Below are positions 1 through 64,000 of a stretch of 64,000 nucleotides of DNA, piece after piece; positions within the stretch are counted from its first letter, which is position 1; every line of letters starts with the position of its first letter. Source of the DNA: Anaerolineae bacterium (lineage in GTDB: Bacteria; Chloroflexota; Anaerolineae; Fen-1058). The DNA lies in the NCBI GenBank assembly GCA_035292585.1, contig DATDPU010000033.1:9691-73690 (forward strand), given 5' to 3'. A program made the position numbers and the translations under genes. The notes under the pieces were generated by a model. The model saw nothing but the letters and a program-made list of their open reading frames with translations. It ran no database searches and had not been told where the DNA came from.

Positions 1-143
1 TGAGCGGTCAAACGACACTAGCCATTTAGACCTCCGAGGTTGAGCCGCGCAGCCACACTCCGGCGTAAGCCAAAGGAAACCTCGGAGGTCTACAGTTGCT
101 CAAGAATGGCTGACCCCGCTCTGCTGCGGAGGGAGTTGAACCG

Positions 144-398
144 TTACGGCTCTGCCCGTTCCAATAGCGCGCGCAACGCCGCGCGATCGATCGGCGCAAC
201 ATCGGCGCGCAACACCTCGCGCCCGTCGAGCCAGATCACCGGGATCGCGTGCTGGTAGCGCTCGACTAACACCGGATCAGCCGTGATGGCGCGGCATTCC
301 CACTCGAAGCGGAACTCTTTTTCCAACAGCCGCAACAACGCTTCGACCTGCTCACATAGATGACAACCGGGTTTGGTGAAGAGGACGAGTTGAGGCAT
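144..398 (-). CDS. glutaredoxin-like thioredoxin-fold protein (Grx2/DUF836-like)
   Basis: 84-aa ORF with N-terminal KPGCHLCE redox motif typical of small glutaredoxin-like proteins; it lies downstream of tlpA/ccdA. Confidence 0.7.
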   Translation of the reverse strand: MPQLVLFTKPGCHLCEQVEALLRLLEKEFRFEWECRAITADPVLVERYQHAIPVIWLDGREVLRADVAPIDRAALRALLERAEP

Positions 399-467
399 CG
401 GGAAGGATGAGGGCTGAAGGCTGAAGCATCGACCAGAAAGACGACGGCTTTCGTCCTTCGTCTTTCG

Positions 468-1040
468 TCATTTCGCCGGCAGAATATCGCCGATGTACGT
501 CTCAAGCTCATCGCCCGTCAGCGGGCCAACGTTCACGCCCTGTACGATCCCGTTGGCGTCGATGAAGACCGAGGTGGGCAGGCCGAGCACCGAGTAGGCG
601 GCGGCCACGGCGCCTTCTGCGTCGAGCAGGACAGGAAACGGCATCTGGAACTCATCCACGAACGCCTGCACATCGTCCACCACATCCAGTTGCGTGTTAT
701 CGATTGCCAGGACTTGCAGTCCCGCGTCCTTGTATGCCTGGTAGGCCTCGATGATCTCCGGCATCTCCTCACGACACGGCCCGCACCACGACGCCCAGAA
801 ATTGAGGAACATCGGCCGGCCCTGGTAGTCCGATAGGCTGGCCTGCCCCCCAGCGAGCGTTTTGAGCGTGAAGGCCGGGGCGATCGACCCGAGTTGGATG
901 CTGGTGAGTGTCTCGTCAAAAAGGGAGGTGGCAGGCGCGCAGGCGACGCTCAGCAACGCTAACCCGATCGATAGGACGCGAACAAACGCGGACATACATC
1001 GTTTCAAAGCGTTTTCGACACGCTTCGCGTCCGTGTTCAT
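468..1040 (-). CDS. TlpA/ResA-family thiol:disulfide oxidoreductase (thioredoxin-like, periplasmic)
   Basis: Signal/lipoprotein-like N-terminus, WCGPC active site and AhpC/TSA-TlpA fold pattern. Adjacent to ccdA. Confidence 0.8.
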   Translation of the reverse strand: MNTDAKRVENALKRCMSAFVRVLSIGLALLSVACAPATSLFDETLTSIQLGSIAPAFTLKTLAGGQASLSDYQGRPMFLNFWASWCGPCREEMPEIIEAYQAYKDAGLQVLAIDNTQLDVVDDVQAFVDEFQMPFPVLLDAEGAVAAAYSVLGLPTSVFIDANGIVQGVNVGPLTGDELETYIGDILPAK

Positions 1041-1047
1041 TCGGGGC

Positions 1048-1830
1048 CTAAACCTGCCCCGACTCGACGGCGGCCTGCCCCACCACGTGCCCGCTCAAGT
1101 AGCCAATGTAAGCCGGCACCAACGGCAGCACGCACGGCGACAGGAACGAGAGCAGCCCGCCCAGGATGGCGATGAGCACGGTGGGATCGGTTGCGCCGGG
1201 CACACCCGAATCGGATACGTTGAACGAATTGCCCAAGCGCGCGATCGTCGCCGTGAACTCGCCCGAAATCAACAGCACGCCCAGCGCGATGAGGAACAGA
1301 CCGGTGATGATCTCGATCGTGTGCAGATGGCGGGTGAGCCGGCGCAAGAAGCGGCTCAAGCGATCGACCAGCAGGCCCATGAGCAGAAACGGCGCGCCCA
1401 AACCCAGCGCGTAGCTGCCGGCCAGCACCAGCGAAGACCCGGTCTGGCCTTGCAGGCCCAGCTGGATGATCGAGCCGAAGATGGTGCCGATGCACGGCGT
1501 CCAACCGGCCGCGAAGAACATGCCCATCGCGAACGACGAGATGTAGCCCAGTTCCGGCCGGCCGGCGAACTGGCGGCGCGTATCGTAATACAGGAAGGGG
1601 AGCTTCAGCACGCGCATCGTCGCCAGCCCGAAGACGATGATGATCGCGCCGCTGATCTTGGCGATCTCGGTTTTGTAGGTGATGAGGAACTTGCTCAACA
1701 GCGCAAACGCGCCGCCGAACAGCACCACGAAAATGAACGAGAACCCCAGCACGAAGGCGACGGCGTGCAGGAAGATGGCGAAGCGCTGCGCCAGCGAGGC
1801 GGCTTGAATGTGCGTGGCCCTAATCTCCAA
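1048..1830 (-). CDS. ccdA: cytochrome c-type biogenesis protein CcdA (DsbD transmembrane-domain homologue)
   Basis: Polytopic membrane protein with conserved LSPCVLP motif and a second Cys in a TM helix. Length and topology typical of CcdA. Confidence 0.85.
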   Translation of the reverse strand: MEIRATHIQAASLAQRFAIFLHAVAFVLGFSFIFVVLFGGAFALLSKFLITYKTEIAKISGAIIIVFGLATMRVLKLPFLYYDTRRQFAGRPELGYISSFAMGMFFAAGWTPCIGTIFGSIIQLGLQGQTGSSLVLAGSYALGLGAPFLLMGLLVDRLSRFLRRLTRHLHTIEIITGLFLIALGVLLISGEFTATIARLGNSFNVSDSGVPGATDPTVLIAILGGLLSFLSPCVLPLVPAYIGYLSGHVVGQAAVESGQV

Positions 1831-1847
1831 GCTCTAATCTCCCACCG

Positions 1848-2018
1848 CTATCTTTCACCTGCCTGCCGTTTCTCCACCACGCGCTTCAACGCATCCAGGT
1901 CTTTCTCCAGGTTGCGCTGCCGGCTGCGGATGCTGAAGACGTACACGAAGGTGATCAGCCAGAAAAAGATGTACGCCGGGATCAAGTACGAGACGATGTT
2001 CTGCATTTCGGGGCTCAT
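1848..2018 (-). CDS. ccmD: CcmD-like small heme exporter membrane protein
   Basis: Not in the supplied ORF track (57 aa). Reading the minus strand from ATG at 2018 gives MSPEMQNIVSYLIPAYIFFWLITFVYVFSIRSRQRNLEKDLDALKRVVEKRQAGER, a single TM helix plus charged tail. It sits immediately downstream of ccmC, with a GGAGGA Shine-Dalgarno at 2021-2027. Confidence 0.5.
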   Translation of the reverse strand: MSPEMQNIVSYLIPAYIFFWLITFVYVFSIRSRQRNLEKDLDALKRVVEKRQAGER

Positions 2019-2127
2019 GAGTCCTCCGGAAAGATGATACGCCTGCGGCGAGTGAATGCTTACGCACTATTGAACGACCCGACGAACGACGGAAGACAAG
2101 GGACGAAGGTCGGCCATTCGTCCTTCG

Positions 2128-2823
2128 TCAACGTGACAACACTTGCTGCTTCAACACGGCCACTTCATCCGCCGCCCGCTCGACGCGCGTCCGCATGCGC
2201 AGCAGCGTCAAGTACACCAGCGAGAACGTGGCTAATGATACGAACATCGCCGTGCGCATCTGCGCGGTCAACGGCGGGAAGTCGCCCTGGCCGAACAGGT
2301 CGGGATGAATCGTGTTCCACCAGCGCGTCGCGAAAAACGTGATCGGCACACTGGCGAAGGCGATGATGCCGTATACCGCCGAGAAGCGCGCCCGGCGCTG
2401 CGGATCATCGATCGCGCCGCGCAACATCAGGTACGCGATGTAGATGAACAAGGCGATCGCCGTCGTCGTCAGGCGCGGATCCCACGTCCACCACGTGTTC
2501 CACACCGGCCGCGCCCATAACATCCCGGATAAAACGACCATGATTCCGAACACGACGCCGATCTCGACCGAGGCCACGGCGAGAATGTCATACCTGCGCT
2601 GCTCGCCCCGCGCCAGGTATAAAATGCTCGCCACGAACGCGACGAATAAGGCCAGCCCGGCCACCCAGGCGATGCCGACGTGAAAGTAGAAGATGCGCTG
2701 CACATCGCCCATGACGCGCTCGGTCGGCGCATAAGCGAACGCGAAGTACGCGGCCGCGCTGACCATCACTGCGGCTGCCGCGGCCAATACCATTCCCAAC
2801 GTGTCTCGCTTTGCCGTGGTCAT
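2128..2823 (-). CDS. ccmC: heme exporter protein CcmC
   Basis: Tryptophan-rich WWD motif (WNTWWTWDPRL), conserved His residues and about 6 TM helices. CcmC-like length. Confidence 0.9.
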   Translation of the reverse strand: MTTAKRDTLGMVLAAAAAVMVSAAAYFAFAYAPTERVMGDVQRIFYFHVGIAWVAGLALFVAFVASILYLARGEQRRYDILAVASVEIGVVFGIMVVLSGMLWARPVWNTWWTWDPRLTTTAIALFIYIAYLMLRGAIDDPQRRARFSAVYGIIAFASVPITFFATRWWNTIHPDLFGQGDFPPLTAQMRTAMFVSLATFSLVYLTLLRMRTRVERAADEVAVLKQQVLSR

Positions 2824-2875
2824 CCTCTCCTCCTATGTGAGTGTGGCTATGTGGGATATTTTACCGCAAATCCTC

Positions 2876-3634
2876 TCAATCTTCGACGATATATTCAAAC
2901 GTCAGCACTGCCAGCCCGCCTAAGGCCAGGTCGTAGGCCAGCAGCAGCCCCAGCCAGTTGCCCCACAACTCGAAGGGCGCATCGTCCAGCGCGCCCGCCG
3001 TGCACTTCACCGCCGCCAGCAGCGCGGGCAGCGCCACCGGCAGCATCAGGATCGGCAGCAGCACATCGCGCAGGCGCGTGTTGGCGGCCATCGTCGCCAG
3101 CAATGTGCCCACGCTGGCGAAGCCAATCGTCCCCAACACAACCGAGACCAGGATCATCGGCTTGATGAACGGCAGGTTGAAAAAGGCGACGAACAGCGGC
3201 AGGACAATCGCCTCGATTGCCGACATGAAGATGAAATTGCCCAGCGCCTTGCCGATGAAGATCGCGCTGCGATCGATCGGCGCCAAGCGCAACCCGTCGA
3301 AACTGCCCCGGTCGAACTCCGCCGCCAGCGAGCGGTTCAGCCCGAGCATGCCGGCGAAGGTGATGACGACCCACAGCACGCCCGGCGCAGCCGTCGCCGC
3401 CGAGCGCGCCACGCGCAGGTCGAATGCGAACGCGAACACGAAGATCACCAGCACCGCGAACGCGCCCATCGAGCTGAGCATGTCGCGGCTGCGAATCTCC
3501 GTCGTCAAGTCTTTCGCGACGATCGCGAAGATTTTGCGCAGATAGCTGCGGACCCCGCCCGGCGCCGCCGCAAACCGCGCCGGCGCCGGCGTCGTCAGCG
3601 TTTCCTCAGACACATTGACCACGCGATCACCCAT
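2876..3634 (-). CDS. ccmB: heme exporter permease CcmB
   Basis: ABC-2-type CcmB membrane protein pattern, about 220 aa and 6 TM helices. Positioned between ccmA and ccmC. Confidence 0.8.
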   Translation of the reverse strand: MGDRVVNVSEETLTTPAPARFAAAPGGVRSYLRKIFAIVAKDLTTEIRSRDMLSSMGAFAVLVIFVFAFAFDLRVARSAATAAPGVLWVVITFAGMLGLNRSLAAEFDRGSFDGLRLAPIDRSAIFIGKALGNFIFMSAIEAIVLPLFVAFFNLPFIKPMILVSVVLGTIGFASVGTLLATMAANTRLRDVLLPILMLPVALPALLAAVKCTAGALDDAPFELWGNWLGLLLAYDLALGGLAVLTFEYIVED

Positions 3635-3766
3635 GCTGTTTTACTCGTCTGAAAAACGAGTGCCTTACCGTAGAGCACGCCGAGGGTTACGTGAGTTTTC
3701 TCCGCGCTCTCCGCGTCCTCGGCGGTGCGACAGGCTTTTTGCAGTGAAGTCGTTTCACGTATCCGT

Positions 3767-4465
3767 TCAGTTGCGCACCACGCGGCTATACGTCTCGCGA
3801 AAGCTCGCCGCCACGATTTCGTTCCGCCGCGCTACGTACACCAGGCGGCCCCGCGCGATCAGCAAGGCGCGATCGCACAACGCCAGCCCGCGATCGAGAT
3901 CGTGCGTCGTCATCACCACGGCGCGCTGGCCGTCGTGGAGGCGGCGCAGCGTCTCGGCCAACCGATCCGCCGCGTCGGGGTCCAGCCCGGTGAACGGCTC
4001 GTCGAGCAGCACGACGCGCGGGTCGTGCAACAAGGCGCGCGCGATCGATAGGCGCTGCTGCATGCCGCGCGAAAAAGTCCTGACCCGGTCCGTGCGCCGC
4101 TCGGCCAGATCGACTTGCTCCAGCAGGTCGTCGATGCGCGGCTCCGCATTTCGCACGTCGTACAACCGCGCGAAGAAACGCAGGTTCTCCTCGGCGCTCA
4201 ACTCGCCGTACAGCAGCGGTTGGTGCGAGAGGAAACCGATTTGCCGCCGCGCGTCGTCCGCACCTTTGGGCAGGGCATGCCCGGCGATCAACACCGCGCC
4301 GAACGTCGGGCGCGACAGCGTGGCCAGGATGCGCAGCAGCGTCGTCTTGCCCGCGCCGTTCGGCCCCATCAGCGAGACGAACTCGCCCGCCTCGACGCGG
4401 AACGCCATGTCGCGCAGCGCGATAAACGGGCCGAATTGCTTAATGAGACCGGAGACTTCAATCAT
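3767..4465 (-). CDS. ccmA: heme exporter ATP-binding protein CcmA
   Basis: Walker A GPNGAGKTT, ABC signature and Walker B LLDEP. Operon position upstream of ccmB. Confidence 0.85.
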   Translation of the reverse strand: MIEVSGLIKQFGPFIALRDMAFRVEAGEFVSLMGPNGAGKTTLLRILATLSRPTFGAVLIAGHALPKGADDARRQIGFLSHQPLLYGELSAEENLRFFARLYDVRNAEPRIDDLLEQVDLAERRTDRVRTFSRGMQQRLSIARALLHDPRVVLLDEPFTGLDPDAADRLAETLRRLHDGQRAVVMTTHDLDRGLALCDRALLIARGRLVYVARRNEIVAASFRETYSRVVRN

Positions 4466-4474
4466 ACCCTTGCG

Positions 4475-4508
4475 GAGAAACCCGGTTTCTTCAAGAAACC
4501 GGGTTTCT
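4475..4508. repeat. 33-bp double-palindrome element AGAAACCCGGTTTCT-TCA-AGAAACCGGGTTTCT (copy 1 of 3)
   Basis: Perfect 15-nt inverted repeat arms seen directly in the sequence. It lies in the ccmA/cytochrome-gene intergenic region, and related copies occur at 11541-11573 and 11994-12024. Confidence 0.8.
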
Positions 4509-4519
4509 AAATCCTAGTC

Positions 4520-6553
4520 TTACCGCATCGCGCGCAGCAACTTCGCCTTCAACGCCTCGCGCCGCTTGCGGTATTCGGCTTCGGGAAGATCGCGCGCTTC
4601 AAAGGCATCATCCAGCGCGGCGATTTGATCCAGCAGTTGCTCGCGCCCGGCCAGGGCCGTGCGGGCCTGCTTGCGCAGAGTCGAGCGCGGCGGCGGCGGT
4701 GTCTTGCGCGGCCGCGTGCGCCACACGCCGTAGCCGACCGCGGCCACGCCGACGACGAGCAACGCGATCCCGCCGACCAGCTTGGCGTCGATGCCGGCGT
4801 TGGCGCGCGCCAGTCTGAACGTCAGCGGCTGACCGGCCGGCAGCGCCTGCCCTGAGAAGATTTCATACGCCGCGCCTTCGAAGCTGCGCACGCCCTGATT
4901 CGTCAGCTGGTCGCTTGACGCTTGCAGGTCGCCGGCCTGCACGAGCAGGTTGATCGAGTTCATCGGGTAGGTCGGGATCCGGCTGAGCGACGCCTCGGCG
5001 TCGAGCGGCAGCTGGTAAGCGATGACGAACTGCGCCGCTTCGTCGCCGGGCAGCACCGCCTCGCGGTAATCGAACCCATCCGGCGTTTGCACAAACACGC
5101 CCGGCGTGTCGTTCATGTCCCGGAAAGCCGTCGCGCCGGCCGGGAGCGTGAAGTGCAGCGTCGCGCCGCTCGTGTTCGCCACCGTGCGATCGCCCAGGTT
5201 GCTCAACACGTAAATCTCGGTGACGTCGAGCGCGCCGCTGTTCTGCGCCGCGATCAGGTGCAGGGTCTTGATCCGGATCGCGTCGGTGGCCGTGGTCTGC
5301 GCGTAGACCGGGAGCGGTAGATCGAGTGTGTTGGACGTCTCATCCAGGGTGACCGCCTCGCTCCAGTAGGTTACATCTTGAGGCGTGACGTTGACCGCCA
5401 CCACATCGCCGGGTTGCGCTTTCAGATCGGGCGCCTGGAAACGTCCCTCGGCGTCGGTTTTCAGCGTCTGTGTGATGGGTGCGTGATCCAGGCCGCCGGG
5501 GAAGTGGTAAAACGTGACGTCGATATTGACCGGCGGCGGCGAACCGGCGGTGCCGCTGACCAACGACCCATTGATCGTGTAGGAGGCATCTCCCGATGCC
5601 GACCCATCTCCCGATGCCGACCCATCTCCCGATGCCGACGTGTCTGGCGGCGGGGTAGTGGCGTCGGAGCCGGGCGTGACCGGCGGCGGCTCGGCGACGA
5701 CCGCGCTCGTGTCATACGTGAAGCTGCGCAGGTAGTCGATCACGGCGCTGCGCTCGAAGCTGTTCAGCTTGCCGCTGAAGGACGGCACGTGCGTGCTTTG
5801 CAGCGCGTTATCCCACTCGCCCGGCGCGACATCGCGGTAGGCGTCCAGCGTGCTCAAGTCAGGTACGTTGCCTTCGGCCTGGGACCCATTGCCTGCGCCG
5901 GTTTCGCCGTGACATTGCACGCAGCGCTCGGCGTAGATCGCCTGCCCGGTTGTCAGTTTCGATTCGGGCGAGCCGAGCGACCAGACGTACGCCATCACGT
6001 CCCACCGATCGTCGACGACCAGCGATCCGCTGAAGGGCGGCATGCCGCGCTCGAGCCGGCCGGCCGTGATCACCCCGAACCACTCGGCGGGCGTCGAGGC
6101 GCGGGCGACGCTATCGGCGGTGAGATCCGCCGGGGCCGCGCCGAACTGGGCCAGGATATCGGCCGCTTTGTCGCCGTCGCCCGCGCCGCTCGCGCCGTGG
6201 CAGCTGACGCACTTCTCGGCGTAGAGCGCCGCGCCGTTGGCGACCGACGGCTTGCGCGCGGGCAACTCCAATGCGACGTCGGTTTGGGGCGGCAGCGGCG
6301 TAAGAATGGGGGCGTTGCCGCGCGAGGGCGGCGGGGCCGACAGCGCGCAGCCGGAAAGAATGAGGCTCAGTAGGAGGCATCTCCAGATGCCGACGAATCT
6401 CCAGATGCCGACGACGAGTCGTCGTCTGGAGACGACTCCTACGGTTCCCTCTCTTGATGGCCGAAGGTCTCCCGACCGAGGCCTGCCGCAGACCTGGGTT
6501 CTGCTCTTCGGCGCGGTCGGGAGACCCGCGCCGATCGACAGTAATCTCATCAT
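4520..6553 (-). CDS. membrane-anchored diheme c-type cytochrome with large beta-rich C-terminal region
   Basis: Two CxxCH motifs (CVSCHG, CVQCHG), an SASGDG x3 repeat linker, a about 300-aa domain, a C-terminal TM helix and a charged coiled tail. The start is uncertain: ATG at 6553 overlaps the upstream stop as ATGA, and the track ORF extends to 6628 through a tandem repeat. Confidence 0.6.
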   Translation of the reverse strand: MMRLLSIGAGLPTAPKSRTQVCGRPRSGDLRPSREGTVGVVSRRRLVVGIWRFVGIWRCLLLSLILSGCALSAPPPSRGNAPILTPLPPQTDVALELPARKPSVANGAALYAEKCVSCHGASGAGDGDKAADILAQFGAAPADLTADSVARASTPAEWFGVITAGRLERGMPPFSGSLVVDDRWDVMAYVWSLGSPESKLTTGQAIYAERCVQCHGETGAGNGSQAEGNVPDLSTLDAYRDVAPGEWDNALQSTHVPSFSGKLNSFERSAVIDYLRSFTYDTSAVVAEPPPVTPGSDATTPPPDTSASGDGSASGDGSASGDASYTINGSLVSGTAGSPPPVNIDVTFYHFPGGLDHAPITQTLKTDAEGRFQAPDLKAQPGDVVAVNVTPQDVTYWSEAVTLDETSNTLDLPLPVYAQTTATDAIRIKTLHLIAAQNSGALDVTEIYVLSNLGDRTVANTSGATLHFTLPAGATAFRDMNDTPGVFVQTPDGFDYREAVLPGDEAAQFVIAYQLPLDAEASLSRIPTYPMNSINLLVQAGDLQASSDQLTNQGVRSFEGAAYEIFSGQALPAGQPLTFRLARANAGIDAKLVGGIALLVVGVAAVGYGVWRTRPRKTPPPPRSTLRKQARTALAGREQLLDQIAALDDAFEARDLPEAEYRKRREALKAKLLRAMR
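5586..5641. repeat. 18-bp tandem repeat CATCTCCCGATGCCGACC x3 inside the cytochrome coding region
   Basis: Direct tandem repeat seen in the sequence, encoding SASGDG repeats on the minus strand. Same motif family as the repeats at 6374-6426 and 28817-28990. Confidence 0.8.
6374..6426. repeat. tandem repeat ATCTCCAGATGCCGACGA x2 plus 17-bp perfect palindrome GACGACGAGTCGTCGTC
   Basis: Seen directly in the sequence. It shares the 21-mer GAGGCATCTCCAGATGCCGAC with position 28817. Confidence 0.75.
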
Positions 6554-7074
6554 CGCGCTACCTGCGTTCCCAGGGGCGCACCACATTTGGAGCAGAATGC
6601 ATCGCCGGCCTGGCTCGGCTTGCCGCAATTGGGGCAGGCCAACGCTTGATGCGGAGCGGCGCTGATCCCTTCAGCAGGTTTTCGCTTGCGCCGTTCGGCG
6701 ATCGCGGCTTCGAGCTCGGCGTCGGCGGTAGCCGGCTTGCGCTTGCGCCGGGCGGCGATTGCGGCTTCGAGCGCATCTTCAGCGGCCGCCGGCGCGGGGC
6801 CGGCCAGCGCATCGATCTGGCGCAGCACGTCGGCTGCCTGGGCGACTAAGCGTGCGCGCAGGGAGTCATGATCGGCAGCGATGATCTTGCCGGTAGCGTG
6901 ATCGAAATCGAGTTCGCGGATTTGCGTGTACAGCGCCTCGCGCTGCGCGAACAGCGTATCCAGCTGCGATTCGGCGGCAGGCGTCGCCCGGCGCGCCTGG
7001 CGCAGCGGTTGGCCGATGAAGAAGATCAGACCGATCACCAGCGCCAGGCCGATGAGAAGTGCCAAGATGTCCAT
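6550..7074 (-). CDS. small membrane protein with C-terminal zinc-ribbon (CPNCG...CSKCG) and internal 17-aa tandem repeat
   Basis: N-terminal TM helix, a coiled region containing AAIAARRKRKPATADAELEAAIAERRKRKPA, and a C-terminal CxxC-x9-CxxC motif. The start abuts the ccmG stop and the stop overlaps the cytochrome start, so it is part of the ccm operon. Confidence 0.5.
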   Translation of the reverse strand: MDILALLIGLALVIGLIFFIGQPLRQARRATPAAESQLDTLFAQREALYTQIRELDFDHATGKIIAADHDSLRARLVAQAADVLRQIDALAGPAPAAAEDALEAAIAARRKRKPATADAELEAAIAERRKRKPAEGISAAPHQALACPNCGKPSQAGDAFCSKCGAPLGTQVAR

Positions 7075-7641
7075 TTATTGACCTGCAAGTAGTTTTTCAA
7101 ACTCGACGGCCAAAGCCTGCTGTTCGACCGGGCTGGGCTGGAAGAACACGATCTCGCCCTGTTGATCGACGATAAAAGTTTCCGGCACGCCGGTGATGTG
7201 ATACTTGGGACCGATCTTGGTCTCCAGGTCCGGGCCGTTAGCATAAGTGATGCCGAAGCGCTGGAGATAGGTCAGCGCGTCGGCATGGTTGTCCGTCCAG
7301 TCCACCCCGATGAACACGACGCCGCGATCTTTATACTCACGCCAGGCCGCTTCGAGATCGGGCGCTTCCTCTTCGCACGGCACGCACCACGAGGCCCAAA
7401 AGTTGATCAGCACGACCTTCCCGCGCAGCTCCGACAACGCAACGGGAGACTTGCCCAGCCCGCCGTCATAGCCGTCGAAGAGCGACAGCATGAAATCGGG
7501 GGCCGGGCCGCTCACCGGCTGCGTCCGGTTGCTCTCCGACAGCCCCCAGGCGATAAAGCCGACGAACGCGATGATCAACGCGAGCACCCCGAACGCGGCT
7601 TTGGGCGGTGAAGATGATATTTGACGTGCGTCGCTGTTCAT
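7075..7641 (-). CDS. ccmG: thiol:disulfide interchange protein CcmG/DsbE
   Basis: Single TM anchor, WCVPC active site and TlpA/DsbE fold. The start is moved to ATG 7641 (MNSDARQ) because the upstream part of the track ORF is translation of a heptamer repeat. Confidence 0.85.
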   Translation of the reverse strand: MNSDARQISSSPPKAAFGVLALIIAFVGFIAWGLSESNRTQPVSGPAPDFMLSLFDGYDGGLGKSPVALSELRGKVVLINFWASWCVPCEEEAPDLEAAWREYKDRGVVFIGVDWTDNHADALTYLQRFGITYANGPDLETKIGPKYHITGVPETFIVDQQGEIVFFQPSPVEQQALAVEFEKLLAGQ

Positions 7642-7651
7642 AGCCAATGCT

Positions 7652-7770
7652 GAATGTAGAATGTAGAATGTAGAATGTAGAATGTAGAATGTAGAATGTG
7701 GAATGTGGAATGTGGAATGTGGAAAAGCAGTCATTTCATCATTCGGCATTCTGCCTTCTACATTTCAGAG
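7652..7770. repeat. heptanucleotide tandem array (GAATGTA x6, GAATGTG x4) followed by a partial inverted copy
   Basis: Direct repeats seen in the sequence, in the ccmH-ccmG intergenic region. GCATTCTGCCTTCTACATTTC downstream is the inverted complement, giving hairpin potential. Confidence 0.8.
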
Positions 7771-8262
7771 TTGTTGTTTCAATTCGCGCTCGACCTGATC
7801 GACGTACTCGTCGCCGGTTGGGGCCGGGGCCACGGGTCGGGCCGGCGCTGCTGCGCCGCGCTGCGACATGCGCCGGATGATGCGGAACGCATAGAAGCCG
7901 CCGGCGAGGACGACCAGGATCGGGCCGATCCATACAATGGGGGCGACTTGGGCCGATGACTCGCTCAGCACGCGCTGCCCGTAACGCTGGACGAAGAGCT
8001 GCACGATCGCTTCGTCGCTCTTGCCTTCGGCCAGGTATTGCGCGATCTGCGCCTTCCATTGCACGCAGGCTGGTGTCTGGCAGACGTCGAGCGGCTCGTT
8101 CTCGCACACCGGGCAATACAACCTGGAGGCGACGCGATTCACGTCGTCGGGGGCGTTGGGTCGCGGCGGCGGCGTCCCGGCCTGAGCCGAGACCGAGGCC
8201 GCCACCACCAACCCAACCAACAAACTAACCACCACTCCAACCCGCAGACTGAGCTTTCTCAC
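7765..8262 (-). CDS. ccmH: cytochrome c-type biogenesis protein CcmH (NrfF-like)
   Basis: LYCPVCENEPLDVC motif with AEGKSDEAIVQLFVQRYGQRVL signature, a signal-like N-terminus and a C-terminal TM. The proposed GTG start at 8262 overlaps the ccmF stop (GTGA). Confidence 0.8.
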   Translation of the reverse strand: MRKLSLRVGVVVSLLVGLVVAASVSAQAGTPPPRPNAPDDVNRVASRLYCPVCENEPLDVCQTPACVQWKAQIAQYLAEGKSDEAIVQLFVQRYGQRVLSESSAQVAPIVWIGPILVVLAGGFYAFRIIRRMSQRGAAAPARPVAPAPTGDEYVDQVERELKQQL

Positions 8263-10322
8263 CGCCCCGCCTCGCTTACGACGACGCGCGTGCTCCGCGC
8301 CCGAACTGGAACGGTCGCGGCCATGCCGCTCGGCCACATGGCCAGCAGCGTGCCGATCACCAGCAGCACACTGCCGATCCACAGCCAGTTCACCAGCGGG
8401 TTGATGAATATCTTCAGCGTGCCGAAGCCGCCTTCTTCGCCCAAGAATAGGATATACAGATCTTCGGCCAGCGTCGAGCGGAGCGCGGGCGGGAGCAGGC
8501 CGCCGCCTTGCTGGAAGGTCTCGCGGTACGGCGTCATGGCTTCCGGCGGGCCGCCGGCCACCGACACCAGCACGTGACCGACGAAGACCGATTTGTCCGG
8601 CTCGGCTTCCGGAACGTAAAACTCCGAGCCTTGATAAGTGATGGTGTAATCGCCGAGCGTGATCGCTTCGCCGGCGCGCACCGCACGCTGCGTCTCTTGC
8701 TGGAACATCATCGTGCCGACCACGCCGATGCCCATCAGAATCACGCCCAGATGGACGACGTAGCCGCCATAGCGCCGGCGGTTGCGCGCGATCAGCCGGC
8801 TGAGCGCGGTGAAGGCCGACTCGCCGCCCAGCTTCATGCGCGCCCGGACGCCGCGCGTGAACTCTTCCAACGTGATCAGGCCCGCATAGGTAATGACGCC
8901 GAAGCCGAGCAAAGCGCCCAACGCGCGAAAGCCGGCTGCAAACAGCACACCCACCACCACCCCGGCAATCAAGCCCGAGCGCCAGGTCATACGCCCCAAC
9001 GCCTGCGGCGACGACTTGCGCCAGGCCAGCAGCGGCCCGATGCCCATCAGCAGCACGAGCGCCGTCACCTGCGGGCCGATCAACTGATTGAAGGTCGGTG
9101 GCCTGACCATGAGCTCTTCGCCGACGAGCAATTCCGAGAACATCGAATAGTACGTGCCGAGGAAGACGGTGAACGTCACGGTCAGGAACAGGAAGTTGTT
9201 CATCACAAAGGCGGATTCGCGCGACCAGGGCGATTCCAGCCGGTTATCGCTTTTTAGATAATTCCAACGCCAGACCACCAATGCCGCTGAGCCCACGAGG
9301 ATCAGCGCAACGAAGCCGAGGAAGGGTGCGCCTAACGACGAGCGGGCGAAGGAATGAACCGACGAGATCACACCGGTGCGCGTGACGAACGTGCCCAGCA
9401 CCATCAGCGAGAAGGTGAGGATGATCAAGATCATGTTCCAGACTTTGAACATCCCGCGCTTCTCTTGGATCATCACCGAGTGCAGGAAAGCCGTCGCGGT
9501 CAGCCAGGGCAACAGCGCGGAGTTCTCGACCGGGTCCCAACCCCAGTAGCCGCCCCAGCCCAGCACATCGTACGCCCAGCGCCCGCCCAGCAATAGGCCC
9601 AGCGACAGGAATAGCCATGCGACCAGCATCCAGCGGCGCGTGGCTTTGATCCAGGCCGCGTCGGAAGCGGTCGAGCCGCCGAACAACGCCGCCATCCCAA
9701 ACGCATACGGGATCGCCAGCCCGACGAAGCCCAGGTACAGCATCGGCGGGTGGATGATCATGCCGGGGTGGCGCAGCAGCGGGTTGAGGCCCTGCCCATC
9801 GGCCGGCGTGAACGCTTGCGCGCCGGCCGGCTGGAAGACGGCCGCGCCGATCTGCCCATCCAGCCCCAGCCACAGCCGCGCGAAAGGATTGGCGAAGAAC
9901 AAGGTCAGGAACACGAAGAACAACTGCGTACCGAGCGCGACGACGATCACCCACGGCTGCAACTCGCGGTTGCCGCGCCACTCTTTGACGAACAGGAAGA
10001 AGATGTAAATCGAGAGCAGCCAGCCGAAGAATAAAATCGATCCATTTTGCCCACCCCATAACGAGGTGAACTTGAGGATATCCGGCGTGGCCCGGCTGCT
10101 GACGCGATAAGTATATTCCAGGTTGAAGTTGTTGCCGAGATTGGAGCCGATGACGGCCAGGCAGGCGATCGTCAGCAGCGGCGCGACGACGAGTGCAGCG
10201 CGTCTGGCGCTGCTCACCCATTCGGGTCGCTTGTGCCGTGCGCCCTGGAGCGCCGCGCCTACCGCGTAGGCGGCCGCTGTGAAAGCGAGGACAAGCGTGA
10301 TCAGGCCAATGTCAACGATCAC
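8259..10322 (-). CDS. ccmF: cytochrome c-type biogenesis protein CcmF (heme lyase subunit)
   Basis: 687 aa, about 15 TM helices and the WWD motif WGGYWGWDPVENSALLPWL with conserved His residues. Confidence 0.9.
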   Translation of the reverse strand: MIVDIGLITLVLAFTAAAYAVGAALQGARHKRPEWVSSARRAALVVAPLLTIACLAVIGSNLGNNFNLEYTYRVSSRATPDILKFTSLWGGQNGSILFFGWLLSIYIFFLFVKEWRGNRELQPWVIVVALGTQLFFVFLTLFFANPFARLWLGLDGQIGAAVFQPAGAQAFTPADGQGLNPLLRHPGMIIHPPMLYLGFVGLAIPYAFGMAALFGGSTASDAAWIKATRRWMLVAWLFLSLGLLLGGRWAYDVLGWGGYWGWDPVENSALLPWLTATAFLHSVMIQEKRGMFKVWNMILIILTFSLMVLGTFVTRTGVISSVHSFARSSLGAPFLGFVALILVGSAALVVWRWNYLKSDNRLESPWSRESAFVMNNFLFLTVTFTVFLGTYYSMFSELLVGEELMVRPPTFNQLIGPQVTALVLLMGIGPLLAWRKSSPQALGRMTWRSGLIAGVVVGVLFAAGFRALGALLGFGVITYAGLITLEEFTRGVRARMKLGGESAFTALSRLIARNRRRYGGYVVHLGVILMGIGVVGTMMFQQETQRAVRAGEAITLGDYTITYQGSEFYVPEAEPDKSVFVGHVLVSVAGGPPEAMTPYRETFQQGGGLLPPALRSTLAEDLYILFLGEEGGFGTLKIFINPLVNWLWIGSVLLVIGTLLAMWPSGMAATVPVRARSTRVVVSEAGR

Positions 10323-10344
10323 GAGACACTCCTCCCAAGAAGTC

Positions 10345-10435
10345 AGGACTTACGCAGTTGGCGCGGCAGTTGCACTGCCGCCGCCTCATCTGCCGCAGTA
10401 CAACTGCGGCAGCAACATGCAGCTGCGTAAGTCCT
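10345..10435. repeat. 91-bp MITE-like element with 16-bp terminal inverted repeats AGGACTTACGCAGTTG (copy A)
   Basis: Seen in the sequence. It is near-identical to 19335-19425 and is the inverted counterpart of 17266-17352. It lies in the ccmF-ccmE intergenic region. Confidence 0.8.
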
Positions 10436-10507
10436 GGAAGTGATACGTGCTGCATGGCTTCACGCGCCTGCGCTCACCCCGCGCGGGCGCCTGCGTCACG
10501 TATCACG

Positions 10508-10930
10508 CTAATTTCCTAGCGACTGTTCGGGGAACTCTTCTTCGTAGCGGGTCGGGCACTTGAGCAGCAGCGAGTCGGCGTAAAATGTGCCGTCGGCGTT
10601 GAGACGGCCTTCCATGATTGCCTGAGCTTGATCTTGAAGCAGCTCGGGGCGCGGGCCTTCGTACTTGATGCGCAGCGGCTCCTGCGCGCCGATCTGGTCG
10701 ATGGTATCGACGACCGCAAATTCTAGTTGCAGGGCCTGCGCATCGTATTGAATCGTTTCGCCGATAATGGCGCCAGAGATGCGCACGCTCTGGTTTTGGA
10801 ACTCAGCTTCTTTCTGACGCAGCTGCTCGATCGATAAAAAGTACTGGGCGCCGCTGGCCAGCCCCTGCCCAATGATCACGGCCACAGCCATCAACAGCAA
10901 TGCTCCACCCAGCAAGACTTTCGGTTTCAT
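10508..10930 (-). CDS. ccmE: cytochrome c-type biogenesis protein CcmE, Cys-variant (CxxxY) heme chaperone
   Basis: N-terminal TM anchor, OB-fold CcmE pattern and C-terminal LLLKCPTRYEEEFPEQ, where Cys replaces the canonical heme-binding His of HxxxY. The start is chosen at MKPKVLL (10930). Confidence 0.8.
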   Translation of the reverse strand: MKPKVLLGGALLLMAVAVIIGQGLASGAQYFLSIEQLRQKEAEFQNQSVRISGAIIGETIQYDAQALQLEFAVVDTIDQIGAQEPLRIKYEGPRPELLQDQAQAIMEGRLNADGTFYADSLLLKCPTRYEEEFPEQSLGN

Positions 10931-11181
10931 AGCCCTCCTCATTTGCCCCGGCGCAGTTGTGGCAGACCTCAGGCCACAGGACATTTATACCTCGCGTACC
11001 TGGAAAGTGTCAATATAGGGTATCACCTATTTTAGCTGACTTTTGTCCGGTAGCTAACGGGAATCCAGGCGGGATCGATGCCGGAAAGCGGCTGAACCCG
11101 GCCAATACCGCCCGTTCGGCGCGCCTGCCGTGGTTAAAACAATGCCGTGGTGGCAGGCCGCCTGATTCTGGGAATTAGGTT

Positions 11182-11538
11182 CTATTCGTACTTCAGCGCT
11201 TGCATCGGGTTCAACGTCGCCGCGCGCAGCGCCGGACAGCCCCGACAGGACGCCGATGAACGCGGCGCCTGACCGGCCAGGAAGGCCAGCGCGATGACGT
11301 TGATGAGCTGGCCGGCCACCCAGTCCAACACCACGCCGCCGATCCCGCCGACCGACCCGATGCCGGCCGCCTCGCCCAGGAACACCGACAACACGTCACG
11401 GTTGGTCGCGCCGAGCGCCTTCGTCACCCCGATCTCGCGCGTGCGCTCCAGCACCGCTATCGCCATCGTGTTGGCGATGCCGATCGCCGCGACGAGCAGC
11501 GCGATCGCGCCCATCCCGCCGAAGATGACCTGCAACAC
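11182..11538 (-). pseudogene. C-terminal fragment of an FtsX-family (MacB/LolE-like) ABC permease
   Basis: Only the last about 115 aa of an FtsX domain are present (IANTMAIAVLERTREIGVTKALGA...). There is no upstream N-terminal or TM1 region, and the fragment begins exactly at the 33-bp palindromic element. Confidence 0.5.
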
Positions 11539-11540
11539 TC

Positions 11541-11573
11541 AGAAACCTGGTTTCTTAAAGAAACCAGGTTTCT
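11541..11573. repeat. 33-bp double-palindrome element AGAAACCTGGTTTCT-TAA-AGAAACCAGGTTTCT (copy 2)
   Basis: Seen in the sequence. It is translated in several spurious ORFs as KPGFFKKPGF. Confidence 0.8.
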
Positions 11574-11993
11574 CCGTGTTACCTTTCGGCCCGAACGGCT
11601 CGCCGGGATCGGGGCTGAGCACGGGCGTCGGGCGCACGCTATCGAGTCCGATCAGTCCGAGGAAGGCGCGCGCCAGCATATCGAAAAACGATTCCTCCGT
11701 CTGCGGCGGGCTGCCCTCACCGCCGGGTTGGTTCGGATCGATCGGCGGCTCGGGCTGCGGCAGCACTTCGATCTCGAGCGTGTCGCTGATCAGCTTCGAC
11801 TCGTTGAAGTCGTCCACGTAGTTGACGAGAATCGTCAACGTGAGCGGGCCGGGTTCGAGCGGCGGGGCTGGACTCAATGTGGTTTCAACAAGCGGTATCG
11901 GATGTCACTCAGGCTCAAACGAAAACGATCATAAGCGGAGAGAGGTTCCCCGTCAACTTGTGACGGACGGGTGGGGTTGCCCGGATGCATCCA

Positions 11994-12024
11994 GAAACCA
12001 GGTTTCTTGACGAAATGGTTTCTC
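11994..12024. repeat. degenerate copy of the 33-bp double-palindrome element (copy 3)
   Basis: AGAAACCAGGTTTCT-TGA-CGAAATGGTTTCT, lying just 3' of the L,D-transpeptidase gene. Confidence 0.6.
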
Positions 12025-12027
12025 AAG

Positions 12028-13065
12028 CTAGGTGACGACGATAGGCGTGCCGCCCTCATCGACCAGCACGACCGGCTCGGCATAATCGGTTGCCGGGTGC
12101 GACCAGCGAAAGAACCACAGCGCATCCGCCGGGGTCACGTTGACGCAACCGTGCGAGCGGGGGTGGCCGAAGTCGTTGTGCCAGTACGCGCCGTGAATCG
12201 CCGCGCCGGCCGTTGTGAAGTAGGTGCAAAAGGGCACGCCGGGCAGGTCGTAAAAATCCGAGCGTCCTTCGCCGCCCCGCATGTGGCGCGAGGGTCGCTT
12301 GCGCACCACGCGATGCCGGCCCGCGGGTGTGGTGTAGTTGAGCGTCCCCAGACCTTCGATGGTAAAGTAGGTGCCGGTGGCGCAGATCGTCGAATGCACC
12401 GCGACGCCAGCCTCGTAAGCCGTCACCCGCTGCTGCTGGATGTCTACTTCGACCATTTTGTCTTCCACGTCGGGCGAAAGCGGCGACATCTCGCTCGGCG
12501 GGATCGGGCGAACGTGATCGGCGCGCGCGTAGTGAATCAGCCCCGAAATGAAGTCATCCCTGATCCGATACCACCACACGCCCCGTGGGTCGCGCTGGGC
12601 GTCGATGATGAGGTGAACCGAAGCGTAATACAGGCGATAGGTGCGCCGCGCATCGGAATTGGGACGGGCACGCGCCTCGGTGAAGGGCACGCTGATCTGT
12701 CCCCAGAAGCCCTGCGGCGGCACAGCGCGCACGACCCAGCGCTGCCGTTCGTCGCGCACGGGTTGAACGTACGACGAGTACACCCAGCCGGTGCGGATGC
12801 GAAACCAGCGCGAGTTGTGCTTCGCCAGCCCGACCGTATCGGCTTCCTCGAAGATCGGCACGATCATATCGCGCTGCAAAGCGCCGCTGACCTCGCTCTC
12901 CGGATCGGGCGCGGCATAAATCCTCACCCGGGGCTGCGTGACGCGACCCAGTGTATCGGGCAGCGGCAGCCAGTCGCCCTGAGCGGCGATGGGCGATCCC
13001 AGCCAGGGCGCGATCAGACCGGTCCCGGCCAGCTGGAGGAAGGTGCGTCGGTCGAGCGACTGCAT
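12028..13065 (-). CDS. L,D-transpeptidase (YkuD family) with Tat signal
   Basis: RRTFLQLAG twin-arginine motif and the C-terminal catalytic HGCVNV (His/Cys) motif of the YkuD domain. Confidence 0.8.
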   Translation of the reverse strand: MQSLDRRTFLQLAGTGLIAPWLGSPIAAQGDWLPLPDTLGRVTQPRVRIYAAPDPESEVSGALQRDMIVPIFEEADTVGLAKHNSRWFRIRTGWVYSSYVQPVRDERQRWVVRAVPPQGFWGQISVPFTEARARPNSDARRTYRLYYASVHLIIDAQRDPRGVWWYRIRDDFISGLIHYARADHVRPIPPSEMSPLSPDVEDKMVEVDIQQQRVTAYEAGVAVHSTICATGTYFTIEGLGTLNYTTPAGRHRVVRKRPSRHMRGGEGRSDFYDLPGVPFCTYFTTAGAAIHGAYWHNDFGHPRSHGCVNVTPADALWFFRWSHPATDYAEPVVLVDEGGTPIVVT

Positions 13066-13084
13066 CGGAGTGAGTCCTGGTAAT

Positions 13085-13215
13085 TTTTAGAAGTTCAGGC
13101 AGCGGTTGTACGGCTGTCCATGCGCCGCCGCTGCACTGCGGCGCGAACCGACTGAAGTTCAGGCAGCAGTTGCACTGCTGCCCGGCTCCGCAGTGCAACT
13201 ACAGCGCGAACTTAC
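13085..13215. repeat. GC-rich hairpin repeat with direct duplication (GAAGTTCAGGCAGC...) and GCAGTTGCACTGC core
   Basis: Two about 45-bp direct repeats, each containing the GCAG(T/C)TG(C/T)ACTGC hairpin core shared with elements at 10345, 17266, 27718, 42496, 46335 and 49990. Confidence 0.6.
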
Positions 13216-13388
13216 TGGGGTGGTCCTTGACTGCGGTGTTGGGTCGAGTATAGCGAATTCGGCTGGTGATGCAAGTGGCGAGAAGCTAAGCGCTTTCCGC
13301 CGAATACGCAACATCGATCGGATGATGTTGGAGACGGCAAAGCGTGACTCCGATCCTATTGCGGCACTGAGGCTACGCCGTTGTCGCC

Positions 13389-13403
13389 AGACCTCCGAGG
13401 TCT
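13389..13403 (-). terminator. candidate stem-loop terminator AGACCTCCGAGGTCT downstream of the GNAT gene
   Basis: Near-perfect palindrome immediately 3' of the stop codon at 13403-13405. There is no U-tract, which is common in high-GC genomes. Confidence 0.3.
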
Positions 13404-13945
13404 CAAGCGCGATCTGGCGCAGCGTCTAGATTGATTTTGATCTCCCACACCCCAGCTTCCAGCTTTTTCTGGGCGGTCAGGCCGCTGCGCTGGATGAAGC
13501 GCATGATCTCGGCGTTGCTATAATGAACGGTGGCGAGGAAGGCGTGCACACCTTGCCCTCTGGCATACCCGACGAGCCGATCCACTAAGATTGTCCCCAG
13601 GCCGCGCTCCTGATAGTCGTCTTGGACGACAATCGCTGCCTCGGCCGTATCGAGCTGCGCCGAGTCAATTGCGGCGTAGCGCGCCACGCCGATGAGCTGC
13701 TCTGGCTCTTCGGCCAGCGCTGCGACGATCGCCATGCGCGTCCGATAGTCCACGTTCGCCAGCTGCTGCGCGTCGCGATCGGGCAGCGCCGTACGCTGGT
13801 CGAGAAAACGCAGGAAGATGCTCTCGGTGGACAGCCGCGCATGCAGCGCTTGCAGCCGAGGCGCATCATCAGGCTGGATCGCGCGGAGGCGCACCGCTGT
13901 GCCATCACGCAGCGTCACCGTTTCGGGCGGATAGGCGTTGGACAT
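13403..13945 (-). CDS. GNAT family N-acetyltransferase
   Basis: 180 aa with an acetyl-CoA binding motif region (QERGLGTILV...) typical of GNAT. Confidence 0.75.
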   Translation of the reverse strand: MSNAYPPETVTLRDGTAVRLRAIQPDDAPRLQALHARLSTESIFLRFLDQRTALPDRDAQQLANVDYRTRMAIVAALAEEPEQLIGVARYAAIDSAQLDTAEAAIVVQDDYQERGLGTILVDRLVGYARGQGVHAFLATVHYSNAEIMRFIQRSGLTAQKKLEAGVWEIKINLDAAPDRA

Positions 13946-14210
13946 GGTCTGCTCCTCACCTGCAGATAGGCAGATTATACGCCGGTACGCGGTAAACGCG
14001 CGTAGGAAACAGCGTGTGCACGGAAAACCTGTCAGACGGCAAGACCTGCGAGGTTTTGTTTAGAGCGCGTTACGGCGAAAGTGCCCGCATAAACCTCGCA
14101 GGTCTAATGAGCTGACAACGTTTGCGTGCGCAGGAAATAGCTGCGCGCTTGCCCGTCGATATGTTGTGCGCTACAATCGGCTCGCGCCACTGACGGCACA
14201 AGGAGCCAGC

Positions 14211-14768
14211 ATGAGCAATCGTCTAGCGAGAATGGTATTGAGCCTGGTCGTGGGATCGATCGGAGTAGCGATCGGCCTGTACTTTGGCCGCTTCATCGCT
14301 GGCGGCGTTGGCTTGCTGTTTGCCTCGTCACGGCAGGCGATCCCTATCGCCACCAGCACGGCGTGGTGGGCTTTCATCGGCCTGATCGGCGGGCTGGCGC
14401 TGGCTTTTAGCGCCGTGCGCAAGCATCGTGTTTTATTAGTGCTGGCCTCGATTGTGGGTTTTGCGTTGGGCGGCGCGATCGCGGCTTTGCCGGAGGCGAG
14501 CCGCATCGATCGCAGCGCGCTGTTGGCAACGCTGGCCGTGTGGCTCGGTGGTGCGCTGGCGGGATTATTGTTGGGTCTAGGGGCGCGGCTTGGTGTTCGC
14601 GCACTCGTGCTGGCCGCTGCCGGGGCGCTGGCGATGTTTTTGGCGCGATCACATCTGGAGGCGTTGATCCCGCCATCCGACGTGTTCGCGTTGCTCGCGC
14701 CGGGCGCGCTGCTCGGCGTAGTGCTGGCTGCGCTTGCGCCCGAGAGGGCAGCGGCGCCGCCCGCGTAA
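14211..14768 (+). CDS. hypothetical integral membrane protein
   Basis: Five to six hydrophobic Gly/Ala-rich helices with no recognisable motif. The start is chosen at MSNRLARM. Confidence 0.45.
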   Translation: MSNRLARMVLSLVVGSIGVAIGLYFGRFIAGGVGLLFASSRQAIPIATSTAWWAFIGLIGGLALAFSAVRKHRVLLVLASIVGFALGGAIAALPEASRIDRSALLATLAVWLGGALAGLLLGLGARLGVRALVLAAAGALAMFLARSHLEALIPPSDVFALLAPGALLGVVLAALAPERAAAPPA

Positions 14769-15345
14769 CCACGCGCAGGCTGCGAGCGCGCAAGCGCTGG
14801 GGTTACCGGGTATCACCCGTGGTTGGGTACAACGGGGGATACTGCTCTAAGAGCGTCTTGAACAGGAAGTGAGGCGTGCTGCTCATCCGCGCTTGCTGTG
14901 CTCGGCGCAGATGTTCCTCTGCTCTGGCGAGCGCCTCTTCAGCCGACGTGAGTATCGTATCGAGCCGTGTGCCTACGGTCGTGGGTGATTGATCCGGCGT
15001 GGCTGGCAGGAAGATCATTTCAGACATCGTGCGCCCCTTTAAGCTCGATGACCTATGCACTATAACCCCGGTTCCTGCACGTGATTCAGGCTGGCTGTCT
15101 AAGCACGGTATGAGTTTCGTGCCGCTATGGTATGGATTGAAATCGGTTGAGAGGCTTTCATCTTTTGCACACTGGCTACGGACGCGGTGTGCGCTTATCG
15201 ATCGGGCAGCGCCTCAAGGGCTAAGTTCGCCGGTTAAGAATCGTAGGAAAGGCTCTATACCCGATCGAACCGAAATGACGCTGATCCCAACGCCGATTCG
15301 CGCGCGGCAGTTTGGGGAAAGTTATCGATTAGAATTTCCGAGAGG

Positions 15346-16263
15346 ATGGTTCGGATGGAATCGATCGTGCTTAGACAGGCTCACAGTTCAAGACGACTGC
15401 TCGTCGTGTTTCCGCATCCAGACGATGAAACGTTCGGTCCGGGCGGGACGATCGCGCGCTATGCGCGGGAGGGCGTCGCCGTGCATTATGCCTGCGCCAC
15501 GCGCGGCGAAGTCGGCAGCGTCACGCCAAAACTGCTCGAGCCGTTTGAGCACTTGCCGGAAGATCAGCGCCTGGGTGCGCTACGCGAAGGTGAGCTGCGG
15601 TGCGCCGCCGAGAAGCTCGGGCTGACCGGGCTGCATCTGCTCGGTTATCGCGATTCGGGGATGCCGGGCGCCCCGGAGAACCGCGACCCGCGCGCCTTCG
15701 TCAACGCCGATCCGGATGGGGTGACGGGCCAGGTGGTGCAGTTGATCCGATCGATCCAACCCCAGGTGATCATCACCTTCGATCCCTTCGGCGGCTACGG
15801 CCATCCCGATCACATCTTCGCGCATCGATGCGCGATGGAAGCATTCCGCGCCGCCGGCGATCCGACGCGCTATCCCGAAGCCAACATGCCTTACCAGCCG
15901 CAGAAGCTGTACTGGACGGCGTTCCCGCAACGCTGGCTGCGCTGGTCCGTGCGGCTGATGCCCATGCTGGGACGCGATCCCTCGAAGTTCGGCCAGAACA
16001 AAGATATCGACTTGCGGCGGATTGTCGAGCAGGCGTCGCCGCATCCGATCACCACACGCATCGACGTCTGGCCGTATTACGCGATCAAATCTGAAGCGTC
16101 GGCGTGCCATGCCAGCCAGGCCGGCCCGGTCAGCTCGTTGGGCAGCCTGCCGCGTTGGCTGCAACGCCGGGTCTTCGGCTACGAACAGTTCACCCGCGTG
16201 GAACCGGCGGTAAACGGGAATCGGCTGAAGGAACGAGACCTGTTCGAGGGCGTCAACGAATAG
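15346..16263 (+). CDS. PIG-L/LmbE family deacetylase (MshB/BshB-like)
   Basis: VVFPHPDDETFGPGGTI motif and the conserved His/Asp pattern (HPDH) of the LmbE-like zinc deacetylases. Confidence 0.8.
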   Translation: MVRMESIVLRQAHSSRRLLVVFPHPDDETFGPGGTIARYAREGVAVHYACATRGEVGSVTPKLLEPFEHLPEDQRLGALREGELRCAAEKLGLTGLHLLGYRDSGMPGAPENRDPRAFVNADPDGVTGQVVQLIRSIQPQVIITFDPFGGYGHPDHIFAHRCAMEAFRAAGDPTRYPEANMPYQPQKLYWTAFPQRWLRWSVRLMPMLGRDPSKFGQNKDIDLRRIVEQASPHPITTRIDVWPYYAIKSEASACHASQAGPVSSLGSLPRWLQRRVFGYEQFTRVEPAVNGNRLKERDLFEGVNE

Positions 16264-16285
16264 GCAAGCCTCGCGCGAAGCGCGA

Positions 16286-16312
16286 CCCCCGCCCGAAGGA
16301 GGGGCGGGGCAG
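16286..16312 (+). terminator. candidate GC-rich stem-loop after the deacetylase gene (CCCCGCCC-gaaggag-GGGCGGGG)
   Basis: 8-bp perfect stem seen 25 nt after the stop. No U-tract. Confidence 0.3.
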
Positions 16313-16463
16313 GTGGTAGGCGAATAAACGAATGCAAGAGTCGCATCGCGGCGACGATGACAAACGCATGTAGGAGTTGCCTCCCGGCGACGACGAACAA
16401 ACGGATGCAGAGGTCGCCGGGAGGCAACGCTGGATAGCTCATCGCACGACAGGAGGTCTTAAC

Positions 16464-17240
16464 ATGAAACGCGCGCGTCTTTGGGTAGGGGCAGTGCTGC
16501 TGATCGGTTTGATGTTCGGCGCCTGGCCGGCGGCGGCGGCGGACAGTGTGTCGGTTGGCATCTACAGCATCGCCGCATGCAAAGATGTGTCAACGGTGAC
16601 GGTCAACGGATCGTCCACCTATTCAAACAATCGACTCGACGTGAGCCTCTATCATAAGAATGACAAAGGCCAGGATGTGCTGCTCAAGCAGGTCTTTTCA
16701 TCTGCGTTCGGAGCGGGCCAGTTCATGTTGGCGGTGACCGTGCCTTACACCAACACAGCCGCGGCCGAAGGTGAAGCGCTACGTGTGGAGGTGCAGGCGC
16801 AGCGCTTGAGCGGCAACACCTATGTGGACGTGGGCAATCAGGTGGTGCAGAACGTGACCGTGGCGGATAGGAACTGCTTCACCAAGTGCAGTGTCACGGT
16901 CGACGCCACCGATACAGCGCCGGCTGCCGGCACGCTCACGCTGCGCACCCACTTCGGTGAGTGGTTCCGGCCGGAAGGTCGTTTGCAGGGCGCCATGCCC
17001 GTCAGCGCCGGGAAGAAGGCGCGCGTAGTGTTCGTCGGCGTTCCGTGTAATTGGCCGGTGCGCGTCTGGTACTATCCCAAAACTGGCGATAAGACCCCGA
17101 AGCTGCTGCCGGCGCAATATTGGCCGAACGAATACCAGGCGAACCAGCTGAACGGGACCAATCCTTACACGACTTCATTCGCTAAGGGCCTGAAGCCGAC
17201 TCATCCACTCGAAAGCGACGATCCATTCGTCGTGAAGTGA
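16464..17240 (+). CDS. secreted hypothetical protein (signal peptide, beta-rich)
   Basis: ATG at 16464 preceded by AGGAGG, an N-terminal signal peptide ending in AAADS, and no recognisable catalytic motif. Confidence 0.6.
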   Translation: MKRARLWVGAVLLIGLMFGAWPAAAADSVSVGIYSIAACKDVSTVTVNGSSTYSNNRLDVSLYHKNDKGQDVLLKQVFSSAFGAGQFMLAVTVPYTNTAAAEGEALRVEVQAQRLSGNTYVDVGNQVVQNVTVADRNCFTKCSVTVDATDTAPAAGTLTLRTHFGEWFRPEGRLQGAMPVSAGKKARVVFVGVPCNWPVRVWYYPKTGDKTPKLLPAQYWPNEYQANQLNGTNPYTTSFAKGLKPTHPLESDDPFVVK

Positions 17241-17265
17241 ATGGATAGCTGCTTCTCTATAGACC

Positions 17266-17352
17266 AGGACTTACGCAGTTGCATGTTGCTGCCGCAGTTG
17301 TACGGCAGATGGGGCGGCGGCAGTGCAACTGCCGCACCAACTGCGTAAGTCC
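17266..17352. repeat. 91-bp MITE-like element (copy C, inverted orientation relative to copies A and B)
   Basis: Same AGGACTTACGCAGTTG termini. The internal sequence is the reverse complement of copy A with a few mismatches. Confidence 0.8.
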
Positions 17353-17412
17353 TATAAACACAAAACTCCCGCCCTTGTGTGGAGGACGGGAGTTTGCTTT
17401 TATAGGTGCTCG

Positions 17413-17637
17413 ACTAGTACCCCGACCGCCTCATTCTGCGGGGTTCGGACGGCACAACCCTCTTCGCTGCGCTCGTGGGCAGGCCGCCGCCCTCTTTAGA
17501 AGGCAATGAAAGGCGGCGGCTGGCACTGCCGTCCGCCGCAGTGCTGGCCGCCGCCCTCTTATAAGAAGGCAGTGAAAGGCGGCGGTCATGCGGCAGGAAC
17601 TATGCAACTTCAAGTTGTCGAAGTACTAGCCTGAAAA
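17413..17637. repeat. GC-rich hairpin element family E, long copy with duplicated internal hairpin
   Basis: Shares the ACTAGTACCCCGACCGCCTCATTCTGCGGGGT...GGCGGCGGTCATGCGGCAGGAACTATGCAACTTCAAGTTGTCGAAGTACTA ends with 42496-42648. It contains two GGCCGCCGCCCTC...GAAAGGCGGCGGC hairpins. Confidence 0.75.
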
Positions 17638-17752
17638 ACACGGCTCTTGACACAGAATGACCTTGATCTTGACAGGCGTATTGTGAGTAGATTGTGAGCA
17701 GTTGAGCCGAGTTTCTCTAATTTGACATCGCTTCAGAAAGGGGGCAATCAAC

Positions 17753-19207
17753 ATGGAACGCCATTTTCGACACAAGGCACTGCGTGTTGGCATAACTCTA
17801 CTCGTCGGCGTGAGTTTTTTAGTGTTCGCGATGCTGCTGCTTCGAGCAAACTCGATTGTTCAAGCCACGGGTATCAAATCTTCACAAACGATTGGTAGCC
17901 AGGTTAGCGACATAGCCAATCCAGCCTGTGAAATGACATCCACTGTACTGGCCGCGTATCAGGTCTGGCATGGGTTGACACAGACTCACCAGCAGCCGCC
18001 GCCCTATCTTTCCATCGATCCCGACGTGATCTCCAGACACATTCGATCGGCTCAGGCGCAGTGTATTGATGGGTTCGTGGTGGACTGGTACGGGCCGCCC
18101 ACCGGTCTGCCAAATGACGAGCGAGGTTACATGGATCAAGCGACGGCTGAACTTCTACGCCAGTCGGCGGATCGTGGATTCAAAGTCGCCTTGATGTATG
18201 ACGAGGGGGCGCTCTCAAGTGTAACGGCCAATACCACAACACGGGTGATCAGCGATCTTCTTTACGCCAGACAATATTTCACCCTGTCGAGTTATCTCAC
18301 GATCTCCGGGCGCCCGGCTCTCTTTATCTTCCCCTATGACAATGTTGACCCTCATATCGACTGGTCAACAGTCCGCCAACAGTTGGGCATCTCCTTCACC
18401 CTGCTCGATAAAGATCCAGACCCGAACCAACTCGCACACGATGCTTTGTTCGATGGGTTTTACGCTTGGGTGTATTCACCTTCCTGGCCGACGAGCACTC
18501 TGGACTGGGGCGAGGATTACTTGAAATGGTTCTATCCGGCAATGAAAACATCGCCTTATGTGACTAAGACCGTCGTTGGCGGTGTATGGCCGGGCTTCGA
18601 CGATAGCGGGGCTGCGTGGGGGCAAGGTCGCTATATCTCACGGCGCTGCGGAGCAACCTGGCTCGATACCTGGAACCTGGCCAAGCAATATCAGCCTCCC
18701 TTGGTGTTGATCGGGACCTGGAATGACTTCGAAGAAGGCACAGACATTGAGTACGGCATCCTTCCAAAGCCAGCATGGCAGGAAGACTTCGATCCCATTC
18801 AAAGGACCTGGATGACTCCGACGGCGAGATGGGAAGACGTTCCCGGGCCTACAGCCATCTTGCGTGAAAACAACCCTGCCGAATCCTTTGGCAAGGTGGA
18901 ATCGGAGGTCATCACGGCGAATGTAGATCTTTATCCCCTGCTACGGGTCAACGTCACAGCCGTTGACGCAGACGCCAGTTACACCGTCCAGATTCTGGAT
19001 AAGCGCACGGACATCGCAACAGATGTGCTCAAAGAGATCACCGCGCCCGGCAGGCACATCGTCAACCTCGCTCAACAAATGGGGTGGCAAGGCCCGCAAT
19101 CCTTCACGCTCAACATCTGGATCGGCGGCGAGGGAAAAACCGCCACATTCGATCGTGTGAGTATTGAGGCGTGTTACTACATCTACCTACCCGCCGTTAT
19201 CAGGTGA
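17753..19207 (+). CDS. secreted/membrane-anchored glycoside hydrolase, GH99/GH71-like (tentative family)
   Basis: N-terminal TM/signal, DGFVVDWYG and IGTWNDFEEGTDIE motifs resembling GH99 endo-mannosidase-type (NEWHEGTQIE) catalytic regions. The gene lies in a markedly lower-GC segment. Confidence 0.5.
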   Translation: MERHFRHKALRVGITLLVGVSFLVFAMLLLRANSIVQATGIKSSQTIGSQVSDIANPACEMTSTVLAAYQVWHGLTQTHQQPPPYLSIDPDVISRHIRSAQAQCIDGFVVDWYGPPTGLPNDERGYMDQATAELLRQSADRGFKVALMYDEGALSSVTANTTTRVISDLLYARQYFTLSSYLTISGRPALFIFPYDNVDPHIDWSTVRQQLGISFTLLDKDPDPNQLAHDALFDGFYAWVYSPSWPTSTLDWGEDYLKWFYPAMKTSPYVTKTVVGGVWPGFDDSGAAWGQGRYISRRCGATWLDTWNLAKQYQPPLVLIGTWNDFEEGTDIEYGILPKPAWQEDFDPIQRTWMTPTARWEDVPGPTAILRENNPAESFGKVESEVITANVDLYPLLRVNVTAVDADASYTVQILDKRTDIATDVLKEITAPGRHIVNLAQQMGWQGPQSFTLNIWIGGEGKTATFDRVSIEACYYIYLPAVIR

Positions 19208-19334
19208 GGCAAATCCACTACACGTGACCCATTGTTACCGAAAACACACGGCGACGCTCAAGTGAATGTCTGCTTGGCTCCGAATAGAGCCAAGCAGTTT
19301 CTTGTTTGAGATAACTGTTCTGTGTCTTTTGGAC

Positions 19335-19425
19335 AGGACTTACGCAGTTGGCGCGGCAGTTGCACTGCCGCCGCCTCAGCTGCCGCAGTACAACTGCGGC
19401 AGCAACATGCAGCTGCGTAAGTCCT
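19335..19425. repeat. 91-bp MITE-like element (copy B)
   Basis: One mismatch relative to copy A. It lies immediately 3' of the low-GC glycoside hydrolase gene. Confidence 0.8.
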
Positions 19426-19568
19426 GTTGGATTCTAGTTCTGGTCACAGTTTTTGTCCAACCGGTCGCCAATTGAGCCTTGCATCATTACTTGCATCTCC
19501 GCCCTAACCGGTTATACTACCTCCCGGCAACTTCGATTTTCCGTGCAACTCGATCCAGGAGACATGCA

Positions 19569-21788
19569 ATGTCGTCCTGCCCCTCGTGCGGGCGCGATGT
19601 CGGTTCGCACGTTACCTGTCCCCACTGTGGCGCGAACCTTAAACGCCGCCTGACCATCAGCCTGTTCGGCCTGCTCGCGATCCTGCTGGCGGTCGGCGGG
19701 CTGGGGCTGTTGTGGTACGTCTCCGTCAATACGGCGCTCCCCACGATCCGCATTGGCCAGATTCAGGCGGCGCAGAACTATGCTTACGTTCGCCTCGACG
19801 GCGTCGTCAAGCGCAGCCCGCGTTTCAACCCCGATTCCGAAGCGCTCACGTTTTGGATCGACGACGGCAGCGGGCAGATGCTCGTGTCCGCGTTCCGCTC
19901 GGACGCGCGCGCGTTGATCGCCGCCGATCGCGTGCCGGCGCTGGGCGATCGTATCTCGGTCGCGGGCACGTTGCGCGTGCGCGACGATACACCGTCCTTG
20001 ACGCTCAACTCGCCGGATGCGCTGACGCTGTCGCGCGCGATCGATGCCGCGCAGGCGCGTGAGCTCGGCGCGCTGTCGGCGGCCGATGCCTTCACCGCCG
20101 TCACCGTGCGCGGGCAGGTGCGCGCCGTGCGCGAGCCGCCATCTGCGGGCGGCCTGCGCTTGCTCACGATCCGCGACGCGACGGGTGAAATCGATGTGGC
20201 GATCAGCGCCGACATGGCAAGCTGGGGCGCGCCCGCTCCCGAAGTGCAGACCGGCGCTTCGATCGAGGTGACCGGCGTGGTCACGCTGTACGAAGACGAG
20301 CCGCAGCTCACGCTGACACGCGGCGATGGCTTAGCGCAGCTGAGTGAGCCGATCGAGATCGCGCAGCTCACGCCGATCCGGGGATTGGGCGACGATGACC
20401 TCAGCCGCTGGGTGCGGGTTCAGGGCACCATCGCCAAAATTGCGCCGTTCTCCGCCGGCGTGAAGTTCACGCTCAACGACGTGCAGGGCCAGGACCTCAT
20501 TCTGCTGCTGTGGCAAGATGTCTTCGAAGCGCTGCCGGATAGCGCCGACTGGCAAATCGGCGCCGAGGTGGCGGCGCAGGGGCAGCTGAATTCGTTCCGG
20601 GGTGAATTGGAGCTGGTGCCGGAGGTCGCGCTCGACGTCGCGATCCTGAATCGCGCCATCGTCGAAGCGCCGCCTACGCTCAACCTGACCGGCATCGGCA
20701 CGATCACCCAAGAAGACCTGGGCCAGATGGTGTTCATCAGCGGGACGATCGAGAGCGCCGATCGGTTTACCAGCGGCGTGCGCTTCCGGGTGGAGGATCA
20801 CACCGGTTCGATCCTGCTGGTGCTATTCAGTAACGTGTATGAACAGATTGAAACCGGCGACCGTTTGGAAGATGGCGTGAGCGTCTCGGCGCTGGGTCGG
20901 GTGAGCGAATTCAACGGTGCGCTGGAGATCGTTCCGCCGAACGGCGCAAGTGTGCGGGTCTTGCTGGATACTGAGATCGCCCAGGTCACACCCACGCCGC
21001 CGCCGGCCCCGACAGCCATCCCCCTGCCCACGCTCACGCCCGGCAACGTGACGACTGGCACGTTTCAACCGACGCCTCTACCGAGTTTGACCGGCACGCC
21101 CTCGCTGACGCCCTTGCCCGATTTGACCGGCGCGCCAGCACCGACGCCGCTGCCCGACCTGACCGCCACGGCTGCGCTGACCCCTGCCGCCGGCGAGGTG
21201 ATGACAATCGGCTCGCTCGATGCCTCGCGGATCGGGCAGCAGGTGACAGTGCGCGGCCAGGTGATCTCGGCATCCAGCTTCTCGGCCGGGTTCCGCTTTA
21301 CGCTGAACGACAACTCCGGTTCGATCCAGCTGGTCTTGTTCGACGGTCGGTACCGCGAACTCACAAATCGCGCGGAGCTGAATCTCGGCGCGCAAGTCAG
21401 CGTCAGGGCGATGCTGGCCGAGTTCAACGGCGCATTGGAACTCCAACCAGCCGTCGGCAGCGACGTCAGCATCGAGCAACCCGGCTCATCGTCGATCGTC
21501 AAGACGCGCGCGATCAACACGCTGTCCACGGCCGACGTGGGCACCCTCGCCGCCGTCATCGGCGACGTGTTGCGCGTGGAAGGTTTCTCGTCGGGCATCA
21601 GCGTGTTCGTCAACGACGGCACAGGCGAGCTGCGCATCGTCATCTTCAACAACGTGTTGAACTACGTTCCCAACGCGCCCGCGCTGCAGGCCGGCGCGAA
21701 GGTGCGTGTGACGGGTCGCGTCGACGAGTTCAACGGTGCGCTCGAACTGGTGCCGGCGTTGGGTTACGATGTGGCGGTGAATCCGTGA
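19569..21788 (+). CDS. membrane protein with N-terminal zinc ribbon and six tandem OB-fold (tRNA_anti-like) repeats
   Basis: ATG 19569 with an AGGAGA Shine-Dalgarno; CPSCG...CPHCG zinc ribbon; one TM helix; six about 100-aa repeats each with the V.V.G.V....F..G..F.L.D..G.I.LVLF pattern; and a Pro/Thr-rich linker (PTPLPSLTGTPSLTPLPDLTG...). Confidence 0.65.
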   Translation: MSSCPSCGRDVGSHVTCPHCGANLKRRLTISLFGLLAILLAVGGLGLLWYVSVNTALPTIRIGQIQAAQNYAYVRLDGVVKRSPRFNPDSEALTFWIDDGSGQMLVSAFRSDARALIAADRVPALGDRISVAGTLRVRDDTPSLTLNSPDALTLSRAIDAAQARELGALSAADAFTAVTVRGQVRAVREPPSAGGLRLLTIRDATGEIDVAISADMASWGAPAPEVQTGASIEVTGVVTLYEDEPQLTLTRGDGLAQLSEPIEIAQLTPIRGLGDDDLSRWVRVQGTIAKIAPFSAGVKFTLNDVQGQDLILLLWQDVFEALPDSADWQIGAEVAAQGQLNSFRGELELVPEVALDVAILNRAIVEAPPTLNLTGIGTITQEDLGQMVFISGTIESADRFTSGVRFRVEDHTGSILLVLFSNVYEQIETGDRLEDGVSVSALGRVSEFNGALEIVPPNGASVRVLLDTEIAQVTPTPPPAPTAIPLPTLTPGNVTTGTFQPTPLPSLTGTPSLTPLPDLTGAPAPTPLPDLTATAALTPAAGEVMTIGSLDASRIGQQVTVRGQVISASSFSAGFRFTLNDNSGSIQLVLFDGRYRELTNRAELNLGAQVSVRAMLAEFNGALELQPAVGSDVSIEQPGSSSIVKTRAINTLSTADVGTLAAVIGDVLRVEGFSSGISVFVNDGTGELRIVIFNNVLNYVPNAPALQAGAKVRVTGRVDEFNGALELVPALGYDVAVNP

Positions 21789-21795
21789 AGGCCAT

Positions 21796-21863
21796 ACCTG
21801 CTACCTGTTTACTTATTTACCAGTATGCAGGTAGACAGGTAGACAAGTAGCAAGTAACAGGCA
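21796..21863. repeat. hairpin-forming heptamer array (CTACCTG direct copies facing CAGGTAG copies)
   Basis: Inverted repeat seen in the sequence, in the 76-nt gap between the OB-fold gene and the next gene. Confidence 0.7.
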
Positions 21864-21864
21864 G

Positions 21865-23184
21865 ATGGACACACTCATCCTGATCGGCCTGGCGGTGCTG
21901 GGCGCGGTGGCGTCAGCGGGGCTGGCGCTGATCCCGGCGTTGCACATCTACAACGTCGCCGGGCTGCTGATCCTCGTCGCCGGTTCGCTGTCATCTATCC
22001 TCAACCTCGATCAACTAGCGCTGCTGTTGCTCGGCATGGTCGTCGGCTACTCGATGCTGAACACGATCCCGGCGACATTCCTGGCCGCGCCGGACGAGTC
22101 GGCGGCGTTCATCGTGCTGCCCGCGCAGAAGTGGCTGCTGCAGCGGCGCGGTTACGAAGCGGTCGTCCTCACCGGCGTCGGCGGGTTAGGCGGGCTGGCG
22201 GTTGTCGTCGCGCTCAGCCCGTTTGCCGGCGAAGCCGCGCGCATCCTGCAAGCGATCGTCGCGCCGCACCTCGGCTGGATCCTGCTGGCCGTCAGCGCCT
22301 TCATGCTGATGTCGGAGTGGCCCAAAGCGGGCGAGCGCGGCCGGACGCGCATCGGGCGTTTCCTCGCCGCGTGGACCGGGTTGGGCGCCGGGATTCTCAC
22401 CTTCTTTTTGTCCGGCCTGCTCGGCTTCATCATCATCTATCGCAGCGTCGTGCCGACCGAGGTCGCGTTTCAGAATTTGCTGCCGGCGTTCCTCGGCTTG
22501 TTTGCCGTGCCCATGGTCCTGGCGAACTTCATCATGGGCACGCGCATTCCTGAGCAATACCTGTCCACCTCGCTCGACGTGTCTCCGTCCCACTTGCTGC
22601 GCGGCATCGCTTCGGGCACGCTAGGCGGGTTGTTCGCCGCGTTCTTCCCGGTGGTGACCGGCGGCGTCGGTGGGTTCCTCGCCGCGCATGCGACGGCGCA
22701 ACGCGACGACCGCACGTTCATTCTCTCGCAAGGCGCTTCGAAATCGGTGTACTACGTCGGCGGCTTTCTGTTGTTCTTCGTGCCGGGCCTGCACCTGGCG
22801 CGCGGCGGCATGGCGGCGATGCTCAGCACGATTTACACGCCGGCGACGCCGTTGCTGTACTTTACCGCCGTGGCGGCCATCGCGGTGAGCGGGGCGGTTT
22901 CGTTCTTGCTGTTGATCGCGTTGAGCCGCCTGGCGATCCGCGTGGTCGAGCGCGTTCATTACCGCGTGATTAACGCCGCGACGCTGGCGATCCTGGTCAC
23001 GCTGGTGGCTGCGCTGACTGGTCCCGGCGGGTTGCTGATCATGCTGGCCGCAACGGGCATCGGCCTGATCCCGACGCTGTTCGGCTCGCGGCGCATGAAC
23101 TGCCTGGGGGTGTTGCTGCTCCCGATCACACTCAACCTGCTGGGACTGGGGCCGTCGGTGGCAAGGCTGCTGGGACTGATCTGA
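21865..23184 (+). CDS. polytopic membrane protein, possibly TctA/DUF112-family transporter subunit (tentative)
   Basis: About 12 predicted TM helices and Gly-rich helices. The family call is weak and is pattern resemblance only. Confidence 0.4.
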   Translation: MDTLILIGLAVLGAVASAGLALIPALHIYNVAGLLILVAGSLSSILNLDQLALLLLGMVVGYSMLNTIPATFLAAPDESAAFIVLPAQKWLLQRRGYEAVVLTGVGGLGGLAVVVALSPFAGEAARILQAIVAPHLGWILLAVSAFMLMSEWPKAGERGRTRIGRFLAAWTGLGAGILTFFLSGLLGFIIIYRSVVPTEVAFQNLLPAFLGLFAVPMVLANFIMGTRIPEQYLSTSLDVSPSHLLRGIASGTLGGLFAAFFPVVTGGVGGFLAAHATAQRDDRTFILSQGASKSVYYVGGFLLFFVPGLHLARGGMAAMLSTIYTPATPLLYFTAVAAIAVSGAVSFLLLIALSRLAIRVVERVHYRVINAATLAILVTLVAALTGPGGLLIMLAATGIGLIPTLFGSRRMNCLGVLLLPITLNLLGLGPSVARLLGLI

Positions 23185-23249
23185 ATGTAGAATGAAGAAT
23201 GAGGAATGAGGAATGAAGAATGAGGAATGAGGAATGCAGAATGCAGAAA
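23183..23249. repeat. heptamer tandem array GAATGNA x9, upstream of the four-helix-bundle gene
   Basis: Seen in the sequence. It has the same GAATGTA unit as the array at 7652. Confidence 0.8.
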
Positions 23250-23630
23250 GGGGGAAATGTGGCTAGCAAAGCGCCGCGCAATATTCAAGAGCGAACATTT
23301 GAATTCGGCCTCCGGATTGTGAGACTGGTCGATCGACTGCCGAGGACGCTATCGGCGACAGAAATCGGACGGCAGATGTTGCGCTCCGGCACATCGGTCG
23401 GCGCGAATATGGAGGAGGCGAAGGGCGCGGAAAGTCGACGTGACTTCATCCACAAGACCAGTACGGCATACAAAGAGGCGCGCGAAACTTTTTATTGGTT
23501 GAGCCTGATCGATGCTGCCGTTCTTTGTCGTGACCAAGAAGTTCTTTCGCTTCGTCAAGAATGCGATGAAGTTATCCGTATCCTCCACACCATCTTACGC
23601 AAGGCACGCTCATCACAGCAAGCGGCGTAA
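23241..23630 (+). CDS. four-helix-bundle protein (TIGR02436-type, so-called 23S rRNA intervening-sequence protein family)
   Basis: About 125 aa with the characteristic FEFGLRIVRL...LPR...IGRQMLRSGTSVGANMEEA...EA..YWL helical pattern. The start is uncertain because the track ORF begins inside the heptamer array. Confidence 0.7.
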   Translation: MQKGGNVASKAPRNIQERTFEFGLRIVRLVDRLPRTLSATEIGRQMLRSGTSVGANMEEAKGAESRRDFIHKTSTAYKEARETFYWLSLIDAAVLCRDQEVLSLRQECDEVIRILHTILRKARSSQQAA

Positions 23631-23633
23631 TTT

Positions 23634-23685
23634 TCTTCATTCTCAATTCTTCATTCTCAATTCTTAATTCTACATTCTGCATTGA
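23634..23685. repeat. inverted heptamer array (reverse complement of GAATGAA/GAATTGA units) downstream of the four-helix-bundle gene
   Basis: The reverse complement reads GAATGTA GAATTAA GAATTGA GAATGAA GAATTGA GAATGAA. It forms a long inverted repeat with 23183-23249 across the gene. Confidence 0.8.
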
Positions 23686-23686
23686 T

Positions 23687-24682
23687 ATGAAGGGCATCAC
23701 GCATTTCGTCAGCGGCATCGCCGCCGCCACTTTCATTCCGGGCGTGGTCGAACAGGCCGCGGCCGGGTCACTGCTGCCGGTGCTGGGCGGCGTGTTCGGC
23801 CTGTTGCCCGACACGCTCGATTTCAAGTTCGCGCGCTACTTCGAACGCGCCGAGCAGATCGACCCGGACCCGCGTCACCCCGACCCGCAACTGATCGCCG
23901 ACCGGCTGGCCGAGGCGATCGATCGGGCCTACAAGCGCAATCAGCCCGTCCGCGTGCGGCTGCACACGATGAAGCTGGGCGTCGATCTATGGCGGCAGTA
24001 TACCGTCCGCTTCGACGCCGAGAACGGCGAGATCGCCGTGCGCATCGGGCCGACGGTGAACACCTCGCAGCTGGCGTATGCCGGTTCGGAAATCGAAGGA
24101 CTGAAGGAGGCGCGCGCGAAAGTCGAAGCGCCGTTGGTGTATACCTATGGCGAGGAGATGAAGATCGATATCTTCGGCGGGCCGTCGTTCGCCTTCAAGC
24201 GCGTCAAGGACAAGGTCGAGATTCAATTTCTGCCATGGCATCGATCGTGGTCGCACTCGCTCGTGTTGGCGGCGTTCCTCGGGCTGGCGACCGGGCTGCT
24301 GCTCAATGCCACACTCGGCTGGGTGATCTTCGCCGGCATGGCCGTGCACATTCTCGAAGATCAGCTCGGCTACATGGGCAGCAACCTGTTTTGGCCGCTC
24401 ACCGAGAATCGGGCCGGCGGGCTGCGGTTGATTCACTCCGGCGACCCGATCCCCAATTTCGTCACGGTCTGGACGGCGCTGGTACTGATCCTCTTCAACC
24501 TCGATCGGTTTTCAGGCGAGCCGCCGTTCTTCCAGCCGGTAGTCTTTTTGACCTTTGCCCTGGCTGTGCCTGTCGGCGGGCTGTTGTCGTTCTACTTCAT
24601 GGGCAAGCGGCGCGGCTACCAAACGATCGAGGCGGCGAAACAGGCGGACGTGATCCAGGAGCTCGTAGAGACGGAGGTATAG
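23687..24682 (+). CDS. membrane protein, possible DUF457-like membrane-bound metal-dependent hydrolase (tentative)
   Basis: N-terminal MKGITHFVSG and a His-rich C-terminal TM region (HSLVLAA...HILEDQLGYMGSNLFWPL). Weak resemblance only. Confidence 0.35.
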   Translation: MKGITHFVSGIAAATFIPGVVEQAAAGSLLPVLGGVFGLLPDTLDFKFARYFERAEQIDPDPRHPDPQLIADRLAEAIDRAYKRNQPVRVRLHTMKLGVDLWRQYTVRFDAENGEIAVRIGPTVNTSQLAYAGSEIEGLKEARAKVEAPLVYTYGEEMKIDIFGGPSFAFKRVKDKVEIQFLPWHRSWSHSLVLAAFLGLATGLLLNATLGWVIFAGMAVHILEDQLGYMGSNLFWPLTENRAGGLRLIHSGDPIPNFVTVWTALVLILFNLDRFSGEPPFFQPVVFLTFALAVPVGGLLSFYFMGKRRGYQTIEAAKQADVIQELVETEV

Positions 24683-24785
24683 CGGTCAACGGACTTGCCA
24701 ACGGACAACCCTCGCGCGCAGCGCGGGGGTTGTCCGCTTAAGAGTCCGTTGACGGCTCTATCCGCTTTTCTGGAGAAGGCAACGC

Positions 24786-25283
24786 ATGATAACCGACTAC
24801 ATCCGCACGCTCTACGCTTACAACGCCTGGGCGAACGGGCAGATTCTCGACACGGCCGCGCCGCTCGACCCGGCGCAGCTGTTCGCCGGCGGCGGCGCGA
24901 GTTTCGATTCGATTCACGCGACGCTGGTTCACACTCTCGGCGCGCAGTGGCTCTGGCTCTCGCGCTGGCAAGGCGTGTCGCCACGCGCGGTGCTCAACCC
25001 AGCCGACTTCCCCGACCTCGGCTCGATTCGCGCCCGCTGGGAGCAGGTCGAGCGCGACACGCAGGTCTTCGTGGACGCGCTGGACGCATCGAGCTTGGGG
25101 CGCATCGTCGAATACACCAACACCGCCGACCAGCCGAACGCTTACCCGCTGTGGCAGATCATGCTGCATCAGGTCAACCACGCGACGCAGCACCGCAGCG
25201 AGGTGGCGCTGCTGCTGACGCAATTCGGCCATTCGCCGGGCGAGCTTGACCTGCTGCGGTATCTCGAGCTTTCAAGGACTTAA
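24786..25283 (+). CDS. DinB/YfiT-like (DinB_2) four-helix metal-binding protein
   Basis: YAYNAWANGQIL...HATLVHTLGAQWLWL...HQVNHATQHR pattern with a conserved His triad. Confidence 0.7.
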   Translation: MITDYIRTLYAYNAWANGQILDTAAPLDPAQLFAGGGASFDSIHATLVHTLGAQWLWLSRWQGVSPRAVLNPADFPDLGSIRARWEQVERDTQVFVDALDASSLGRIVEYTNTADQPNAYPLWQIMLHQVNHATQHRSEVALLLTQFGHSPGELDLLRYLELSRT

Positions 25284-25313
25284 CTACAGCGCCAGAGAGG
25301 AGGGGGATGCGGA

Positions 25314-25727
25314 ATGCAAGCCGAACGCGTTCTGGAAACCTGTCTGTACGTGGACGATCTGCAGGCGGCGGCGGAGTTTTACACCCGCGTCCTCGGACTG
25401 TCGCTGCTCTCGCGTGTCGAAGGGCGACACGTCTTCTTCCGCTGCGGCGCGGGCGTCTTCCTGCTGTTCAACCCCGCCACGACGATTCAGCCGAACAACA
25501 GCAGCCGCGGCGTGCCGACGCACGGCGCGCACGGGCCGGGCCACGCCGCGTTCGCCATGCCGCACGCCGAGATTGCGAACTGGCGCGAGCATTTGCTGCA
25601 AAACGGCGTGGCGATCGAAAAGGAAATCAATTGGCCGGGCGGCGGCTACTCGCTTTACTTCCGCGACCCGGCGGGCAACAGTCTCGAACTGGCAACCCCG
25701 AAAACCTGGGGGCTGGCGAGTGACTGA
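25314..25727 (+). CDS. VOC/glyoxalase-bleomycin resistance family protein
   Basis: 137 aa, with a YTRVLGL N-terminal and a paired beta-alpha-beta-beta-beta module pattern. C-terminal GNSLEL. Confidence 0.7.
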   Translation: MQAERVLETCLYVDDLQAAAEFYTRVLGLSLLSRVEGRHVFFRCGAGVFLLFNPATTIQPNNSSRGVPTHGAHGPGHAAFAMPHAEIANWREHLLQNGVAIEKEINWPGGGYSLYFRDPAGNSLELATPKTWGLASD

Positions 25728-25741
25728 TTACTGCTCACTCG

Positions 25742-27652
25742 TCACTGTATCCAGCCCAACCCCAGCTCCTCCAGCTTCGCCTGCGTCGGCATACCGGTGG
25801 TCTTGTCCCAACCGGCCAGCTCGTAATACGTGTTCAGTGCGAAATCGAGTTCTTCCGGCGTGACGGTTCGGCCGTCGCTGCGACCGCCCTTGAGCGGCCG
25901 GGACAACACCTTCTTGGGCAGCGTATCCTTGTCGCGGCCGACGCCCTCGCGCGCGTTGAAAGCGCGCAGCAGGTTCAAGCGCCGCTCGCCGACGGTCTGA
26001 ATCTCGTCGATCGTCACGTCCCAGCCGGTGACGGCCTTCATCAGCGCCACTTCTTGTTCAGGGCCAAACAACGTCCAGGCCGGCCCCCACACGAACTGGC
26101 ACAGCGTGGCCGTGTCCAGGAACGAATAGTTCAGCTGCGTGCGGTAAGCAAACCTCACCTTCTCCTCGTTCATCACGCGGCCCTTCTGCGGGTTCGTCAG
26201 GCCGAGCACCTTCAAGCGGCGCAGGTACAGGTTGTCGTTGTGGTTCTCCGGATCGGGCGCGTACATCGGATCGTGCTCGGATGATTGATGATCGGCGCCG
26301 AAGGGGTTGACCGCGTAGATCAGCGCCAGGCTCTTCTTGACCTGCGGCATGTGCGCCGGCAGCTCCGCGCCTTTGACCGTGATCAAAAACTCTTCGGCGC
26401 CGCGTCCGATCTTTTGCGCGGCAGCTTCCGACCCCTCCGCCAGCACCGCGCCAAAACCCTCCCGACGGACAATCTGGTTGAGCATGGCGATCATCGCGTC
26501 GGCATTGCCGAACCTCAGCTCGATCCCGCCCGTGTCCTCTGTCGTAATCACGCCGTTCTCGAACAACTCCATCCCGAACGCGATCGTCGCGCCGCAGGCG
26601 ATGGTATCCACCCCCCACTCGGAGCAAATCTGGTGCGCCAGCGAGATCGCCAGGAGATCGTTGACGCCGCAATACGAACCGAACGTGCTGATCGTCTCGT
26701 ACTCCGCGCCGCCGTAGGACGGCAGAATCGTCGTATCCTTGTACTTGGTCTCGACGACGCGCTTGCAGCGCACCGTGCAGGCGAAGCAGGTGTCGTTCTT
26801 CTTCAGGATCGTGTCAGCCATCTTCTCGCCGCTGATGTCGTCGCTGTATTCGAAAAAGCCGCTGTTGTAGTTGAACGCCGGGAAAGTGCCGGTCGAGTTT
26901 TGGAAGCCGACGACGCTGGCCGTGCCGTAATCTTGCAAGCCCTTCACGTCGGCGTTATCGGGAATTTCCTTGGTGCCGCTCCGATTCATCTCGGCGATCG
27001 TCTGCTTGTCGAACACTTCGGGTTTCTTCGTGCCGCGCACCGCGATCGCCTTGAGGTTCTTCGACGCCATCACCAGCCCCAGCCCGGTGCGGCCGAACGC
27101 GCGGTTGCTCATATTCATGATCGCCGCGAAGCGCACGCCATGTTCCGCCGCCGGGCCGACCTGGATGACCTCGGCCTTCGACTCACCCACCTCTGCCTTG
27201 ATCGTCTGCTCCACAGCGCCGGTGGTCAGGTCTTTACCCCACAGGTGACTCGCCGCGCGCAGCTCCGGCTGGCCGTCGTTGATCCACACGTACACCGGCT
27301 TGGGCGACTTGCCGGTGATCACGATGCCATCGAACCCGGCGAACTTCAACTCGGCCGGCCAGAACCCGCCCGATTGCGCATCGCCTGCCAGCCCGGTCAG
27401 CGGGCTTTTAGCCGTGGCCGTCGCCCGGCTCTGCCCGGAGATCGCCACGCCGGTCGGCGCGCTGATGAAAAACGAGAGGGTGTTGTCGGGGCCGAGCGGA
27501 TCGGCTTGGGGCGGCGTGTGCTTCAACAGATAGTACAGCCCCATCGCGCTGCCGCCGTAATAAGTTCGGTAAAACGCTGCATCCGGTTTCTCGATCGTCA
27601 ATGCGCCCTGTGTTAGATCGATGTGCAGAATCTGCCCGGTGTAACCGTACAT
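25742..27652 (-). CDS. tungsten-containing aldehyde:ferredoxin oxidoreductase (AOR family)
   Basis: 636 aa, with an MYGYTGQILHIDLT N-terminus and conserved AOR N- and C-domain motifs (GLGAVMGSKNLKAI-type, Cys ligands for 4Fe-4S). Confidence 0.85.
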   Translation of the reverse strand: MYGYTGQILHIDLTQGALTIEKPDAAFYRTYYGGSAMGLYYLLKHTPPQADPLGPDNTLSFFISAPTGVAISGQSRATATAKSPLTGLAGDAQSGGFWPAELKFAGFDGIVITGKSPKPVYVWINDGQPELRAASHLWGKDLTTGAVEQTIKAEVGESKAEVIQVGPAAEHGVRFAAIMNMSNRAFGRTGLGLVMASKNLKAIAVRGTKKPEVFDKQTIAEMNRSGTKEIPDNADVKGLQDYGTASVVGFQNSTGTFPAFNYNSGFFEYSDDISGEKMADTILKKNDTCFACTVRCKRVVETKYKDTTILPSYGGAEYETISTFGSYCGVNDLLAISLAHQICSEWGVDTIACGATIAFGMELFENGVITTEDTGGIELRFGNADAMIAMLNQIVRREGFGAVLAEGSEAAAQKIGRGAEEFLITVKGAELPAHMPQVKKSLALIYAVNPFGADHQSSEHDPMYAPDPENHNDNLYLRRLKVLGLTNPQKGRVMNEEKVRFAYRTQLNYSFLDTATLCQFVWGPAWTLFGPEQEVALMKAVTGWDVTIDEIQTVGERRLNLLRAFNAREGVGRDKDTLPKKVLSRPLKGGRSDGRTVTPEELDFALNTYYELAGWDKTTGMPTQAKLEELGLGWIQ

Positions 27653-27717
27653 ACTTCCTCCCTACGACAAAGTTGAGCGCTTGCAGTGCGGCGAGTGCTT
27701 CGACAATCTAAAGTTGC

Positions 27718-27790
27718 CTAGTTCCCGCCGCAGTTGCACTGCCGTCCGAACCCCGCATAATTAAGTGGTCGGGGTACTAATAATCAGTCC
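27718..27790. repeat. truncated inverted copy of the GC-rich hairpin element family E
   Basis: Contains CGCAGTTGCACTGCCGTCC and the reverse complement of the ACTAGTACCCCGACC end. Confidence 0.6.
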
Positions 27791-27878
27791 ATGTGAAATT
27801 GATGGGCCGTAGCATAGCCCCTGGTGGGCGTTGGACGGGCACAAGGCCCTAGGCTACCCATCAAAATCAAGTGGACTG
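27785..27878 (-). promoter_or_regulatory. structured leader candidate upstream of the AOR gene (nested inverted repeats)
   Basis: CAGTCCATGTGAAATTGATGGGC pairs with ACCCATCAAAATCAAGTGGACTG around a GC-rich core with a second imperfect inverted pair. It lies in the 5' region of the minus-strand AOR gene. Confidence 0.3.
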
Positions 27879-27920
27879 ACCACTAGTATAGATCGAAGCG
27901 TGAAGCAGGTAAAGACAGTC

Positions 27921-27986
27921 GAGTTAGAGTAAGCAGTTAGAGTGAGAGTCTCTAACTCCAAACTCTAACTCTAAACTCCAACTCAC
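27921..27986. repeat. hairpin-forming heptamer array (AGTTAGAG units facing CTCTAACT units)
   Basis: Seen in the sequence, between the ABC-2 permease stop and the AOR upstream region. Confidence 0.7.
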
Positions 27987-28805
27987 ACTTCCTCAGCGAA
28001 CCGTCTCGCATACCGATCGAACACCGCGTACCCGATCACCAGCATCGCCAGCGCCGTGATCGCCGTGCGCAGGAAGAAGTCCGCGCCGATGGTGTGCCCC
28101 CAGTACAACACATCGCGATACGAGGAAATGATCGAGGCCATCGGGTTGACGATGTACACCAGCCGGCGCAGGTCGAACGCAGCGCCGAGCAGGGTCGCCG
28201 TTTGCGGCACAGTCTCGATCGGGTACACGATCGGCGTGAGGAAGAACCACGCCAGCATCACGACTTCCATGATGATCTGGGTATCGCGATAGAACACGTT
28301 GACGGTAGACAAGATCAGCCCGATGCCGACGGTGAAGATCACCTGCACCAGCAAAACCACCGGCAGCCAGATGATCAGCCACACTTGCCCGGTGAGCGGC
28401 ACACCCGATAGCCAGGCCAGCGCGAAGAAGACCGGCAGCGCGATCATGAAGTTGATCATGTTCGCGATCACCACGGCGACCGGCAGGGCCGCGCGCGGGA
28501 AGTACACTTTCTTGATCAGATGCGCGTTGTTGACGATGCTGCCCGTCGCGCCGATGACCGAGGCCGAGAAGAAGTTCCAGGCCAGGATGCCGATCAACAC
28601 CGAGACGTGATAGGCGGGCTGGCGGTTCTGCGCCGCCATCACCGTGAACACGATCGTCAACACCAACATCATCAGCAGCGGGTTAAGCCAGGACCAGGCG
28701 ATGCCCAAAGCCGAATTCTTATAGCGCACCTTCAGGTCGCGCTCGACCAGGTTGCGAATCAGCTCGCGGTAACTCCACAGCTCGCGCAGCCTAGCCCACA
28801 TCATG
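27983..28805 (-). CDS. ABC-2 type polysaccharide/teichoic-acid exporter permease (Wzm/TagG/KpsM-like)
   Basis: Start MMWARLRELWSYRELIRNLVERDLKVRYKNSALG is the canonical ABC-2 N-terminus, followed by 6 TM helices. The track ORF upstream of 28805 is translation of the 15-bp repeat. No ATPase gene is adjacent. Confidence 0.8.
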
Positions 28806-30218
28806 CCCCCTCGTAGGAGGCATCTCCAGATGCCGACCCTCCGGATGCCGACCCTCCGGATGCCGACCCTCCAGATGCCGATCCTCCAGATGCCGACCCT
28901 CCGGATGCCAACCCTCCAGATGCCGACCCTCCGGATGCCGACTCTCCAGATGCCGACTCTCCAGGTGCCGACTCTCCAGATGCCGACCGAACCCAAGTTC
29001 CTGCAGCGCCTGCGTGCGCTCGCCGGCGCGGCGCAGGCGCACGGCGTCATACACGGCCACGATGCGGCGAGCGGCATCCTCCCACGCGAACATCGCCTGG
29101 GCGCGCGCCCGCAAGCCGGCCGCGGCGCACGCGCGCGCCGACGGAGTGTTCAAGGCGTACAGCAGTTGCTCCGCCAGCGCAGCCGCATCACCCGGTCGCG
29201 CGTAAAAACCGTAATCGTGCAGATATTCGCGATTGATAGGCGTATTGAACGCGATCGTGGGCAGTCCGGTTGCCATATAGTTCAAGACCTTGCCGTTCGC
29301 CTCGGTGGCCGACAGCTTGGGCGCCACGGCCACGTCGCCCAGCCGCAGGTAGCGCGGCGCGTCTTCGTACAACACGCGACCGACGAACGTAGTGTGCGCG
29401 CTCAGACCGCGCGCTTCCGCCAGCGCTCGATACAGCGGCATGCCGGGGTAACCCATGATTAGAAAGTGCGTGTTGGGGCGCTGCCGGATCACTTGCTCGG
29501 CCGCTTCGATCAACAGGTCCGTCCCCTGGTACGGCGCGAGCAGGCCCAGGTACACCACCAGCTCGCGGTCAGCCGGCACGCCCAGATACGAGCGGATCGC
29601 GCTCAATTCGATACGGTCGGCTTCGGTGCGCGGGCGGAAGAAAGCCGTGTCCACGCAATCGGGCAACGGGATCACCCGTTCCGGATCGACGCCGAACGTG
29701 TCGCGCAGCAGAGCAACCGCTGTGCGCGAGCTGGTCAGGATCGCGCGCGGCCGATGATCGATGCGGCGCTCCAGCCGGCGCACGATCGCGTGAGCCGGGC
29801 CGGCCGGGTTCAGGAAGTGATGATCGATCATTTCGCCGGTCAGGCTGCCTTGAAAATCGAACACGAGCGGCGCGCGACTGATCCAGCTAAGCGCCGAACC
29901 GATGAGCGCGCCTTCGTGCAGGTGCGCGTGAATGATGTGCGGCTTGAAACGCAGCGCCGTCTTGAGCGCGGTCCAGGACAACAATACATCGAAGGCGATC
30001 TTATGCCGCGAGGAGCCGACTTCGTAGTCGGCGTGCCACGGCGTCGGCGCGGTGCGGATGATTTCCAGATCGGGCAGGCTCCGGCCTTTGTAATAGGTCA
30101 CGATCTGCACGCGCTGGCCGTGCGCTTGCAAGGTGCGCGCTTCTTCAAGAATTCGAACGTGGCACCCGTAGTCGGAAAAGAACGACGTGGGCGCGATCAT
30201 GAGGATCCGGTAGGGCAT
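28791..30218 (-). CDS. glycosyltransferase family 4 (GT-B, group 1)
   Basis: Start MPYRILMIAPTSFF (ATG 30218). GT4 pattern with a C-terminal EX7E-like region. The last about 60 codons of the ORF are the 15-bp tandem repeat, so the true C-terminus is uncertain. Confidence 0.75.
   Translation of the reverse strand: MPYRILMIAPTSFFSDYGCHVRILEEARTLQAHGQRVQIVTYYKGRSLPDLEIIRTAPTPWHADYEVGSSRHKIAFDVLLSWTALKTALRFKPHIIHAHLHEGALIGSALSWISRAPLVFDFQGSLTGEMIDHHFLNPAGPAHAIVRRLERRIDHRPRAILTSSRTAVALLRDTFGVDPERVIPLPDCVDTAFFRPRTEADRIELSAIRSYLGVPADRELVVYLGLLAPYQGTDLLIEAAEQVIRQRPNTHFLIMGYPGMPLYRALAEARGLSAHTTFVGRVLYEDAPRYLRLGDVAVAPKLSATEANGKVLNYMATGLPTIAFNTPINREYLHDYGFYARPGDAAALAEQLLYALNTPSARACAAAGLRARAQAMFAWEDAARRIVAVYDAVRLRRAGERTQALQELGFGRHLESRHLESRHLESRHPEGRHLEGWHPEGRHLEDRHLEGRHPEGRHPEGRHLEMPPTRGHDVG
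28817..28990. repeat. 15-bp tandem repeat (ATGCCGACCCTCCAG-type, about 11 copies)
   Basis: Seen in the sequence. It is translatable in frame on both strands: RHLES/RHPEG repeats at the C-terminus of the GT4 ORF, and VGIWR repeats upstream of the permease. Confidence 0.85.
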
Positions 30219-30235
30219 GGTGGTCACGGAGAGAA

Positions 30236-30350
30236 TGGGTAGATTGGTAGTTGGTAGGTTGGTAGTAGGTAGACAGGTATCCAAGTAACCAATTACCCAT
30301 CTACCAATTCCCCTGCTACCTGCTTACCTGCTACCTGCTACCTGTTTACG
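30236..30350. repeat. hairpin-forming heptamer arrays (GGTAGNT units facing CTACCTG units)
   Basis: Seen in the sequence between the GT4 start and the GIY-YIG stop. The last GIY-YIG codons (KQVAGSR) are encoded by the array. Confidence 0.75.
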
Positions 30351-30617
30351 TTTTACGTTCTTCTTCTTTCGCGTTACGGGCGGCTGCGCCAGCGCCAGCT
30401 TCTTCACGCGCGGCAGCCGCTTGATCGCCAACTCGCGTTTCAGGGCCGCGCCGCGCGATTCGCACTCCTCGACGTAAACCAGCTTCACCGGGCTGTGCAG
30501 GCGGGTGTACCGTGCGCCGCGCCCGGCGTTGTGGGCGGCAACCCGTTTGGAAACATCGACCGCCCAGCCGGTGTACAACGATCCATCGACGCACTCGACG
30601 ATGTAAACGAAAGGCAT
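30324..30617 (-). CDS. GIY-YIG nuclease-domain protein (UPF0213-like)
   Basis: FVYIVECVDGSLYTGWAVDVSKRVAAHN GIY-YIG motif, with a basic C-terminal tail. Confidence 0.8.
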   Translation of the reverse strand: MPFVYIVECVDGSLYTGWAVDVSKRVAAHNAGRGARYTRLHSPVKLVYVEECESRGAALKRELAIKRLPRVKKLALAQPPVTRKKKNVKRKQVAGSR

Positions 30618-30655
30618 GGTAGTGAGATGGTTGGTTAGTTGGATAGTTGGTTAGG
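30618..30655. repeat. heptamer-like array GGTTAGTTGGATAGTTGGTTAGG
   Basis: Shares TTGGATAGTTGG with the array at 44603-44633. Confidence 0.6.
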
Positions 30656-31169
30656 TGCGATCGTCAACTTCTTGCAATAGTCTCAACAGCCGGTCTTCTT
30701 CTCTCTCTAATCCCCAATCGCTAATCTCCAACTTCTCCTGATGTCTCCCGATCAACCGGATCGTCAGCTCATCACACCCGGCTACCCGCGCCCACTTGGC
30801 CCCGAGGCGGGGATGGTCGCGCAGTACCGCCAACGGTTTCCGCCAGCCGGTGGCCGGGCATTGAGCGAGTTGAGCCGGCGCCCAATGTTTCAACACCACG
30901 AAGATCGCGCGGGTCAGCGGGTTGGTGCGCGCCGCAGACTTGCCCACATCATGCAGCAATGCCGCCGCCAGCAGCGCCGGATGGGTCCGGCCCGTGCGTT
31001 TCAATTCACGCAACACCCGCAGCGCGTGCGCCTGCCCATCGCGCGGCATTTGCCGGAACAGCGCCTGCGCGCGGGGCGGTAAGTGCCGGTCGGCTTCAGC
31101 CAGATCGGTCTCGGTGACGCGCGCCGTCAGCGCGGCGCAGAATTGCCGAGCGCGATACAGCGGTTTCAA
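30651..31169 (-). CDS. HD-domain phosphohydrolase-like protein
   Basis: H...LLHDVGK metal-binding motif, in a 172-aa protein. Confidence 0.6.
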   Translation of the reverse strand: MKPLYRARQFCAALTARVTETDLAEADRHLPPRAQALFRQMPRDGQAHALRVLRELKRTGRTHPALLAAALLHDVGKSAARTNPLTRAIFVVLKHWAPAQLAQCPATGWRKPLAVLRDHPRLGAKWARVAGCDELTIRLIGRHQEKLEISDWGLEREEDRLLRLLQEVDDRT

Positions 31170-31804
31170 AAGCCGAGCAGCAGCTGGCGCAGGGCTGTCA
31201 CCGGCGGGTTGATCAGCACGCTCAACACGCTCTGGCCGCCGGCGATGGGCAAGATCAGCAGGATGAGAATGAACAAGCTGTACTGCTGAACTTGCTCATA
31301 CCGGCGCGACCAGGCATACGGCATCAGCCCCCACAGCACCTTCGAGCCGTCGAGCGGGGCCAGCGGGATCAGGTTGAAGACGGCCAGGAACAGGTTGATC
31401 ACAACGATGAAGAATAAGATTTGCGCCAGCTGCAAGTTGCCGATCAAGAACGAGTTTTCGCCGGCGCGGAAGATCAGCGCCGCGACGATGGCGATCAACA
31501 CGTTCATCATCGGCCCGGCCAGCGACACCAGAACGATCCCGGCGTTGATGCTGGGCGCTTTGCGCAAGTTACTGGGCGAGAAAGGGACGGGCCTGGCCCA
31601 ACCGAAGCTGCCCACGGCCAGGATCAGCGCGCCAATCGGATCGATGTGGGCGCGCGGATCGAGCGTCAACCGGCCCTGCAAGGCCGGCGTCTGATCGCCC
31701 AACCGCACGGCCGCCCAGGCATGCGCGAACTCGTGCAGCGGAAAGGCCAGCAGCACGATGATACAGTAAGCGATCAGGCTTTCAAGCGAGAATGGAATGA
31801 GCAT
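31166..31804 (-). CDS. M50 (site-2 protease-like) zinc metallopeptidase, short form
   Basis: HEFAHAWAAVRLGD HExxH motif in the first TM region, with a second conserved LAPLDGS motif. 4-5 TM helices. Confidence 0.75.
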   Translation of the reverse strand: MLIPFSLESLIAYCIIVLLAFPLHEFAHAWAAVRLGDQTPALQGRLTLDPRAHIDPIGALILAVGSFGWARPVPFSPSNLRKAPSINAGIVLVSLAGPMMNVLIAIVAALIFRAGENSFLIGNLQLAQILFFIVVINLFLAVFNLIPLAPLDGSKVLWGLMPYAWSRRYEQVQQYSLFILILLILPIAGGQSVLSVLINPPVTALRQLLLGF

Positions 31805-31938
31805 AGCGGCCCCGTTTGAGAAGCGCCGGGCGCCCCCGATCAGGCGCGCGAAATGAGCATGTACCCCAGTGATGTTCGGCGAAGGTCTCCCGAACTGGCA
31901 TCAGCCAAGTGGTGCGGGAGATGATTATAGCATACGGG

Positions 31939-34173
31939 CTACTCCACGACCTGTGCCGGGTCGAGCGCCGGCAGGCGCACGCAGAAGGTACTGCCCTGGC
32001 CTTCCTCGCTATGCACCTCGACTGTCCCGCGATGTTGCTCGACGACGGCTTTGACCAGGCTGAGGCCCAGACCGGTGCCCTCGATGTCTTCCGTGCCGGG
32101 CATCTTCACCCGATAGAAGCGCTGGAATAACTTGGCTTGCGCCGCCTTAGGGATGCCCAAGCCGTTGTCGGACACTTCAAAGATGATCACACCCGCATCA
32201 TGGCGTACCCGGGCCTGAATCTGGCCCTCGGTCGGCGTGTACTTGATGGCGTTGCCCATCAGATTGATGAGGACCTGGTAGATTTGCACGGGGTCGGCGC
32301 TGATATAGGCTGGCAGCTCTTCCAGTTCTACGCTTAGCTGCTGGCGCTTCTCGGCCGCTGGTGGAAGCAGCTCGGCGGCCGCGCGTTGGGCCATCTCGTT
32401 CAGATCGATCGGCTGGCGGATTTGTTCTGCTTCCGATTCGATCCGCTCGATATCCAGCAAGTCTTGAATGAGCGTCCGCATGCGTCGCAAGCCTTGCCCG
32501 AGACCTTCGATGTACCGGCGCGCATCCTGGCGATCGGGCAGGGTATCTTCCAACAAGTCCAGGTAGCCGAAGGCCAGATTGAGCGGGCTGCGCAGATCGT
32601 GCGAGGCCATGCGGATCATCTGCGATTTCAGCTGATCCAGCCGCTTGAGGTCTGAAATATCGTGCAGCGTGAGCACGCGCCCCAGCAGACCCAGATGTTC
32701 CGCGCGCACCAGCGTAAGGTTGCCCAGCAGCGTCGTGGTATCGCTGAGCGCCAATTCAAACACGTGCGCCTCCGGCGAGCTGCGATAAGCCTCGATCAGG
32801 CCGGGCAGCCGCAGCATATCATCCACGCGCTGACCGATGGCCTGCTCGGCCGTCACACCGAAGAGCTGCTCGGCGGCCCGATTGAATAACTGCACCCGAT
32901 CGTCGGCATCGGTCACGATCACGGTATCGCCCGTGCTGGCCAGCACCGCGCTCAGGCGCTGCCGCTCGCGCTGCGCGTCTTCGTACAGCCGCGCGTTCTC
33001 GACGGCCACGGCGACCTGATCCGCCAGCATTTGCAGCGCCGAGATGTCCTCCTCGCCAAAGGCATCGACATAGCGACTGGCGAAGCCGATGATGCCGATG
33101 ACCGACTCGCTGGAGCGCAGCGGCAGGATCAGCTCAGACCGTGCGTCGGGACCGGTCACCGATACGAAATCAGGAACCTGTCGCACATCGCTCGTCAGCA
33201 CCATCTGCCCCGAAGTATAGACGCGCGCGGCTAACCCGTCCGTCACTTTCTGACGATGATTTGCCATGTCGGGCCGCGCCAACGGCCCGGCTTGCGCGCG
33301 CATGACGAACTCACCTGCCGCCTCATCCACCGTCAAGATGCCGACATGGTCGACCCCAAAGCGGACTTGAGTGCTTTCGGCGATCGCGGTCAGGATGCGC
33401 TCGATATCCCAGCCGGCAGCGATGCGGCGCCCCACCTGGCCGATGGCCTCCATATCGCGCGCCCGGCGTCGAATTTCGGCGCTGCTGCGAATGTGCCCGA
33501 TGGTGAGCGCGATCTGATCCGTGACGGCCAGCACCGCTTCGGCGTCGGCCTGGCTGAAGCGCTGCATCGGGCGTGAATTGACGAAGAACGCCGCGCCAAA
33601 CGCGCGATTATTCAAGGCCAACGGTACGGCCAGCACGGCCGGCGTGGTCTCGATCGGATCGAGAATCTTCACGGCATTGTGTTCGATCACCCATTTTGCC
33701 AGCGGCGTGCCAGCCGGCGAATCGGGCCGTGAAGCGATCGGCTCGGTGTACGGGCTGCGTGGATGCAGCGGGGCCGGCGCGTTGCGCTGATCGCTCCAGG
33801 CCGCGTAGCTGCACTCGCGCGCGTCGATCAGTTCCGCCCAGCGCGGCGCGAGCGCATTGAGCAACGTGTCCAGGCCGGTGGCCCGGCTCACCACACCGCG
33901 GATATCGGCGATCATGTGCAGCCGGCGGACGTCGCGCTCGCGCCGGTCGCGTTCGCGGCCGGTCAAGCCTAAGAGCGCCCCCAGGATGACTGGCAGGGTA
34001 TCGGTCAACAGATGCGCGAAACTGCCGGCTGGGCCGAAGTGAATGGCGAGGATACTCTGAAGCGTGAGGGGTAAATCGCGCTGGGCGAGCGTGGTCAGCG
34101 TCAGCACGCCAGGGAACAGCAGCCCCAGCAGGACGCCATAAACCGTATAACGCGCGGCCCAGGTTCTGAACAC
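31939..34173 (-). CDS. multi-sensor histidine kinase (TM region, GAF domains, PAS-like domain, HisKA, HATPase_c)
   Basis: ASHDLRSPLN H-box; N, G1 and G2 boxes at the C-terminus (GLGLSLVKAVVEQHRG); tandem GAF-like regions upstream. Confidence 0.85.
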   Translation of the reverse strand: MFRTWAARYTVYGVLLGLLFPGVLTLTTLAQRDLPLTLQSILAIHFGPAGSFAHLLTDTLPVILGALLGLTGRERDRRERDVRRLHMIADIRGVVSRATGLDTLLNALAPRWAELIDARECSYAAWSDQRNAPAPLHPRSPYTEPIASRPDSPAGTPLAKWVIEHNAVKILDPIETTPAVLAVPLALNNRAFGAAFFVNSRPMQRFSQADAEAVLAVTDQIALTIGHIRSSAEIRRRARDMEAIGQVGRRIAAGWDIERILTAIAESTQVRFGVDHVGILTVDEAAGEFVMRAQAGPLARPDMANHRQKVTDGLAARVYTSGQMVLTSDVRQVPDFVSVTGPDARSELILPLRSSESVIGIIGFASRYVDAFGEEDISALQMLADQVAVAVENARLYEDAQRERQRLSAVLASTGDTVIVTDADDRVQLFNRAAEQLFGVTAEQAIGQRVDDMLRLPGLIEAYRSSPEAHVFELALSDTTTLLGNLTLVRAEHLGLLGRVLTLHDISDLKRLDQLKSQMIRMASHDLRSPLNLAFGYLDLLEDTLPDRQDARRYIEGLGQGLRRMRTLIQDLLDIERIESEAEQIRQPIDLNEMAQRAAAELLPPAAEKRQQLSVELEELPAYISADPVQIYQVLINLMGNAIKYTPTEGQIQARVRHDAGVIIFEVSDNGLGIPKAAQAKLFQRFYRVKMPGTEDIEGTGLGLSLVKAVVEQHRGTVEVHSEEGQGSTFCVRLPALDPAQVVE

Positions 34174-34216
34174 GATTCAGTCCGGTAGGGAAGGCTCGAA
34201 ACAGCGGAATGAACTC

Positions 34217-35452
34217 TTATTCGTGTTCATTCGTGTGACTTCGTGGATTAACATCCGTCAGGGGCAGCCAGATCGCGAAAGTGCTGCCCTTGCCCGGTTC
34301 GCTCTTCAAGGTGATTTGGCCGCCGTGCGCAACCACGATGCGGTGCGCCAGCGCCAGGCCCAAGCCAATGCCTTCGAAGTGCCGGCGATCGCTCATATCG
34401 GCCTGTGTGAACGCTTTGAACAACAGGCGTTGGCGCTCAACCGGGATGCCGACGCCCGAATCGGCCACGCCGATGACCACGTGCGGCCGGGGAGTCTGGC
34501 CTGGCCCCTGCACCGGACTATGCGCGCCGAGCACCACGCGCCCCCCTTTCGGCGTGAACTTGATCGCGTTATCGACCAAATGGCCCAGCGCGTTGGCCAG
34601 GCGCGCCGGGTCGGCCGGGATGCGCACGTCCGTCGGCGGTGGAACCGCCTGGAGCGCGACGCCTTTATCACGCGCCCGAGACGAATAGAGTTCGTGCGTC
34701 TCCCGGATGACCTCCGCGACGCTGACCTGATCCACTTCGAGTTGCAACTCGCCGCGCTCCAACAGGCTGAAGTCGAGCAGGTTATCGACCAGCCGCTTGA
34801 GGCGGCGGCTGTAAGTCTGAATGTTGGAGAGGTGTTCACGCTGGCGCTCGGACGGGAGTGAATTGCCTTCGTTGAGCAATTGGGCGGCCAACAGAATCAC
34901 CGAGAGCGGCGTGCGCAGTTCGTGGGACACAATCGAGACGAACTCGCTCTTCATGCGATCCAGGCTTTGCAGTTGCGCGTAGGCCTCGCGCAGTTCGCGC
35001 GTCTGCTCGGCCACCGTCTGTTCCAGGTGCGCGTTGGCCTGTTTGAGCTCGTTCACCAACCGCCGGTTGTCGATCTCCAGGCTGCGCTGCAGCAGCGCGC
35101 GATCGATGGTGAACTGGAGCTGATCGACGTTTTCCACCGGCTTGAGCAAATAGTCGTACGCGCCGTGGCGCAGCGCGTCCAGCGCGGTGTCCAGCGAGGC
35201 GTGGCCGGTGAGGATGATGACCTGGGTTTCCTTCGCGCGCTCCTTCACCCGATGCAGCACGCCCAGCCCGTTCAGGCGCGGCATCTGCAAATCGGTCAAC
35301 ACCAGGTCGAACGGCTGCGTGGTGAACAGACGCACCGCCGTCTCGCCGTCGTAGGCGACCTGGACTTCGTAGCCTTGTTGTGATAAATAACCCTGCAAAA
35401 AAGCGGCGACATCGCGACTGTCATCTGCCACCAGGATGCGCTGTTTGGCCAT
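34217..35452 (-). CDS. hybrid response regulator-histidine kinase (N-terminal receiver, HisKA, HATPase_c)
   Basis: Receiver with DD...D...K residues (ILVADDS...LVLTDLQMP...), SHELRTP H-box, and HATPase motifs. Its N-terminal 150 aa are highly similar to the protein at 50251-51447. Confidence 0.85.
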   Translation of the reverse strand: MAKQRILVADDSRDVAAFLQGYLSQQGYEVQVAYDGETAVRLFTTQPFDLVLTDLQMPRLNGLGVLHRVKERAKETQVIILTGHASLDTALDALRHGAYDYLLKPVENVDQLQFTIDRALLQRSLEIDNRRLVNELKQANAHLEQTVAEQTRELREAYAQLQSLDRMKSEFVSIVSHELRTPLSVILLAAQLLNEGNSLPSERQREHLSNIQTYSRRLKRLVDNLLDFSLLERGELQLEVDQVSVAEVIRETHELYSSRARDKGVALQAVPPPTDVRIPADPARLANALGHLVDNAIKFTPKGGRVVLGAHSPVQGPGQTPRPHVVIGVADSGVGIPVERQRLLFKAFTQADMSDRRHFEGIGLGLALAHRIVVAHGGQITLKSEPGKGSTFAIWLPLTDVNPRSHTNEHE

Positions 35453-35574
35453 CCGGCTTACCTCGATTCTCCAGACCTGCCGGGTCTTGGAGACGAGGCA
35501 GGTCTGCACGGATTATACACCCGATGTCCGGCCCGTTCTTGTCAGCGATGGGGTGACGTGCTACACTCGCGTCG

Positions 35575-36393
35575 ATGAGCGACTACGCAACTTTCGCCCG
35601 GCTGTACGACTTTTTTTACGAGGGTATTGCCGACGATATCCCGCTGTATCAAGGTTTTGCCGAGCGGACCGGCGGCCGGGTGCTGGAGATCGGCGTCGGC
35701 ACGGGGCGGGTGGCGGTGCCCCTGGCCCAGGCCGGCTGTACCGTCACCGGTCTCGATTCGTCGGATGCGATGCTGGCGATCGCGCAGGCGCAGGCGGCTA
35801 AGGCCGGGGTCGCCGATCGGGTGCAGCTGGTGCGGGCCGACATGCGCCGCTTCGAGCTTGGCGCGCGTTTCGATCTGGTGATCGTCCCGATCAACACTTT
35901 CATGCACAACCTGACGCTCGACGATCAGCTCGACACGCTGACCCACATCCGGCGGCACCTGGCGCCGCCGGGCCTGCTGGTGATCGATCTGTTCAATCCC
36001 GACCCGACCCTGCCCGATGATCGACGCCTGATTTTGCAGCGGGTTCGGCCTGGCCCCGGCGGTCAACCCGTCCTGCAATTCACGACACGCGCGTTGGATT
36101 GGGAGCACCAGGTGTCGGCGGCGATGTTCATTGTCGACGAGCCGAATGAGGAAGGGTTCATCCGGCGCACGACCTTCGCGTTCGAGCTGCGCTTTTTGTT
36201 TCGGAACGAGGTGGAGCTGTTGCTGCGCCAGACCGGCTTTACGCTCGAAGCGGTGTACGGCTCGTACGACCTGGCTCCCTTTGAGGCGGGCGCGGAGAAG
36301 CTCATCGTCGTGGCGCGGCCCTCACCCTCCCCCGCCTCGCTGCGCTCGTCACCCCCTCCCTCTCCCGATACGTCGGGAGAGGGAGGGGGTTAG
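35575..36393 (+). CDS. class I SAM-dependent methyltransferase
   Basis: VLEIGVGTGR motif I, with post-I acidic and motif II patterns. Confidence 0.8.
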   Translation: MSDYATFARLYDFFYEGIADDIPLYQGFAERTGGRVLEIGVGTGRVAVPLAQAGCTVTGLDSSDAMLAIAQAQAAKAGVADRVQLVRADMRRFELGARFDLVIVPINTFMHNLTLDDQLDTLTHIRRHLAPPGLLVIDLFNPDPTLPDDRRLILQRVRPGPGGQPVLQFTTRALDWEHQVSAAMFIVDEPNEEGFIRRTTFAFELRFLFRNEVELLLRQTGFTLEAVYGSYDLAPFEAGAEKLIVVARPSPSPASLRSSPPPSPDTSGEGGG

Positions 36394-37292
36394 GGGGTAG
36401 GTGAGGGCGTCGGGTTCTTCACCACCAGCACAGCGGTGTTCAACGCTTCCAGCACGTGCGCCGAAATGTTATCCAGCAGCAGGCGGCTGACGCCGCGCGC
36501 GAATTGCGCGCCGACGACGACCAGATCGTAGTTGCCCTCGTGCGCCTCGGCATCGATCTCGTCCAGCACCAACCCGTGGCGCACTTTGATCTCGCCGCGC
36601 ACGCCCGCCGCGCGCAGCAGGTCCAGCGCGGCGCTCAGGTGCAGCCCCTCGCGCGTGCCATGCGCGATCAATTCCTCGGCCGAGGCCTCCAGGGCGTACA
36701 GGTCGGAGTCTTCACTCAACGCGATCTGCGACATCACGTGTAGCACGGTCATGTCCGCCTCGGTCATGGCCGCCACATTCACGGCGAACTGCACGTCGCG
36801 CAGGCCCGGCTCGCCCCCGGCCGTGCACACCAGGATGCGGCGCAATTCGCCGGCCGCTTTTTTGACCACCAGCACGGAGCAGGGCGCATACTGCATCACG
36901 CGCGCCGAGGTCGATCCCAGGAGGAAGCGGGTCAAACCGCGCAGCCCGCGCGCGCCGACGATCAGCAGATCGTAGTTGCCGGACTCGGCTTCCTTGAGGA
37001 TCTCTTCGGCGGCATGGCCGCGCGCGATCTTGATCGAGACCTCCGCCTGGGTTGGGCGCAGCCGGGCGAACAGGAGATCGAGCGCGTGCTTGATCGCGCC
37101 GGCCTCCCGCTCGTTTTCGAGCGTGCCAAACAACGTCACCTGGTTGCCCGGCGCCTTGAGCAGGTACGTCGCGAAGCGCGCCGCCTGCTCGGAAGGCGCC
37201 GACCCATCGGAGCACATCAAAATCCGCACCTTAGCAACTCCCAAACATGATGGCCGATGGCTTACGGCCGATCGCGTATCGCGGAAGGTCAA
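36390..37292 (-). CDS. tandem universal stress protein (2x UspA domains)
   Basis: Two USP-like halves, each with a G-x2-G-x9-G(S/T) ATP-binding-like motif (LLGSTSARV). Confidence 0.7.
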   Translation of the reverse strand: MTFRDTRSAVSHRPSCLGVAKVRILMCSDGSAPSEQAARFATYLLKAPGNQVTLFGTLENEREAGAIKHALDLLFARLRPTQAEVSIKIARGHAAEEILKEAESGNYDLLIVGARGLRGLTRFLLGSTSARVMQYAPCSVLVVKKAAGELRRILVCTAGGEPGLRDVQFAVNVAAMTEADMTVLHVMSQIALSEDSDLYALEASAEELIAHGTREGLHLSAALDLLRAAGVRGEIKVRHGLVLDEIDAEAHEGNYDLVVVGAQFARGVSRLLLDNISAHVLEALNTAVLVVKNPTPSPTP

Positions 37293-37343
37293 AAACGGCG
37301 GCCCGGCGCGAGGTGCGATAGGCGCGATGCCAGCGGCGCGCCG

Positions 37344-38396
37344 CTAAAGCAGCAGCAGCAGAATCGGCGCGCCGACCACCGCCAGCATGAAGATGGTCAG
37401 GTTACGGCGGTTGTGCGTCACCCGACCGACGAGGTTCAACACCAACCGTTCGTAGCCGCGATACGAAATGGACAAGATCGCCAGCGAGACCAGCGCCACG
37501 CTCAACATCTCGACCAGCACGATCGTGAAAGCGGCCGGGTTGTTCATCAACACCGACGCCACCAGCGTATCGACAAACGTGGTGACGTTGGCGCCCATGA
37601 TGTAGGGCACCACGTTCTCGACGCGGATATAGCCGCGCGCGGAGAGCGGCACCAGCAACCCCAGCGATACCGAGACGGACATCGAAATACTGGTGACGGC
37701 CATGCCTAAGCCGAACATCACGATCGGCCGGTACAGCAGGCGCGGCGTTTCGCCGAAGCCGGTGCCGCTGAGATCGAGGTCGGGCAAGGCGCGATCGAAC
37801 ACGTTGAAGGCGACCATCACCACGCCGACGCCGACGCCGAAGATCAACAGGCCCGGCGCCCACGACGTGATCCAGCCCACGATCGGATCGAAAACGGCAT
37901 CCATCACCGACGCCAACTGGCTGGTGGCCGTGAAGTGTAACGTGCTCAACCAACCGTTCGACAGAATGAGATAACCCAACAGCATCGCCGGCAGGTACGT
38001 CGTCCAGGTCGTGAGCAGCGAGACCAACCCCATGCCCAGGCTCCGCTTGGACTCCTGGCCCCGCAGCAAGTAGACGAAGCCGATGAACAGCACGATGAAC
38101 GACGCGCCCATACGCGAGCCGTTGATCATCATGAAAGCTTCCACGGTATCGACCGCGCCGCCGTTGAACAGACCCAGGGTGGCGGCGGCGACGGGCGATC
38201 CGCTCAACACAAAATACGCGCCGAGCCAGCCGAAGCCCAGAGCATTAAACGGGTTGCTGATCAGCGAGGTCTCGCGCAGCAGCGGCGCGAGCGTTTTTGC
38301 GCCGGCCTTCATCAACTGGATGGCCAGGATGAAAAAAAACAGGCCCGCCGCGCCATAGGCAATCTTCTGCACGTGAATTCGCGGCAGTCGGCGCAT
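37344..38396 (-). CDS. Na+/phosphate cotransporter family protein (NptA-like, no PhoU domain)
   Basis: Polytopic membrane protein with duplicated Na/Pi cotransporter motifs (SGSPVAAATLGL...; GANVTTFVDTL). The start is chosen at MRRLPRIHV. Confidence 0.65.
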   Translation of the reverse strand: MRRLPRIHVQKIAYGAAGLFFFILAIQLMKAGAKTLAPLLRETSLISNPFNALGFGWLGAYFVLSGSPVAAATLGLFNGGAVDTVEAFMMINGSRMGASFIVLFIGFVYLLRGQESKRSLGMGLVSLLTTWTTYLPAMLLGYLILSNGWLSTLHFTATSQLASVMDAVFDPIVGWITSWAPGLLIFGVGVGVVMVAFNVFDRALPDLDLSGTGFGETPRLLYRPIVMFGLGMAVTSISMSVSVSLGLLVPLSARGYIRVENVVPYIMGANVTTFVDTLVASVLMNNPAAFTIVLVEMLSVALVSLAILSISYRGYERLVLNLVGRVTHNRRNLTIFMLAVVGAPILLLLL

Positions 38397-38400
38397 CGGC

Positions 38401-39027
38401 TCAGGCCTCGCCCCGCGCTTCGCGCGCCAGCCGCGCGTAAAAGGCGGCCAGCACGGCGTGGCGCTCCTCGGCAATGGCGCGTCCGGTGCGTGTGGTCATG
38501 CGCTCGCGCAAGCGCGACAGTTTCACCACGTACTCGTGATGCGGGGTGTGCTCGCCCGGCCGGGCCTGGCCGTGTGCGAACCGCTCCGGGTAGTCGGCGG
38601 CGACCTCGTCCCACAGCCGCTGGCCGATCACGCCAGTGTAGGCGAACGCGCGCGCCGCGCCGATCGCGCCGATCGCATCGAGCTTGTCGGCGTCGAACAG
38701 GCAGCGCGCTTCGAGCGTGTCGGGCGGCGGGCCGGAGCGAAAGCGATGTTGGAGGATGGCGCGCACGACCGCCTCCACTTTTTCGGGTGGCTGGGCTTGC
38801 AAAATTTCGCGGGCGCGCCCCGCCGCCACTTCGGCGTGATCGCGCCCCGAGCGATCCCCGCGTCCCACGTCGTGCAGCAGCGCCGCCGCGCGCACGATCG
38901 CGACGTCGGCCCCTTCGGCGCGCGCCAGCCGCTCGGCCAGCGCCGTCACGCGCAGCACGTGATCAAAATCGTGGGCGGGATCGTGCAAATCGGCATAGTA
39001 GCGACGCGCTTCAGCGGGCTCGATCAC
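38401..39027 (-). CDS. HD-domain phosphohydrolase
   Basis: HD motif FDHVLRV...LLHDVGR. The start is uncertain: GTG at 39027 overlaps the upstream stop by 17 nt, or ATG at 39081. Confidence 0.6.
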   Translation of the reverse strand: MIEPAEARRYYADLHDPAHDFDHVLRVTALAERLARAEGADVAIVRAAALLHDVGRGDRSGRDHAEVAAGRAREILQAQPPEKVEAVVRAILQHRFRSGPPPDTLEARCLFDADKLDAIGAIGAARAFAYTGVIGQRLWDEVAADYPERFAHGQARPGEHTPHHEYVVKLSRLRERMTTRTGRAIAEERHAVLAAFYARLAREARGEA

Positions 39028-40159
39028 GCACGCGCTCCTCGGCAACCTGATAAATGATGCGGGCTGCCCGGAACGCCGCATTCGGTCGAGCGATGGCGCG
39101 CGCGTTCACCGACAACTCTTCCAGGCGTCCGGGGTTGTTCAACCAGGCGCGCAGCGTGGTGACGACTTGGGCGGGGCGCGGGCAATACGCCCCGGCGCCG
39201 GCCTGGATCACGAATTGCGGGTTGCCTTCTTCCTGCCCGGGGACGAAGTCGAAGAGGATGAGCGGCAGGCCGCGCACCAGGGCTTCGGCAATCGTATTCG
39301 AACCGGCTTTGCCGATCAGGACCGTGGCCGCGGCCATCCAATCGGACATGTTGCGCGTGAAGCCCAGCACGCGCGTGGGCATCGGCCAATCGGCGGCTTC
39401 CAACTCTTCGCGCAGCATCTGGTTGCGCCCGGTGATGATCACCAACTGCGCGTCCAGCCCGCTCTCGCCGAGCGTGTGGGCGATATCGTAGACCCGACCC
39501 ATGCCCTCGCCCCCGCCGCTCAACAAGATGATCGGCTTGCGTGGATCGAAGCCTAAGCGCCGGCGCAACAGATCGGGCGGCTCGATCGGATCGAGAAAGC
39601 GGGGATGCACCGGCAGGCCGGTGACGGCAACGCGATCGGCGGGCGCACCCCGGCGGATCGCCCGCTCGCGCGCCACCTCGGTCGGCACGAGATAGCGCTC
39701 TGCGCCGGGCGCGCACCACAGCGCATGATTCGTGACAATGTCGGTGAAGACGAAGAGGCAAGGGATGCGCAGCCAGGTGAGCGGGTAACTGTAGGTGGGG
39801 TGGAAGGAGACGAACAGATCGGCCGGACGATCGGCCAGCAGCTCGCGCATCGCGCGGCGCATGGGCCACCACATGATGCTGGCGCCCAGGCGAATGCGGG
39901 CGTGCGTATCGAGCGCATGGAAGAACGCGCCGAGCAGGGGCCGGGCAAAGCGCGCCGTCTGCGTGTAGGTCTGCCGGCCCCGGTTGTAGGGGAACGGCGC
40001 GTAGTCGGCCAGCGCGTCGACGAGCTCAACCTGCGCGCAATCGCCGGCGGTTCGGCGCAGGGCTTCGCGCACGGCTTCGGCCGGGGCGCGATGCCCGCCG
40101 CCGACGTCGGCGAACAGGAAGACGAGTCGAGCCGGGCGTTGAGGGGTTAGGGTCGACAC
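39011..40159 (-). CDS. GT28-family glycosyltransferase (MurG-like; MGDG/diglucosyl-DAG synthase-like)
   Basis: N-terminal GGGH motif (ADVGGGHRAPAEA), a C-terminal GT-B fold with GAG...E pattern, and about 380 aa length typical of bacterial MGDG synthase/UgtP. Confidence 0.7.
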   Translation of the reverse strand: MSTLTPQRPARLVFLFADVGGGHRAPAEAVREALRRTAGDCAQVELVDALADYAPFPYNRGRQTYTQTARFARPLLGAFFHALDTHARIRLGASIMWWPMRRAMRELLADRPADLFVSFHPTYSYPLTWLRIPCLFVFTDIVTNHALWCAPGAERYLVPTEVARERAIRRGAPADRVAVTGLPVHPRFLDPIEPPDLLRRRLGFDPRKPIILLSGGGEGMGRVYDIAHTLGESGLDAQLVIITGRNQMLREELEAADWPMPTRVLGFTRNMSDWMAAATVLIGKAGSNTIAEALVRGLPLILFDFVPGQEEGNPQFVIQAGAGAYCPRPAQVVTTLRAWLNNPGRLEELSVNARAIARPNAAFRAARIIYQVAEERVRDRAR

Positions 40160-40162
40160 AGG

Positions 40163-40390
40163 TCAGGTTGACCGATTGGCAAGCGCTGAGCGATCCGTTG
40201 TCGCTGCGCGCCGGACGAAAGTCTTGAGGCGTTTCGCGAACTCCCCACGCGGAAGCAGCACCCGCCGGCCGCAGGTGGCGCACTTGAGGCCAATGTCTGC
40301 GCCCACGCGCACCACCGTCCATTCGTAGCCGCCGCACGGATGGGGTTTGCGCAGGCGGACGACATCATCGATTTCTACCTGAACCGGCAT
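40163..40390 (-). CDS. DUF951 family small protein
   Basis: 75 aa with the conserved [23 protein letters not shown] pattern. Confidence 0.7.
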
Positions 40391-40477
40391 GGGGTATCCT
40401 ATAGCGATGCCCGGTCTTTGTAAGCACCCGAAGCGGGGGGCAGGGGCGCCGACCTGGCACGCCTGGATTATAAACTG

Positions 40478-42427
40478 TTATGGGCTGACGGACAACACTC
40501 GCTGTGGGCCTTCGCCGTTCTCGCGCGTTGCCAGCCGGTAGGAGACGGTCGTCACCGTCGCCCGATCGAGGTCTTGCAGCGCCAGGTTGAGCGCGATCGC
40601 CGCGTTCTGGTGCAGCGCTTGCTCCAACAGGTTGTCCATCACCAGATGGCCGACGATGACGTGGATGAAGCCCTGCGGTATTTCTTTGAGCAGGTCTTCG
40701 ATATAGCGGTGCACCGGATCGGCCAGGTTGCGATAGGGCGAGGGTAGGAGGGTCAGGTAGGCCTCGTCGCCGATACGCTCCTGCCACTTCTGCTTCACGC
40801 GCTCCGCCTTGTCCGGGTCGATGGCGACGTGTACGGCGGTCCAGGGGACGCCCAGCGATTTGGCGAAGTTGATGGTGTGAATCGTTCCGGCGTGGACATC
40901 GTCGACCAGCACCAGCGTCTTGACCGGGCGCGGGCGGATGTTGGGCCAGCGCGTGCCCTGACCCAAAATGCGCGCCACATCTTTGTAATGGCTGTGAATG
41001 CGGAAGAAGATGAACACCAGCGTCGGGATCAGGATGACGACGATCCACGCTCCCTCGCGGAATTTGGCGACCGCGAAAATCAGCATCACGATGCCCGTCA
41101 TCGTCGCGCCGAAGCCGCTGATAAACATCTTCAGACGCCAGCGCGGATCATGCTGCACCGGGAAGCCGTGCAGCTCGGCGTGCTCGCCGGGCCGCAGGCG
41201 GCCGATCGCGCGCCAGCGCCGCACCATGCCCGACTGCGACAGCGTGAACGAGAGGAACACGCCGACAGCGTACAGCGGGATCAAGCGCGTCGTCTCGGCG
41301 TCAAACATGATCACCAGCAGCGAGGCCATCGCGGCCAGCACTACAATTCCCCAGTGGAACACCAGCCGCCGCCCGCGATAGGTCAGCTGCCGGGGCAGGA
41401 AGCCATCCTGCGCCATGAAGTTCGCCACGCGCGGGAAGTCGGCGAACGAGGTATTGGCCGCCATCAACAGGATGATCGCCGTCGCCATTAGCAACAGCAC
41501 GTACAGCGCCCCTTCGCCGAAAATGGTGCGGCCGATCTGCGACATGACCGTCTCCGTCATACCCTCGAAGGCATACGCATCGACCTGGTGCGCCAGCAGC
41601 GTGATGCCCAGGAAGGTCGTGGTGAGGATGGCGACCAGCACGGTCAGCGTCAGCGCCGCATTGCGACTGCGCGGCTCTTTGAACGCCGGCACGCCATCGG
41701 AGATGGCCTCGATGCCGGTCAAGGCGGTGCAGCCGCTGGCAAAGGCGCGCAGCACCAGCAGCACGGTCAGCGGCTGCGCCTGGTGTTCGATGAATTCTCG
41801 CGGTGTGACCGCGCCCAGCGTACCCGTGAGTAACTGAATCAGGCCGGCGCCAAGCGTCAGCGCCATCAGGGTGATGAAGAAGTAGGTGGGGATGGCGAAC
41901 GCCCGCCCCGATTCCTTCACGCCGCGCAGGTTGATCAGCGTGATGGCCCAAATCACCGCCAACGCGATCTGCACTTTGTACGGATGTAACTCCTGAGCGA
42001 ACGAGGCGATCTGTTCCACACCGTTGGAAATGCTCACGGCCACCGTCAGGATGTAATCGGTCAGCAGCGCCGCGCCGGCGACTTGCGCAACGTTGAGGCC
42101 CAGGTTATGACGTGACACGATGTACGCGCCGCCGCCGGTCGGATACGCGTAGATCGTCTGCCGGTATGAAATGGTGACGATGATCAACAGGCCGGCGATC
42201 ACCAGTGCGATAGGGATCGACAGGCCGAAGACGGCGGCGCCCGCCAGCGCCAGCACGATCAGGATTTCCTGCGTGGCGTAGGCCACCGACGACAGCGCAT
42301 CCGACGCGAATACGGCCAGCGCGACCCTTTTGCTGATCGCCTGGTGCGGCGCGTCGGCGGTGCTCAGCGGCGGGCCAAATAAAATACGCGCCAACGAGCG
42401 GCGCGGCGCCGTTACAGTTGTTGCCAT
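40478..42427 (-). CDS. APC-superfamily amino acid permease with about 200-aa C-terminal cytoplasmic domain
   Basis: 12-TM APC pattern (start MATTVTAPRR), followed by a soluble C-terminal region of unknown function. Confidence 0.7.
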   Translation of the reverse strand: MATTVTAPRRSLARILFGPPLSTADAPHQAISKRVALAVFASDALSSVAYATQEILIVLALAGAAVFGLSIPIALVIAGLLIIVTISYRQTIYAYPTGGGAYIVSRHNLGLNVAQVAGAALLTDYILTVAVSISNGVEQIASFAQELHPYKVQIALAVIWAITLINLRGVKESGRAFAIPTYFFITLMALTLGAGLIQLLTGTLGAVTPREFIEHQAQPLTVLLVLRAFASGCTALTGIEAISDGVPAFKEPRSRNAALTLTVLVAILTTTFLGITLLAHQVDAYAFEGMTETVMSQIGRTIFGEGALYVLLLMATAIILLMAANTSFADFPRVANFMAQDGFLPRQLTYRGRRLVFHWGIVVLAAMASLLVIMFDAETTRLIPLYAVGVFLSFTLSQSGMVRRWRAIGRLRPGEHAELHGFPVQHDPRWRLKMFISGFGATMTGIVMLIFAVAKFREGAWIVVILIPTLVFIFFRIHSHYKDVARILGQGTRWPNIRPRPVKTLVLVDDVHAGTIHTINFAKSLGVPWTAVHVAIDPDKAERVKQKWQERIGDEAYLTLLPSPYRNLADPVHRYIEDLLKEIPQGFIHVIVGHLVMDNLLEQALHQNAAIALNLALQDLDRATVTTVSYRLATRENGEGPQRVLSVSP

Positions 42428-42495
42428 GTGTAGCTCCATCAGCCGGCCGGCAAGCGCGTGGAACCCGGCCGGTCTATCTTCTACCTCTACCCTAC

Positions 42496-42648
42496 TACTA
42501 CCCCGACCGCCTCATTCTGCGGGGTTGGGACGGCAGTTGCACTGCCGTCCGCCGCAGTTCTGGCCGCCGCCCGCCCTCCTAAACTGCAAATGAGGGCGGC
42601 GGTCATGCGGCGGGAACTATGCAATTTCAAGTTGTCGAAGTACTACAC
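42496..42648. repeat. GC-rich hairpin element family E, short copy
   Basis: Shares both ends with 17413-17637 and contains GGACGGCAGTTGCACTGCCGTCC plus a GCCGCCCGCCCTCC...GAGGGCGGCGG hairpin. It sits between the permease start and the TrkA stop. Confidence 0.75.
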
Positions 42649-43308
42649 TCGTCCCAGCAGCTTGGCCAGCGCTTCGCGCTGCGCCGTCCGCACGACGGCC
42701 AGCACTTCGTCAAACGCGTGCAGCACCGTATCGCCGCGCGGGGTGATCACGTCGCCTTTGCGGATCACTGCCGCGATGGTGCAGTCGGGCGGCCAGGGCA
42801 CATCCTTGATGGCCTGGCCGTTGGCGACGGCGGTCTCGGCGATCTTCTCCTCCACGATTTCCACTTCGCCTTTGCGCAGCGTGAGCAGCGTCAGCATATC
42901 GCCCAGCGACATCTCTTCCGCAATCATCTTGGCTATCAGGTCGGCCTGGTTCAGCGCCACGTCCACCCCCATTTCCGACGTGAACAGCCAGGCGTTGCGC
43001 GGGTTGTTGACGCGCGCGATGATGCGCGGCACGTTGAATTCAAATCGCGCCAAACTGGTGACGACGAGGTTGGTCTCATCGCTGCCGGTGACCGCGGCGA
43101 CCACGTTCGCCTTGCGGATCCCCGATTGTTCAAGCCGGGTCGGGTCGGTCCCATCGCCGGGATTGATGATCTCGGCCGGCAGCTCCTGATGCAGCTTAAC
43201 CAGCACATCGGGCCGCGGATCGATGATGCGAATCGTATGTCCTTCGTCCAGGAGGATCGAACCCAGGTGTGAACCGACCTTACCGCCGCCAATGATCAAG
43301 ACAAACAT
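42643..43308 (-). CDS. TrkA-family K+ transport regulatory protein (NAD-binding + TrkA_C)
   Basis: IIGGGKVG Rossmann motif at the N-terminus and a C-terminal RCK_C pattern. Confidence 0.85.
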   Translation of the reverse strand: MFVLIIGGGKVGSHLGSILLDEGHTIRIIDPRPDVLVKLHQELPAEIINPGDGTDPTRLEQSGIRKANVVAAVTGSDETNLVVTSLARFEFNVPRIIARVNNPRNAWLFTSEMGVDVALNQADLIAKMIAEEMSLGDMLTLLTLRKGEVEIVEEKIAETAVANGQAIKDVPWPPDCTIAAVIRKGDVITPRGDTVLHAFDEVLAVVRTAQREALAKLLGRV

Positions 43309-43327
43309 GTTCCCTCCGCGCGATGCG

Positions 43328-43975
43328 TCACTGCGTCCGCACCTGTGCTTCCAGCTCCGCCAGCAACTCGGAAGGCAGGCTCAAATACGCCAGGTCGGCC
43401 GTCTGAAACGTTTCGCCGGCCCTGGGCACGAAGGCGCGGCCGGCGCGCGTCACCGCCACGACCAGCGCCCGGCTGTTCAACACACCCGCCAGCGGACGGC
43501 CCACCCAGGCGGCGGGAACCTTCACTTCCAGCAGCTTCACTTCGCCGTGACCGATCAGCTCCATCTCGATCAGGCCGGGGTGCAGCAGGAGATGCTGGAT
43601 GCGCTGCGCTCCCCAGGACGAGGAGGCAACCGTCTGCAAGCCCATGCGCTCATAGACTTCGTAGCGCGCCGGGTTGTAGATGCGCGCCACGACATTGGGC
43701 ACTTTGTAGATGTCCCGCGCGATCTTGGCGGCAATGATGTTGGCGTTATCGCTGGCGGTGGTTGTGGCAAACGCCTGCGCCGCTTCGATGCCGGCGCGTT
43801 GCAGCACGCTGCGGTCGAAACCGAAGCCCTGCACGGTGCGGCCTTTGAAGTCCGGCCCGAGCCGCTCGAAGGCGCCAGGGTTCATATCGACGATGGTCAC
43901 AGCGTGACCTTGCTGCGAGATGGATACGGCCAGTTCGGCGCCGACCCGCCCGCAACCCACAATGAGCACGTTCAT
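43328..43975 (-). CDS. TrkA-family K+ transport regulatory protein (second paralogue)
   Basis: IVGCGRVG Rossmann motif, same architecture, and only 19 nt from the first trkA. Confidence 0.85.
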   Translation of the reverse strand: MNVLIVGCGRVGAELAVSISQQGHAVTIVDMNPGAFERLGPDFKGRTVQGFGFDRSVLQRAGIEAAQAFATTTASDNANIIAAKIARDIYKVPNVVARIYNPARYEVYERMGLQTVASSSWGAQRIQHLLLHPGLIEMELIGHGEVKLLEVKVPAAWVGRPLAGVLNSRALVVAVTRAGRAFVPRAGETFQTADLAYLSLPSELLAELEAQVRTQ

Positions 43976-44108
43976 TCAGCTTCCTCCACTGCCGGACAAA
44001 TCAAAAGCCCACCCCGACGACGGGCGGGCCTTATGCGCGTGTACGCTCGCCTACGTAATTTGCATCCCGATTATAGCGAGGACTGGATCGCCTGTCAAAA
44101 TCGATCGG

Positions 44109-44516
44109 CTAACGCGTGAGAATGCGACGGACCTGTTCGGCCGAGCGATTGAGCGCCAACATCACCAGACCCAGTTTCGCCTCGTGGCTGACCATCACGG
44201 CCAGCGCGGCATCGGCGCCGGCCGGCACGACCACGATCCCGCCTTCACTGCCATCGATCAGCACGCGACTGATCGTGCCGCGCGCGAGTTGCGCCAGTAC
44301 GCGATCGCTCAACGCGATGATCGACGCCGCCATCGCGGCCACCTGCGGGCTATCGGCCGGGTTCTCGGCGCGCTTGCGGCGGCCGTTTCCGTGCGGCAAA
44401 TGCGCGGCCACTACGAACCCGTCCAGACTGACCACGACGGTCCCTTGCAGACCATCCACCGCCTCGTGCAGGCTGCGCAGGATATCCTCGATCTGATTGA
44501 CGCGATATTCGGGCAT
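44109..44516 (-). CDS. roadblock/LC7 (MglB-like) domain protein
   Basis: About 135 aa with the roadblock pattern (VVVSLDGFVVAA...AAMAASIIALS...LIDGSEGGIVVV). The start is chosen at MPEYRV. Confidence 0.65.
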   Translation of the reverse strand: MPEYRVNQIEDILRSLHEAVDGLQGTVVVSLDGFVVAAHLPHGNGRRKRAENPADSPQVAAMAASIIALSDRVLAQLARGTISRVLIDGSEGGIVVVPAGADAALAVMVSHEAKLGLVMLALNRSAEQVRRILTR

Positions 44517-44565
44517 AAACTCAACCTGGCCTCCAGGCCACGAAACCACGCAGAGTATACCACGC

Positions 44566-44629
44566 AACCAACCAACCAACTAGCCAACTAACCAACGAAC
44601 ACTTGTTGGTTGGATAGTTGGATCGTTGG

Positions 44630-44633
<4 letters not shown>
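44566..44633. repeat. hairpin-forming heptamer array (CAACCAA units facing TTGGTTG units)
   Basis: Inverted repeat seen between the hutU stop and the roadblock start. It shares TTGGATAGTTGG with 30637-30648. Confidence 0.75.
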
Positions 44634-46285
<1,652 letters not shown>

Positions 46286-46334
46286 CCTCCAGTTCGACGC
46301 TGGCCGCAGGTCTTAGCGCAGCACCCCTCGCTGT

Positions 46335-46410
46335 TCGGGCAGCAGTTGCACTGCTGCCGCCCGCCCCCCTATAATTGCAATGAGGGGCGGCTGAACTGCG
46401 GCGGAAATAG
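46335..46410. repeat. GC-rich hairpin element (GCAGTTGCACTGC core plus GCCGCCCGCCCCCC...GAGGGGCGGC hairpin)
   Basis: Immediately upstream of hutU. Related to family E and to 49990-50075. Confidence 0.6.
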
Positions 46411-46521
46411 CTTTTAAGACAGCCTGAAACCTGCGCCGATAATGGGGAAGTGTTGCAGCTTGATTAAGGCCGGTAACAGACCGGCGTGTTCAGCGTCGAG
46501 TAGGCCTTTCGGCCAGTTGTC

Positions 46522-47097
46522 ATGATCGAAACTCTTCGTTATCATTCTTACAAAATGCCAACCTTGATTGTTCCGTCCACGAATCTGGTTACTACGCCGG
46601 ACATCGAGAAGCTGCGCCGCGAGAGCGTGACGGGTTGGTTGATCACCAACAACAACCGCCGGCTCACCCCGACCTTCCATTACGGCCCTGAAGAGTCGCG
46701 CCCGCTCCTGGCGACTGCGCTGCACGAGAGTGTTTCACGCCAGATCGGCGCGGCGATCACCGGCCCGCACGCGACGGCGATTGCCGACCGGTTGGCGTTC
46801 GCCGGTTTTACGTTTCGCGACACCAAACGGCGGCTTGCCACCCAGACCATTGCCGTATGGCTGGCGATGCCGTTCGAGATCGATTGGACAATCAAGCTGT
46901 ATTATGCGGCCTGGTATTCCTATCTGACCAGTCAGGCGCTGGCCGGTTGGTTGGCCTGGCAGGAAGAAGGCATTCTGCCGGTCACCGCGTTGCGCCGGAT
47001 GCGCGAGCGGCTGCTGCAAGATTCGGTTGCGGTGCTGACCCGTCTCGAGCTGATCGAATTCCTCAAGCACCTCGACACACTCGCCGCCGAGTGGTAA
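46522..47097 (+). CDS. hypothetical protein
   Basis: 191-aa ORF with good codon and GC pattern and no recognisable motif. Confidence 0.45.
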   Translation: MIETLRYHSYKMPTLIVPSTNLVTTPDIEKLRRESVTGWLITNNNRRLTPTFHYGPEESRPLLATALHESVSRQIGAAITGPHATAIADRLAFAGFTFRDTKRRLATQTIAVWLAMPFEIDWTIKLYYAAWYSYLTSQALAGWLAWQEEGILPVTALRRMRERLLQDSVAVLTRLELIEFLKHLDTLAAEW

Positions 47098-47297
47098 AGC
47101 AAATCACTTTCACCTGACCTCCCCGGCAGGCTCTTCCTGGCGTAATTCAGCCGTCGCCTTTCGTTCAATACGTCAGGAAGACGAGGGTCACTTGTCTTTT
47201 GACAATTGGCCCATCCGGTATAGACTATGACCGCGCGGTCATTATAATCCACTCGTGCAAAACAGCGCGGCGTAGCAACCCGCTAAAGATCGGTGCG

Positions 47298-49973
47298 ATG
47301 TCTTTCCCCGCTCCGTTTGCCACCACCGGTATAACCGAATACCAGAAAAACGCCGACCTGGCGATCTACCTGCTGAATTATCTGGAGCAGACTTGCGATC
47401 CCTATGACCACATCTGGCCGGGCGATCAATTAATCCGCACCGTGCAATACACCTGCCACAGCCTGGAAGCGCTCGACCTGCTCAATTTCAAAGGCGTCAC
47501 CGATCACCTGGCCGGACCGGCCATCGATTGGCTGCTCGATCCACCTCTGGCGCGCGATCTTCCTCCGGAGGATCGCCGCGCGCTGCGCATCTATCCCAGC
47601 CGCTTCAAAACTCTGGCTCAACTTGGCCGGTTCGATCCCGATCGGCTGGCGGCCGACTTTGCCGATATCAGCCAATTGCTCGATCTCAGCACCGGCTGGA
47701 TTCGCAACGCGCCTTACGCGCTCAACCCGCCGCTGATCACGATGATCTGGGTGGACACGCTGTTTCACCTGGAACGTTTGGGCCTGCTCGACCCGACCTG
47801 GCTGGCGCAACGGGAGCGCGCCCTGCAAGCGATTGCCACGGCGTTCGAGGGTTGGGTCAATCAGGCCGCCTTTGCTCTGGCGTTCACGTCTGCGTCTGCG
47901 CCCGCGTCCTTGTCGGATCGGCTGGGGCTGAGTCGGCCGGGCGAAATCGTCAACTCGGGTGACGCCAGCTATGCCTTCGCGCTGCTCATTCAGTCGGGCA
48001 AGTTTGCCGCCGATGCGCCCGTGATCGCTCAAGCGCGGCAGCTGCTCACCACGGCGATCCGGGGACGCCGTCTCGGCGAGATACGCCATACCGACCTGCT
48101 GTATTGCGGCATCCAGCTGCGAACGTATTTCCCTGCAGAGACGGACACGCGCGAGGTGGTCGAGGCGTTTGTCGAGGAACTCCGCGAGCGCTATCAAAAC
48201 AACGAATGCCAGCGTGAGGCGATTTCCTTCCACGCCCTCGTCCTACGTTTGCTCGCCGCGCACCACGGCGAGCGGCTGCGCGAAGCGATTCTTGAAAAAC
48301 TGTGGCTGCAAACGCGCGAGCTCGCCGAGGCCGAGCAACGGCTGGCGCAGGAGCAAATCGAGGCGGCGTTCATCGATCTGGTCCGGCGCAGTATCCACAT
48401 TCATCTCAGCCCGGCGCAACCGATCACCGGAACCGCCAGCCGAGGCGAAGTCTACCGCCTACGCTTCAGCCTGACGACCGAAGCCACCGACGATCGCGGC
48501 GCGCCGTTCTCGCTGCCGCGCGACTCGCTGCGCCTGATCGTGAAAAAGGGTCCGCCCGAGGTTTTAGTGCGCGCCAGCAAGCGCTACCGTGAGCTGCCCG
48601 AACCCTTGCAGCAGCTCTTCGCTCGGCACACGCTTGACGAAGATCGGCGCGAGGCCGCGCCCGGCTATCTGGTCATGCAAGACCTGGCCGACATGCAGCC
48701 GCTCTCCGAAATCCTCGATCAACTCGACCGCCCCACCCTGCGCCGCGAAGAGCACGAGAAAATCGCCACGGCGGCGGCGGCGGTCGCCGACGTGATGGCG
48801 ACCTTGCACGCTTACGATCGCCGCGCCACCGTGGTCGGTCACCAGTTCAACGTGATCTATCTCACGCCGCTGGTGAATTGTCTCAACCGGCTGTGCCAGC
48901 CGCTCGCCTTTCCCGAACTCAAGCAGTGGGTCGAAGGCACACTGGAGGCCAACGGCTGGACCTACAAAAAGTTCGATTGGTATCTCAGACGCCTGAGCCA
49001 GTTCGAGCCGCGGCTACGCCCGGCCGGGCTGGGCTACCTGCACGGCGATTGTCACAGCCGGAACCTGATGCTCAACCGCAGCCTGACGCAGGCGAAGTTC
49101 GTGGACATCGAGACGCTGTCCAAGGCCGAAGACTACGTGATCGATTATGGCTTGCTGATCGAGGACATCGCCGTATATCAGTCGCTGCGTCCCTTTCGTG
49201 AGCATGGCCAGTTGGCGCTGGAGCGGGTTCAGACCAGCCGGCCGGGTAATGAAAGCAGCACGTTGGAGAACTGGATCGCCTACCCGGCCTTTCCTGAACG
49301 CTCGGAAGTGGCTTTAACTTTTCAGCGCGAACTGCTCCGGCGCCTGGAGCAATACGCCGAGGGTATCGGCGACGCCACCTGGAAGGAACGCTTGTGGGTG
49401 GCGATTGCACGCGGGTTGTTCCTGTTGAGCGACCGCCAGCTGACCAGCCATACCATCGAGCCGAAACGCCGCCGCGATGGCCTGAAGCTGGTGCAGGTCG
49501 CTTACGCGGAGGCCACCCGCCTGCTGCACGAGTTAATCGACTGTTTGGAACAGAAGGGCAAAACACCTCTACCCGAACTGCCCTTTCCCGGCGCGCATCG
49601 ACCGCCGCCGCGCGCGCCGGAGAGCCAGGTTTCAGGCTTGATTGGCTCGCTGCTTGAAGCGTTCAAGACTGAGTTCGGCGACATTGCCGACTATCAGCAC
49701 GCGCCGGGCGCGCCTTACCTCATCGACTACTTTACGCGGCCCGATCATCGCCTGTTCGCCCGATTGCACACCAAGAACGTTGCGCCGACGCTCTATCTCG
49801 CCTGCCGCCCCGATCAACTGGACGATCCCCACAACCTGGCTAAAGCGCCGGGCCAGGGCGACTTGGGCGCTCGCATCCCATTGACGCCGGCCACCGCCAT
49901 CCCCGACGTGTTGGCGCTCGTTCGGCAAGCCTATCAGATCGTGGTTCGTTTGGCCGCTCCAACGAAACAGTAA
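47298..49973 (+). CDS. large multidomain protein with C-terminal APH/eukaryotic-like kinase-fold domain
   Basis: The C-terminal region has the Brenner motif YLHGDCHSRNLML and a DxE motif (VDIE). The N-terminal about 400 aa are helical-repeat, possibly an alpha/alpha-toroid. The start is chosen at MSFPAPF. Confidence 0.6.
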   Translation: MSFPAPFATTGITEYQKNADLAIYLLNYLEQTCDPYDHIWPGDQLIRTVQYTCHSLEALDLLNFKGVTDHLAGPAIDWLLDPPLARDLPPEDRRALRIYPSRFKTLAQLGRFDPDRLAADFADISQLLDLSTGWIRNAPYALNPPLITMIWVDTLFHLERLGLLDPTWLAQRERALQAIATAFEGWVNQAAFALAFTSASAPASLSDRLGLSRPGEIVNSGDASYAFALLIQSGKFAADAPVIAQARQLLTTAIRGRRLGEIRHTDLLYCGIQLRTYFPAETDTREVVEAFVEELRERYQNNECQREAISFHALVLRLLAAHHGERLREAILEKLWLQTRELAEAEQRLAQEQIEAAFIDLVRRSIHIHLSPAQPITGTASRGEVYRLRFSLTTEATDDRGAPFSLPRDSLRLIVKKGPPEVLVRASKRYRELPEPLQQLFARHTLDEDRREAAPGYLVMQDLADMQPLSEILDQLDRPTLRREEHEKIATAAAAVADVMATLHAYDRRATVVGHQFNVIYLTPLVNCLNRLCQPLAFPELKQWVEGTLEANGWTYKKFDWYLRRLSQFEPRLRPAGLGYLHGDCHSRNLMLNRSLTQAKFVDIETLSKAEDYVIDYGLLIEDIAVYQSLRPFREHGQLALERVQTSRPGNESSTLENWIAYPAFPERSEVALTFQRELLRRLEQYAEGIGDATWKERLWVAIARGLFLLSDRQLTSHTIEPKRRRDGLKLVQVAYAEATRLLHELIDCLEQKGKTPLPELPFPGAHRPPPRAPESQVSGLIGSLLEAFKTEFGDIADYQHAPGAPYLIDYFTRPDHRLFARLHTKNVAPTLYLACRPDQLDDPHNLAKAPGQGDLGARIPLTPATAIPDVLALVRQAYQIVVRLAAPTKQ

Positions 49974-49989
49974 GAGCGTGTCTCCGGTT

Positions 49990-50075
49990 CCCCCGGATGC
50001 GGCCAGCAATACAACTGCTGTTCGAACCTTGGGTTTGCCCCGCAGTTGTACTGCGGGGTATGAACAGCGATCCAA
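49990..50075. repeat. GC-rich hairpin element (CAGCAATACAACTGCTG and CCCCGCAGTTGTACTGCGGGG)
   Basis: Two stem-loops seen 3' of the large kinase-like gene, with a core related to GCAGTTG(C/T)ACTGC. Confidence 0.6.
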
Positions 50076-50250
50076 CCGCTATCCAAATTTCTGAGACCTC
50101 GAACATCCGACCTCGATTCCTCTGGAAAATCGGATTTTTCTTCCTCAAGAAATAATACCGCCCCAAACAGCATTGTTATTACATGTACAGTCCATTGTAT
50201 AATGACGTTGCTCCGGACAATCGTCAGGCTCTTGCGCGGAAGGGCTCCCC

Positions 50251-51447
50251 ATGACGAGCGAACGCATCCTCGTGGCCGAGGACAGCCGAGAAGTTGCTGC
50301 CTTTCTACAAGGCTATTTGGTGCAACAGGGTTATGAGGTGCAGGTCGTCTACGACGGCGAGACGGCCGTGCGCGTCTTCACGGCCCGCCCCTTCGATCTG
50401 GTGCTAACCGATTTGCAGATGCCGCGCCTGGATGGCCTGGGCGTGCTGCATCACGTGAAAGAGCGCTCCAAAGATACCCAGGTCATTATCCTCACCGGTC
50501 ACGCTTCGCTGGACAGCGCACTCGATGCGCTGCGCCACGGCGCGTATGACTATCTGCTCAAGCCGGTCGACCACGTCGACCAACTCCGCTTCACGATCAA
50601 CCGCGCGTTGCAGCAGCGCCGTCTGGAGCTCGAAAACCGGCGCTTGCTGCAAAAGTTGCAAGAAGCCAACACCCACCTGGAGCAGCGGGTGGCCGAGCAG
50701 ACGCACGAGCTGCGCGAGGCTTACGAGCTGCTGAAACGAGTGCGCCGGCACGCCGATAACGCCCGCCTGGCGACGGGTCTGCTGCACCAGATCAACAACG
50801 CCGTCGCCAATATCCCCGAACTGGTCGAAGAACTCGAATCGCTCAAGTGGTCCGAAGCGGCGACGGCCCCGCTCAACGAGTTGCGCCTGAATGCCCACGC
50901 GGTGGCGCACGTGCGCGACTGGCTGTACCAGTTCGTCAAGATCGGCAACCTGTCGCTCGATCCCGTCGATCTGGTCTCGCTGACCAGCCAGACGATCCAT
51001 CGGCTCGAAAACCGCCGGCCGCCTCACGTCCGCGTCGTCGGCCCGCACGCGCCGGGCTTGGTGCCGCCGATTCAAGCCGATCGGGAACTGATCGGCATCC
51101 TGGTCGACAACCTGCTGCAGAACGCCTTTGAAGCCATTCCGCCTACGCGCAAAGGCTTCGTCGGCGTGTGGATCAAGCCCGAGGCCGAGTATTGCATCTT
51201 GGGGATACGCGACAACGGCGTCGGCATCCGGCCTGAGGATCGGGAACAGATCTGGGAATGGGGTTGGACGACCAAGCGCGAGGTTCGGGATAAGGTACAC
51301 GATCGCGGGCTGGGTCTGTACGCCAGCCGCGAGATCGCCTTCGCGCATGGCGGCGCGCTCGAGCTGGAAAACAGCGGGCCGAATGATGGCGCGGCCTTCG
51401 TGGTGCGTTTGCCCGTGGCTGGACCGCGGCTGGTTTCGGAGAGGTGA
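50251..51447 (+). CDS. hybrid response regulator-histidine kinase, paralogue of 34217-35452
   Basis: Receiver domain about 80% identical over the first 150 aa to the protein at 34217-35452. It has an atypical H-box region (HQINNAVANI) and HATPase_c N/G boxes. Confidence 0.85.
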   Translation: MTSERILVAEDSREVAAFLQGYLVQQGYEVQVVYDGETAVRVFTARPFDLVLTDLQMPRLDGLGVLHHVKERSKDTQVIILTGHASLDSALDALRHGAYDYLLKPVDHVDQLRFTINRALQQRRLELENRRLLQKLQEANTHLEQRVAEQTHELREAYELLKRVRRHADNARLATGLLHQINNAVANIPELVEELESLKWSEAATAPLNELRLNAHAVAHVRDWLYQFVKIGNLSLDPVDLVSLTSQTIHRLENRRPPHVRVVGPHAPGLVPPIQADRELIGILVDNLLQNAFEAIPPTRKGFVGVWIKPEAEYCILGIRDNGVGIRPEDREQIWEWGWTTKREVRDKVHDRGLGLYASREIAFAHGGALELENSGPNDGAAFVVRLPVAGPRLVSER

Positions 51448-51451
51448 GGGT

Positions 51452-53074
51452 ATGTTGACTGACTACCGGCGCCGGGTTTTGCTCGTGGAAGATCAGCCGG
51501 AGGTGTATCGCACCCTGGTGCGGCGGCTCACCGCCGACGGTTACCACGTCACGCTGGCGACGAATTACGCGGACGCGCAGCGCGCGCTCGACACCGAACA
51601 CCTGCACCTTGCCATCTTCGACATTCGCCTCGAAAAGGACGACGAGAAGAACGTGGATGGCTTGCGACTACTGGAAAACGTCGCGGCGCTGCACTTGCAG
51701 GACGTGATGCCCTGCATCGTGCTGACCGCCCACGGCACGCTCCCGTTGGCGCTGCACTCGTTGCTCGAACTCGGCGCGGCGCACTTCATCCCGAAAATTC
51801 GCAAGCACGAAGGCTACATCGCGAAACTGCTGGACGTCGTCGGCGAACTATTCGAGGAGCGGCTATGCATCGGGTTCGACCTGCGGTATGAGGGCAACTC
51901 GCTGCAACGGATCGAGCAATGCGCGCACAGCCTTCACGCCGCCAACGGCGATTTGCCCGCGCCCGAAGCGCTGACGCTGCAAGTCCGCGATCTACTGGGC
52001 AAGCTGTTCATCGGCGCCGAACAACTCTGGATCAACGAGATGAACCAGGGCTTCAGCGGATCGGTCGTGCTGTACGTGCGCCCCACCTGGCCGAACGGTC
52101 TCGGCCAGTCGCTGGTCGTCAAGATCGGGCGGCGCGACAAGATCGAAGCCGAGAAGAAAGCGCACCACGAATACGTCGAGCACTTTCTGCCGACCAATCA
52201 CGCCACCCGCCTGGACGATCGCTATACGCGCCATCTGGGCGCGTTGCTGTACACGCTGGCCAATACCGACGCCGCGGACACGCTGGAGTTTCAGCAGTTC
52301 TATCGTAAAGCGCCCACCGAGAAGATCGTCACGGCGCTGCAAGGCCTGGTGCGCGAGGTGTGCTGGCCGTGGTATCAGGGCCGCACGCCGCCCAAATACG
52401 AGAACCTGCGCGACCTGTACCTGGAGGCATTCAACCTTCAGGCCCAACCCGATCGGCTGCGCCAGGAATTCGCCGCGCTGCGCCCCGGCGTCGATCTCGC
52501 CGCGCCGATGCTCACATTCGAGTCGCCGGGCGTCACTTTGCCTAACCCGCTGCGCTGGCTGGAAGACGACGAAGCCAGCATGCAGCCGGTGTGCCGGAGC
52601 ATCACGCACGGCGACCTGCACGCCGACAACATCCTGATCAACGAGGCTAACCAGTGTTGGTTGATCGATTTCTACCGCACGCGCGAGAGCCACATCCTGC
52701 GCGATTTCGTGGTGCTCGAGACCGACATCAAGTTCCGCCTGGCGGCGGCGCTGTCGGCCGAAGAGTTTTACCAGTTGGAGACGACGCTGGTGCAGCTGGA
52801 GCAGCCCGGCGAGCTCCACTTCGACTCCACGGCCTCGCCCGAAGCGCTCAAGGCCGCTACCGTCATCGCCGGCCTCCGCGCCGAGGCGTGGGAGCTGTTC
52901 GGCCGGCCCACCAATCACACCGCTCGCCAAATTCAGCGCGAGTACCTGATCAGCCTATTGATGGCGACGCTGAACATCTTGCGTCTGCAACATTTCAAGG
53001 AACAGCCGGAGCTCCAGCCGCAGCGCGAACGGGCGCTGCTGTCCGCCGCGCTGATCTGTTGGCAGCTGCAATAG
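51452..53074 (+). CDS. response-regulator receiver fused to an APH-like/eukaryotic-like kinase-fold domain
   Basis: ATG 51452, 4 nt after the upstream stop. Receiver pattern (LLVEDQ...IFDIRL...). Kinase-fold motifs: GFSGSVVLYV, VVKIG (beta3 Lys), SITHGDLHADNILI and WLIDFYRTRES. Confidence 0.7.
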   Translation: MLTDYRRRVLLVEDQPEVYRTLVRRLTADGYHVTLATNYADAQRALDTEHLHLAIFDIRLEKDDEKNVDGLRLLENVAALHLQDVMPCIVLTAHGTLPLALHSLLELGAAHFIPKIRKHEGYIAKLLDVVGELFEERLCIGFDLRYEGNSLQRIEQCAHSLHAANGDLPAPEALTLQVRDLLGKLFIGAEQLWINEMNQGFSGSVVLYVRPTWPNGLGQSLVVKIGRRDKIEAEKKAHHEYVEHFLPTNHATRLDDRYTRHLGALLYTLANTDAADTLEFQQFYRKAPTEKIVTALQGLVREVCWPWYQGRTPPKYENLRDLYLEAFNLQAQPDRLRQEFAALRPGVDLAAPMLTFESPGVTLPNPLRWLEDDEASMQPVCRSITHGDLHADNILINEANQCWLIDFYRTRESHILRDFVVLETDIKFRLAAALSAEEFYQLETTLVQLEQPGELHFDSTASPEALKAATVIAGLRAEAWELFGRPTNHTARQIQREYLISLLMATLNILRLQHFKEQPELQPQRERALLSAALICWQLQ

Positions 53075-53451
53075 CCCGCGTCCGAAAAAGTCTTGTCCAC
53101 GAAGCCACACGAAGGGACACGAAAAGTAAACCTATTCGCTGATGCATTGAACACGCGCACCGTAGTGTAGGGCCTTGCGCCTTTGAACAAAGACATGCTG
53201 GCCTCAGTTGGCGCTACATTGAACAAGCGCGCCGTAGTATAGGGCCTTGTGCCCGTTGCACGCTCACGACACCACACGGGCGTTCGAACATGAGCCAACC
53301 TTTTTTCGTGTGACTTCGTGTATCATCGTGGATGAGCTATCCGTTTCCGCGTGAATCCCGGTTTCCGGTTATGGAATCGGGATTCTCATTTTACGGACTT
53401 CGGCCGATTATGCTATAGTAGTTCCACCACATATTTCGAGTTGGAGCGTGG

Positions 53452-54696
53452 ATGGATTACGCGAGGCGGTTCATCGCCCGGCGCGGCTACGTCATCCCCC
53501 TAGTCGCCTTCCTGTTTGTGCTGGGCATCCTGCTCGATCCCGAACGCTGGATCGGCGGCGTGGCCTGGACGTTGCTCGCCGCCTATGGCCTGTACCGTTT
53601 TGCAGTGTGGATGGCGGGCCCGTATACCCTACCGATCGAGCCAAGTTATGATGCGGCCGCGTACGCCCGAAATGTGCTCGGCCTGTTCGCGGGCGGCCAG
53701 CGGCCGGGGATGGCGGTGGTGCGCGAAGGCAAAGTGCTCCCCGACCCGGCCGGCAAACCGCGCGAGAACGTGCGCGGCGTCGGCGCGATCCTGGTCGACG
53801 GGACGAGCGTCGTCGCGCTGGTGACCGACACCGGCCTGAGCCGAATCGAGGGGCCGGGCGTGCATTTCCTGCGCGAGGGCGAAAAACTCGGCCCGGTCAT
53901 CGATCTCCGGCCGCAGCTGCGCAGCAAAGAGATCGAGGCCCAAACGCAGGATGGCATCTGGATCAAGTTTAGGGTTGCCGTGCGCTTCCAGGTAGATCGC
54001 ACGGTGCCGCGCAAAGTCCAAGAGATCGTTCCCAAACAAGCGCGCTACGCCGAGCCGTATACCTGGTCGCAGCACGCCGTCAAGCGCCTGCTCGGACACA
54101 CCCGCATCGGGGCCGATGCCAATCAAACCGAACGCTGGGATGATCGCGCGCTCAACGAGGCGATCAAGCGCGCGCAGATCGCCGTGGCCGGGTACACCTT
54201 CGATCGACTGACCGAGCCGGGCGATCCACGCCTGAACCCGCGCGAAGATATTCGCCAACGGCTGGAAGAGGAGCTCAAAGCCGACCTGGTGAGCGAAGGG
54301 CTTAAACTGCTGGGGCTGCGCATCGGCCAGTTCGTCCCCCGCGATAAAGAAGTGATGGAGCAGCGGATTCGATCGTGGCAGGCCGACTGGATTCGCCAGA
54401 TGAAGATCATCGAGGCAGAAAGCCTGGCCGAGCGGTTCCGGTTGATCGAGACGGCGCGCGCGCAAGGGCAGATGGAGCTGGTGATGCGCATCGTGCAGGC
54501 GCTGGAAGCCAGCCGGCAGATCGGCGTGGAGAATGCCGAGCAGGTCGCGCTGCGGCTGCTGGAGGTGGTCGAACAACTGGCCACCGAACCCGAGATCGAG
54601 CAGCGCTTGACCGGCGAAGCGCGTGCGGCGCTCGACGAAGCCCACGTCAAGTTGCTGAAGAAAGGACCGAGTGGTGGCGTGGCTGCCTCCTCCTAG
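53452..54696 (+). CDS. SPFH/band-7 (flotillin-like) membrane protein, module copy 1
   Basis: Two N-terminal TM helices; SPFH core pattern GPGVHFL...IDLRPQ...QTQDGIWIKFRVAVRFQV; long C-terminal coiled-coil. Confidence 0.6.
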   Translation: MDYARRFIARRGYVIPLVAFLFVLGILLDPERWIGGVAWTLLAAYGLYRFAVWMAGPYTLPIEPSYDAAAYARNVLGLFAGGQRPGMAVVREGKVLPDPAGKPRENVRGVGAILVDGTSVVALVTDTGLSRIEGPGVHFLREGEKLGPVIDLRPQLRSKEIEAQTQDGIWIKFRVAVRFQVDRTVPRKVQEIVPKQARYAEPYTWSQHAVKRLLGHTRIGADANQTERWDDRALNEAIKRAQIAVAGYTFDRLTEPGDPRLNPREDIRQRLEEELKADLVSEGLKLLGLRIGQFVPRDKEVMEQRIRSWQADWIRQMKIIEAESLAERFRLIETARAQGQMELVMRIVQALEASRQIGVENAEQVALRLLEVVEQLATEPEIEQRLTGEARAALDEAHVKLLKKGPSGGVAASS

Positions 54697-56434
54697 CTTC
54701 AGCGAAGTCACGCGCACGGTTGAGACGTCGGCGCGGCAGTGGTGGAGGCGCGAAGCGACGCGCGCGGCGCTGCGCCTGGCGTCTGTCGGCGCGATCATCG
54801 TCGGGCTGGGCGTGATCGGTTGGAGCTTCATCGCGCTGACGATCTTCCCCGATCGCTCGACGGCCGTCGCCAGCAACGAGCAGCCGTGCGTGTACGATGC
54901 AGGGCCAGCGCAATCCGATCGATACAGCCCGCCCCCCCGGCCGGCGCCGTTCGTCGCCGGGCAGCTCGCCGGAGTCGAACTCTCCGTGCTCAACCGGGGC
55001 ACGTGCAGCTGGGATACCCGGCTGACGTTGCAGCGCCAAGGCGGCTCGCTGCCTACAGCGCCGCTCGTCGTCAGCGTGACCCAGGAAACGCTCCCGGATG
55101 CTTTTCTCCAGGTGCAGATCCCGTTTACCGCGCCGCTGACCGTCGGCGTGTACGATTCGATCTGGCGGATGCGCGCACCCGACGGGCAGCCCTTCGGCGC
55201 GCCAATCCGATTTTCGATCATCACCTATCCCGAAGGCGCTGCCCCGGTTTACCCGGCCGAGTCGCCGCTCACGCTCGGCGGGCTGGTCAAGTTCTTCGCG
55301 CTGATGCTGCCGGGCATGTTGGGATTGATGGTGGCCCTGGAGCGCGCCGGGCGCTTCATGCGCGAGTTTTACGGCCTCAAGAAAGATCGCTCCGGCCGCG
55401 CGTATTTGATCTATCGGCTGTTTGGGGTGGGGGAACGCGCCCGGATCACGGTCGCCGACGGCGAAGCGAAATTCGAGGCCGAGGATGAAGCGATCGACAA
55501 GATCGGCGGGCCGGGCCTGTTATCGGTGCACAGCGACATGGCGGCGGTCCTCGAACGCGGCGGCGCGTACTCCGGCATGGTCGGGCCGAACAAGATCATC
55601 CTGTTCCCGTTTGAGCGCGTGCGCGCGGTGATCGACTTGCGCCGGCTGAAACGGACCAAAACCGAATCGGCTTATACCAAAGACGGCATCGAGGTGAAAG
55701 CGGATACGAGCGCATCGTTCGAGTTGGTACAGCGGATGGAAGGTGAACAGGTTCCGGAGCCGGAGAAGCACATGTCGTGGGTGAAGCTGTTCCGCAGCTG
55801 GCTCGGCTTCCGGGTCAAACGGCCCAAGCAGCTCCGGCCGTTGCCCGCCTCGGCCGAAGCGATCCGCCTCATCCTTTACGAGCTGCCGGTCCCGGTAAAG
55901 TGGGACAGCGCCGTGTCGAGCGACTTCGGCGAAGAAATCCCTAAACGGATGCTCGACGAGCTGTGGGCGCCTGAAGACCGCGAGTATAACCCCCGGCGTG
56001 AGCTGGTGCTCGAGATGTTCAACAAACAGCGCGCGTCCCTGCGCAAACGCGGCGTCGAGCTGATCGATCTGACGATTGGCCCGTTGAAAGTGCCGCCGGA
56101 GGTGGACAAGCAGCTGCGCGACTACTGGCAGATGGTGTGGGAGTCGCGCTCGCGCGTGACCCAGGCTGCCGGCGAGGCGCAGGCGTTGCGCCAGGCGCAG
56201 ACGGCGCGCGCCGAGGCGCAGGCCGAGCTCATTCACGCCATCGCGCAGAGCTTCCGCATGATGGCCGCCAGCGGCGCATCGCAACCCTCGCAGGTGATCG
56301 CCGAGAAGATGATCGAAGTGATCGCGCGCACGATGAAGGTAACGCTGGAGGACGCGATCCAACCGATCGGGCCGGCCGATAAAGCCCTGCTGCTCCTCGA
56401 TCGGCTGCATGACATCGTCAACCCGTCGGGATGA
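54671..56434 (+). CDS. membrane protein with beta-sandwich (Ig/NBR1-like) domain and SPFH-like domain, module copy 1
   Basis: TM helix; GTCSWDTRLTLQ...YDSIWRMRAPDGQPFGAPIRFSI beta-sandwich pattern; second TM; SPFH-like DLRRL...TKDGIEVKADTSASFELV; C-terminal coiled coil. Confidence 0.5.
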   Translation: MVAWLPPPSFSEVTRTVETSARQWWRREATRAALRLASVGAIIVGLGVIGWSFIALTIFPDRSTAVASNEQPCVYDAGPAQSDRYSPPPRPAPFVAGQLAGVELSVLNRGTCSWDTRLTLQRQGGSLPTAPLVVSVTQETLPDAFLQVQIPFTAPLTVGVYDSIWRMRAPDGQPFGAPIRFSIITYPEGAAPVYPAESPLTLGGLVKFFALMLPGMLGLMVALERAGRFMREFYGLKKDRSGRAYLIYRLFGVGERARITVADGEAKFEAEDEAIDKIGGPGLLSVHSDMAAVLERGGAYSGMVGPNKIILFPFERVRAVIDLRRLKRTKTESAYTKDGIEVKADTSASFELVQRMEGEQVPEPEKHMSWVKLFRSWLGFRVKRPKQLRPLPASAEAIRLILYELPVPVKWDSAVSSDFGEEIPKRMLDELWAPEDREYNPRRELVLEMFNKQRASLRKRGVELIDLTIGPLKVPPEVDKQLRDYWQMVWESRSRVTQAAGEAQALRQAQTARAEAQAELIHAIAQSFRMMAASGASQPSQVIAEKMIEVIARTMKVTLEDAIQPIGPADKALLLLDRLHDIVNPSG

Positions 56435-56440
56435 GAGCCT

Positions 56441-57493
56441 ATGTCGCCGCGACCCCTGGAATTGATCGAGGTGCTGTCTGACTTTCAAGCGACCCTGCCC
56501 GAGCTGGAGCGGTTGTATCGGGAGGCGCTCGACTTGATGCAGGCGGGAAAGCTATGGGACGCGCACAACCGCGCGCAAGCGATGCTGCGCGATGGAACTA
56601 CGCGCAACGACCGCCAGGCGCAAGCGTTGGCCTGTGCGCTGCTGGCCGGTGTTCACGCCCTACACGGCCGATTCAGCGAAGCAGTCGATCAAGCCGAAAA
56701 TTGCCATCGCTTCTTCCAGAACATGGGCTATCCGGCCCAGGCGGCCATCGGCCACGCGCTGCTGGCCGTGATTTATCAAATGCACATCGAAGCCATCAAC
56801 CGGGAGCTGATCGAGTCGCTGCACGCGAGTCGGGAGGAAACCCAGGACCTGGAAAGCAAGGCTTTGAGCAAGGGCAATGCTCACCTCCAGATTGCCGAGC
56901 AGTATCGTCAGCAGTTCGTGGAGTTCGGCGAGGTGATCCGCCGCGCCCGCTGGGTTCCGGCCATTCCCTACACGCTCCCGCTGGTCTGGTTGCCGGTCAT
57001 CAATTCCATTCCCCACGAGTTGGACACGCAGAAACTCGAGCCGCTGGGCTATCTGGAACCGGTGCTGTTCGTGTTGAAGGGCAAGCGCGAGATCGAGCGC
57101 GAAGAGTCCGGGCAGGCCGATCCCGCTCAGATGGCGGATGTGTTGTACACCGCGCGACCGCTGCCCCCCTTTGAAGGTGAAGAGCCAACGCCGCTCCGCC
57201 CGCCTCAGTTGAAACGGGGCGCGATCTACGCCGCGATCAAAGTCGATCCGGAGAGCGCGCACCTGGCGCGCTTGCAACCGGACGACTACTTGCTCGTGCG
57301 CAGCCTCACGCCTGAGGAGCGCGAGCAGCTCCTCAAACAGCCCGACGACAGCAGCGCCAGTTTTATCTTCCGCATGAACGACCACGGCCAGATCGAAGTC
57401 GTTCGGCCGATCCCGCCGAAGTTCGTCGGCGAACGACATATCATCGAGATGCTGGAAGCGAAGGTGGATGCGGTGCTGAGAAAGGTGCCGTAG
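56441..57493 (+). CDS. hypothetical protein with TPR-like N-terminal helical repeats, module copy 1
   Basis: Helical repeat N-terminus with no catalytic motif. The start is 7 nt after the upstream stop. Confidence 0.45.
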   Translation: MSPRPLELIEVLSDFQATLPELERLYREALDLMQAGKLWDAHNRAQAMLRDGTTRNDRQAQALACALLAGVHALHGRFSEAVDQAENCHRFFQNMGYPAQAAIGHALLAVIYQMHIEAINRELIESLHASREETQDLESKALSKGNAHLQIAEQYRQQFVEFGEVIRRARWVPAIPYTLPLVWLPVINSIPHELDTQKLEPLGYLEPVLFVLKGKREIEREESGQADPAQMADVLYTARPLPPFEGEEPTPLRPPQLKRGAIYAAIKVDPESAHLARLQPDDYLLVRSLTPEEREQLLKQPDDSSASFIFRMNDHGQIEVVRPIPPKFVGERHIIEMLEAKVDAVLRKVP

Positions 57494-57712
57494 ACGGCAA
57501 GTTTTTCAATAGATCCTTCCCGCCTGTTGCCCAGTAAAATAGCGTGCTACCCCGGTCACTCAAGCCGAACACTTATACCTGTTCACTATGTAAACTGGTT
57601 TTTCGGCGGGTCTAAGCCAAATCGCGGCAAAGAGTTGGCTTGCCTGAATCAAAAGAGAATAAGTACATTCTGCATTTGATTTTGTTACCTGTCTGCGATA
57701 AAGTGGACTGAG

Positions 57713-57718
57713 TATAAT
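57713..57718 (+). promoter_or_regulatory. candidate -10 element TATAAT in the AT-rich region upstream of the second SPFH module
   Basis: TATAAT about 50 nt upstream of the ATG at 57770, in a segment of about 45% GC. No convincing -35 is seen at canonical spacing. Confidence 0.25.
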
Positions 57719-57769
57719 AGTTCATTATGTTGCAGTAGCTCGGGAAGTGCCCTCGCCCTCGGAGAAACT

Positions 57770-59026
57770 ATGAAGCTCCAGCAGCGCGTGGTAACCGTCC
57801 CTGCCAAGTGGCTCCTCCTTCTCACGCTGTTCCTGATTGTGCTCGGTTTGCTCATCGATCGCGAACGATCATTGGGCGGCATTGCCTGGTCCTTCGTCAC
57901 CGCTTACGGCATGTATTTGTTCGGCACCTGGTTTATCGCGCCATATTTGTTGCCGCTACGTAATGATCCTGGAGCGTCGGCTCGAGCCCGCGACCTGTTC
58001 AATCAATTTGCCAACGGGCAGAAGATCGGCCTGGCTATAGTGCGCGACGGAAAAGTCGAGCCGAAATCCGATGGCAAGCCACGTGAGAACGTGCGGGGTG
58101 AAGGCATCCTCATTGTTGATAGCACAAGTGTTGTCCCTTTGTTCAAAGACACGGGTTCTAGTCGTCTGGTGGGGCCGGGCGTGCACTTCCTGCGCAAGGG
58201 TGAAAAATTTACAAGAGTAATAGACTTACGACCACAGGCACGTTCGCTTGAAGACAAAGAAAAGGATAAAGGGGCGCAGTTTGTCAAGGTGCAAACACGT
58301 GACGGCATCTGCGTGAAATTCAAGATCGCTACACGTTTTCAAATCGACGGCGTCATTCCGCGAAACGTGTTGGAGATCGATCAAGGCAAGATGCCTTTGC
58401 CCGAGCCCTATGTCTGGTCGCAACATATTGTACGGCGTGCTATTGGGCACACGCGGTTTGGTGCAGACAACAAACCTGCGATGCCCTGGGATTTGCTCGT
58501 CCTCACCGAGGCTGTCAAGCGCGTCCACACCTACATTGCTGACTACAGGTTCGACGAGTTGGCCGAACCGCGCAACCCTCTCCTCAATCCGCGCGAAGAC
58601 ATTCGGAAGAAACTCGAAGAGGAGTTAAAAGCGGAGATGGCGCGCGAAGGAATCAAAGTGCTCAGCCTGAAGATCGGCCCATTCGAGCCGTGTGATGAAG
58701 AGGTTGGCAAACAGCGGTTGAGATCATGGGAAGCAGAATGGGTCCGCCGCACTAAAGTCATTGAGGCTGAAGCCGAAGCGGAATCTCGGAAGCGGTTGGA
58801 ACTGGCCCGTGCACAGGCGCAGATGGATACGATGACCCGCATGATCGAGGCGCTCGACGCTAGCCGGCGGGCCGGGGCGAACAACGCCGATCTGATCGCC
58901 CTGCGTTTCTTGGAAGTGGTGGAAGGCCTGGCGAAAGACCCTGAGACGCAGAAGACTCTTCGTCACGTCCGCGGCCAACTGCTGGGAGAGAAAACTGATG
59001 GCGCTGCTGCCTCAGCCAAGTCTTAA
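57770..59026 (+). CDS. SPFH/band-7 (flotillin-like) membrane protein, module copy 2 (paralogue of 53452-54696)
   Basis: Collinear with copy 1 (GPGVHFLRKGEKF..IDLRPQ...QTRDGICVKFKIATRFQI). Lower GC. Confidence 0.6.
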   Translation: MKLQQRVVTVPAKWLLLLTLFLIVLGLLIDRERSLGGIAWSFVTAYGMYLFGTWFIAPYLLPLRNDPGASARARDLFNQFANGQKIGLAIVRDGKVEPKSDGKPRENVRGEGILIVDSTSVVPLFKDTGSSRLVGPGVHFLRKGEKFTRVIDLRPQARSLEDKEKDKGAQFVKVQTRDGICVKFKIATRFQIDGVIPRNVLEIDQGKMPLPEPYVWSQHIVRRAIGHTRFGADNKPAMPWDLLVLTEAVKRVHTYIADYRFDELAEPRNPLLNPREDIRKKLEEELKAEMAREGIKVLSLKIGPFEPCDEEVGKQRLRSWEAEWVRRTKVIEAEAEAESRKRLELARAQAQMDTMTRMIEALDASRRAGANNADLIALRFLEVVEGLAKDPETQKTLRHVRGQLLGEKTDGAAASAKS

Positions 59027-60758
59027 TGAGGTCGGGCAGGCGATCAGCGCGACGTTACATGGCTGGTGGACGCGCGAATCAATACGGGCACGGCGGCGTC
59101 TGGTGTTCGTCGTTGGCCTTCTATTGCTGCTGGGGAGTCTGGGGGCAGCTTTCATTACGCTGCCGATTTTTCCCGATCCTCCCACGCTGATTACCAGTGG
59201 CGAGGAGGCATGCGTGTACGATTCTGCTCCCGAGCATTTACCCAGCCGTCTCGGCCCTGCACCAACGCCACAGCCGGTGGTTGCAGGCAGGCCGGGGATG
59301 CTCAACTTCTATGTTCGTAACGTTGGCACGTGCGCCTGGGACAACCGTGTGACGGTATACCGTGAGGGCGGCAATTATACAAGCGCCGCGCAAGTTTTCG
59401 GCTCGATTCAAACAACTTCCCAGGGCGCTTTTCTGCCAGTGTCAATCCCGTACACGGCGCCATTAAGCAGTGGTGTTTATCAAGCGGTTTATCGTATGCG
59501 TTCGCCTGACAGCCGCAGCTTCGGCAAGCCGATCGTCATTTCAATTATCACGCACTTGGAAGGCAGCCCAGTGACGTATCCGTCGGAGCCGCCCATCAAT
59601 GCCGTGACCCTGCTCCTCTTACTGTTGCCAGGCGCCATTGGTTTCGGTATCGCGGTGTATCACGCCGGGCAGTTCGTTAAGGAACTCTACAGCTTGATGA
59701 ACAATCGCTTTGGGTATGGCTACGTCCTGCGGCGCTTGTTTGCGTTGGGTCCGCCTCGCTCAGCGACAGTCTCTAACGGAGAGGTAGAGGTGGATGGAGC
59801 AAACGAGACGTTGACGAAGATCGGTGGGCCAGGTAAGTTAACGGTTCACGGCGGCATGGCGGCATTATTGGAACGCGGTGGCGGCTTCTCGCGCATCGTG
59901 TGGGCAGGTAAGCATACGTTAGCTCCGTTCGAGCGGGCGCGCAAGGCGTTCGACCTCCGCCAACTGAGCCGTACCAAGACTGAATCGACCTGGACAAAGG
60001 ATGGAATCAAGGTCGAGGCTGAGGTGACAGTCTCGTTCAAACTGATGAAACGAAAAGACGGCGAGGTGGTTTCAAAGCCGGCAGCGAAGCCGACTTGGTG
60101 GCCGCTGCTGCGAGCATGGCTGGGGTTCAAAGCGCGAAAGCCCAAAGACCCAGACAGCCCGGCGGCCTCACCCGAAGCAATTCGTGCGCTCGTGTACGAA
60201 TCGGTGGCCGGAAAAGAGTGGCATGAAACGGTATCGAGCGGGTTGGACGAGGAGATTCCCAAACGAATGCTGGACGAGTTATGGGCGCCAGACCCGGACG
60301 TGGGCCGCGTTAACCCCCGCCGCGAGATTGTGAAAGAGCTGTTCGACAATGCCCAAAAGAAGCAACGCGACCGGGGCATTGATCTGATCGACATCGAAAT
60401 AGGTCCGTTGGTCGTACCGCTGGAGGTGGCGGATCGGCGGCGCGAGTGGTGGCGCGCATTCTGGGAAAAAGATCGCCGTATTACCGAGGCCGAAGGCAAT
60501 GCCGAAGCGCTGCAGGTGCGTGAACTGGCACGCGCAGAAGCGCAAACGCGGATGATTAAGGCTATTACGCAGGGCTTACAAGGATTTCAGGCAGTCGGTA
60601 GGAAAAGACTCGGTGAGGTGTTAGCTCTGCGCTTCATAGATACAGTTGAGTCGATCGCTAGCGTATGGTTGACCGATGAGAGTCGGGCGAGTTATTTGAC
60701 CATGATCAATGAGTTGAGAAAATTATCAAGCAGGCCGGATGGCGCGGAAGGAGAGTAG
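58998..60758 (+). CDS. beta-sandwich + SPFH-like membrane protein, module copy 2 (paralogue of 54671-56434)
   Basis: GTCAWDNRVTVYREGG...YQAVYRMRSPDSRSFGKPIVISII, SPFH-like DLRQLSRTKTESTWTKDGIKVEAEVTVSFKL, and a conserved EEIPKRMLDELWAP block. Confidence 0.5.
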   Translation: MALLPQPSLNEVGQAISATLHGWWTRESIRARRRLVFVVGLLLLLGSLGAAFITLPIFPDPPTLITSGEEACVYDSAPEHLPSRLGPAPTPQPVVAGRPGMLNFYVRNVGTCAWDNRVTVYREGGNYTSAAQVFGSIQTTSQGAFLPVSIPYTAPLSSGVYQAVYRMRSPDSRSFGKPIVISIITHLEGSPVTYPSEPPINAVTLLLLLLPGAIGFGIAVYHAGQFVKELYSLMNNRFGYGYVLRRLFALGPPRSATVSNGEVEVDGANETLTKIGGPGKLTVHGGMAALLERGGGFSRIVWAGKHTLAPFERARKAFDLRQLSRTKTESTWTKDGIKVEAEVTVSFKLMKRKDGEVVSKPAAKPTWWPLLRAWLGFKARKPKDPDSPAASPEAIRALVYESVAGKEWHETVSSGLDEEIPKRMLDELWAPDPDVGRVNPRREIVKELFDNAQKKQRDRGIDLIDIEIGPLVVPLEVADRRREWWRAFWEKDRRITEAEGNAEALQVRELARAEAQTRMIKAITQGLQGFQAVGRKRLGEVLALRFIDTVESIASVWLTDESRASYLTMINELRKLSSRPDGAEGE

Positions 60759-60760
60759 TT

Positions 60761-62236
60761 GTGGCAGCCAGTCTAATCTTGTCCAACCTGCTCAGTTTGC
60801 TTGAAGTCCATGACCAAAATAGAGCTGCTGATGTGTTTAGGCTCTGTGAAGATGCAGAAGCTCTCCGCAGACGACAGCAGCCTTTTAAGGCTATTGAAGT
60901 TGCGAAGTACGCCGAGCGGCTCTCATACGATACTCATAGTCACAACCTTAATGGCATCGCTTTGCTGTATCTAAGTCTGGCACGCTTATCCTCGAACTTG
61001 CCGAGCGAAGCCGAACAAGCAGTCCGCGACTGTGAGCGAGCAATTACCGCTTTCCACTTAGAGCCGCACAACGATGCTATTGCTCGAATATTTCGAGCAA
61101 GGCTTGACCTCTGCTTAGAAGCTATTTCTGATCAAAACAAGGAAGAATGGCACCAAGCAGCGTTCGTCCATTTTCGTCAAGCGGCTGAGTGTCTACAGCA
61201 GCTGGTGCGTCACTGGACAGTACGGGGCAATCGTAAGAAGGTCGAAGTTTATCAAGATCTCTACAACACGATCCATACGACCACTGAAGAATTATCGAGC
61301 AACTTGGCACAAGTTACACCGCTCCGCGTTTCGCCCAAACGGCCTCGCCGACCGAAGGCTGTACCCAATAGCAACTCATCCGAGTCTACTTCTAATGAAC
61401 CCCCAGAGTCAACTCAACCTAGTCGTGTTTCGCCTCCGATCGATCTGGGTATTCCGACCCGGCTCTACTGGCCTGATGCAAGTAAACCGATAGCCCTGCC
61501 GCTTAACATTCCATTCGTCATCTTTAATTCTTCGGTCGCCACATCCGATGGGTCAATCGCGCCGACTGAGGAATTAGAGATCAATGAATTCGCCATCGCA
61601 GGCCGGTCGTACACGCTCCGCCCCTTGAGAAGAGACTCAGAGAATCGCCGATTGTCGCGCCTTCGTTGCCGCCAGTCATATATTGCCACTTGGGTTCCGG
61701 GGAATGAGGATAAAACTATCGACAGTGATGAGTACGTGTTGGTGCGACTACAGGATCAACTCGATAAACCCGATCAGGAAGTAGTGATCGATCAGACCCC
61801 GGACGGGGAGCCAGGTGCTCGTTACTGGATCATCCGAGATGGCTCGGAGTCGAGCCGGTACGACAAGCAAGACCTTCGGATCATTGGCATCATTGAAGCG
61901 GTGCTGACGCCATGCGAATCAATGGACAAGCAGATCAACGAATTGCTCACCTGCGTGGATGATCTCCACGCTGCCGAAGGTCTCGACCCCGCGTTCGAGC
62001 AAGGTTTAGCTGCTATTCGGGATAAGTTCTACAAGCACTTCGCCAAACATTACAATCTGCAGCCTATACCGATCGTACCGGGTACAACCGTGTTTGATCC
62101 CAACCAAGGTCACCATGCGATTGGCTTTGAGCATGTCGATACATTGGATGAGGGCGTGATCCTCAGCGTCTTCAGCGATGGCTACTACCGCGAGGGCAAA
62201 GTTTTTCGAGAAGCAAAGGTGATTGTCAATCAATGA
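60761..62236 (+). CDS. TPR-like protein with C-terminal GrpE-like domain, module copy 2 third gene
   Basis: The C-terminal 70 aa (VFDPNQGHHAIGFEHVDTLDEGVILSVFSDGYYREGKVFREAKVIVN) match the GrpE C-terminal beta-domain pattern (DPN.H.A......G.V......GY.L.G...R.A.V.V). Confidence 0.45.
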   Translation: MAASLILSNLLSLLEVHDQNRAADVFRLCEDAEALRRRQQPFKAIEVAKYAERLSYDTHSHNLNGIALLYLSLARLSSNLPSEAEQAVRDCERAITAFHLEPHNDAIARIFRARLDLCLEAISDQNKEEWHQAAFVHFRQAAECLQQLVRHWTVRGNRKKVEVYQDLYNTIHTTTEELSSNLAQVTPLRVSPKRPRRPKAVPNSNSSESTSNEPPESTQPSRVSPPIDLGIPTRLYWPDASKPIALPLNIPFVIFNSSVATSDGSIAPTEELEINEFAIAGRSYTLRPLRRDSENRRLSRLRCRQSYIATWVPGNEDKTIDSDEYVLVRLQDQLDKPDQEVVIDQTPDGEPGARYWIIRDGSESSRYDKQDLRIIGIIEAVLTPCESMDKQINELLTCVDDLHAAEGLDPAFEQGLAAIRDKFYKHFAKHYNLQPIPIVPGTTVFDPNQGHHAIGFEHVDTLDEGVILSVFSDGYYREGKVFREAKVIVNQ

Positions 62237-63807
62237 GCGACAAGTTGCCACCACCCGGCGAAATAGAATTACCCAGCGGCAAGAAACGCAGGTTCTACCG
62301 CAACTTCGAAGGACAGTTCATTTCTAGAGAGAAGTATGAGCAACTGAAAGCTGGACTGCCCACTGACCTGCCCGTGGTGAAACCGGGTGACAGCATCCCC
62401 GGCCAAAGCGCGGAGATGAATATCGAGGCGGAAAGAACACAAATTAGAGGTGATCTTGCAGATCGGGATAGGCTCACTATCGGAAGCGATGTTACTATAC
62501 AAGATAGCAAAGTTCAACAGACTCAGACTGGCTCAGGATCTATTGCGACTGATGGGGCAGTTGCCTCCGGCAAGGGTGGAGTCTCGATTGCTGGTGGTGT
62601 TGCCGGCAACGTCCAAAATGTTCACCAAGTAGTCCGCCAGCAGACAAAGGGTGCTAAAGAGAAGCTGCTGGCAAAGTTCATCAACTATGTTCAACGTAAA
62701 GGCGCTATTCGTAGCCCGATTCAACGATACATCGACAACGAACGCAAGGCTGGTCGGCAACCATCCTTTGCCGGAGCCGCGTTGGCCGGTCTTCCTCTGA
62801 ATAAAATGGATTTGCATAGCGCTGACTTCACCGCGGCTGTATTAGTTAACTGCGATTTATCAGAAACAAATCTGCAGCGCGCCGATTTTCGGAAAGCTAA
62901 TCTGGCCGGAGCTATTCTACAAAATGCTGATCTAACTGGCGCACGCTTGAATGGGGCCGATCTTAGTGACGCCGACTTGTCTAGTGCAGACTTGACAAGA
63001 GTTGATTTGACGGGTGATACCGTCCTCAACGGTGCTGTTCTCGCTGGAGCCAAATGCGAGTTTGCGCAGTTCAGTCATGCCGATTTGCGTACGGTGAAAA
63101 TGTCTAGCACCACCTCCTTGAAGTGGGGGGTTCTCATCGGGGCTAAATTCGAGGGCAATCAGACACTGCAGGGCGTCGATCTGCGTTGGGCGCAGCTGCA
63201 GAGAGCCAGCCTTTCTGGAGCGAATCTAAGCAAGGCTAAATTGAACGGAGCGAACCTGAGCGGAGCAGATTTAACAGGTGCCGAGTTGAGTGGTGCAGAG
63301 CTTCGTGAAGCGAACCTGGACGGCGTCATCTTTGATGATGAACTCAGCTGGCCCGATCCAGAAGTCGATCGAATTCTCAAGGTTGTCAACTTCGATGAGA
63401 TAGAGCCTTCTCTCATAAGTGGATCATTCAAGGGCGCCATTTTGCGTAGCGTCAATCTCTCGGGTAGAGATTTGATTGGTTTAGATTTCACTCGTGCAAA
63501 TCTCGACCACGCCAATCTGCATAGGGCCAACTTGCGAGGCGTTTGGCTTGAAGAGGCCAATCTAGAGCATGCCGATTTGAGCGGTGCGAATCTGCAAGGC
63601 GCGCGCTTGAACAGCGCTTATCTGGGCGATGCTAATTTGCAAGGCTGCAACCTGCAATCAGCAGACCTGATCAATGCTGATCTCCACTGTGCCAACCTAC
63701 AATCAGCAGACTTGACTGAGGCAAAACTTTCGCGCGCCAATCTGAAAGGGGCCAACCTGACGGGGGTACGCGTGAACAAAGAAGAACTAGCGAAGGCGCG
63801 GATGTAA
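62233..63807 (+). CDS. pentapeptide-repeat protein
   Basis: More than 40 A(D/N)LXX pentapeptide repeats in the C-terminal two thirds; N-terminal about 170 aa of unknown function. Overlaps the previous gene by 4 nt. Confidence 0.8.
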   Translation: MSDKLPPPGEIELPSGKKRRFYRNFEGQFISREKYEQLKAGLPTDLPVVKPGDSIPGQSAEMNIEAERTQIRGDLADRDRLTIGSDVTIQDSKVQQTQTGSGSIATDGAVASGKGGVSIAGGVAGNVQNVHQVVRQQTKGAKEKLLAKFINYVQRKGAIRSPIQRYIDNERKAGRQPSFAGAALAGLPLNKMDLHSADFTAAVLVNCDLSETNLQRADFRKANLAGAILQNADLTGARLNGADLSDADLSSADLTRVDLTGDTVLNGAVLAGAKCEFAQFSHADLRTVKMSSTTSLKWGVLIGAKFEGNQTLQGVDLRWAQLQRASLSGANLSKAKLNGANLSGADLTGAELSGAELREANLDGVIFDDELSWPDPEVDRILKVVNFDEIEPSLISGSFKGAILRSVNLSGRDLIGLDFTRANLDHANLHRANLRGVWLEEANLEHADLSGANLQGARLNSAYLGDANLQGCNLQSADLINADLHCANLQSADLTEAKLSRANLKGANLTGVRVNKEELAKARM

Positions 63808-63870
63808 AGATGCAGCGCGTCAGACGGTATAGGCGAGAAGTCGCCCCAAGGTGTAGTGTGTAGTTGTCAA

Positions 63871-63951
63871 CCGCCACGACATCGTGGGCGCTAGAACCGC
63901 CACGACATCGTGGGCGCGCTAGTGGTGATCTGCCGCCAGGACATCGTGTGC
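63871..63951. repeat. three direct copies of a 19-21-bp hairpin motif CCGCCACGACATCGTGGGCGC at the window edge
   Basis: Units at 63871, 63897 and 63933 (degenerate), each containing the CACGA-cat-TCGTG inverted repeat. They lie 3' of the pentapeptide gene. Confidence 0.6.
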
Positions 63952-64000
63952 AGTGGGTTCATACTTCTACCTCAAGGAGGTGGGTATGGACCCCTGCACC

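What the first reader, a model, noticed from the sequence alone, without database searches (positions are those of the whole stretch)
17266..19425. Low-GC glycoside hydrolase gene bracketed by oppositely oriented copies of the 91-bp element
The GH99/GH71-like hydrolase gene (17753-19207) and its flanks are clearly more AT-rich than the rest of the window. On the left it is bounded by element copy C (inverted) plus a 225-bp family-E hairpin element, and on the right by element copy B (direct). This configuration resembles a cassette mobilised or captured between inverted repeat elements, that is, a horizontally acquired carbohydrate-active gene.
Basis: partly seen in the sequence, partly recalled or inferred. 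Interest (0 to 1): 0.6.

Follow-up and report, generated by a model that had tools for sequence, protein, structure and literature searches.

The report
Acquired glycosidase gene flanked by MITEs
A sugar-cleaving enzyme gene of foreign base composition sits where six related bacteria have other genes or nothing, and the repeats on either side are ordinary miniature transposons that each landed there separately, so this is routine gene gain, not a new mobile cassette.

Summary
The GH71/GH99-like gene (17753-19207) has 54.5% GC and GC3 0.62, against about 0.80-0.88 GC3 in neighbouring genes. It is flanked by oppositely oriented copies of a 91-93-bp repeat and by a 216-bp repeat.

Supported: the gene is an insertion. 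Six syntenic relatives share parts of PIG-L / hyp258 / OB-fold / TctA / YdjM and none has the gene. Two join hyp258 directly to the OB-fold gene (18 bp and 379 bp). Its closest homologs (61-64% identity) lie on 51-57% GC contigs in other contexts.

Not supported: mobilisation or capture between the repeats. The 93-bp repeat is a MITE of an IS701-family insertion sequence, with the terminus CAGGACTTACGCA published for ISPlag1. A 1,108-bp relative encodes an IS701 transposase. In 41 of 79 family members from many phyla the element has a perfect 5-bp target duplication. Here each copy has its own duplication (B TTGGA/TTGGA; C TAGAC/TAAAC), and the outer flanks of the pair do not match. The 216-bp element has its own 4-bp duplication (CTAG). 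The repeats therefore inserted separately into AT-rich spacers. Two of three copies flanking one gene has a chance probability of about 0.07-0.10.

Verdict: ordinary; new members of known kinds.

The parts
17753..19207 (+). GH71/GH99-clan glycoside hydrolase gene (484 aa). It has an N-terminal transmembrane helix, a (beta/alpha)8 catalytic domain (about aa 60-335) and a C-terminal beta-sandwich (about aa 340-472). It is the acquired gene.
   Evidence: Pfam GH71 and GH99 both just above their cut-offs. PDB sequence match to the GH99 enzyme MANEA, with motif TWNDFEEGTDIE aligned to SFNEWHEGTQIE. AlphaFold model pLDDT 83.6. Foldseek top hits are GH99 4ad0 (E 5.6e-14) and GH71 9fnf (E 2e-12). GC3 0.619 and atypical codon usage.
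17241..19568 (.). The whole variable segment between the hyp258 stop codon and the OB-fold gene's ATG (2,328 bp). It holds the GH gene, its flanking AT-rich DNA and three MITEs. The last 80 bp or so (from about 19490) is conserved backbone promoter DNA of the OB-fold gene.
   Evidence: The same interval is 18 bp in L131 and 379 bp in L139. It holds other genes in L128, L130 and L138. A TTGCAT...TATACT stretch upstream of the OB-fold ATG is shared with L139 and L140.
17265..17354 (-). MITE copy C (90 bp; a 93-bp family member with a 3-bp deletion), IS701-type termini, flanked by TAGAC (17260-17264) and TAAAC (17355-17359).
   Evidence: Identical, apart from the deletion, to copies in metagenome contigs L132/L133 that have their own TAATG duplication.
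17363..17395 (.). Terminator-like hairpin with T-runs on both strands, between MITE C and element E. MITE C therefore lies between the hyp258 stop codon and this hairpin.
   Evidence: (13-pair stem) and the sequence.
17413..17628 (.). Family-E MITE (copy E1). Core TACCCCGAC...GTCGAAGTA, flanked by a 4-bp duplication CTAG/CTAG. The internal hairpin module is duplicated relative to copy E2.
   Evidence: Copy E2 (about 42498-42641) is flanked by CTAC/CTAC.
19270..19307 (+). Intrinsic-terminator-like hairpin plus T-run downstream of the GH gene.
   Evidence: 11-pair stem, followed by TTTCTTGTTT.
19334..19426 (+). MITE copy B (93 bp), flanked by a perfect 5-bp duplication TTGGA (19329-19333 and 19427-19431). 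It matches copy A at 92 of 93 positions.
   Evidence: An independent JGI contig (L002) spans GH, MITE B and the OB-fold gene at 100% identity.
10344..10436 (+). MITE copy A (93 bp), between the genes matching the CcmF and CcmE cytochrome c maturation families, flanked by GAAGT/GAAGT. It shows that the element inserts in unrelated backbone spacers.
16464..17240 (+). Left backbone gene (hyp258, no Pfam match), conserved in relatives at 63-80% identity.
19569..21788 (+). Right backbone gene (multi-OB-fold protein, 739 aa), conserved in relatives at 65-69% identity. It was used to find the syntenic loci.

Best explanation
A single glycoside-hydrolase gene of the GH71/GH99 clan, with its own terminator, entered this high-GC Anaerolineae genome by horizontal transfer. 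It lies in a spacer (hyp258 / OB-fold gene) whose content differs in every relative examined. The donor was probably a Chloroflexota lineage of about 51-57% GC. The integration mechanism left no recognisable trace.

Three non-autonomous miniature transposons then inserted one by one into the AT-rich non-coding DNA around the gene. Two are 93-bp MITEs mobilised in trans by an IS701-family DDE transposase. One is a 216-bp MITE of a second family. Each made its own target-site duplication.

Shown: the atypical composition; the gene's absence in syntenic relatives; the MITE identity; the individual duplications; and the AT-rich target preference of the family. Inferred: the direction of the event (gain rather than loss), the donor lineage, and the order 'gene first, MITEs later'.
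For: Composition: GC3 0.619 against 0.72-0.88 in neighbours; codon-usage outlier.

Synteny: L128, L130, L131, L138, L139 and L140 share backbone genes at 58-87% amino-acid identity on 62.5-66% GC DNA. None has the GH gene or the MITEs. The site is empty in L131 (18 bp) and L139 (379 bp).

Homologs: the best are 61-64% identical, on contigs of 51-57% GC, with different neighbours and no MITEs. A 53%-identical homolog in another high-GC contig (L006) is also a low-GC gene in yet another context.

MITE identity: the terminal repeat CAGGACTTACGCA equals that of ISPlag1, an IS701-group element (PMC2464740). L108:123-1230 is a 1,108-bp element with the same ends and a 344-aa transposase that scores 368 bits on NCBIfam transpos_IS701_2. 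Of 79 element pairs from many phyla, 41 have a perfect 5-bp duplication at the same offset; most other offset and length combinations give at most 6, apart from the nested 3-bp window.

Separate insertion here: A GAAGT/GAAGT, B TTGGA/TTGGA, C TAGAC/TAAAC, E1 CTAG/CTAG.

Target preference: duplications average 30-34% GC and flanks 36-45% GC, in loci of 47-60% GC.

Multi-copy status: further copies 95-100% identical occur in other contexts, and independent assemblies break inside E and B.

Not an assembly chimera: JGI contig L002 independently joins GH, MITE B and the OB-fold gene at 100% identity.
Against: The donor is unidentified: the top homologs are unnamed metagenome contigs. The relatives are fairly distant (OB-fold protein 65-69% identical), so loss of an ancestral gene in several lineages cannot be formally excluded. 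The left junction (hyp258 - C - E1 - GH) is supported by one assembly only. Both 93-bp copies lie close to the two island/backbone junctions, which is mildly suggestive although not significant (P about 0.07-0.10). No transposase is present in the window. Whether this genome encodes the partner IS701 element could not be checked.
Confidence: 0.75

Rival explanations
1. The two inverted 93-bp elements and the DNA between them form a composite, MITE-bounded transposon, or a segment captured by recombination between MITE copies, and that unit delivered the GH gene.
For: Two copies of one element in opposite orientation lie within about 130-400 bp of the gene ends and near both island/backbone junctions. 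MITE-bounded composite units are known elsewhere (from my own knowledge: integron mobilisation units, TIME-COMPs).
Against: B has a perfect duplication of its own and C a 4/5 one. The outer flanks of the pair, TAGAC and TTGGA, do not match. A chance 5/5 match is about 1 in 1,000, and a match of 4/5 or better about 1.6%. Recombination through the MITEs would instead give mismatched flanks. The unit occurs at one locus only. The GH homolog contigs have no such MITEs. A and B match at 92 of 93 positions, which suggests B was copied within this genome. The bracketing is not significant.
Confidence: 0.04
2. The GH gene is ancestral at this locus and was lost or replaced in the relatives. Its low GC reflects gene-specific constraints rather than foreign origin.
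For: The spacer is variable in all relatives, with Pyr_redox, HepT/MNT or hyp415 genes coming and going, so losses clearly occur there. A homolog in L006 is likewise low-GC inside a high-GC contig, which could mean the family is intrinsically GC-poor.
Against: None of six relatives has the gene at this site. The low GC is concentrated at third codon positions (0.62 against about 0.8), with atypical synonymous codon choice; that points to mutational history rather than protein constraint. The AT-rich non-coding flanks share the contrast. The nearest homologs sit in genomes whose overall GC matches the gene.
Confidence: 0.12
3. Metagenome mis-assembly. A low-GC fragment from another organism was joined into this contig through the shared repeats.
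For: The segment is bounded by multi-copy repeats. Two other assemblies break inside those repeats. The left junction rests on one assembly.
Against: JGI contig L002, from a different sample and assembly, runs at 100% identity from inside E1 through GH and MITE B into 600 bp of the OB-fold gene, so the gene is physically linked to the backbone. By inference, the 93-bp repeat is shorter than the k=141 implied by the contig name.
Confidence: 0.04

Closest known systems
IS701-family insertion sequences with CAGGACTTACGCA termini, such as ISPlag1 of Planktothrix (Christiansen et al. 2008, PMC2464740), and their MITE derivatives
   Same: The first 13 nt of the terminal inverted repeat are identical. 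A 1,108-bp relative with the same ends encodes an IS701-type DDE transposase. The elements are short and non-coding, have terminal inverted repeats and target duplications, are multi-copy, and lie in intergenic AT-rich sites.
   Different: The duplication is 5 bp, whereas 4 bp was reported as typical for IS701 (PMC2266710). From memory, 5 bp is the ISAba11-type subgroup value; I could not verify that here. The 93-bp internal sequence (two GC-rich hairpins) is specific to this lineage. No autonomous partner was seen in the window.
MITE-bounded composite mobile units (integron mobilisation units, Tn3-derived TIME-COMPs; named from my own knowledge)
   Same: A gene lies between two inverted copies of a miniature element.
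   Different: Such units share one target duplication at their outer ends and recur as a unit. Here each element has its own duplication, the outer flanks differ, and the unit is unique.
GH99 endo-alpha-1,2-mannosidases/mannanases and GH71 alpha-1,3-glucanases
   Same: (beta/alpha)8 fold with best structural matches to both families. Both Pfam models are passed. The acidic motif N-D-F-E-E-G-T aligns to the GH99 motif N-E-W-H-E-G-T, and D325 and E328 are invariant in 32 homologs.
   Different: Only 14-20% identity to solved members, with marginal Pfam scores. The first motif acid is Asp rather than Glu. The protein has an extra N-terminal membrane anchor. It also has a C-terminal beta-sandwich, which in relatives is shared with a neighbouring HTH-membrane protein. 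Substrate unknown.
Small genomic islets in variable intergenic 'hotspots' of otherwise syntenic bacterial genomes
   Same: A conserved backbone, with different cargo or an empty site at the same junction in relatives, and a compositional contrast.
   Different: No integrase, tRNA or att-like repeat marks the insertion.

Membership tests
MITE (miniature inverted-repeat transposable element) | Short (under about 300-500 bp), non-coding, with terminal inverted repeats | tested here: met
   93 bp. The termini CAGGACTTACGCAGTT / AGCTGCGTAAGTCCTG pair over about 15 nt. No ORF attributable to the element: the only ORFs of 60 aa or more over copies C and B start outside them or run past their ends.
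MITE (miniature inverted-repeat transposable element) | Target-site duplication of fixed length at each copy | tested here: met
   5 bp: A GAAGT/GAAGT, B TTGGA/TTGGA, C TAGAC/TAAAC. Across the family, 41 of 79 are perfect and 50 of 79 have at most 1 mismatch at this length and offset; most other combinations give at most 6 perfect matches, apart from the nested 3-bp window.
MITE (miniature inverted-repeat transposable element) | Multiple copies at unrelated sites | tested here: met
   3 copies in the window, plus 4 more that are 95-100% identical in other metagenome contexts. Assemblies break inside them.
MITE (miniature inverted-repeat transposable element) | An autonomous element with the same termini that encodes the transposase | tested here: met
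   L108:123-1230 (1,108 bp) has the same termini and an IS701_2 transposase scoring 368 bits. ISPlag1 has the same terminal repeat. No such partner was found in this genome; only the window could be searched.
IS701 family (as parent of the 93-bp MITE) | DDE transposase of IS701 type | tested here: met
   NCBIfam NF049921 transpos_IS701_2, E 5.7e-110, above its cut-off of 250; also Pfam DDE_5 and DDE_Tnp_1. This was tested on the related full-length element, not in the window.
IS701 family (as parent of the 93-bp MITE) | 4-bp target duplication, typical of the family (De Palmenaer 2008) | tested here: not met
   5 bp here and across the sampled relatives. The 2008 survey reports exactly 4 bp for almost all members and three clusters of end signatures. 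This therefore looks like a distinct subgroup.
Composite (MITE-bounded) transposon carrying the GH gene | One target duplication shared by the outer ends of the pair, and none around the individual elements | tested here: not met
   The outer flanks are TAGAC and TTGGA. Each element has its own matching flanks.
Composite (MITE-bounded) transposon carrying the GH gene | The whole unit recurs at other sites or in other genomes | tested here: not met
   The exact protein occurs on only 4 contigs, all the same locus. The homolog contigs lack the MITEs.
Horizontally acquired gene / genomic islet | Compositional and codon-usage contrast with the host | tested here: met
   GC3 0.619 against 0.72-0.88; log-likelihood -1.22 against -0.80 to -1.00.
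Horizontally acquired gene / genomic islet | Absent at the orthologous site in relatives (empty site) | tested here: met
   6 of 6 syntenic relatives lack it. L131 and L139 have hyp258 directly followed by the OB-fold gene.
Horizontally acquired gene / genomic islet | Gene phylogeny incongruent with host phylogeny | tested here: inconclusive
   The best hits (61-64%) are on unnamed 51-57% GC contigs with other neighbours. The named hits are all Chloroflexota, apart from one Electrothrix hit. No tree was built.
GH99 / GH71 glycoside hydrolases | Sequence membership (Pfam gathering score) | tested here: met
   GH71 41.6 bits against 34; GH99 39 bits against 33. Both are passed narrowly, so the protein cannot be assigned to one of the two.
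GH99 / GH71 glycoside hydrolases | (beta/alpha)8 catalytic fold | tested here: met
   Model pLDDT 83.6. Foldseek gives 4ad0 (GH99) E 5.6e-14 with target TM-score 0.64, and 9fnf (GH71) E 2e-12.
GH99 / GH71 glycoside hydrolases | Catalytic acidic pair (E333/E336 in the Bacteroides xylanisolvens GH99 enzyme, BxGH99) | tested here: inconclusive
   The motif NDFEEG aligns to NEWHEG, and D325 and E328 are invariant in 32 homologs. The first residue is Asp rather than Glu. The residue correspondence is inferred from the motif; no activity was tested.

The most novel reading that the evidence does not exclude
The pair of near-intact IS701-type MITEs could still make the GH gene mobilisable in trans as a 2.2-kb MITE-bounded unit. 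More broadly, MITEs with the ultra-conserved YAGGACTTACGCA terminus occur in Chloroflexota, Poribacteria, Cyanobacteria, Armatimonadota and Methanosarcina. They might act as portable ends or homology patches that shuttle single genes such as this hydrolase between genomes. The data show no past movement of the unit, but they cannot exclude future or rare mobilisation.
Probability: 0.04. Interest if true: 0.45.

Novelty: new member of a known kind. Interest (0 to 1): 0.2.

Why it matters
The practical value is for annotation. The '91-bp element' of this window can now be named: it is an IS701-type MITE with a 5-bp target duplication, and its terminus is conserved across bacterial and archaeal phyla. 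Repeats flanking a low-GC gene should not be read as a cassette unless the target duplications say so. The locus is a clear small example of a variable intergenic hotspot in uncultured Anaerolineae. It also shows a membrane-anchored GH71/GH99-clan hydrolase that turns up as a low-GC gene in different contexts in two high-GC Chloroflexota genomes. None of this changes current understanding of gene transfer or transposition.

Tried and rejected
- Rfam scan (gathering threshold) and tRNA scan of the whole window found nothing, so there is no known RNA family or tRNA integration site.
- tblastn of the IS701 transposase against the window found no partner element.
- blastn of the two spacers against relatives found no informative homology, so the island ends could not be mapped to the base. 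The conserved OB-fold promoter stretch was only seen by eye.
- Remnants of the genes that fill this site in relatives (Pyr_redox, hyp415, HepT/MNT) were searched for in the window. None were found.
- L134 looked as if two terminal repeats enclosed 3 kb of cargo. It resolved into two unrelated elements, a 112-bp MITE with its own ATCTG duplication and a truncated 76-bp copy.
- L023 (1,449 bp between two terminal repeats, containing a 184-aa ORF that looks like a hexapeptide-repeat protein by eye) has no matching flanks and was not counted as a unit.
- The family-E terminal repeat was searched in all fetched loci. It occurs only in this organism, and its parent insertion-sequence family was not identified.
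- The consensus promoter scan found no sigma-70-type site upstream of the GH gene.
- I tried to verify ISAba11's duplication length from the literature. The papers held do not state it, and PMC3101452 is not held.
Full report
**Source and observation**

The window is part of ENA contig ERZ27254861:k141_3321696 (73.7 kb). NCBI labels the proteins as coming from an 'Anaerolineae bacterium' metagenome-assembled genome. Overall GC is 62.1%.

The ORF at 17753-19207 (+, 484 aa) passes both Pfam Glyco_hydro_71 (41.6 bits against a cut-off of 34) and Glyco_hydro_99 (39 against 33). The 1-kb windows covering it have 55% GC. The gene has GC 0.545 and GC3 0.619, whereas its neighbours have GC3 0.72-0.88. 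Its synonymous-codon log-likelihood under the window's pooled usage is -1.22, against -0.80 to -1.00 for backbone genes. The non-coding pieces around it have 42-50% GC.

The compositional claim is therefore correct, but the region is not unique. The block 57770-63807 and the small gene 23241-23630 are equally or more atypical.

**The repeats**

The motif AGGACTTACGCAGTT occurs six times, as the two ends of three elements, where 0.04 is expected by chance. The elements are:
- A at 10345-10435 (+)
- C at 17266-17353 (-)
- B at 19335-19425 (+)

Aligning the copies with their flanks shows that similarity starts one base further out on each side. The unit is therefore 93 bp, CAGGACTT...AAGTCCTG. 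A and B match at 92 of 93 positions. C belongs to a slightly different subtype and has a 3-bp deletion. Each strand folds into a long outer stem with two GC-rich internal hairpins (z-scores -5.7 to -8.9), as expected for an element with inverted termini.

The 'family-E' element is 17413-17628. Shorter relatives lie at about 42494-42645 and, inverted, at 27694-27779.

**What the 93-bp element is**

The hits came from Chloroflexota, Poribacteria, Armatimonadota, Cyanobacteria, Acidobacteriota, Planctomycetota, Methanosarcina and others.

Pairing forward and reverse termini gave 79 elements, mostly 54-260 bp long. I tested flank identity at several offsets and lengths. Only one combination, together with the 3-bp window nested inside it, stood out: a 5-bp repeat lying one base outside AGGACTT. 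It was perfect in 41 of 79 elements and had at most one mismatch in 50 of 79. Most other combinations gave at most 6 perfect matches. That is the signature of transposition with a 5-bp target-site duplication.

One pair, L108:123-1230 (1,108 bp), encloses a 344-aa DDE transposase. It scores 368 bits on NCBIfam transpos_IS701_2, above the cut-off of 250.

The literature search found the same terminus, CAGGACTTACGCAAGCACGC..., described as the 29-bp terminal inverted repeat of ISPlag1. ISPlag1 is a 1,306-bp IS701-group element of Planktothrix (PMC2464740).

The 93-bp element is therefore a MITE of an IS701-family insertion sequence. The 2008 survey of the family reports 4-bp duplications as typical and three clusters of end signatures (PMC2266710). 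The 5-bp value places these elements in a distinct subgroup. From memory this is the ISAba11-like subgroup; I could not verify that from the papers held.

**The decisive test of the cassette idea**

In the window each copy has its own duplication:
- A: GAAGT / GAAGT
- B: TTGGA / TTGGA
- C: TAGAC / TAAAC on the + strand, 4 of 5 matching

The outer flanks of the C...B pair (TAGAC on the left, TTGGA on the right) do not match.

A composite transposon would carry one duplication at its outer ends. Integration by recombination through the MITEs would give mismatched flanks at each element. What is seen instead is that, with B removed, the sequence ...gtcttTTGGAttcta... is continuous, and the same holds for C. 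The elements were therefore inserted singly into DNA that was already joined.

Element E1 is likewise flanked by CTAG/CTAG, and E2 by CTAC/CTAC. The non-palindromic CTAC shows that these are direct repeats and not part of the inverted terminus.

Further evidence points the same way:
- Additional copies of the same 93-bp subtype, 95-100% identical, lie in unrelated metagenome contexts with their own duplications, for example TAATG/TAATG.
- Two independent assemblies of this locus break inside E and B, as multi-copy repeats would cause.
- Across the family, the insertion sites are AT-rich. Duplications average 30-34% GC and the flanks 36-45% GC, in loci of 47-60% GC. The AT-rich spacers around a low-GC gene are therefore natural targets.
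- A placement simulation gives P of about 0.07-0.10 for two of three copies flanking one gene.
- An apparent 3-kb 'cargo' between two termini in L134 turned out to be two unrelated elements.

**Is the gene acquired?**

I used the downstream OB-fold protein to find relatives and fetched six syntenic loci. Each shares some or all of PIG-L, hyp258, OB-fold, TctA and YdjM at 58-87% amino-acid identity, on DNA of 62.5-66% GC.

None has the GH gene or the MITEs. The content of the site in each relative is:

| Locus | Between hyp258 (or PIG-L) and the OB-fold gene |
|---|---|
| L131 | 18 bp from the hyp258 stop to the OB-fold ATG |
| L139 | 379 bp of non-coding DNA; its partial hyp258 is the closest (80% identity) |
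| L140 | PIG-L is followed directly by the OB-fold gene |
| L130 | Pyr_redox and hyp415 genes |
| L128, L138 | Pyr_redox and a HepT/MNT toxin-antitoxin pair |

The spacer is therefore a variable hotspot, and the GH gene is specific to this lineage.

The closest GH homologs are only 61-64% identical. They lie on contigs of 51-57% GC with different neighbours. Their own GC3 (0.55-0.69) brackets that of the window's gene. The named hits are Chloroflexota (Caldilineaceae, 'Chloroflexi bacterium'), so nothing indicates a donor from a distant phylum. A 53%-identical homolog in another high-GC contig (L006) is also a low-GC gene, in a third context. That suggests the family moves repeatedly.

Loss from all the relatives cannot be formally excluded. 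It fits poorly with a contrast concentrated at third codon positions and shared by the non-coding flanks.

Mis-assembly is unlikely. A JGI contig from another sample (L002) runs at 100% identity from inside E1 through the gene and MITE B into the OB-fold gene.

**The gene product**

The AlphaFold model (32-sequence alignment, pLDDT 83.6) shows three parts:
- an N-terminal transmembrane helix (residues 2-32)
- a (beta/alpha)8 domain
- a C-terminal beta-sandwich (about residues 340-472)

Foldseek ranks GH99 endo-alpha-mannosidases first (4ad0, E 5.6e-14) and a GH71 enzyme close behind (9fnf, E 2e-12). The GH99 motif NEWHEG aligns to NDFEEG, and D325 and E328 are invariant among 32 homologs. By inference these correspond to the Glu pair named in the PDB variant titles, E333Q and E336Q.

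The protein is best called a membrane-anchored GH71/GH99-clan endo-alpha-glycanase of unknown substrate.

In the closest homolog contigs, the gene is paired with a divergently transcribed HTH-membrane protein. That protein's C-terminal domain is 59% identical to the hydrolase's own C-terminal domain. The partner is absent from the window.

**Local anatomy**

A terminator-like hairpin lies at 17363-17395, so MITE C sits between the hyp258 stop codon and this hairpin. A second terminator-like hairpin with a T-run lies at 19270-19307, after the GH gene. A TTGCAT...TATACT stretch upstream of the OB-fold ATG is shared with L139 and L140. The backbone therefore resumes by about position 19490.

**Verdict**

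'Horizontally acquired' is supported. 'Mobilised or captured between the repeats' is not.

The locus combines two well-known phenomena: a single-gene islet in a variable spacer, and later independent MITE insertions. The interest is low. The useful by-product is a name and a mechanism for the window's commonest repeat.

Noticed in passing
window 23183-23683: A small low-GC gene of the 23S_rRNA_IVP family (23241-23630, GC3 0.56) fills the TctA-YdjM spacer. It is bracketed by inverted tandem arrays of the heptamer GAATGNR (23183-23245 and 23633-23683). Relative L138 has the same gene with similar arrays at the same site. Relatives without the gene (L128, L130) have hairpins built from other heptamer arrays in that spacer. 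A third GAATGNR array lies at 7652-7721.
   Followed up: partly
window 57770-63807: A second, larger low-GC block (GC 0.51-0.58, GC3 0.52-0.64, atypical codon usage). It encodes two SPFH/Band-7 proteins, a protein with a C-terminal GrpE domain and a pentapeptide-repeat protein. It runs to the end of the window.
   Followed up: partly
window 17413-17628, 42494-42645, 27694-27779; also 13085-13215 and 46325-46400: The family-E elements are modular MITEs of 86, 152 and 216 bp with a 4-bp target duplication (CTAG, CTAC). Their GC-rich hairpin modules (for example GGCAG(C)AGTTGCACTGC) recur in the 93-bp MITE and in other intergenic hairpin clusters. The parent insertion-sequence family was not identified, and the terminus was not found in any other fetched locus.
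   Followed up: partly
Genome-contig loci L009-L127: The 13-15-nt terminus YAGGACTTACGCAG is conserved exactly in MITEs of 54-260 bp across very distant phyla, including archaea (Methanosarcina, Methanotrichaceae), Poribacteria, Cyanobacteria, Armatimonadota and Chloroflexota. The 5-bp duplications are consistent throughout.
   Followed up: partly
L004:1452-2354 and L007:346-1224, compared with window 18758-19168: Next to the closest GH homologs lies a divergent gene of about 300 aa, with an HTH-like N-terminus and a hydrophobic segment. Its C-terminal 135 residues or so are 59% identical to the C-terminal beta-sandwich of the hydrolase. This may be a shared ligand-binding module linking a regulator and an enzyme. 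The partner gene is missing in the window.
   Followed up: partly
L006:9402-12536: In another high-GC Chloroflexota contig, the GH homolog (53% identity, GC3 0.63 against about 0.8-0.9 in its neighbours) is flanked by a direct repeat of about 505 bp (9402-9904 and 12028-12536, 92-100% identical). The repeat places the same upstream region in front of two successive low-GC genes.
   Followed up: partly
L138:8182-8565 and L140:4210-4431: Small PDDEXK_3-family genes occupy different spacers of the same syntenic block in two relatives. Like the IVP gene, they come and go between otherwise conserved genes.
   Followed up: no
window 28794-29018; 5561-5639; 6370-6412: A 15-bp tandem array (CTCCRGATGCCGACC, about 13 units) lies at the 3' end of the minus-strand ORF 28791-30284. 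Related GTAGGAGGCATCTCC..GATGCCGAC motifs occur at two other places.
   Followed up: no
window 34967-35440 and 50263-50736: A 474-nt inverted repeat, 80% complementary, with arms about 15 kb apart. These are probably paralogous coding sequences.
   Followed up: no

Follow-up and report, generated by a model that had tools for sequence, protein, structure and literature searches.

Introduction

Intervening sequences (IVSs) of the 23S rRNA that carry an ORF of the S23p / 23S_rRNA_IVP family are found in Leptospira, Coxiella, Xanthomonas and Brucella. IVS elements, with their conserved ORF, were already known in the early 1990s, and neither a function nor a mode of spread has been assigned to them. 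In the RAYT systems inverted REP sequences lie on either side of a transposase gene, and the ring protein TRAP binds tandem RNA repeats. Avd is a pentameric nucleic-acid-binding cofactor of diversity-generating retroelements.

The Coxiella IVS has GACAGAT heptamers 5' of its S23p ORF and a 28 bp terminal stem within which RNase III cuts, and the number of heptamer copies in the stem region differs between strains (PMC4990558). In CPR bacteria, non-intron insertions in rRNA carry either 23S_rRNA_IVP or GIY-YIG genes (bioRxiv 10.1101/2024.02.27.582315). Intergenic heptamer repeats have for years been noted to be in excess, so far with no explanation, and arrays of them have been described as the cyanobacterial STRR, the TAACTGA repeats of Beggiatoaceae and the GGGAATC inverted pairs of Xanthomonas (PMC4679880, PMC4692102, bioRxiv 10.1101/2022.06.06.494920).

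Here we describe a free-standing member of this gene family, encoding a four-helix-bundle protein, that lies between inverted heptamer arrays at the junction of two membrane-protein genes. The window is the whole 64 kb stretch of Anaerolineae DNA that was analysed. No description of heptamer-array bracketing of free-standing bundle genes was found in open-access papers and preprints, and an earlier one elsewhere is possible.

Structure of the cassette

The bundle gene had been predicted, from the letters alone, to encode about 125 aa and to lie between nine GAATGNA units and an array of their reverse complement. Both arrays are present, with 9.4 and 7.3 units, and the product is 123 aa from the GTG at 23259, which is the likely start and is shared by the orthologues (Table 1). 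A G-rich Shine-Dalgarno-like motif is also present 5' of the start in the orthologues L085, L087 and L086.

Table 1. Positions in the window of the cassette, its host genes and two related elements.
Feature	Positions	Strand	Basis
5' arm, tandem heptamer array GAATGNA x9.4	23183..23248	+	Tandem Repeats Finder: period 7, 89% matches
Shine-Dalgarno-like AGGGGG	23249..23254	+	Read from sequence; 4 nt 5' of GTG start, just inside loop
Four-helix-bundle gene, 123 aa, GTG start, TAA stop	23259..23630	+	PF05635 23S_rRNA_IVP / TIGR02436
3' arm, inverse heptamer array (TNCATTC-type) x7.3	23633..23685	+	Tandem Repeats Finder, inverted-repeat search, arm-arm duplex energy
Upstream host gene, TctA-family membrane protein	21865..23184	+	Pfam PF01970, E 7e-29
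Downstream host gene, YdjM-like membrane protein	23687..24682	+	Pfam PF04307, E 4.6e-17
Gene-less GAATGNA-family hairpin in ccmF-ccmH-[hairpin]-ccmG operon	7652..7764	-	Tandem Repeats Finder, inverted pairs; conserved in L132
Small GIY-YIG gene bracketed by inverted short-period arrays (sister case)	gene 30360-30617; unit 30278..30645	-	Pfam PF01541, E 4.4e-16

The 5' array begins within the TGA stop codon of the TctA gene (23182-23184) and contains both TGA and ATG in each of the three frames. The 3' arm begins 2 nt past the stop codon of the bundle gene. As delimited by Tandem Repeats Finder, its array (23633-23683, period 7, 7.3 copies, the reverse complement of the GAATGNA array) ends 3 nt before the YdjM-like ATG at 23687, and the cassette occupies the whole gap between the TctA stop and the YdjM-like start. 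Tandem Repeats Finder also reads the right array with a period of 14 (86% matches), and the higher-order units of the arms differ, being 21 nt on the left and 14 nt on the right.

In the repeat search the arms are 23179-23234 and 23633-23688, each 56 nt and 77% complementary with 398 nt between them, and the left arm has extra pairings at positions displaced from these. Among inverted repeats of the 64 kb window with arms no more than 700 nt apart, it is the longest. With one mismatch allowed, GAATGNAGAATGNA occurs 18 times in the window versus 0.26 times expected from shuffles, and the matches are confined to the two cassette arms, the 7652 array and a single 2-unit site at 57664.

The cassette arrays are tandem 7-nt units in intergenic DNA, as in STRR-type sequences. 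They are not CRISPR arrays, the units being 7 nt and contiguous, with no 24-48 nt repeats separated by unique spacers. Compared with IS elements and MITEs, the cassette has inverted arms and contains no transposase gene; the only candidate for a target-site duplication, TGA/ATGA, cannot be told apart from the stop and start codons of the host genes. It is not inserted in a 23S or 16S rRNA helix, since it is flanked by the TctA and YdjM-like genes and there is no rRNA match in the window. Rfam searches, both permissive local ones and one at gathering thresholds over the whole window, matched no described RNA family, rRNA included, the sole hit being a sub-threshold CRISPR-DR12 inside the TctA gene (E 0.65).

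The bundle protein

Profile searches match the product to PF05635 in Pfam (E 1e-20, 74.3 bits versus a cutoff of 33.8) and TIGR02436 in NCBIfam (E 4e-27, 94.6 bits versus a cutoff of 24). The AlphaFold2 monomer model (pLDDT 93.2) has helices at 9-25, 31-55, 60-88 and 93-122. Foldseek aligned this model with 2RLD (TM 0.80/0.90), a structure containing five chains, with 2GSC (TM 0.77/0.84) and with Avd, 4DWL (TM 0.71/0.80). The predicted fold is a four-helix bundle resembling BT_0352 and Xcc0516, and the profile and Foldseek matches agree with the original assignment of the gene to the IVS-protein family.

The motif GxxRxxxSxxxNxxE is conserved in the PF05635 family (PMC3936711). Its RxxxSxxxNxxE portion is present as R-SGT-S-VGA-N-ME-E in LRSGTSVGANMEE; the alignment of homologues has no variation at the S, the N or the final E, while the R is replaced in a few rows. 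There is no nuclease or transposase motif in the bundle protein.

The protein is under strong purifying selection, with dN/dS of 0.035-0.10 at saturated synonymous sites, and the GAATGNA unit is retained in the arrays of orthologous cassettes despite this saturation. The base composition of bundle genes is foreign-looking. The gene in the window has a GC3 of 0.565 versus 0.84-0.88 in its neighbours, bundle genes have 0.57-0.73 versus 0.80-0.97 in host genes, and in 55/59 loci the GC content of the bundle gene is below that of the surrounding locus.

Transcription and predicted folding

A scan for sigma-70 promoters and intrinsic terminators found no match within the cassette, which is therefore presumably transcribed with the host operon. 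The sense strand has a minimum free energy (MFE) of -181.6 kcal/mol (z -3.6) in a fold that includes the long-range stem. The MFE fold of the window cassette has 46 inter-arm pairs, and those of three orthologous cassettes have 23-26. In each of the four, the outermost pair joins the host stop, or a position no more than about 5 nt from it, to one 1-12 nt before the host start; in the window it is 23182-23685, with the TctA stop at the stem base and the YdjM-like ATG at the stem foot. The arm-arm duplex is predicted at -55.4 kcal/mol versus -25.5 +/- 4.3 for shuffled arms.

The antisense strand folds nearly as well as the sense strand. Arm mismatches have no sense-strand bias towards G-U (90 sense versus 79 antisense, p 0.44), and transversions outnumber transitions (258 versus 169). 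From this pattern, selection for a stem in RNA is therefore indistinguishable from selection for a stem in DNA.

Architecture among homologues

In a sample of 77 relatives of the bundle gene, from several bacterial phyla, 79% have a flank inverted-repeat score of at least 24, versus 1.5% of 534 shifted controls (p 8e-33). Inverted flanks are present in 70% of the homologues versus 4.7% of 322 other ORFs in the same loci, with p from about 1e-24 to 1e-33 across both tests. It had been proposed that arms and gene act as one unit, to be contradicted by copies of the gene without arrays. This layout is found again in about 70-80% of the homologues, in several phyla, and only 20-30% have no clear inverted flanks.

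The best period is 7 in 58/77 and 56/77 homologue flanks versus 56/548 controls. Polarity relative to the gene is fixed, the upstream arm being GAAT in 17 loci versus ATTC in 1, with the A-rich arm upstream. As in the window, the arms adjoin neighbouring stop and start codons, with median gaps of 7.5, 8 and 16 nt. A hairpin-loop ORF with heptamer periodicity is the usual setting of the bundle-gene family outside rRNA, in several phyla.

Scans of viral contigs located 1 bundle-gene locus and 3 GxxExxY loci, with inverted arrays in 1/1 and 1/3, which are too few for statistics. The single viral copy of the bundle gene has four matching heptamer units per inverted arm, adjoining ATG and TAA. Some bundle genes are flanked by two complete hairpins instead of lying in one loop, as in L023 and an Anabaena plasmid. 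In L023 one hairpin family has four copies in consecutive spacers, two of which flank the bundle gene, and in L025 and L066 arrays with the unit of the local cassette lie one gene away. Cassette-arm 12-mers are found again within about 5 kb in 16/50 loci, or 11/50 when adjacent sites are left out, versus 4.3% in a cross-locus control.

Bundle genes are also found inside cas operons, as at the cas2|4HB|cas1 site of A. cylindrica pANACY.01, and one copy in such a setting has short tandem repeats. Neighbours are co-directional on both sides in 45/71 loci, and both are opposed to the bundle gene in 5/71; this is the pattern of ordinary genes, and orientation was set aside as evidence.

The TctA-YdjM junction in relatives

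At the orthologous junction, close relatives have a cassette that is either intact or else truncated or decayed, a gene of the GxxExxY nuclease family bracketed by a hairpin, a hairpin with no gene, or no insertion at all. Where the junction is empty, as seen in outgroups, the stop and start codons abut or overlap (ATGA), and there is no hairpin at the junction in the outgroups. The ATGA overlap is the ancestral state. Equivalent spacers of relatives hold differing arrays.

Comparison of the junctions indicates that the cassette has been both gained and lost here over evolutionary time. The original prediction of a small mobile or excisable cassette is upheld as to gain and loss, while excision at the DNA level is seen only as evolutionary loss.

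Three other contigs with an identical YdjM-like protein have a cassette that is 100% identical, and give no empty-site information. The locus L106 was considered as a second, 47%-identical bundle-gene lineage at this junction and was rejected after its ORFs were read. It contains the usual cassette gene's C-terminal half in an in-frame fusion to an unrelated oxidoreductase ORF, which is an assembly chimera or a rearrangement and was therefore dropped as evidence.

Other hairpins and sister cargos

The GAATGTA array at 7652, reported earlier as lacking a bundle gene, is real (10.4 copies, 98% matches by Tandem Repeats Finder), and is itself half of a hairpin that went unmentioned, having an inverse arm at 7735-7764 (30 nt, 80%). 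Read on the minus strand, this hairpin is GAATGNN-type x5, a loop of about 9-17 nt, and NNCATTC x10, with the polarity of the cassette, from which it is 15.5 kb distant. It had been suggested that this was a former insertion site. That is not supported, as there is no bundle gene at the ccmH-ccmG junction in four relatives with DNA there (one homologue search, with contig look-ups), and relative L132, at 73% CcmG identity, retains a gene-less GAATGNA hairpin. It follows that the 7652 hairpin is conserved as a separate element, and it is possibly an alternative target site. Since gene-less hairpins are conserved on their own, the arrays may have a function that is independent of the cassette.

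The gene junctions of the window include at least six at which inverted short-period arrays form a hairpin without a gene (7653-7764, 21795-21856, 24667-24771, 27921-27989, 30233-30320, 44566-44631). The tract at 402-469 was rejected, its two arrays not being complementary. The arms of the GIY-YIG unit, 30278-30306 and 30617-30645, are 29 nt, 76% complementary and 310 nt apart. Only three small families are seen as loop cargo: bundle, GxxExxY / PD-(D/E)XK and GIY-YIG. The unit type seems to track the cargo, being (G/C)AAT(G/T)NN with bundle genes and CAC(G/A)(G/A)A(G/T)-like with GxxExxY genes.

Comparison with described elements

The cassette resembles the rRNA IVSs in having cargo of the same family, with terminal inverted repeats that form a stem and an ORF that fills its loop, and both have been regarded as possibly mobile without a known mechanism. 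The IVSs are inserted in rRNA helices, whereas the cassette is at an mRNA operon junction between membrane-protein genes, and its arms are arrays of 7-9 units with imperfect pairing. Its ORF has a good Shine-Dalgarno sequence and is subject to strong purifying selection, whereas that of Coxiella is in decay and probably not translated.

As in REP/REPIN-RAYT systems, a gene is flanked by inverted short repeats, the repeat sequence is lineage-specific and the elements are at operon junctions; the repeat family may also be dispersed in the genome as gene-less intergenic hairpins, one further hairpin of this unit being present in the 64 kb. However, the protein is a four-helix bundle and not a transposase of the HUH/Y1 type, arrays of tandem heptamers stand in place of a single palindrome, and there is no evidence that the bundle cassette is mobilised in trans.

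With the STRR, TAACTGA and GGGAATC arrays it shares tandem 7-nt units at gene junctions near start codons, stops in three frames, convergent pairs that can form stem-loops, and lengths that differ between relatives. The published arrays are gene-less and unlinked to bundle genes, whereas here the arrays enclose a gene, in an association that is statistical across several phyla.

Avd has a homologous fold, but the bundle protein shares only about 15% sequence identity with it; no reverse transcriptase was matched by Pfam among called genes within about 10 kb of the cassette, nor were template or variable repeats seen. Like homing endonuclease genes, these are small, selfish-looking genes that come and go at precise sites, and sister cassettes carry GIY-YIG or GxxExxY / PD-(D/E)XK genes. 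The bundle protein differs in lacking a nuclease motif, its gene is not in the context of an intron or intein, and it is not known to cleave a target.

A model for the cassette and its alternatives

On balance, we think it probable that this is an IVS-type hairpin-loop gene cassette, in the mRNA of a protein-coding operon and not in 23S rRNA, that is gained and lost over evolutionary time and has a stem processed by RNase III. The unit consists of the 5' heptamer array, the Shine-Dalgarno sequence, the bundle ORF and the inverse array, presumably co-transcribed with the host operon. The arrays would pair in the transcript as an imperfect stem, predicted at 23-46 bp, a length compatible with RNase III, and the foot of this stem would juxtapose the host stop and start codons. 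By analogy with the rRNA IVSs, RNase III probably cleaves the stem, which would yield a monocistronic bundle-protein mRNA and limit damage to the host operon. The arms can pair in several alignments because the 7-nt unit is common to both, and pairing therefore probably survives frequent gain and loss of repeat units.

At one and the same junction, a similarly built cassette with GxxExxY / PD-(D/E)XK cargo can take its place. Spread might be by recombination between hairpins of one unit family with the arms as the homology, although this is a guess. We infer that the stem forms in vivo, that RNase III cleaves it and that there is a DNA-level route of spread; excision from RNA would be by analogy with the IVSs. 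The strong conservation of the protein at this site over long divergence is more in keeping with a useful gene than with a purely selfish one. The points counted against an IVS-type cassette are this conservation, the lack of G-U bias, the antisense fold, the copies with two hairpins, the conserved gene-less hairpins and the 20-30% of homologues without clear inverted flanks.

It is conceivable, if unlikely, that the arrays are a substrate and not just packaging, with an Avd-like pentameric bundle protein binding, regulating or helping to propagate arrays of its own unit. The bundle gene would then sit in one member of a genome-wide hairpin family, by the logic of RAYT/REP and TRAP. The gene-less hairpin of the same unit and polarity, conserved beside CcmG, is what this would lead one to expect, as are the arm 12-mers nearby in 11-16 of 50 loci, the four-copy family of L023, the same-unit arrays of L025 and L066, a unit that appears to follow the cargo family, and its retention in orthologues. 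The fold resembles that of Avd, a component of the retroelement ribonucleoprotein (8UB7/8UB8, 4DWL). Intergenic heptamer arrays are known from Cyanobacteria and Bacteroidetes (PMC4679880) and from Xanthomonas and Nostoc (PMC4692102); Cyanobacteria and Bacteroidetes are well represented among the sampled bundle-gene loci, and the solved bundle protein 2GSC is from Xanthomonas. However, free-standing bundle proteins have no known binding or catalytic activity, this one lacks nuclease and transposase motifs, most gene-less hairpins in the window are built from other units, there is one bundle gene in 64 kb, and matching units are explicable by co-inheritance of gene and arms alone. The broader form of this proposal is a somewhat longer shot: that Avd-like bundle proteins and heptamer-array hairpins are a widespread cognate system, each lineage recognising, and perhaps spreading or regulating, hairpins of its own unit, with GxxExxY and GIY-YIG sister cassettes having units of their own.

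We also give a low probability to the hairpin having come first and the gene second. The hairpins would be ordinary features of operon junctions, such as REP-like stabilisers of mRNA or products of polymerase slippage, with selfish genes captured or tolerated in their loops and arms that are not part of a mobile unit. The gene-less hairpins at junctions in the window would agree with this, as would the differing arrays in equivalent spacers of relatives and the independent expansion of the arms, with their 21-nt and 14-nt higher-order units. Heptamer simple repeats are over-represented in bacterial intergenic DNA, with 70-75 paired inverted arrays per Xanthomonas genome (PMC4692102). Yet the bracketing holds where other spacers lack arrays, as the same-locus ORFs demonstrate, and is present in the sole viral-contig copy found; the polarity is fixed, the unit is retained across orthologous cassettes, the cargo is three small families rather than random genes, and outgroups are hairpin-free at the TctA-YdjM junction.

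That a small gene lies by chance between two unrelated AT-rich repeat tracts can be dismissed: such tracts are common in the window, but the arms share one unit with otherwise only one other array in 64 kb and form its longest inverted repeat, and the homologue flank statistics, the period-7 excess and the unit counts refute it.

Implications

These results link the bundle-gene family to the over-abundance of heptamer repeats in the genomes of bacteria, which has so far lacked an explanation. The IVS-type layout is the usual non-rRNA context of the family, is polymorphic at an orthologous junction and is common to two nuclease-family cargos, which makes both puzzles testable. Screens for CRISPR association that are based on repeats could perhaps pick up bundle genes in cas operons with short tandem repeats. 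A cognate protein-repeat system, if true, would explain both the role of the IVS protein and the over-representation of heptamers, as in STRR, TAACTGA and GGGAATC, at gene junctions.

Structure and placement of the cassette

The gene and the two inverted heptamer arrays that were described as bracketing it were all recovered as stated when Tandem Repeats Finder and an inverted-repeat search were applied to the window (see table). The arms pair over 56 nt each, with 77% complementarity and 398 nt between them, the left arm having extra pairings at shifted positions, and they form the longest inverted repeat in the 64 kb window for arms up to 700 nt apart. The two-unit pattern GAATGNAGAATGNA, with at most one mismatch, occurs 18 times in the window against 0.26 expected, the matches being confined to the cassette arms, the 7652 array near ccmG, and one two-unit site, and a chance origin of the cassette repeats is excluded. 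The two arms have expanded independently, the left with a higher-order repeat of 21 nt and the right with one of 14 nt. An isolated two-unit match to the heptamer, AAATGCAGAATGTA, in an AT-rich spacer on the minus strand (57664-57677), may be chance or a remnant.

In this metagenome-assembled Anaerolineae genome the placement of the cassette is precise, with the left array starting within the TGA of the TctA-family gene and the right array ending 3 nt before the ATG of the YdjM-like gene. No σ70-like promoter or intrinsic terminator was detected within the cassette, the genes called within ~10 kb of it include no recorded member of a reverse transcriptase or transposase family, and an Rfam search of the cassette region and the whole window matched no family. 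The sense-strand RNA has a predicted fold of -181.6 kcal/mol (z -3.6); its minimum-energy structure includes the long-range stem and has 46 base pairs between the arms. The outermost pair is 23182-23685, and at the foot of the predicted stem the host stop codon therefore meets the host start codon. An energy of -55.4 kcal/mol is predicted for the arm-arm duplex, versus -25.5 ± 4.3 for shuffled arms. A G-U bias test for RNA-level selection on the arms was negative (90 vs 79) and the antisense strand folds nearly as well as the sense, so the arms may still have a role at the DNA level.

Features of the window and of loci from relatives (L-numbers: loci from genomes, metagenomes or plasmids)
Feature	Locus	Coordinates	Strand	Remarks
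Gene-less hairpin	Window	array 7652-7724, inverse arm 7735-7764	minus-strand operon	between ccmH and ccmG
Gene-less hairpin	Window	14015-14132		42-nt arms; gene junction
Gene-less hairpins	Window	21795-21856, 24667-24771, 27921-27989, 30233-30320, 44566-44631		inverted short-period (~6-8 nt) arrays; gene junctions
TctA-family gene	Window	21865-23184	+	upstream neighbour
5' arm, GAATGNA x9.4	Window	23183-23248	+	Tandem Repeats Finder, 89% matches
Four-helix-bundle gene, 123 aa	Window	23259-23630	+	GTG start 23259 (likely), TAA 23628-23630
3' arm, inverse array x7.3	Window	23633-23683	+	Tandem Repeats Finder
YdjM-like gene	Window	23687-24682	+	downstream neighbour
Small GIY-YIG nuclease-family gene	Window	30360-30617	minus	between 29-nt inverted arrays; whole unit 30278-30645
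Intact cassette	L085, L087, L091, L109			GAATGNA-type arms of 4-5 units
Truncated bundle gene	L086			ends at residue 68, running directly into 3' arm
Decayed cassette remnant	L102
GxxExxY/PDDEXK_3 gene, 138 aa	L088	101-640		own inverted repeats; TIGR04256 E 5e-34
GxxExxY/PDDEXK_3 cassette	L090	1270-1600		internally deleted copy
GxxExxY/PDDEXK_3 (TIGR04256) regions	L085; L055; L136	740-1215; 5660-6120; 1350-1980
Gene-less hairpins of other units	L084, L097			TctA-YdjM junction
53-nt spacer	L092			TctA-YdjM junction
Empty junction	L089			stop of TctA overlaps start of YdjM (ATGA)
Hairpin, four copies	L023	190-285, 1245-1320, 2885-2966, 3348-3425		TTCAACAATTCA... loop AATTAAAAAAATTG ...TGAATTGTTGAA

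The bundle gene and its product

Judged from the sequence, the GTG four bases past AGGGGG is the likely start, and its position and the G-rich motif before it are common to the orthologues. The product matches PF05635 (23S_rRNA_IVP; E 1e-20) and TIGR02436 ('four helix bundle protein'; E 4e-27), and its AlphaFold2 model (pLDDT 93) has four helices, with BT_0352 (2RLD; TM 0.80/0.90) as the top structural match, followed by Xcc0516 (2GSC) and, more distantly, the DGR protein Avd (4DWL, 8UB7/8). The family motif RxxxSxxxNxxE (PMC3936711) is present; among 28 close homologues the S, the N, and the last E of the motif never vary, whereas a few rows differ in the R column. Profile score, fold, and motif all place the protein in this family.

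Among four intact orthologous cassettes the gene has a dN/dS of 0.035-0.10 and its synonymous sites are saturated (pS 0.60-0.75); it is thus under purifying selection and the protein is maintained in cassettes that are old. Despite this saturation the GAATGNA unit is retained in the non-coding arms, where copy number (left/right) is 9/7 in the window versus 4/4, 4/4, and 5/5, with 7/4 in the truncated L086. Base composition is atypical: GC3 is 0.565 against 0.84-0.88 for the neighbours in the window, and 0.70-0.73 for orthologous bundle genes against 0.80-0.97 for host genes. The bundle gene is lower in GC than its surroundings in 55 of 59 loci. GxxExxY genes have a similar offset, and the composition of both agrees with foreign or horizontally moving DNA.

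The TctA-YdjM junction in relatives

With the YdjM-like protein as query, 45 metagenomic loci were retrieved, and junction states were compared in close relatives with 78-92% YdjM identity (see table). The site is polymorphic. The junction is empty in L089, which has no cassette, and two other loci have gene-less hairpins of other units here; in the more distant L103, L108, and L123 the two genes are 0-10 nt apart. On a YdjM tree built on 137 residues these states are interleaved and the empty L089 is basal; the cassette is therefore an insertion, followed by decay, loss, or replacement in separate lineages. In L106 a 439-aa ORF (251-1570) directly upstream of the YdjM-like gene is an in-frame fusion of an unrelated oxidoreductase-like sequence with the C-terminal half of the cassette bundle protein, which is either an assembly chimera, as metagenomic contigs can be, or a rearrangement at the cassette.

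Cassettes around other bundle genes

A scan of one genome per species gave 592 confirmed homologous loci, and the best 80, which are the best-scoring relatives of one subfamily rather than a random PF05635 sample, come from Chloroflexota, Cyanobacteria, Bacteroidota, Verrucomicrobiota, Planctomycetota, Acidobacteriota, and several other groups. The layout recurs in their flanks with units such as GAATTTA, GAATGAT, CAATGAA, GACAATT, GCGAATT, and GGATGAA. Scoring inverted repeats between the 150-nt flanks on either side of the gene gave a median of 37, versus 16 in 534 position-shifted controls, with scores of at least 24 in 79% of homologues versus 1.5% of these controls (p 8e-33). Inverted flanks are present at 70% of bundle genes versus 4.7% of 322 other ORFs of the same loci (p 3e-24), the control ORF calls being crude and several of the 'positive' ones being extra bundle-gene paralogues or a GxxExxY gene. 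The expectation that other copies would also be flanked by inverted arrays is therefore borne out in 70-79% of the homologues sampled.

A tandem period of 7 fits best in 58/77 of the upstream flanks and 56/77 of the downstream ones, versus 56/548 controls. The polarity of the upstream arm on the coding strand is fixed, with GAAT at 17 loci and ATTC at 1, AATG at 17 and CATT at 2, and AGAA at 12 and TTCT at none. The 5' arm starts a median of 7.5 nt past an upstream same-strand ORF; the 3' arm starts a median of 8 nt past the bundle-gene stop, and 16 nt separate its end from the next ORF. In the only viral-contig copy found, four matching heptamer units in each inverted arm abut the ATG and TAA.

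Homologues are present in 31 plasmid records, mostly cyanobacterial megaplasmids. In Anabaena cylindrica PCC 7122 plasmid pANACY.01 (L138; NC_019772.1 154103-157426) a gene annotated as 'four helix bundle protein' is placed between cas2 and cas1 on the opposite strand, and GTAAAAA / TTTTTAC heptamer arrays flank it on either side. Such tandem arrays within cas loci may contribute to the reported CRISPR association of the family.

Gene-less hairpins

Read in the direction of transcription, the 7652 hairpin has GAATGNN units, a short loop, and NNCATTC units, the polarity of the cassette. It had been proposed as a former insertion site, for which no supporting evidence was found: no bundle gene is present at the ccmH-ccmG junction in the four relatives with DNA available, and L132 (73% CcmG identity) has a GAATGAA/GAATGAG ... 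NNCATTC hairpin there with a 20-nt loop. This gene-less hairpin is thus a conserved element by itself; other relatives have hairpins of different units at this junction. The window has at least five further gene-less hairpins at gene junctions, with the units ACCTGNT, CAACGGA, GAGTTAG, GGTAGNT, and CAACCAA (one each), and the matching spacers of relatives contain different arrays (e.g., L087 1100-1225, L092 180-250).

Cassette-arm 12-mers recur elsewhere in the same ~6 kb locus in 16 of 50 loci, or 11 of 50 when adjacent sites are excluded, against 4.3% in a cross-locus control. Locus L023, from a Promineifilaceae genome, contains four copies of one complete hairpin in consecutive spacers, with the bundle gene flanked by two of them, and this hairpin looks like a dispersed REP-like family.

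Other repeats were noted in the window. Inverted CACGAAG-type arms (30 nt, 83%) at 53096-53332 enclose a 177-nt loop with two ~60-nt direct repeats, which may be a decayed cassette; this unit is also seen in the gene-less hairpin of L097 at TctA-YdjM and flanking the GxxExxY gene of L136. Tandem repeats of 15-18 nt with a common core are present at 28824-28988, 5587-5639, and 6379-6414 (CTCCAGATGCCGACC x11; CATCTCCCGATGCCGACC x2.9; ATCTCCAGATGCCGACGA x2), and a palindrome built on AGAAACCTGGTTTCT has two copies ~400 nt apart (11534-11580 and 11980-12015).

Alternative cargo genes

The GIY-YIG gene of the window has short-period arms (ACCAAnTA-type / TnGTTGGT), is adjoined by the gene-less hairpin 30233-30320, and, unlike the bundle gene, has a host-like GC3 (0.84). 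GxxExxY genes lie within inverted repeats of CAC(G/A)(G/A)A(G/T)-like units in four of six available examples (L088, L085, L055, L136). In L088 and L090 the GxxExxY cassette occupies the exact TctA-YdjM junction filled by the bundle gene in the window, while in L085 it is at the preceding junction, where the window has a gene-less hairpin only (21795-21856). Though the sample is small, it points to a single class of hairpin-loop cassettes in which the cargo can be any of a few small genes.

Relationship to known systems and possible mechanism

In the Coxiella burnetii IVS an S23p ORF lies in the loop of a 28-bp terminal stem, two to three strain-variable GACAGAT heptamers are just upstream of the ORF, and the RNase III cleavage site in the stem is at the first of these repeats (PMC4990558). 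Non-intron insertions with 23S_rRNA_IVP or GIY-YIG genes occur in CPR rRNA genes (bioRxiv 10.1101/2024.02.27.582315), 23S_rRNA_IVP genes occur within cas operons, e.g., between cmr3 and cmr2 (PMC3936711), and a large CRISPR discovery screen mentions the family in one of its figure legends (PMC10910872). Intergenic heptamer arrays are reported to be over-represented, without explanation, in Cyanobacteria, Beggiatoaceae, Bacteroidetes, and Xanthomonas, the latter with 70-75 convergent pairs per genome (PMC4679880, PMC4692102, bioRxiv 10.1101/2022.06.06.494920). Among open-access papers and preprints, none was found linking such arrays to free-standing bundle genes.

The cassette is not a DGR, having no reverse transcriptase among the genes called within ~10 kb, nor a RAYT/REP system, its protein being of the wrong type, nor a CRISPR array. 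It would work like an rRNA IVS but does not have the defining location in rRNA, and is therefore not one. The reading that we favour, by a little over even chances, is of an IVS-type unit carried in mRNA. Arms and gene would be one cassette co-transcribed with the host operon; the arms would pair in the RNA, and RNase III would cut the stem to leave a short mRNA with Shine-Dalgarno and start just inside the loop. Insertion would be tolerated at junctions of formerly translationally coupled genes, since the host stop and start codons would be linked by the foot of the stem. As a guess, the unit may spread when filled and empty hairpins of one unit family recombine through the homology of their arms, a process that nuclease cargos could promote through cleavage of empty hairpins.

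The conserved solo hairpin with the cassette unit, the nearby arrays of that unit, its conservation beyond synonymous saturation, and the specificity of unit types to cargo would also fit a cognate system in which the bundle protein, as an Avd-like pentamer, would bind or propagate arrays built from its own unit, a reading considered unlikely. That the hairpin came first and captured the gene later would account for the many gene-less hairpins and accords with the heptamer-repeat literature, but the same-locus ORF control, the fixed arm polarity, the viral-contig copy, and the outgroups without a hairpin make it doubtful. Chance juxtaposition of gene and arrays can be practically dismissed.

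The cassette thus appears to be an IVS-type unit in mRNA with heptamer arrays as its arms, following what appears to be a previously undescribed rule across phyla.

Follow-up and report, generated by a model that had tools for sequence, protein, structure and literature searches.

The window analysed here, a stretch of 64,000 nucleotides, belongs to an uncultured Chloroflexi bacterium. Three genes on its + strand encode two kinase-fold proteins and, between them, a hybrid histidine kinase; all three were recovered at or close to the positions first proposed for them. The locus is not an assembly artefact, because its sequence is the same in three independent assemblies (ENA, JGI and Logan). 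Housekeeping genes (HutU, TrkA) form the left flank of the kinase island and the remaining window is also of housekeeping character, with no mobile-element genes seen. The three genes are organised as follows.

47298–49973, + strand: K891, a three-domain protein of 891 aa, with an (alpha/alpha)6 toroid (47298–48392), an APH/choline-kinase-like fold distantly related to TCAD9 (48393–49547; K416, HGDCHSRN 582–589, D603) and a small alpha+beta C-terminal domain (49626–49955)
50251–51447, + strand: receiver-histidine kinase hybrid of 398 aa (Pfam, paralogue comparison, H-box alignment), with a receiver (50251–50610; D54), a coiled-coil linker (50611–50745), a lineage-specific DHp domain (50746–51060; H179 in LLHQINNAV at 50779–50805) and an ATP-binding domain (51079–51420; N box NLLQNAFEAIP, DNGVGI, GLGLY)
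51452–53074, + strand: receiver-TCAD9 response regulator of 540 aa (Pfam, motifs, structure model), with a receiver (51470–51865; phospho-acceptor D57 at 51620–51622) and an APH-like TCAD9 kinase domain (51899–53071; G-loop 52049–52069, K224 within 52115–52129, catalytic loop 52607–52639, metal-binding D406 within 52658–52681)

The third gene codes for a fusion of an intact receiver with a kinase-fold domain that is catalytically complete. Its product matches the Pfam families Response_reg (E 1.5e-14), TCAD9 (PF19974, 137.3 bits for a cut-off of 40) and APH (26.6 bits for a cut-off of 23.2). A preliminary description had reported a receiver and a kinase-fold domain with characteristic motifs, and Pfam, motif positions (GFSGSVV 200–206, VVKIG 222–226, HGDLHADNILI 386–396, WLIDFYRT 403–410), structure model and Foldseek all agree with it. 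D57, G203, E234, H386, G387, D388, N393 and D406 are invariant among 24 homologues, and K224 is at least 90% conserved. In the PDB, Foldseek places the AlphaFold model (pLDDT 91.6, pTM 0.88) closest to maltokinase 4u94 (E 3.9e-7), APH(3')-Ia, macrolide 2'-phosphotransferase, APH(4) and CheY-like receivers.

K891 also contains a kinase fold, as previously proposed, but not at the end of a 924-aa protein: the fold is central (residues 366–750, approximately), and 924 aa are only reached from a TTG at 47199. The ATG at 47298 (891 aa) is used in two of three public gene calls; the homologue alignment begins at its Met, and a promoter-like site (47221–47248) lies just upstream. The Pfam APH match is sub-threshold (19.5 bits, cut-off 23.2), and the structure model (pLDDT 83.6) resembles choline kinase 4da5 (E 7.9e-7) as well as APHs. 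K416, H582, D584, H586, R588, N589 and D603 do not vary among 23 homologues. In a profile-profile alignment of K891 with TCAD9 (probability 51%, E 1.5e-4), the Lys, HGDxHxxN and the metal-binding Asp line up. Catalytic residues are retained in both proteins, whose models match kinase folds. Both domains have their best structural matches among APHs, choline kinases and maltokinases (eukaryotic-like kinase fold), with which they have in common the HGDxxxxN catalytic loop, the metal-binding Asp and the beta-3 Lys. However, sequence identity to these enzymes is only 11–17%, TCAD9 has an extended conserved block (YRTxxSHILRDFVxLETD) after the metal-binding Asp, and K891 has no invariant alpha-C Glu. 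Since the nearest structural neighbours are all small-molecule kinases, a metabolic role fits as well as a signalling role. Some APH-fold enzymes are protein kinases.

The receiver-kinase architecture, initially thought uncommon, belongs to a large group: at E <= 1e-30 we found about 1,460 receiver-TCAD9 clusters at 50% identity, almost all from Chloroflexota, and the kinase domain is a defined Pfam family. A histidine kinase of the same lineage is located directly upstream of the receiver-TCAD9 gene in 46 of 52 loci, the others being truncated contigs or merged reading frames. In the window, the regulator gene starts 4 bp past the end of the hybrid kinase gene. Judged from sequence and gene order, these two genes are a dedicated two-component pair of this almost exclusively chloroflexotal family, in which the partner kinase presumably phosphorylates the adjoining receiver-TCAD9. 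According to a passage of Kaur et al. (2020, PMC7159879) and a legend in PMC10910872, TCAD9 is a protein-kinase-like family named for its tie to vWA-MoxR-VMAP 'ternary' conflict systems; active APH-superfamily kinases and receiver domains are among the effectors of systems of this type (Kaur et al., PMC7159879). The TCAD9 domain of the window has the APH-type catalytic motifs, but it is the output of a two-component regulator, and no vWA, MoxR or VMAP genes were found among the Pfam-scanned ORFs of the window or the conserved neighbours of its relatives. We found no description of TCAD9 in such a position in the literature, and the receiver-TCAD9 two-component family is undescribed and unstudied as such.

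The hybrid kinase matches Response_reg and HATPase_c in Pfam, without a HisKA match. Its H-box had been called atypical, and LLHQINNAV is indeed unlike the SHELRTPL of a paralogue in the same window. It is nevertheless not degenerate: the His is kept, and the motif is the conserved signature of the partner-kinase lineage (consensus ATGLxH(D/Q)INNAVAxIPDL, His invariant in the family alignment), nearly identical between the window and locus L004. The paralogue, 15 kb upstream, is adjacent to a further histidine kinase.

31939–34173, - strand: GAF-PAS histidine kinase (Pfam)
34217–35509, - strand: paralogous receiver-HisKA-HATPase_c hybrid kinase with a canonical H-box

Residues 1–165 of the hybrid (receiver and linker) are 78% identical to the paralogue (79% at the DNA level), in line with the roughly 80% noted before, whereas the remainder is only 28% identical. 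The two receivers have almost the same alpha-1 helix (SREVAAFLQGYLVQQG versus SRDVAAFLQGYLSQQG). Identity to the paralogue is 61% at third and 92% at second codon positions, indicating purifying selection since the duplication. Orthologues of the hybrid are 400–405 aa long; they occur in L065, where a GAF-kinase is still found upstream, and in L066, and the receiver-kinase architecture is kept in at least three further clusters at 60–63% identity. The NCBIfam profile of Leptospira LvrB (NF047466) spans the protein end to end (5–389 of 398, E 4.5e-19), with the same domain order of receiver, coiled coil, DHp and ATP-binding domain. The score of 68.9 bits is however far under the model cut-off of 500, and the DHp domain comes from the private lineage that partners receiver-TCAD9. 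In the window, the sensor half of the lineage kinase is replaced by a receiver and coiled coil of the paralogue type. Given the 78% identity, the GAF-PAS kinase would be a candidate upstream donor for both receivers, although this is a guess; alternatively, the receiver of the hybrid might serve as a phosphate sink.

The histidine kinases of most relatives combine a STAND-type ATPase with at least one GAF domain (AAA_16, ATPase_2 or AAA_35 with GAF in Pfam, without a HisKA match). The regulators of relatives often end in a fused effector, SIR2_2, TIR_2 or SIR2+TIR, and the SIR2 part resembles ThsA (E 4e-11). As an example of further diversity, L080 encodes receiver-Schlafen and TIR-receiver proteins driven by the same kinase and receiver lineage. 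L086 is a minimal two-gene form, and the kinase of L088 has no sensor. X-GAF-TCAD9 proteins contain neither histidine kinase nor receiver; these fusions join sensor and kinase directly. Counted over the 52 loci, the operons often add an M29-like peptidase, a small SPFH protein and further STAND ATPases, one of which carries an OmpR-type winged helix; SPFH-family genes recur in 18 loci. What the preliminary description chiefly missed is this context of relatives, with their STAND and GAF sensors and their SIR2 or TIR effectors.

These relatives recall the ThsA-type SIR2 and TIR NADase effectors of Thoeris and STAND/Avs-type sensors by their SIR2_2 and/or TIR C-termini and their pairing with STAND or NACHT ATPases, but the proteins of the window itself lack SIR2, TIR and STAND domains. 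Another parallel is Detocs, by which a histidine kinase and a receiver-effector were experimentally shown to be able to form an anti-phage system, with the DtcA kinase, the DtcB buffer receiver and the DtcC receiver-PNP effector (Rousset et al., bioRxiv 10.1101/2023.01.24.525353). In both cases a sensor histidine kinase is encoded beside a response regulator with an enzymatic effector in place of a DNA-binding output, and the receiver-TCAD9 relatives swap effectors (TCAD9, SIR2, TIR, Schlafen) and include extra receivers in some loci (L080). A sequence relationship is however undetectable: PADLOC gave no Dtc match, and neither the window nor fuller relatives contained a known defence system by its models. 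The effector is an ATP nucleosidase in Detocs and a kinase in the window; sensors are TPR in Detocs and STAND plus GAF in the receiver-TCAD9 family; and the buffer stands alone in Detocs whereas the receiver is fused to the kinase in the window copy.

The window system has no SIR2/TIR effector, STAND genes, GAF sensor or M29-like peptidase, whereas a relative at 59% identity, L065, has kept nSTAND, M29-like and GAF-kinase genes. Such losses, in an island that gains and loses genes, could indicate a decaying remnant whose function is gone and whose kinase folds persist for want of time. We consider this quite improbable: none of the reading frames is broken, the catalytic, ATP-binding and phospho-acceptor residues are all kept, and both the further clusters with the same architecture and the codon-position identities argue for maintenance.

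It had been proposed that a single phosphorelay through the hybrid kinase joins K891 and receiver-TCAD9, with the SPFH proteins encoded downstream as phosphorylation targets. The link from hybrid kinase to receiver-TCAD9 holds (46 of 52 loci, 4 bp apart), but K891 is not part of it. The genes are adjacent on the same strand, their kinase domains are distantly homologous and both families recur beside SPFH-family genes; yet K891 adjoins receiver-TCAD9 in none of 51 other receiver-TCAD9 loci and none of six K891 loci, the adjacency being found only in the window's lineage. The closest relative of K891, at 68% identity, has STAND genes and no histidine kinase as its neighbours. Elsewhere, the K891 family fills the place of the histidine kinase and regulator, beside the same STAND-winged-helix and SPFH (Band_7) genes, and in L032 K891-type TPR and radical-SAM genes are joined to a kinase-regulator pair. 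Between K891 and the hybrid kinase lie 277 bp that contain a stable hairpin and a TATAAT box; K891, with a hairpin 3' of the gene, also seems to have a promoter-like site of its own. From its gene neighbourhoods, K891 is a separate, distant TCAD9-like kinase, a neighbour in a variable island and not a conserved relay partner, and we find the single relay very doubtful.

The surroundings of the kinase genes bear on the SPFH proteins.

46522–47097, + strand: 191-aa protein without family match, 69% identical to L070:7563–8105
53075–53451, + strand: intergenic boundary between kinase and SPFH units, without Rfam match; a 30-nt inverted repeat (53096–53125 / 53303–53332) encloses two 37-nt direct repeats, followed by a terminator-like hairpin with a 13-bp stem (53353–53385) and a promoter-like site (53390–53419)
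53452–57493, + strand: SPFH module 1 (Pfam, hydrophobic segments, synteny), with membrane-anchored SPFH_A1 (53452–54696), a two-TM Ig-like + SPFH protein (54671–56434) and a 350-aa protein without family match (56441–57493)
57770–63807, + strand: block of lower GC (0.52–0.57) than the rest of the window, with SPFH module 2 (57770–59026 and 58998–60758), a 491-aa protein with a C-terminal GrpE domain (60761–62236) and a pentapeptide-repeat protein (62233–63807)

Module 1 lies directly downstream of receiver-TCAD9 only in the three closest relatives (L062, L065, L066), with GrpE-fusion and pentapeptide genes also downstream in L066; it occurs alone in L068 and L070. In L070, HutU and TrkA are 90% and 85% identical to those of the window and the SPFH module occupies the same site without kinase genes, whereas the island genes are only 43–53% identical, diverging far faster than the flanks. 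The gene of the 191-aa protein is directly upstream of the SPFH module in relatives and therefore lies at the left border of the kinase-gene indel. The kinase genes are therefore placed, by these comparisons, in a variable island with presence/absence polymorphism. For SPFH modules as targets of the kinases the support is contextual, coming from the three closest relatives and the SPFH genes in 18 of 52 loci; L070 and the hairpin and promoter-like site between units speak against it.

The same data bear on an ordinary envelope or membrane-stress circuit, in which the pair would control a small-molecule kinase (for a sugar, lipid head-group or antibiotic-like substrate) without conflict role, and kinase, SPFH scaffolds and GrpE-like protein would serve membrane-protein quality control. 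The closest folds (maltokinase, APH, macrolide phosphotransferase, choline kinase), the absence of a toxic effector domain from the window copy, the SPFH, Ig-SPFH and GrpE-fusion genes directly downstream in the three closest relatives, the SPFH-family genes in 18 of 52 loci and the housekeeping flanks are all compatible with it. It nevertheless seems rather unlikely to us: in relatives the same kinase occurs in fusions with SIR2 or TIR and is coupled to STAND or NACHT sensors, L070 has the SPFH module without kinases, the hairpin and separate promoter-like site split the two units, and the rapid divergence of the island is unusual for housekeeping quality control.

We favour, with moderate confidence, the explanation that the variable island of the window carries a rewired, reduced member of a two-component family that is Detocs-like and undescribed. 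The initial observation is confirmed and its interpretation partly supported. In the proposed signal flow, an outside histidine kinase, possibly the GAF-PAS kinase, would phosphorylate D54 of the hybrid and thereby modulate its autophosphorylation at H179; the phosphoryl group would pass from H179 to D57 of the regulator and turn on the TCAD9 kinase, which would phosphorylate a small molecule or a partner protein. The least certain part is the function: the STAND/GAF sensors and SIR2/TIR effectors of relatives would point, by analogy, to a Detocs-type conflict or stress-alarm role, whereas the missing effectors and sensors of the window copy, its housekeeping surroundings and the negative PADLOC result weigh against it. 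The output of the sensor-kinase/response-regulator pair would be a second enzyme, the aminoglycoside-kinase-like TCAD9 kinase.

The genes from 46.5 to 63.8 kb form a run on the + strand, in a locus that is base-for-base the same in three independent assemblies. The NCBI organism name denotes a MAG of Anaerolineae, phylum Chloroflexota, and the other genes of the window are housekeeping genes (cytochrome c maturation, aldehyde ferredoxin oxidoreductase, transporters, TrkA and urocanase).

Genes of the + strand run
46522-47097, + strand, 191-aa gene, no family match
47298-49973, + strand, 891-aa protein (K891)
50251-51447, + strand, 398-aa receiver-histidine kinase (hybrid kinase)
51452-53074, + strand, 540-aa receiver-kinase (regulator)
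53452-57493 and 57770-60758, + strand, two tandem SPFH modules
60761-62236, + strand, protein with a C-terminal GrpE domain
62233-63807, + strand, pentapeptide-repeat protein

Three Pfam families match the regulator: Response_reg, TCAD9 and APH. The match to the APH-like kinase domain TCAD9 (PF19974) reaches 137.3 bits (E 1.1e-39, cut-off 40 bits), with two stretches spanning the domain, and APH (PF01636) scores 26.6 bits, just over its 23.2-bit gathering cut-off. Beside APH, below-cut-off matches were obtained for Kdo (17 bits) and RIO1 (14 bits). All the motifs that the preliminary description had quoted for this protein were found in its sequence; the candidate families it had listed (Hanks-type Ser/Thr kinases, HipA, CotH, fructosamine kinase) gave no Pfam match at E ≤ 0.1. 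In an alignment of 24 homologues, with identities down to 28%, the receiver aspartate D57 is invariant, as are the Gly-loop glycine, the alpha-C glutamate E234, H386, G387, D388, N393 and the metal-binding D406 of the kinase, and the beta-3 lysine K224 is at least 90% conserved. The receiver also has its full set of functional residues (acidic pocket E13/D14, D57, T92 and K115). The AlphaFold model (pLDDT 91.6, pTM 0.88) agrees with this domain content: by Foldseek, the N-terminal half matches CheY-like receivers and the kinase half matches maltokinase, APH(3'), macrolide 2'-phosphotransferase and APH(4). A PDB sequence search with the family profile returned receiver domains only and detected no solved relative. 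The regulator joins an intact receiver to an APH-type kinase that is catalytically complete. Its fold neighbours are all small-molecule kinases, with which a protein substrate of the TCAD9 kinase is still compatible.

This architecture had been called uncommon, which is not the case. An exhaustive profile search found about 1,460 receiver-TCAD9 clusters at E ≤ 1e-30, with full-profile coverage in nearly all of the best 150 of them, and the fusion is common in Chloroflexota. Among 5.8 billion proteins searched, 117 matched, and the named organisms among those are nearly all Chloroflexota. We searched 52 loci (49 genome loci plus three more) with profiles made from the neighbouring genes. Adjacency of kinase and regulator is strict: a histidine kinase of one lineage lies directly upstream of the receiver-TCAD9 gene in 46 of the 52 loci, and the remaining six are truncated or merged reading frames. 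In the window, 4 bp separate the hybrid kinase from the regulator. Frequent neighbours are a STAND ATPase of about 455 aa fused to an OmpR-type winged helix (38/52), a second STAND-like ATPase of about 515 aa (22/52), an SPFH-family gene (18/52) and an M29-like peptidase (13/52); a NACHT-FGE protein occurs in 12 of the 52, only where the regulator carries SIR2.

Both sides of the pair are modular. Alongside AAA_16/ATPase_2/AAA_35-type ATPase regions, the upstream partner kinases have from one to several GAF domains. The regulator occurs in a bare form of about 540 aa, in a form of about 830 aa with SIR2_2 (PADLOC: ThsA-like), and in forms with TIR_2 or with SIR2 plus TIR. Four proteins of 900-1,270 aa (P0169, P0179, P0182 and P0210) have GAF joined straight to TCAD9, without histidine kinase or receiver; such fusions would link the sensor side to the kinase domain and bypass the phosphotransfer step. 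A minimal two-gene form, GAF-kinase plus receiver-TCAD9-TIR, lies among housekeeping genes (L086), and at L088:10001-12502 a sensor-less partner kinase of 275 aa (DHp plus ATP-binding) precedes a 556-aa receiver-TCAD9 protein. The latter locus also has AAA_22/AAA_16 fragments and Band_7 nearby. At L080:2293-13477, a seven-GAF histidine kinase has an H-box of the same type, LQHRINNTLNIIIPNI. Downstream of it lie two stand-alone receivers, receiver-Schlafen/AlbA_2 and TIR-receiver proteins, a distant SPFH pair and an S24-like protein. The receivers of this locus share the beta3-alpha3 insertion LDIRLDxxDExNxDGL with the receiver-TCAD9 lineage, and its layout resembles that of Detocs, built from the kinase and receiver lineage of the receiver-TCAD9 family. 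The kinase-regulator pair is the invariant core, around which sensors and effectors are both swapped.

The hybrid kinase matches Pfam receiver and ATP-binding families (HATPase_c, E 1.3e-15). HisKA (PF00512) matches neither this protein nor seven partner kinases, whereas it does match the paralogous receiver-HisKA-HATPase_c hybrid at 34217-35452 (- strand; E 8e-19). The hybrid kinase has intact N, G1 and G2 boxes (NLLQNAFEAIP, DNGVGI, GLGLY) and all of the receiver residues E10/D11, D54, T82 and K104. In an alignment of the C-terminal halves of 17 kinases upstream of receiver-TCAD9 genes, the H-box consensus is roughly ATGLxH(D/Q)INNAVAxIPDL with an invariant histidine (H179 in the window, invariant across 19 partner kinases), and the window H-box, DNARLATGLLHQINNAVANIPELVEELE, nearly equals RNARLATGLLHQINNTVANIPDLVAEIE of a Thermoflexales relative. 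The H-box had been considered atypical. It does depart from the HELRTPL type and escapes HisKA, but it is the signature of a private lineage, with its histidine kept. When the DHp and ATP-binding half was the sole query, a word-indexed search returned seven proteins only, a number that is no gauge of the size of the lineage.

Residues 1-165 of the hybrid kinase, comprising the receiver and a coiled-coil linker, are 78% identical to the paralogue in protein and 79% in DNA, in agreement with the earlier estimate of about 80% for the receiver; beyond residue 165 the identity is only 28%. The similarity stops abruptly inside the coiled coil, just ahead of the DHp. Since the receiver and linker are of the ordinary type and the DHp and ATP-binding module is of the private lineage, the protein is an evolutionary chimera, joined within the coiled coil. 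Orthologues of like build have 400-405 aa, and the one at L065, a locus carrying a close relative of the regulator, shows identities of 61% over the receiver part and 59% over the kinase part; the hybrid build is therefore older than the split from that relative. A later duplication or conversion accounts for the extra likeness to the in-genome paralogue. Over 50251-50745 and 34958-35452 (- strand), codon positions 1, 2 and 3 are 84%, 92% and 61% identical. A very recent gene conversion from the paralogue was rejected because identity at third positions is this low.

In the path that we propose, the hybrid kinase would autophosphorylate on H179 and the phosphoryl group would pass to D57 of the regulator, thereby activating the TCAD9 kinase. 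The receiver of the hybrid kinase (D54) would set the activity of that protein and may itself be fed by another kinase. The GAF-PAS kinase at 31939-34173 is a candidate donor because it adjoins the paralogue, whose receiver has a nearly identical alpha-1 helix.

The gene upstream of this pair had been read as a 924-aa protein, a reading that begins at a TTG codon. We prefer the ATG at 47298 (891 aa), which is backed by two of three public gene calls, by a homologue alignment beginning at that Met and by a promoter-like site at 47221-47248. K891 belongs to a family of about 48 clusters, roughly 880 aa long, whose named members are Chloroflexota MAGs. Its model (pLDDT 83.6) has three parts: an (alpha/alpha)6 toroid, a central kinase fold and a small alpha+beta C-terminal domain. 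The kinase fold that had been described as ending the protein is thus present but central, since the model puts the small domain after it. Its best Foldseek match is choline kinase (E 7.9e-7), followed by APHs, and the Pfam APH match (PF01636, 19.5 bits, E 8.8e-4) falls under the 23.2-bit cut-off. Among 23 homologues, K416, H582, D584, H586, R588, N589 and D603 are invariant, and no invariant alpha-C Glu was found. A PDB sequence search with the family profile gave nothing significant. A profile-profile comparison with TCAD9 (probability 51%, E 1.5e-4) aligns the lysine, catalytic loop and metal-binding aspartate, and one distant homologue has a precomputed TCAD9 match; we treat K891 as a distant TCAD9-like kinase.

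Across six distinct loci, K891 homologues never adjoin a histidine kinase or a receiver-TCAD9 gene, and K891 stands beside the two-component pair only in the present lineage (1/52 loci). A hairpin and a TATAAT box, both consensus matches only, lie between its gene and the hybrid kinase. In five of the six loci, a STAND-like ATPase of about 450-470 aa, assigned by profile to the STAND-winged-helix family, lies 3' of the homologue; at the sixth (L055), a type I restriction-modification operon comes next instead. A Band_7 protein of about 300 aa follows the ATPase at L053, L057 and L061, and L058 has a weak profile match only at that position. STAND, TPR and radical-SAM genes often precede the homologue. 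The clusters at L053, L055, L057 and L061 contain AAA_22- and nSTAND-type ATPases, a TPR protein of about 1,200 aa, small ORFs, STAND-winged-helix and Band_7; in L055:1-22658 two K891 paralogues flank the restriction-modification operon. The radical-SAM enzyme has a weak viperin-like PADLOC match, with SPASM in L057. The STAND-winged-helix and Band_7 families are common to K891 and receiver-TCAD9 loci, and at L032 TPR and radical-SAM genes are combined with the kinase-regulator pair, so that K891 resembles an alternative front end to a back end that both systems share.

The preliminary description had placed both kinase-fold proteins in a single phosphorelay with the SPFH proteins as possible targets; its observation is confirmed and its interpretation partly supported. 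The three closest relatives of the regulator, L062 (68% identity), L065 and L066 (59%), all have SPFH_A and Ig-SPFH_B genes directly downstream, and the GrpE-fusion gene is also present in L065 and L066. This adjacency lends some support to a functional link within the closest subclade. Against it, the regulator is set apart from the first SPFH_A gene by a hairpin resembling a terminator (53353-53385) and a site resembling a promoter (53390-53419), consensus matches only, and when metagenomes were scanned with the Ig-SPFH protein, the module of SPFH_A, Ig-SPFH_B and a 350-aa gene turned up alone. At L070 (5666-14797, compared with 44630-57493 of the window), which comes from a close relative, the order is urocanase, 191-aa gene, SPFH_A, Ig-SPFH_B, 350-aa gene, PfkB and IndA, with no kinase genes. 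The three kinase genes, a block of 5.9 kb, therefore represent an indel lying between the 191-aa gene and the first SPFH_A gene, a presence/absence polymorphism. The 191-aa gene was rejected as part of the K891 family context, since it travels with the SPFH module. Island genes diverge far faster than their flanks: identity between L070 and the window is 53% for SPFH_A, 46% for Ig-SPFH_B and 43% for the 350-aa gene, as against 90% for HutU, with 85% and 71% for TrkA. The L065 set upstream of its regulator consists of STAND-winged helix, Band_7, M29-like peptidase, STAND ATPase, a 954-aa GAF-kinase and then the receiver-kinase; the window lost, or never had, the first five.

At 53096-53332, between the regulator and the first SPFH_A gene, a 30-nt inverted repeat (83% complementary) surrounds a pair of direct repeats of 37 nt (89% identity, 72 nt apart); the core, CCGTAGTRTAGGGCCTTG, has no other copy within the window. 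The structure, which lies where the kinase-gene indel ends, could be a small repeat element or else a structured leader. Beyond these repeats, a search for direct repeats flanking the block as insertion scars gave only short matches of chance quality, and Rfam had no match in 46-64 kb. The region 57770-63807 (second SPFH pair, GrpE-fusion and pentapeptide genes) has a GC content of 0.52-0.57 against 0.60-0.68 in the rest of the window, which suggests separate acquisition. Identity between the two SPFH pairs is only 45-54%, and the GrpE domain is confined to residues 378-491 of 491. In the Ig-SPFH proteins (54671-56434 and 58998-60758), an N_BRCA1_IG-like Ig domain lies between hydrophobic segments (31-61 and 202-224) and is followed by SPFH, implying a predicted extracytoplasmic Ig loop on a membrane scaffold. 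By phmmer, the Band_7 genes beside K891 homologues have no match to the window SPFH genes at E ≤ 1e-3, and iterated profiles link them weakly.

Fusions with SIR2, TIR and Schlafen, partners of the STAND and NACHT types, variable-island behaviour and the name TCAD9, which originates in conflict systems (PMC7159879, PMC10910872), suggest a conflict or alarm function. TCAD9 ternary systems have vWA-MoxR-VMAP, whereas the conserved neighbours of receiver-TCAD9 relatives are STAND ATPases, an M29-like peptidase and Band_7; no vWA, MoxR or VMAP family was found among the Pfam-scanned ORFs of the window. The experimentally shown analogue is Detocs (bioRxiv 10.1101/2023.01.24.525353), which likewise pairs a histidine kinase with a receiver-effector; relatives described here carry SIR2 or TIR. 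PADLOC recognised no known defence system among ten window proteins and ten from fuller relatives. Its matches were limited to receiver-domain cross-matches, plus ThsA-like SIR2 and the viperin-like radical SAM in relatives, and PADLOC-DB 2.0.0, in which the presence of Detocs models is unconfirmed, gave no Dtc match in either set. NCBIfam gave generic receiver and kinase matches only, far under cut-offs. We found no description of this family in literature on TCAD9, vWA-MoxR TCAD, SPFH-STAND-kinase anti-phage systems or receiver-APH outputs.

On the best reading, the locus belongs to a large, unstudied two-component family whose output is a kinase, of which it is a rewired and reduced member; a sister kinase and SPFH modules adjoin it in a variable island. 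A fuller proposal, which we regard as possible rather than probable, is that Chloroflexota hold a large undescribed immune-type family. A STAND-ATPase/GAF histidine kinase with the private H-box would sense an intracellular insult and signal through the receiver to the APH-like TCAD9 kinase, often fused to SIR2/TIR NADases and working with STAND-winged-helix regulators and SPFH scaffolds. The window would hold a version rewired to another two-component pathway through the receiver-kinase hybrid, with a sister toroid-kinase system as its neighbour on a fast-evolving island.

Response regulators nearly always terminate in DNA-binding or cyclic-di-GMP domains. A large family with an APH-type kinase as output, its members currently annotated just as 'response regulator' or 'hypothetical protein', represents an unstudied signalling logic, in which the kinase is sometimes coupled to domains that destroy NAD and receives its input from STAND-ATPase histidine kinases. 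Residues H179, D57, K224, D388 and D406 can be tested, and natural variants (direct GAF-TCAD9 fusions, sensor-less kinases, minimal two-gene forms) dissect the pathway. Should the family prove to serve defence or alarm, it would be a second independent case, after Detocs, of His-Asp phosphotransfer in immunity, and the first with a kinase placed between receiver and effector.
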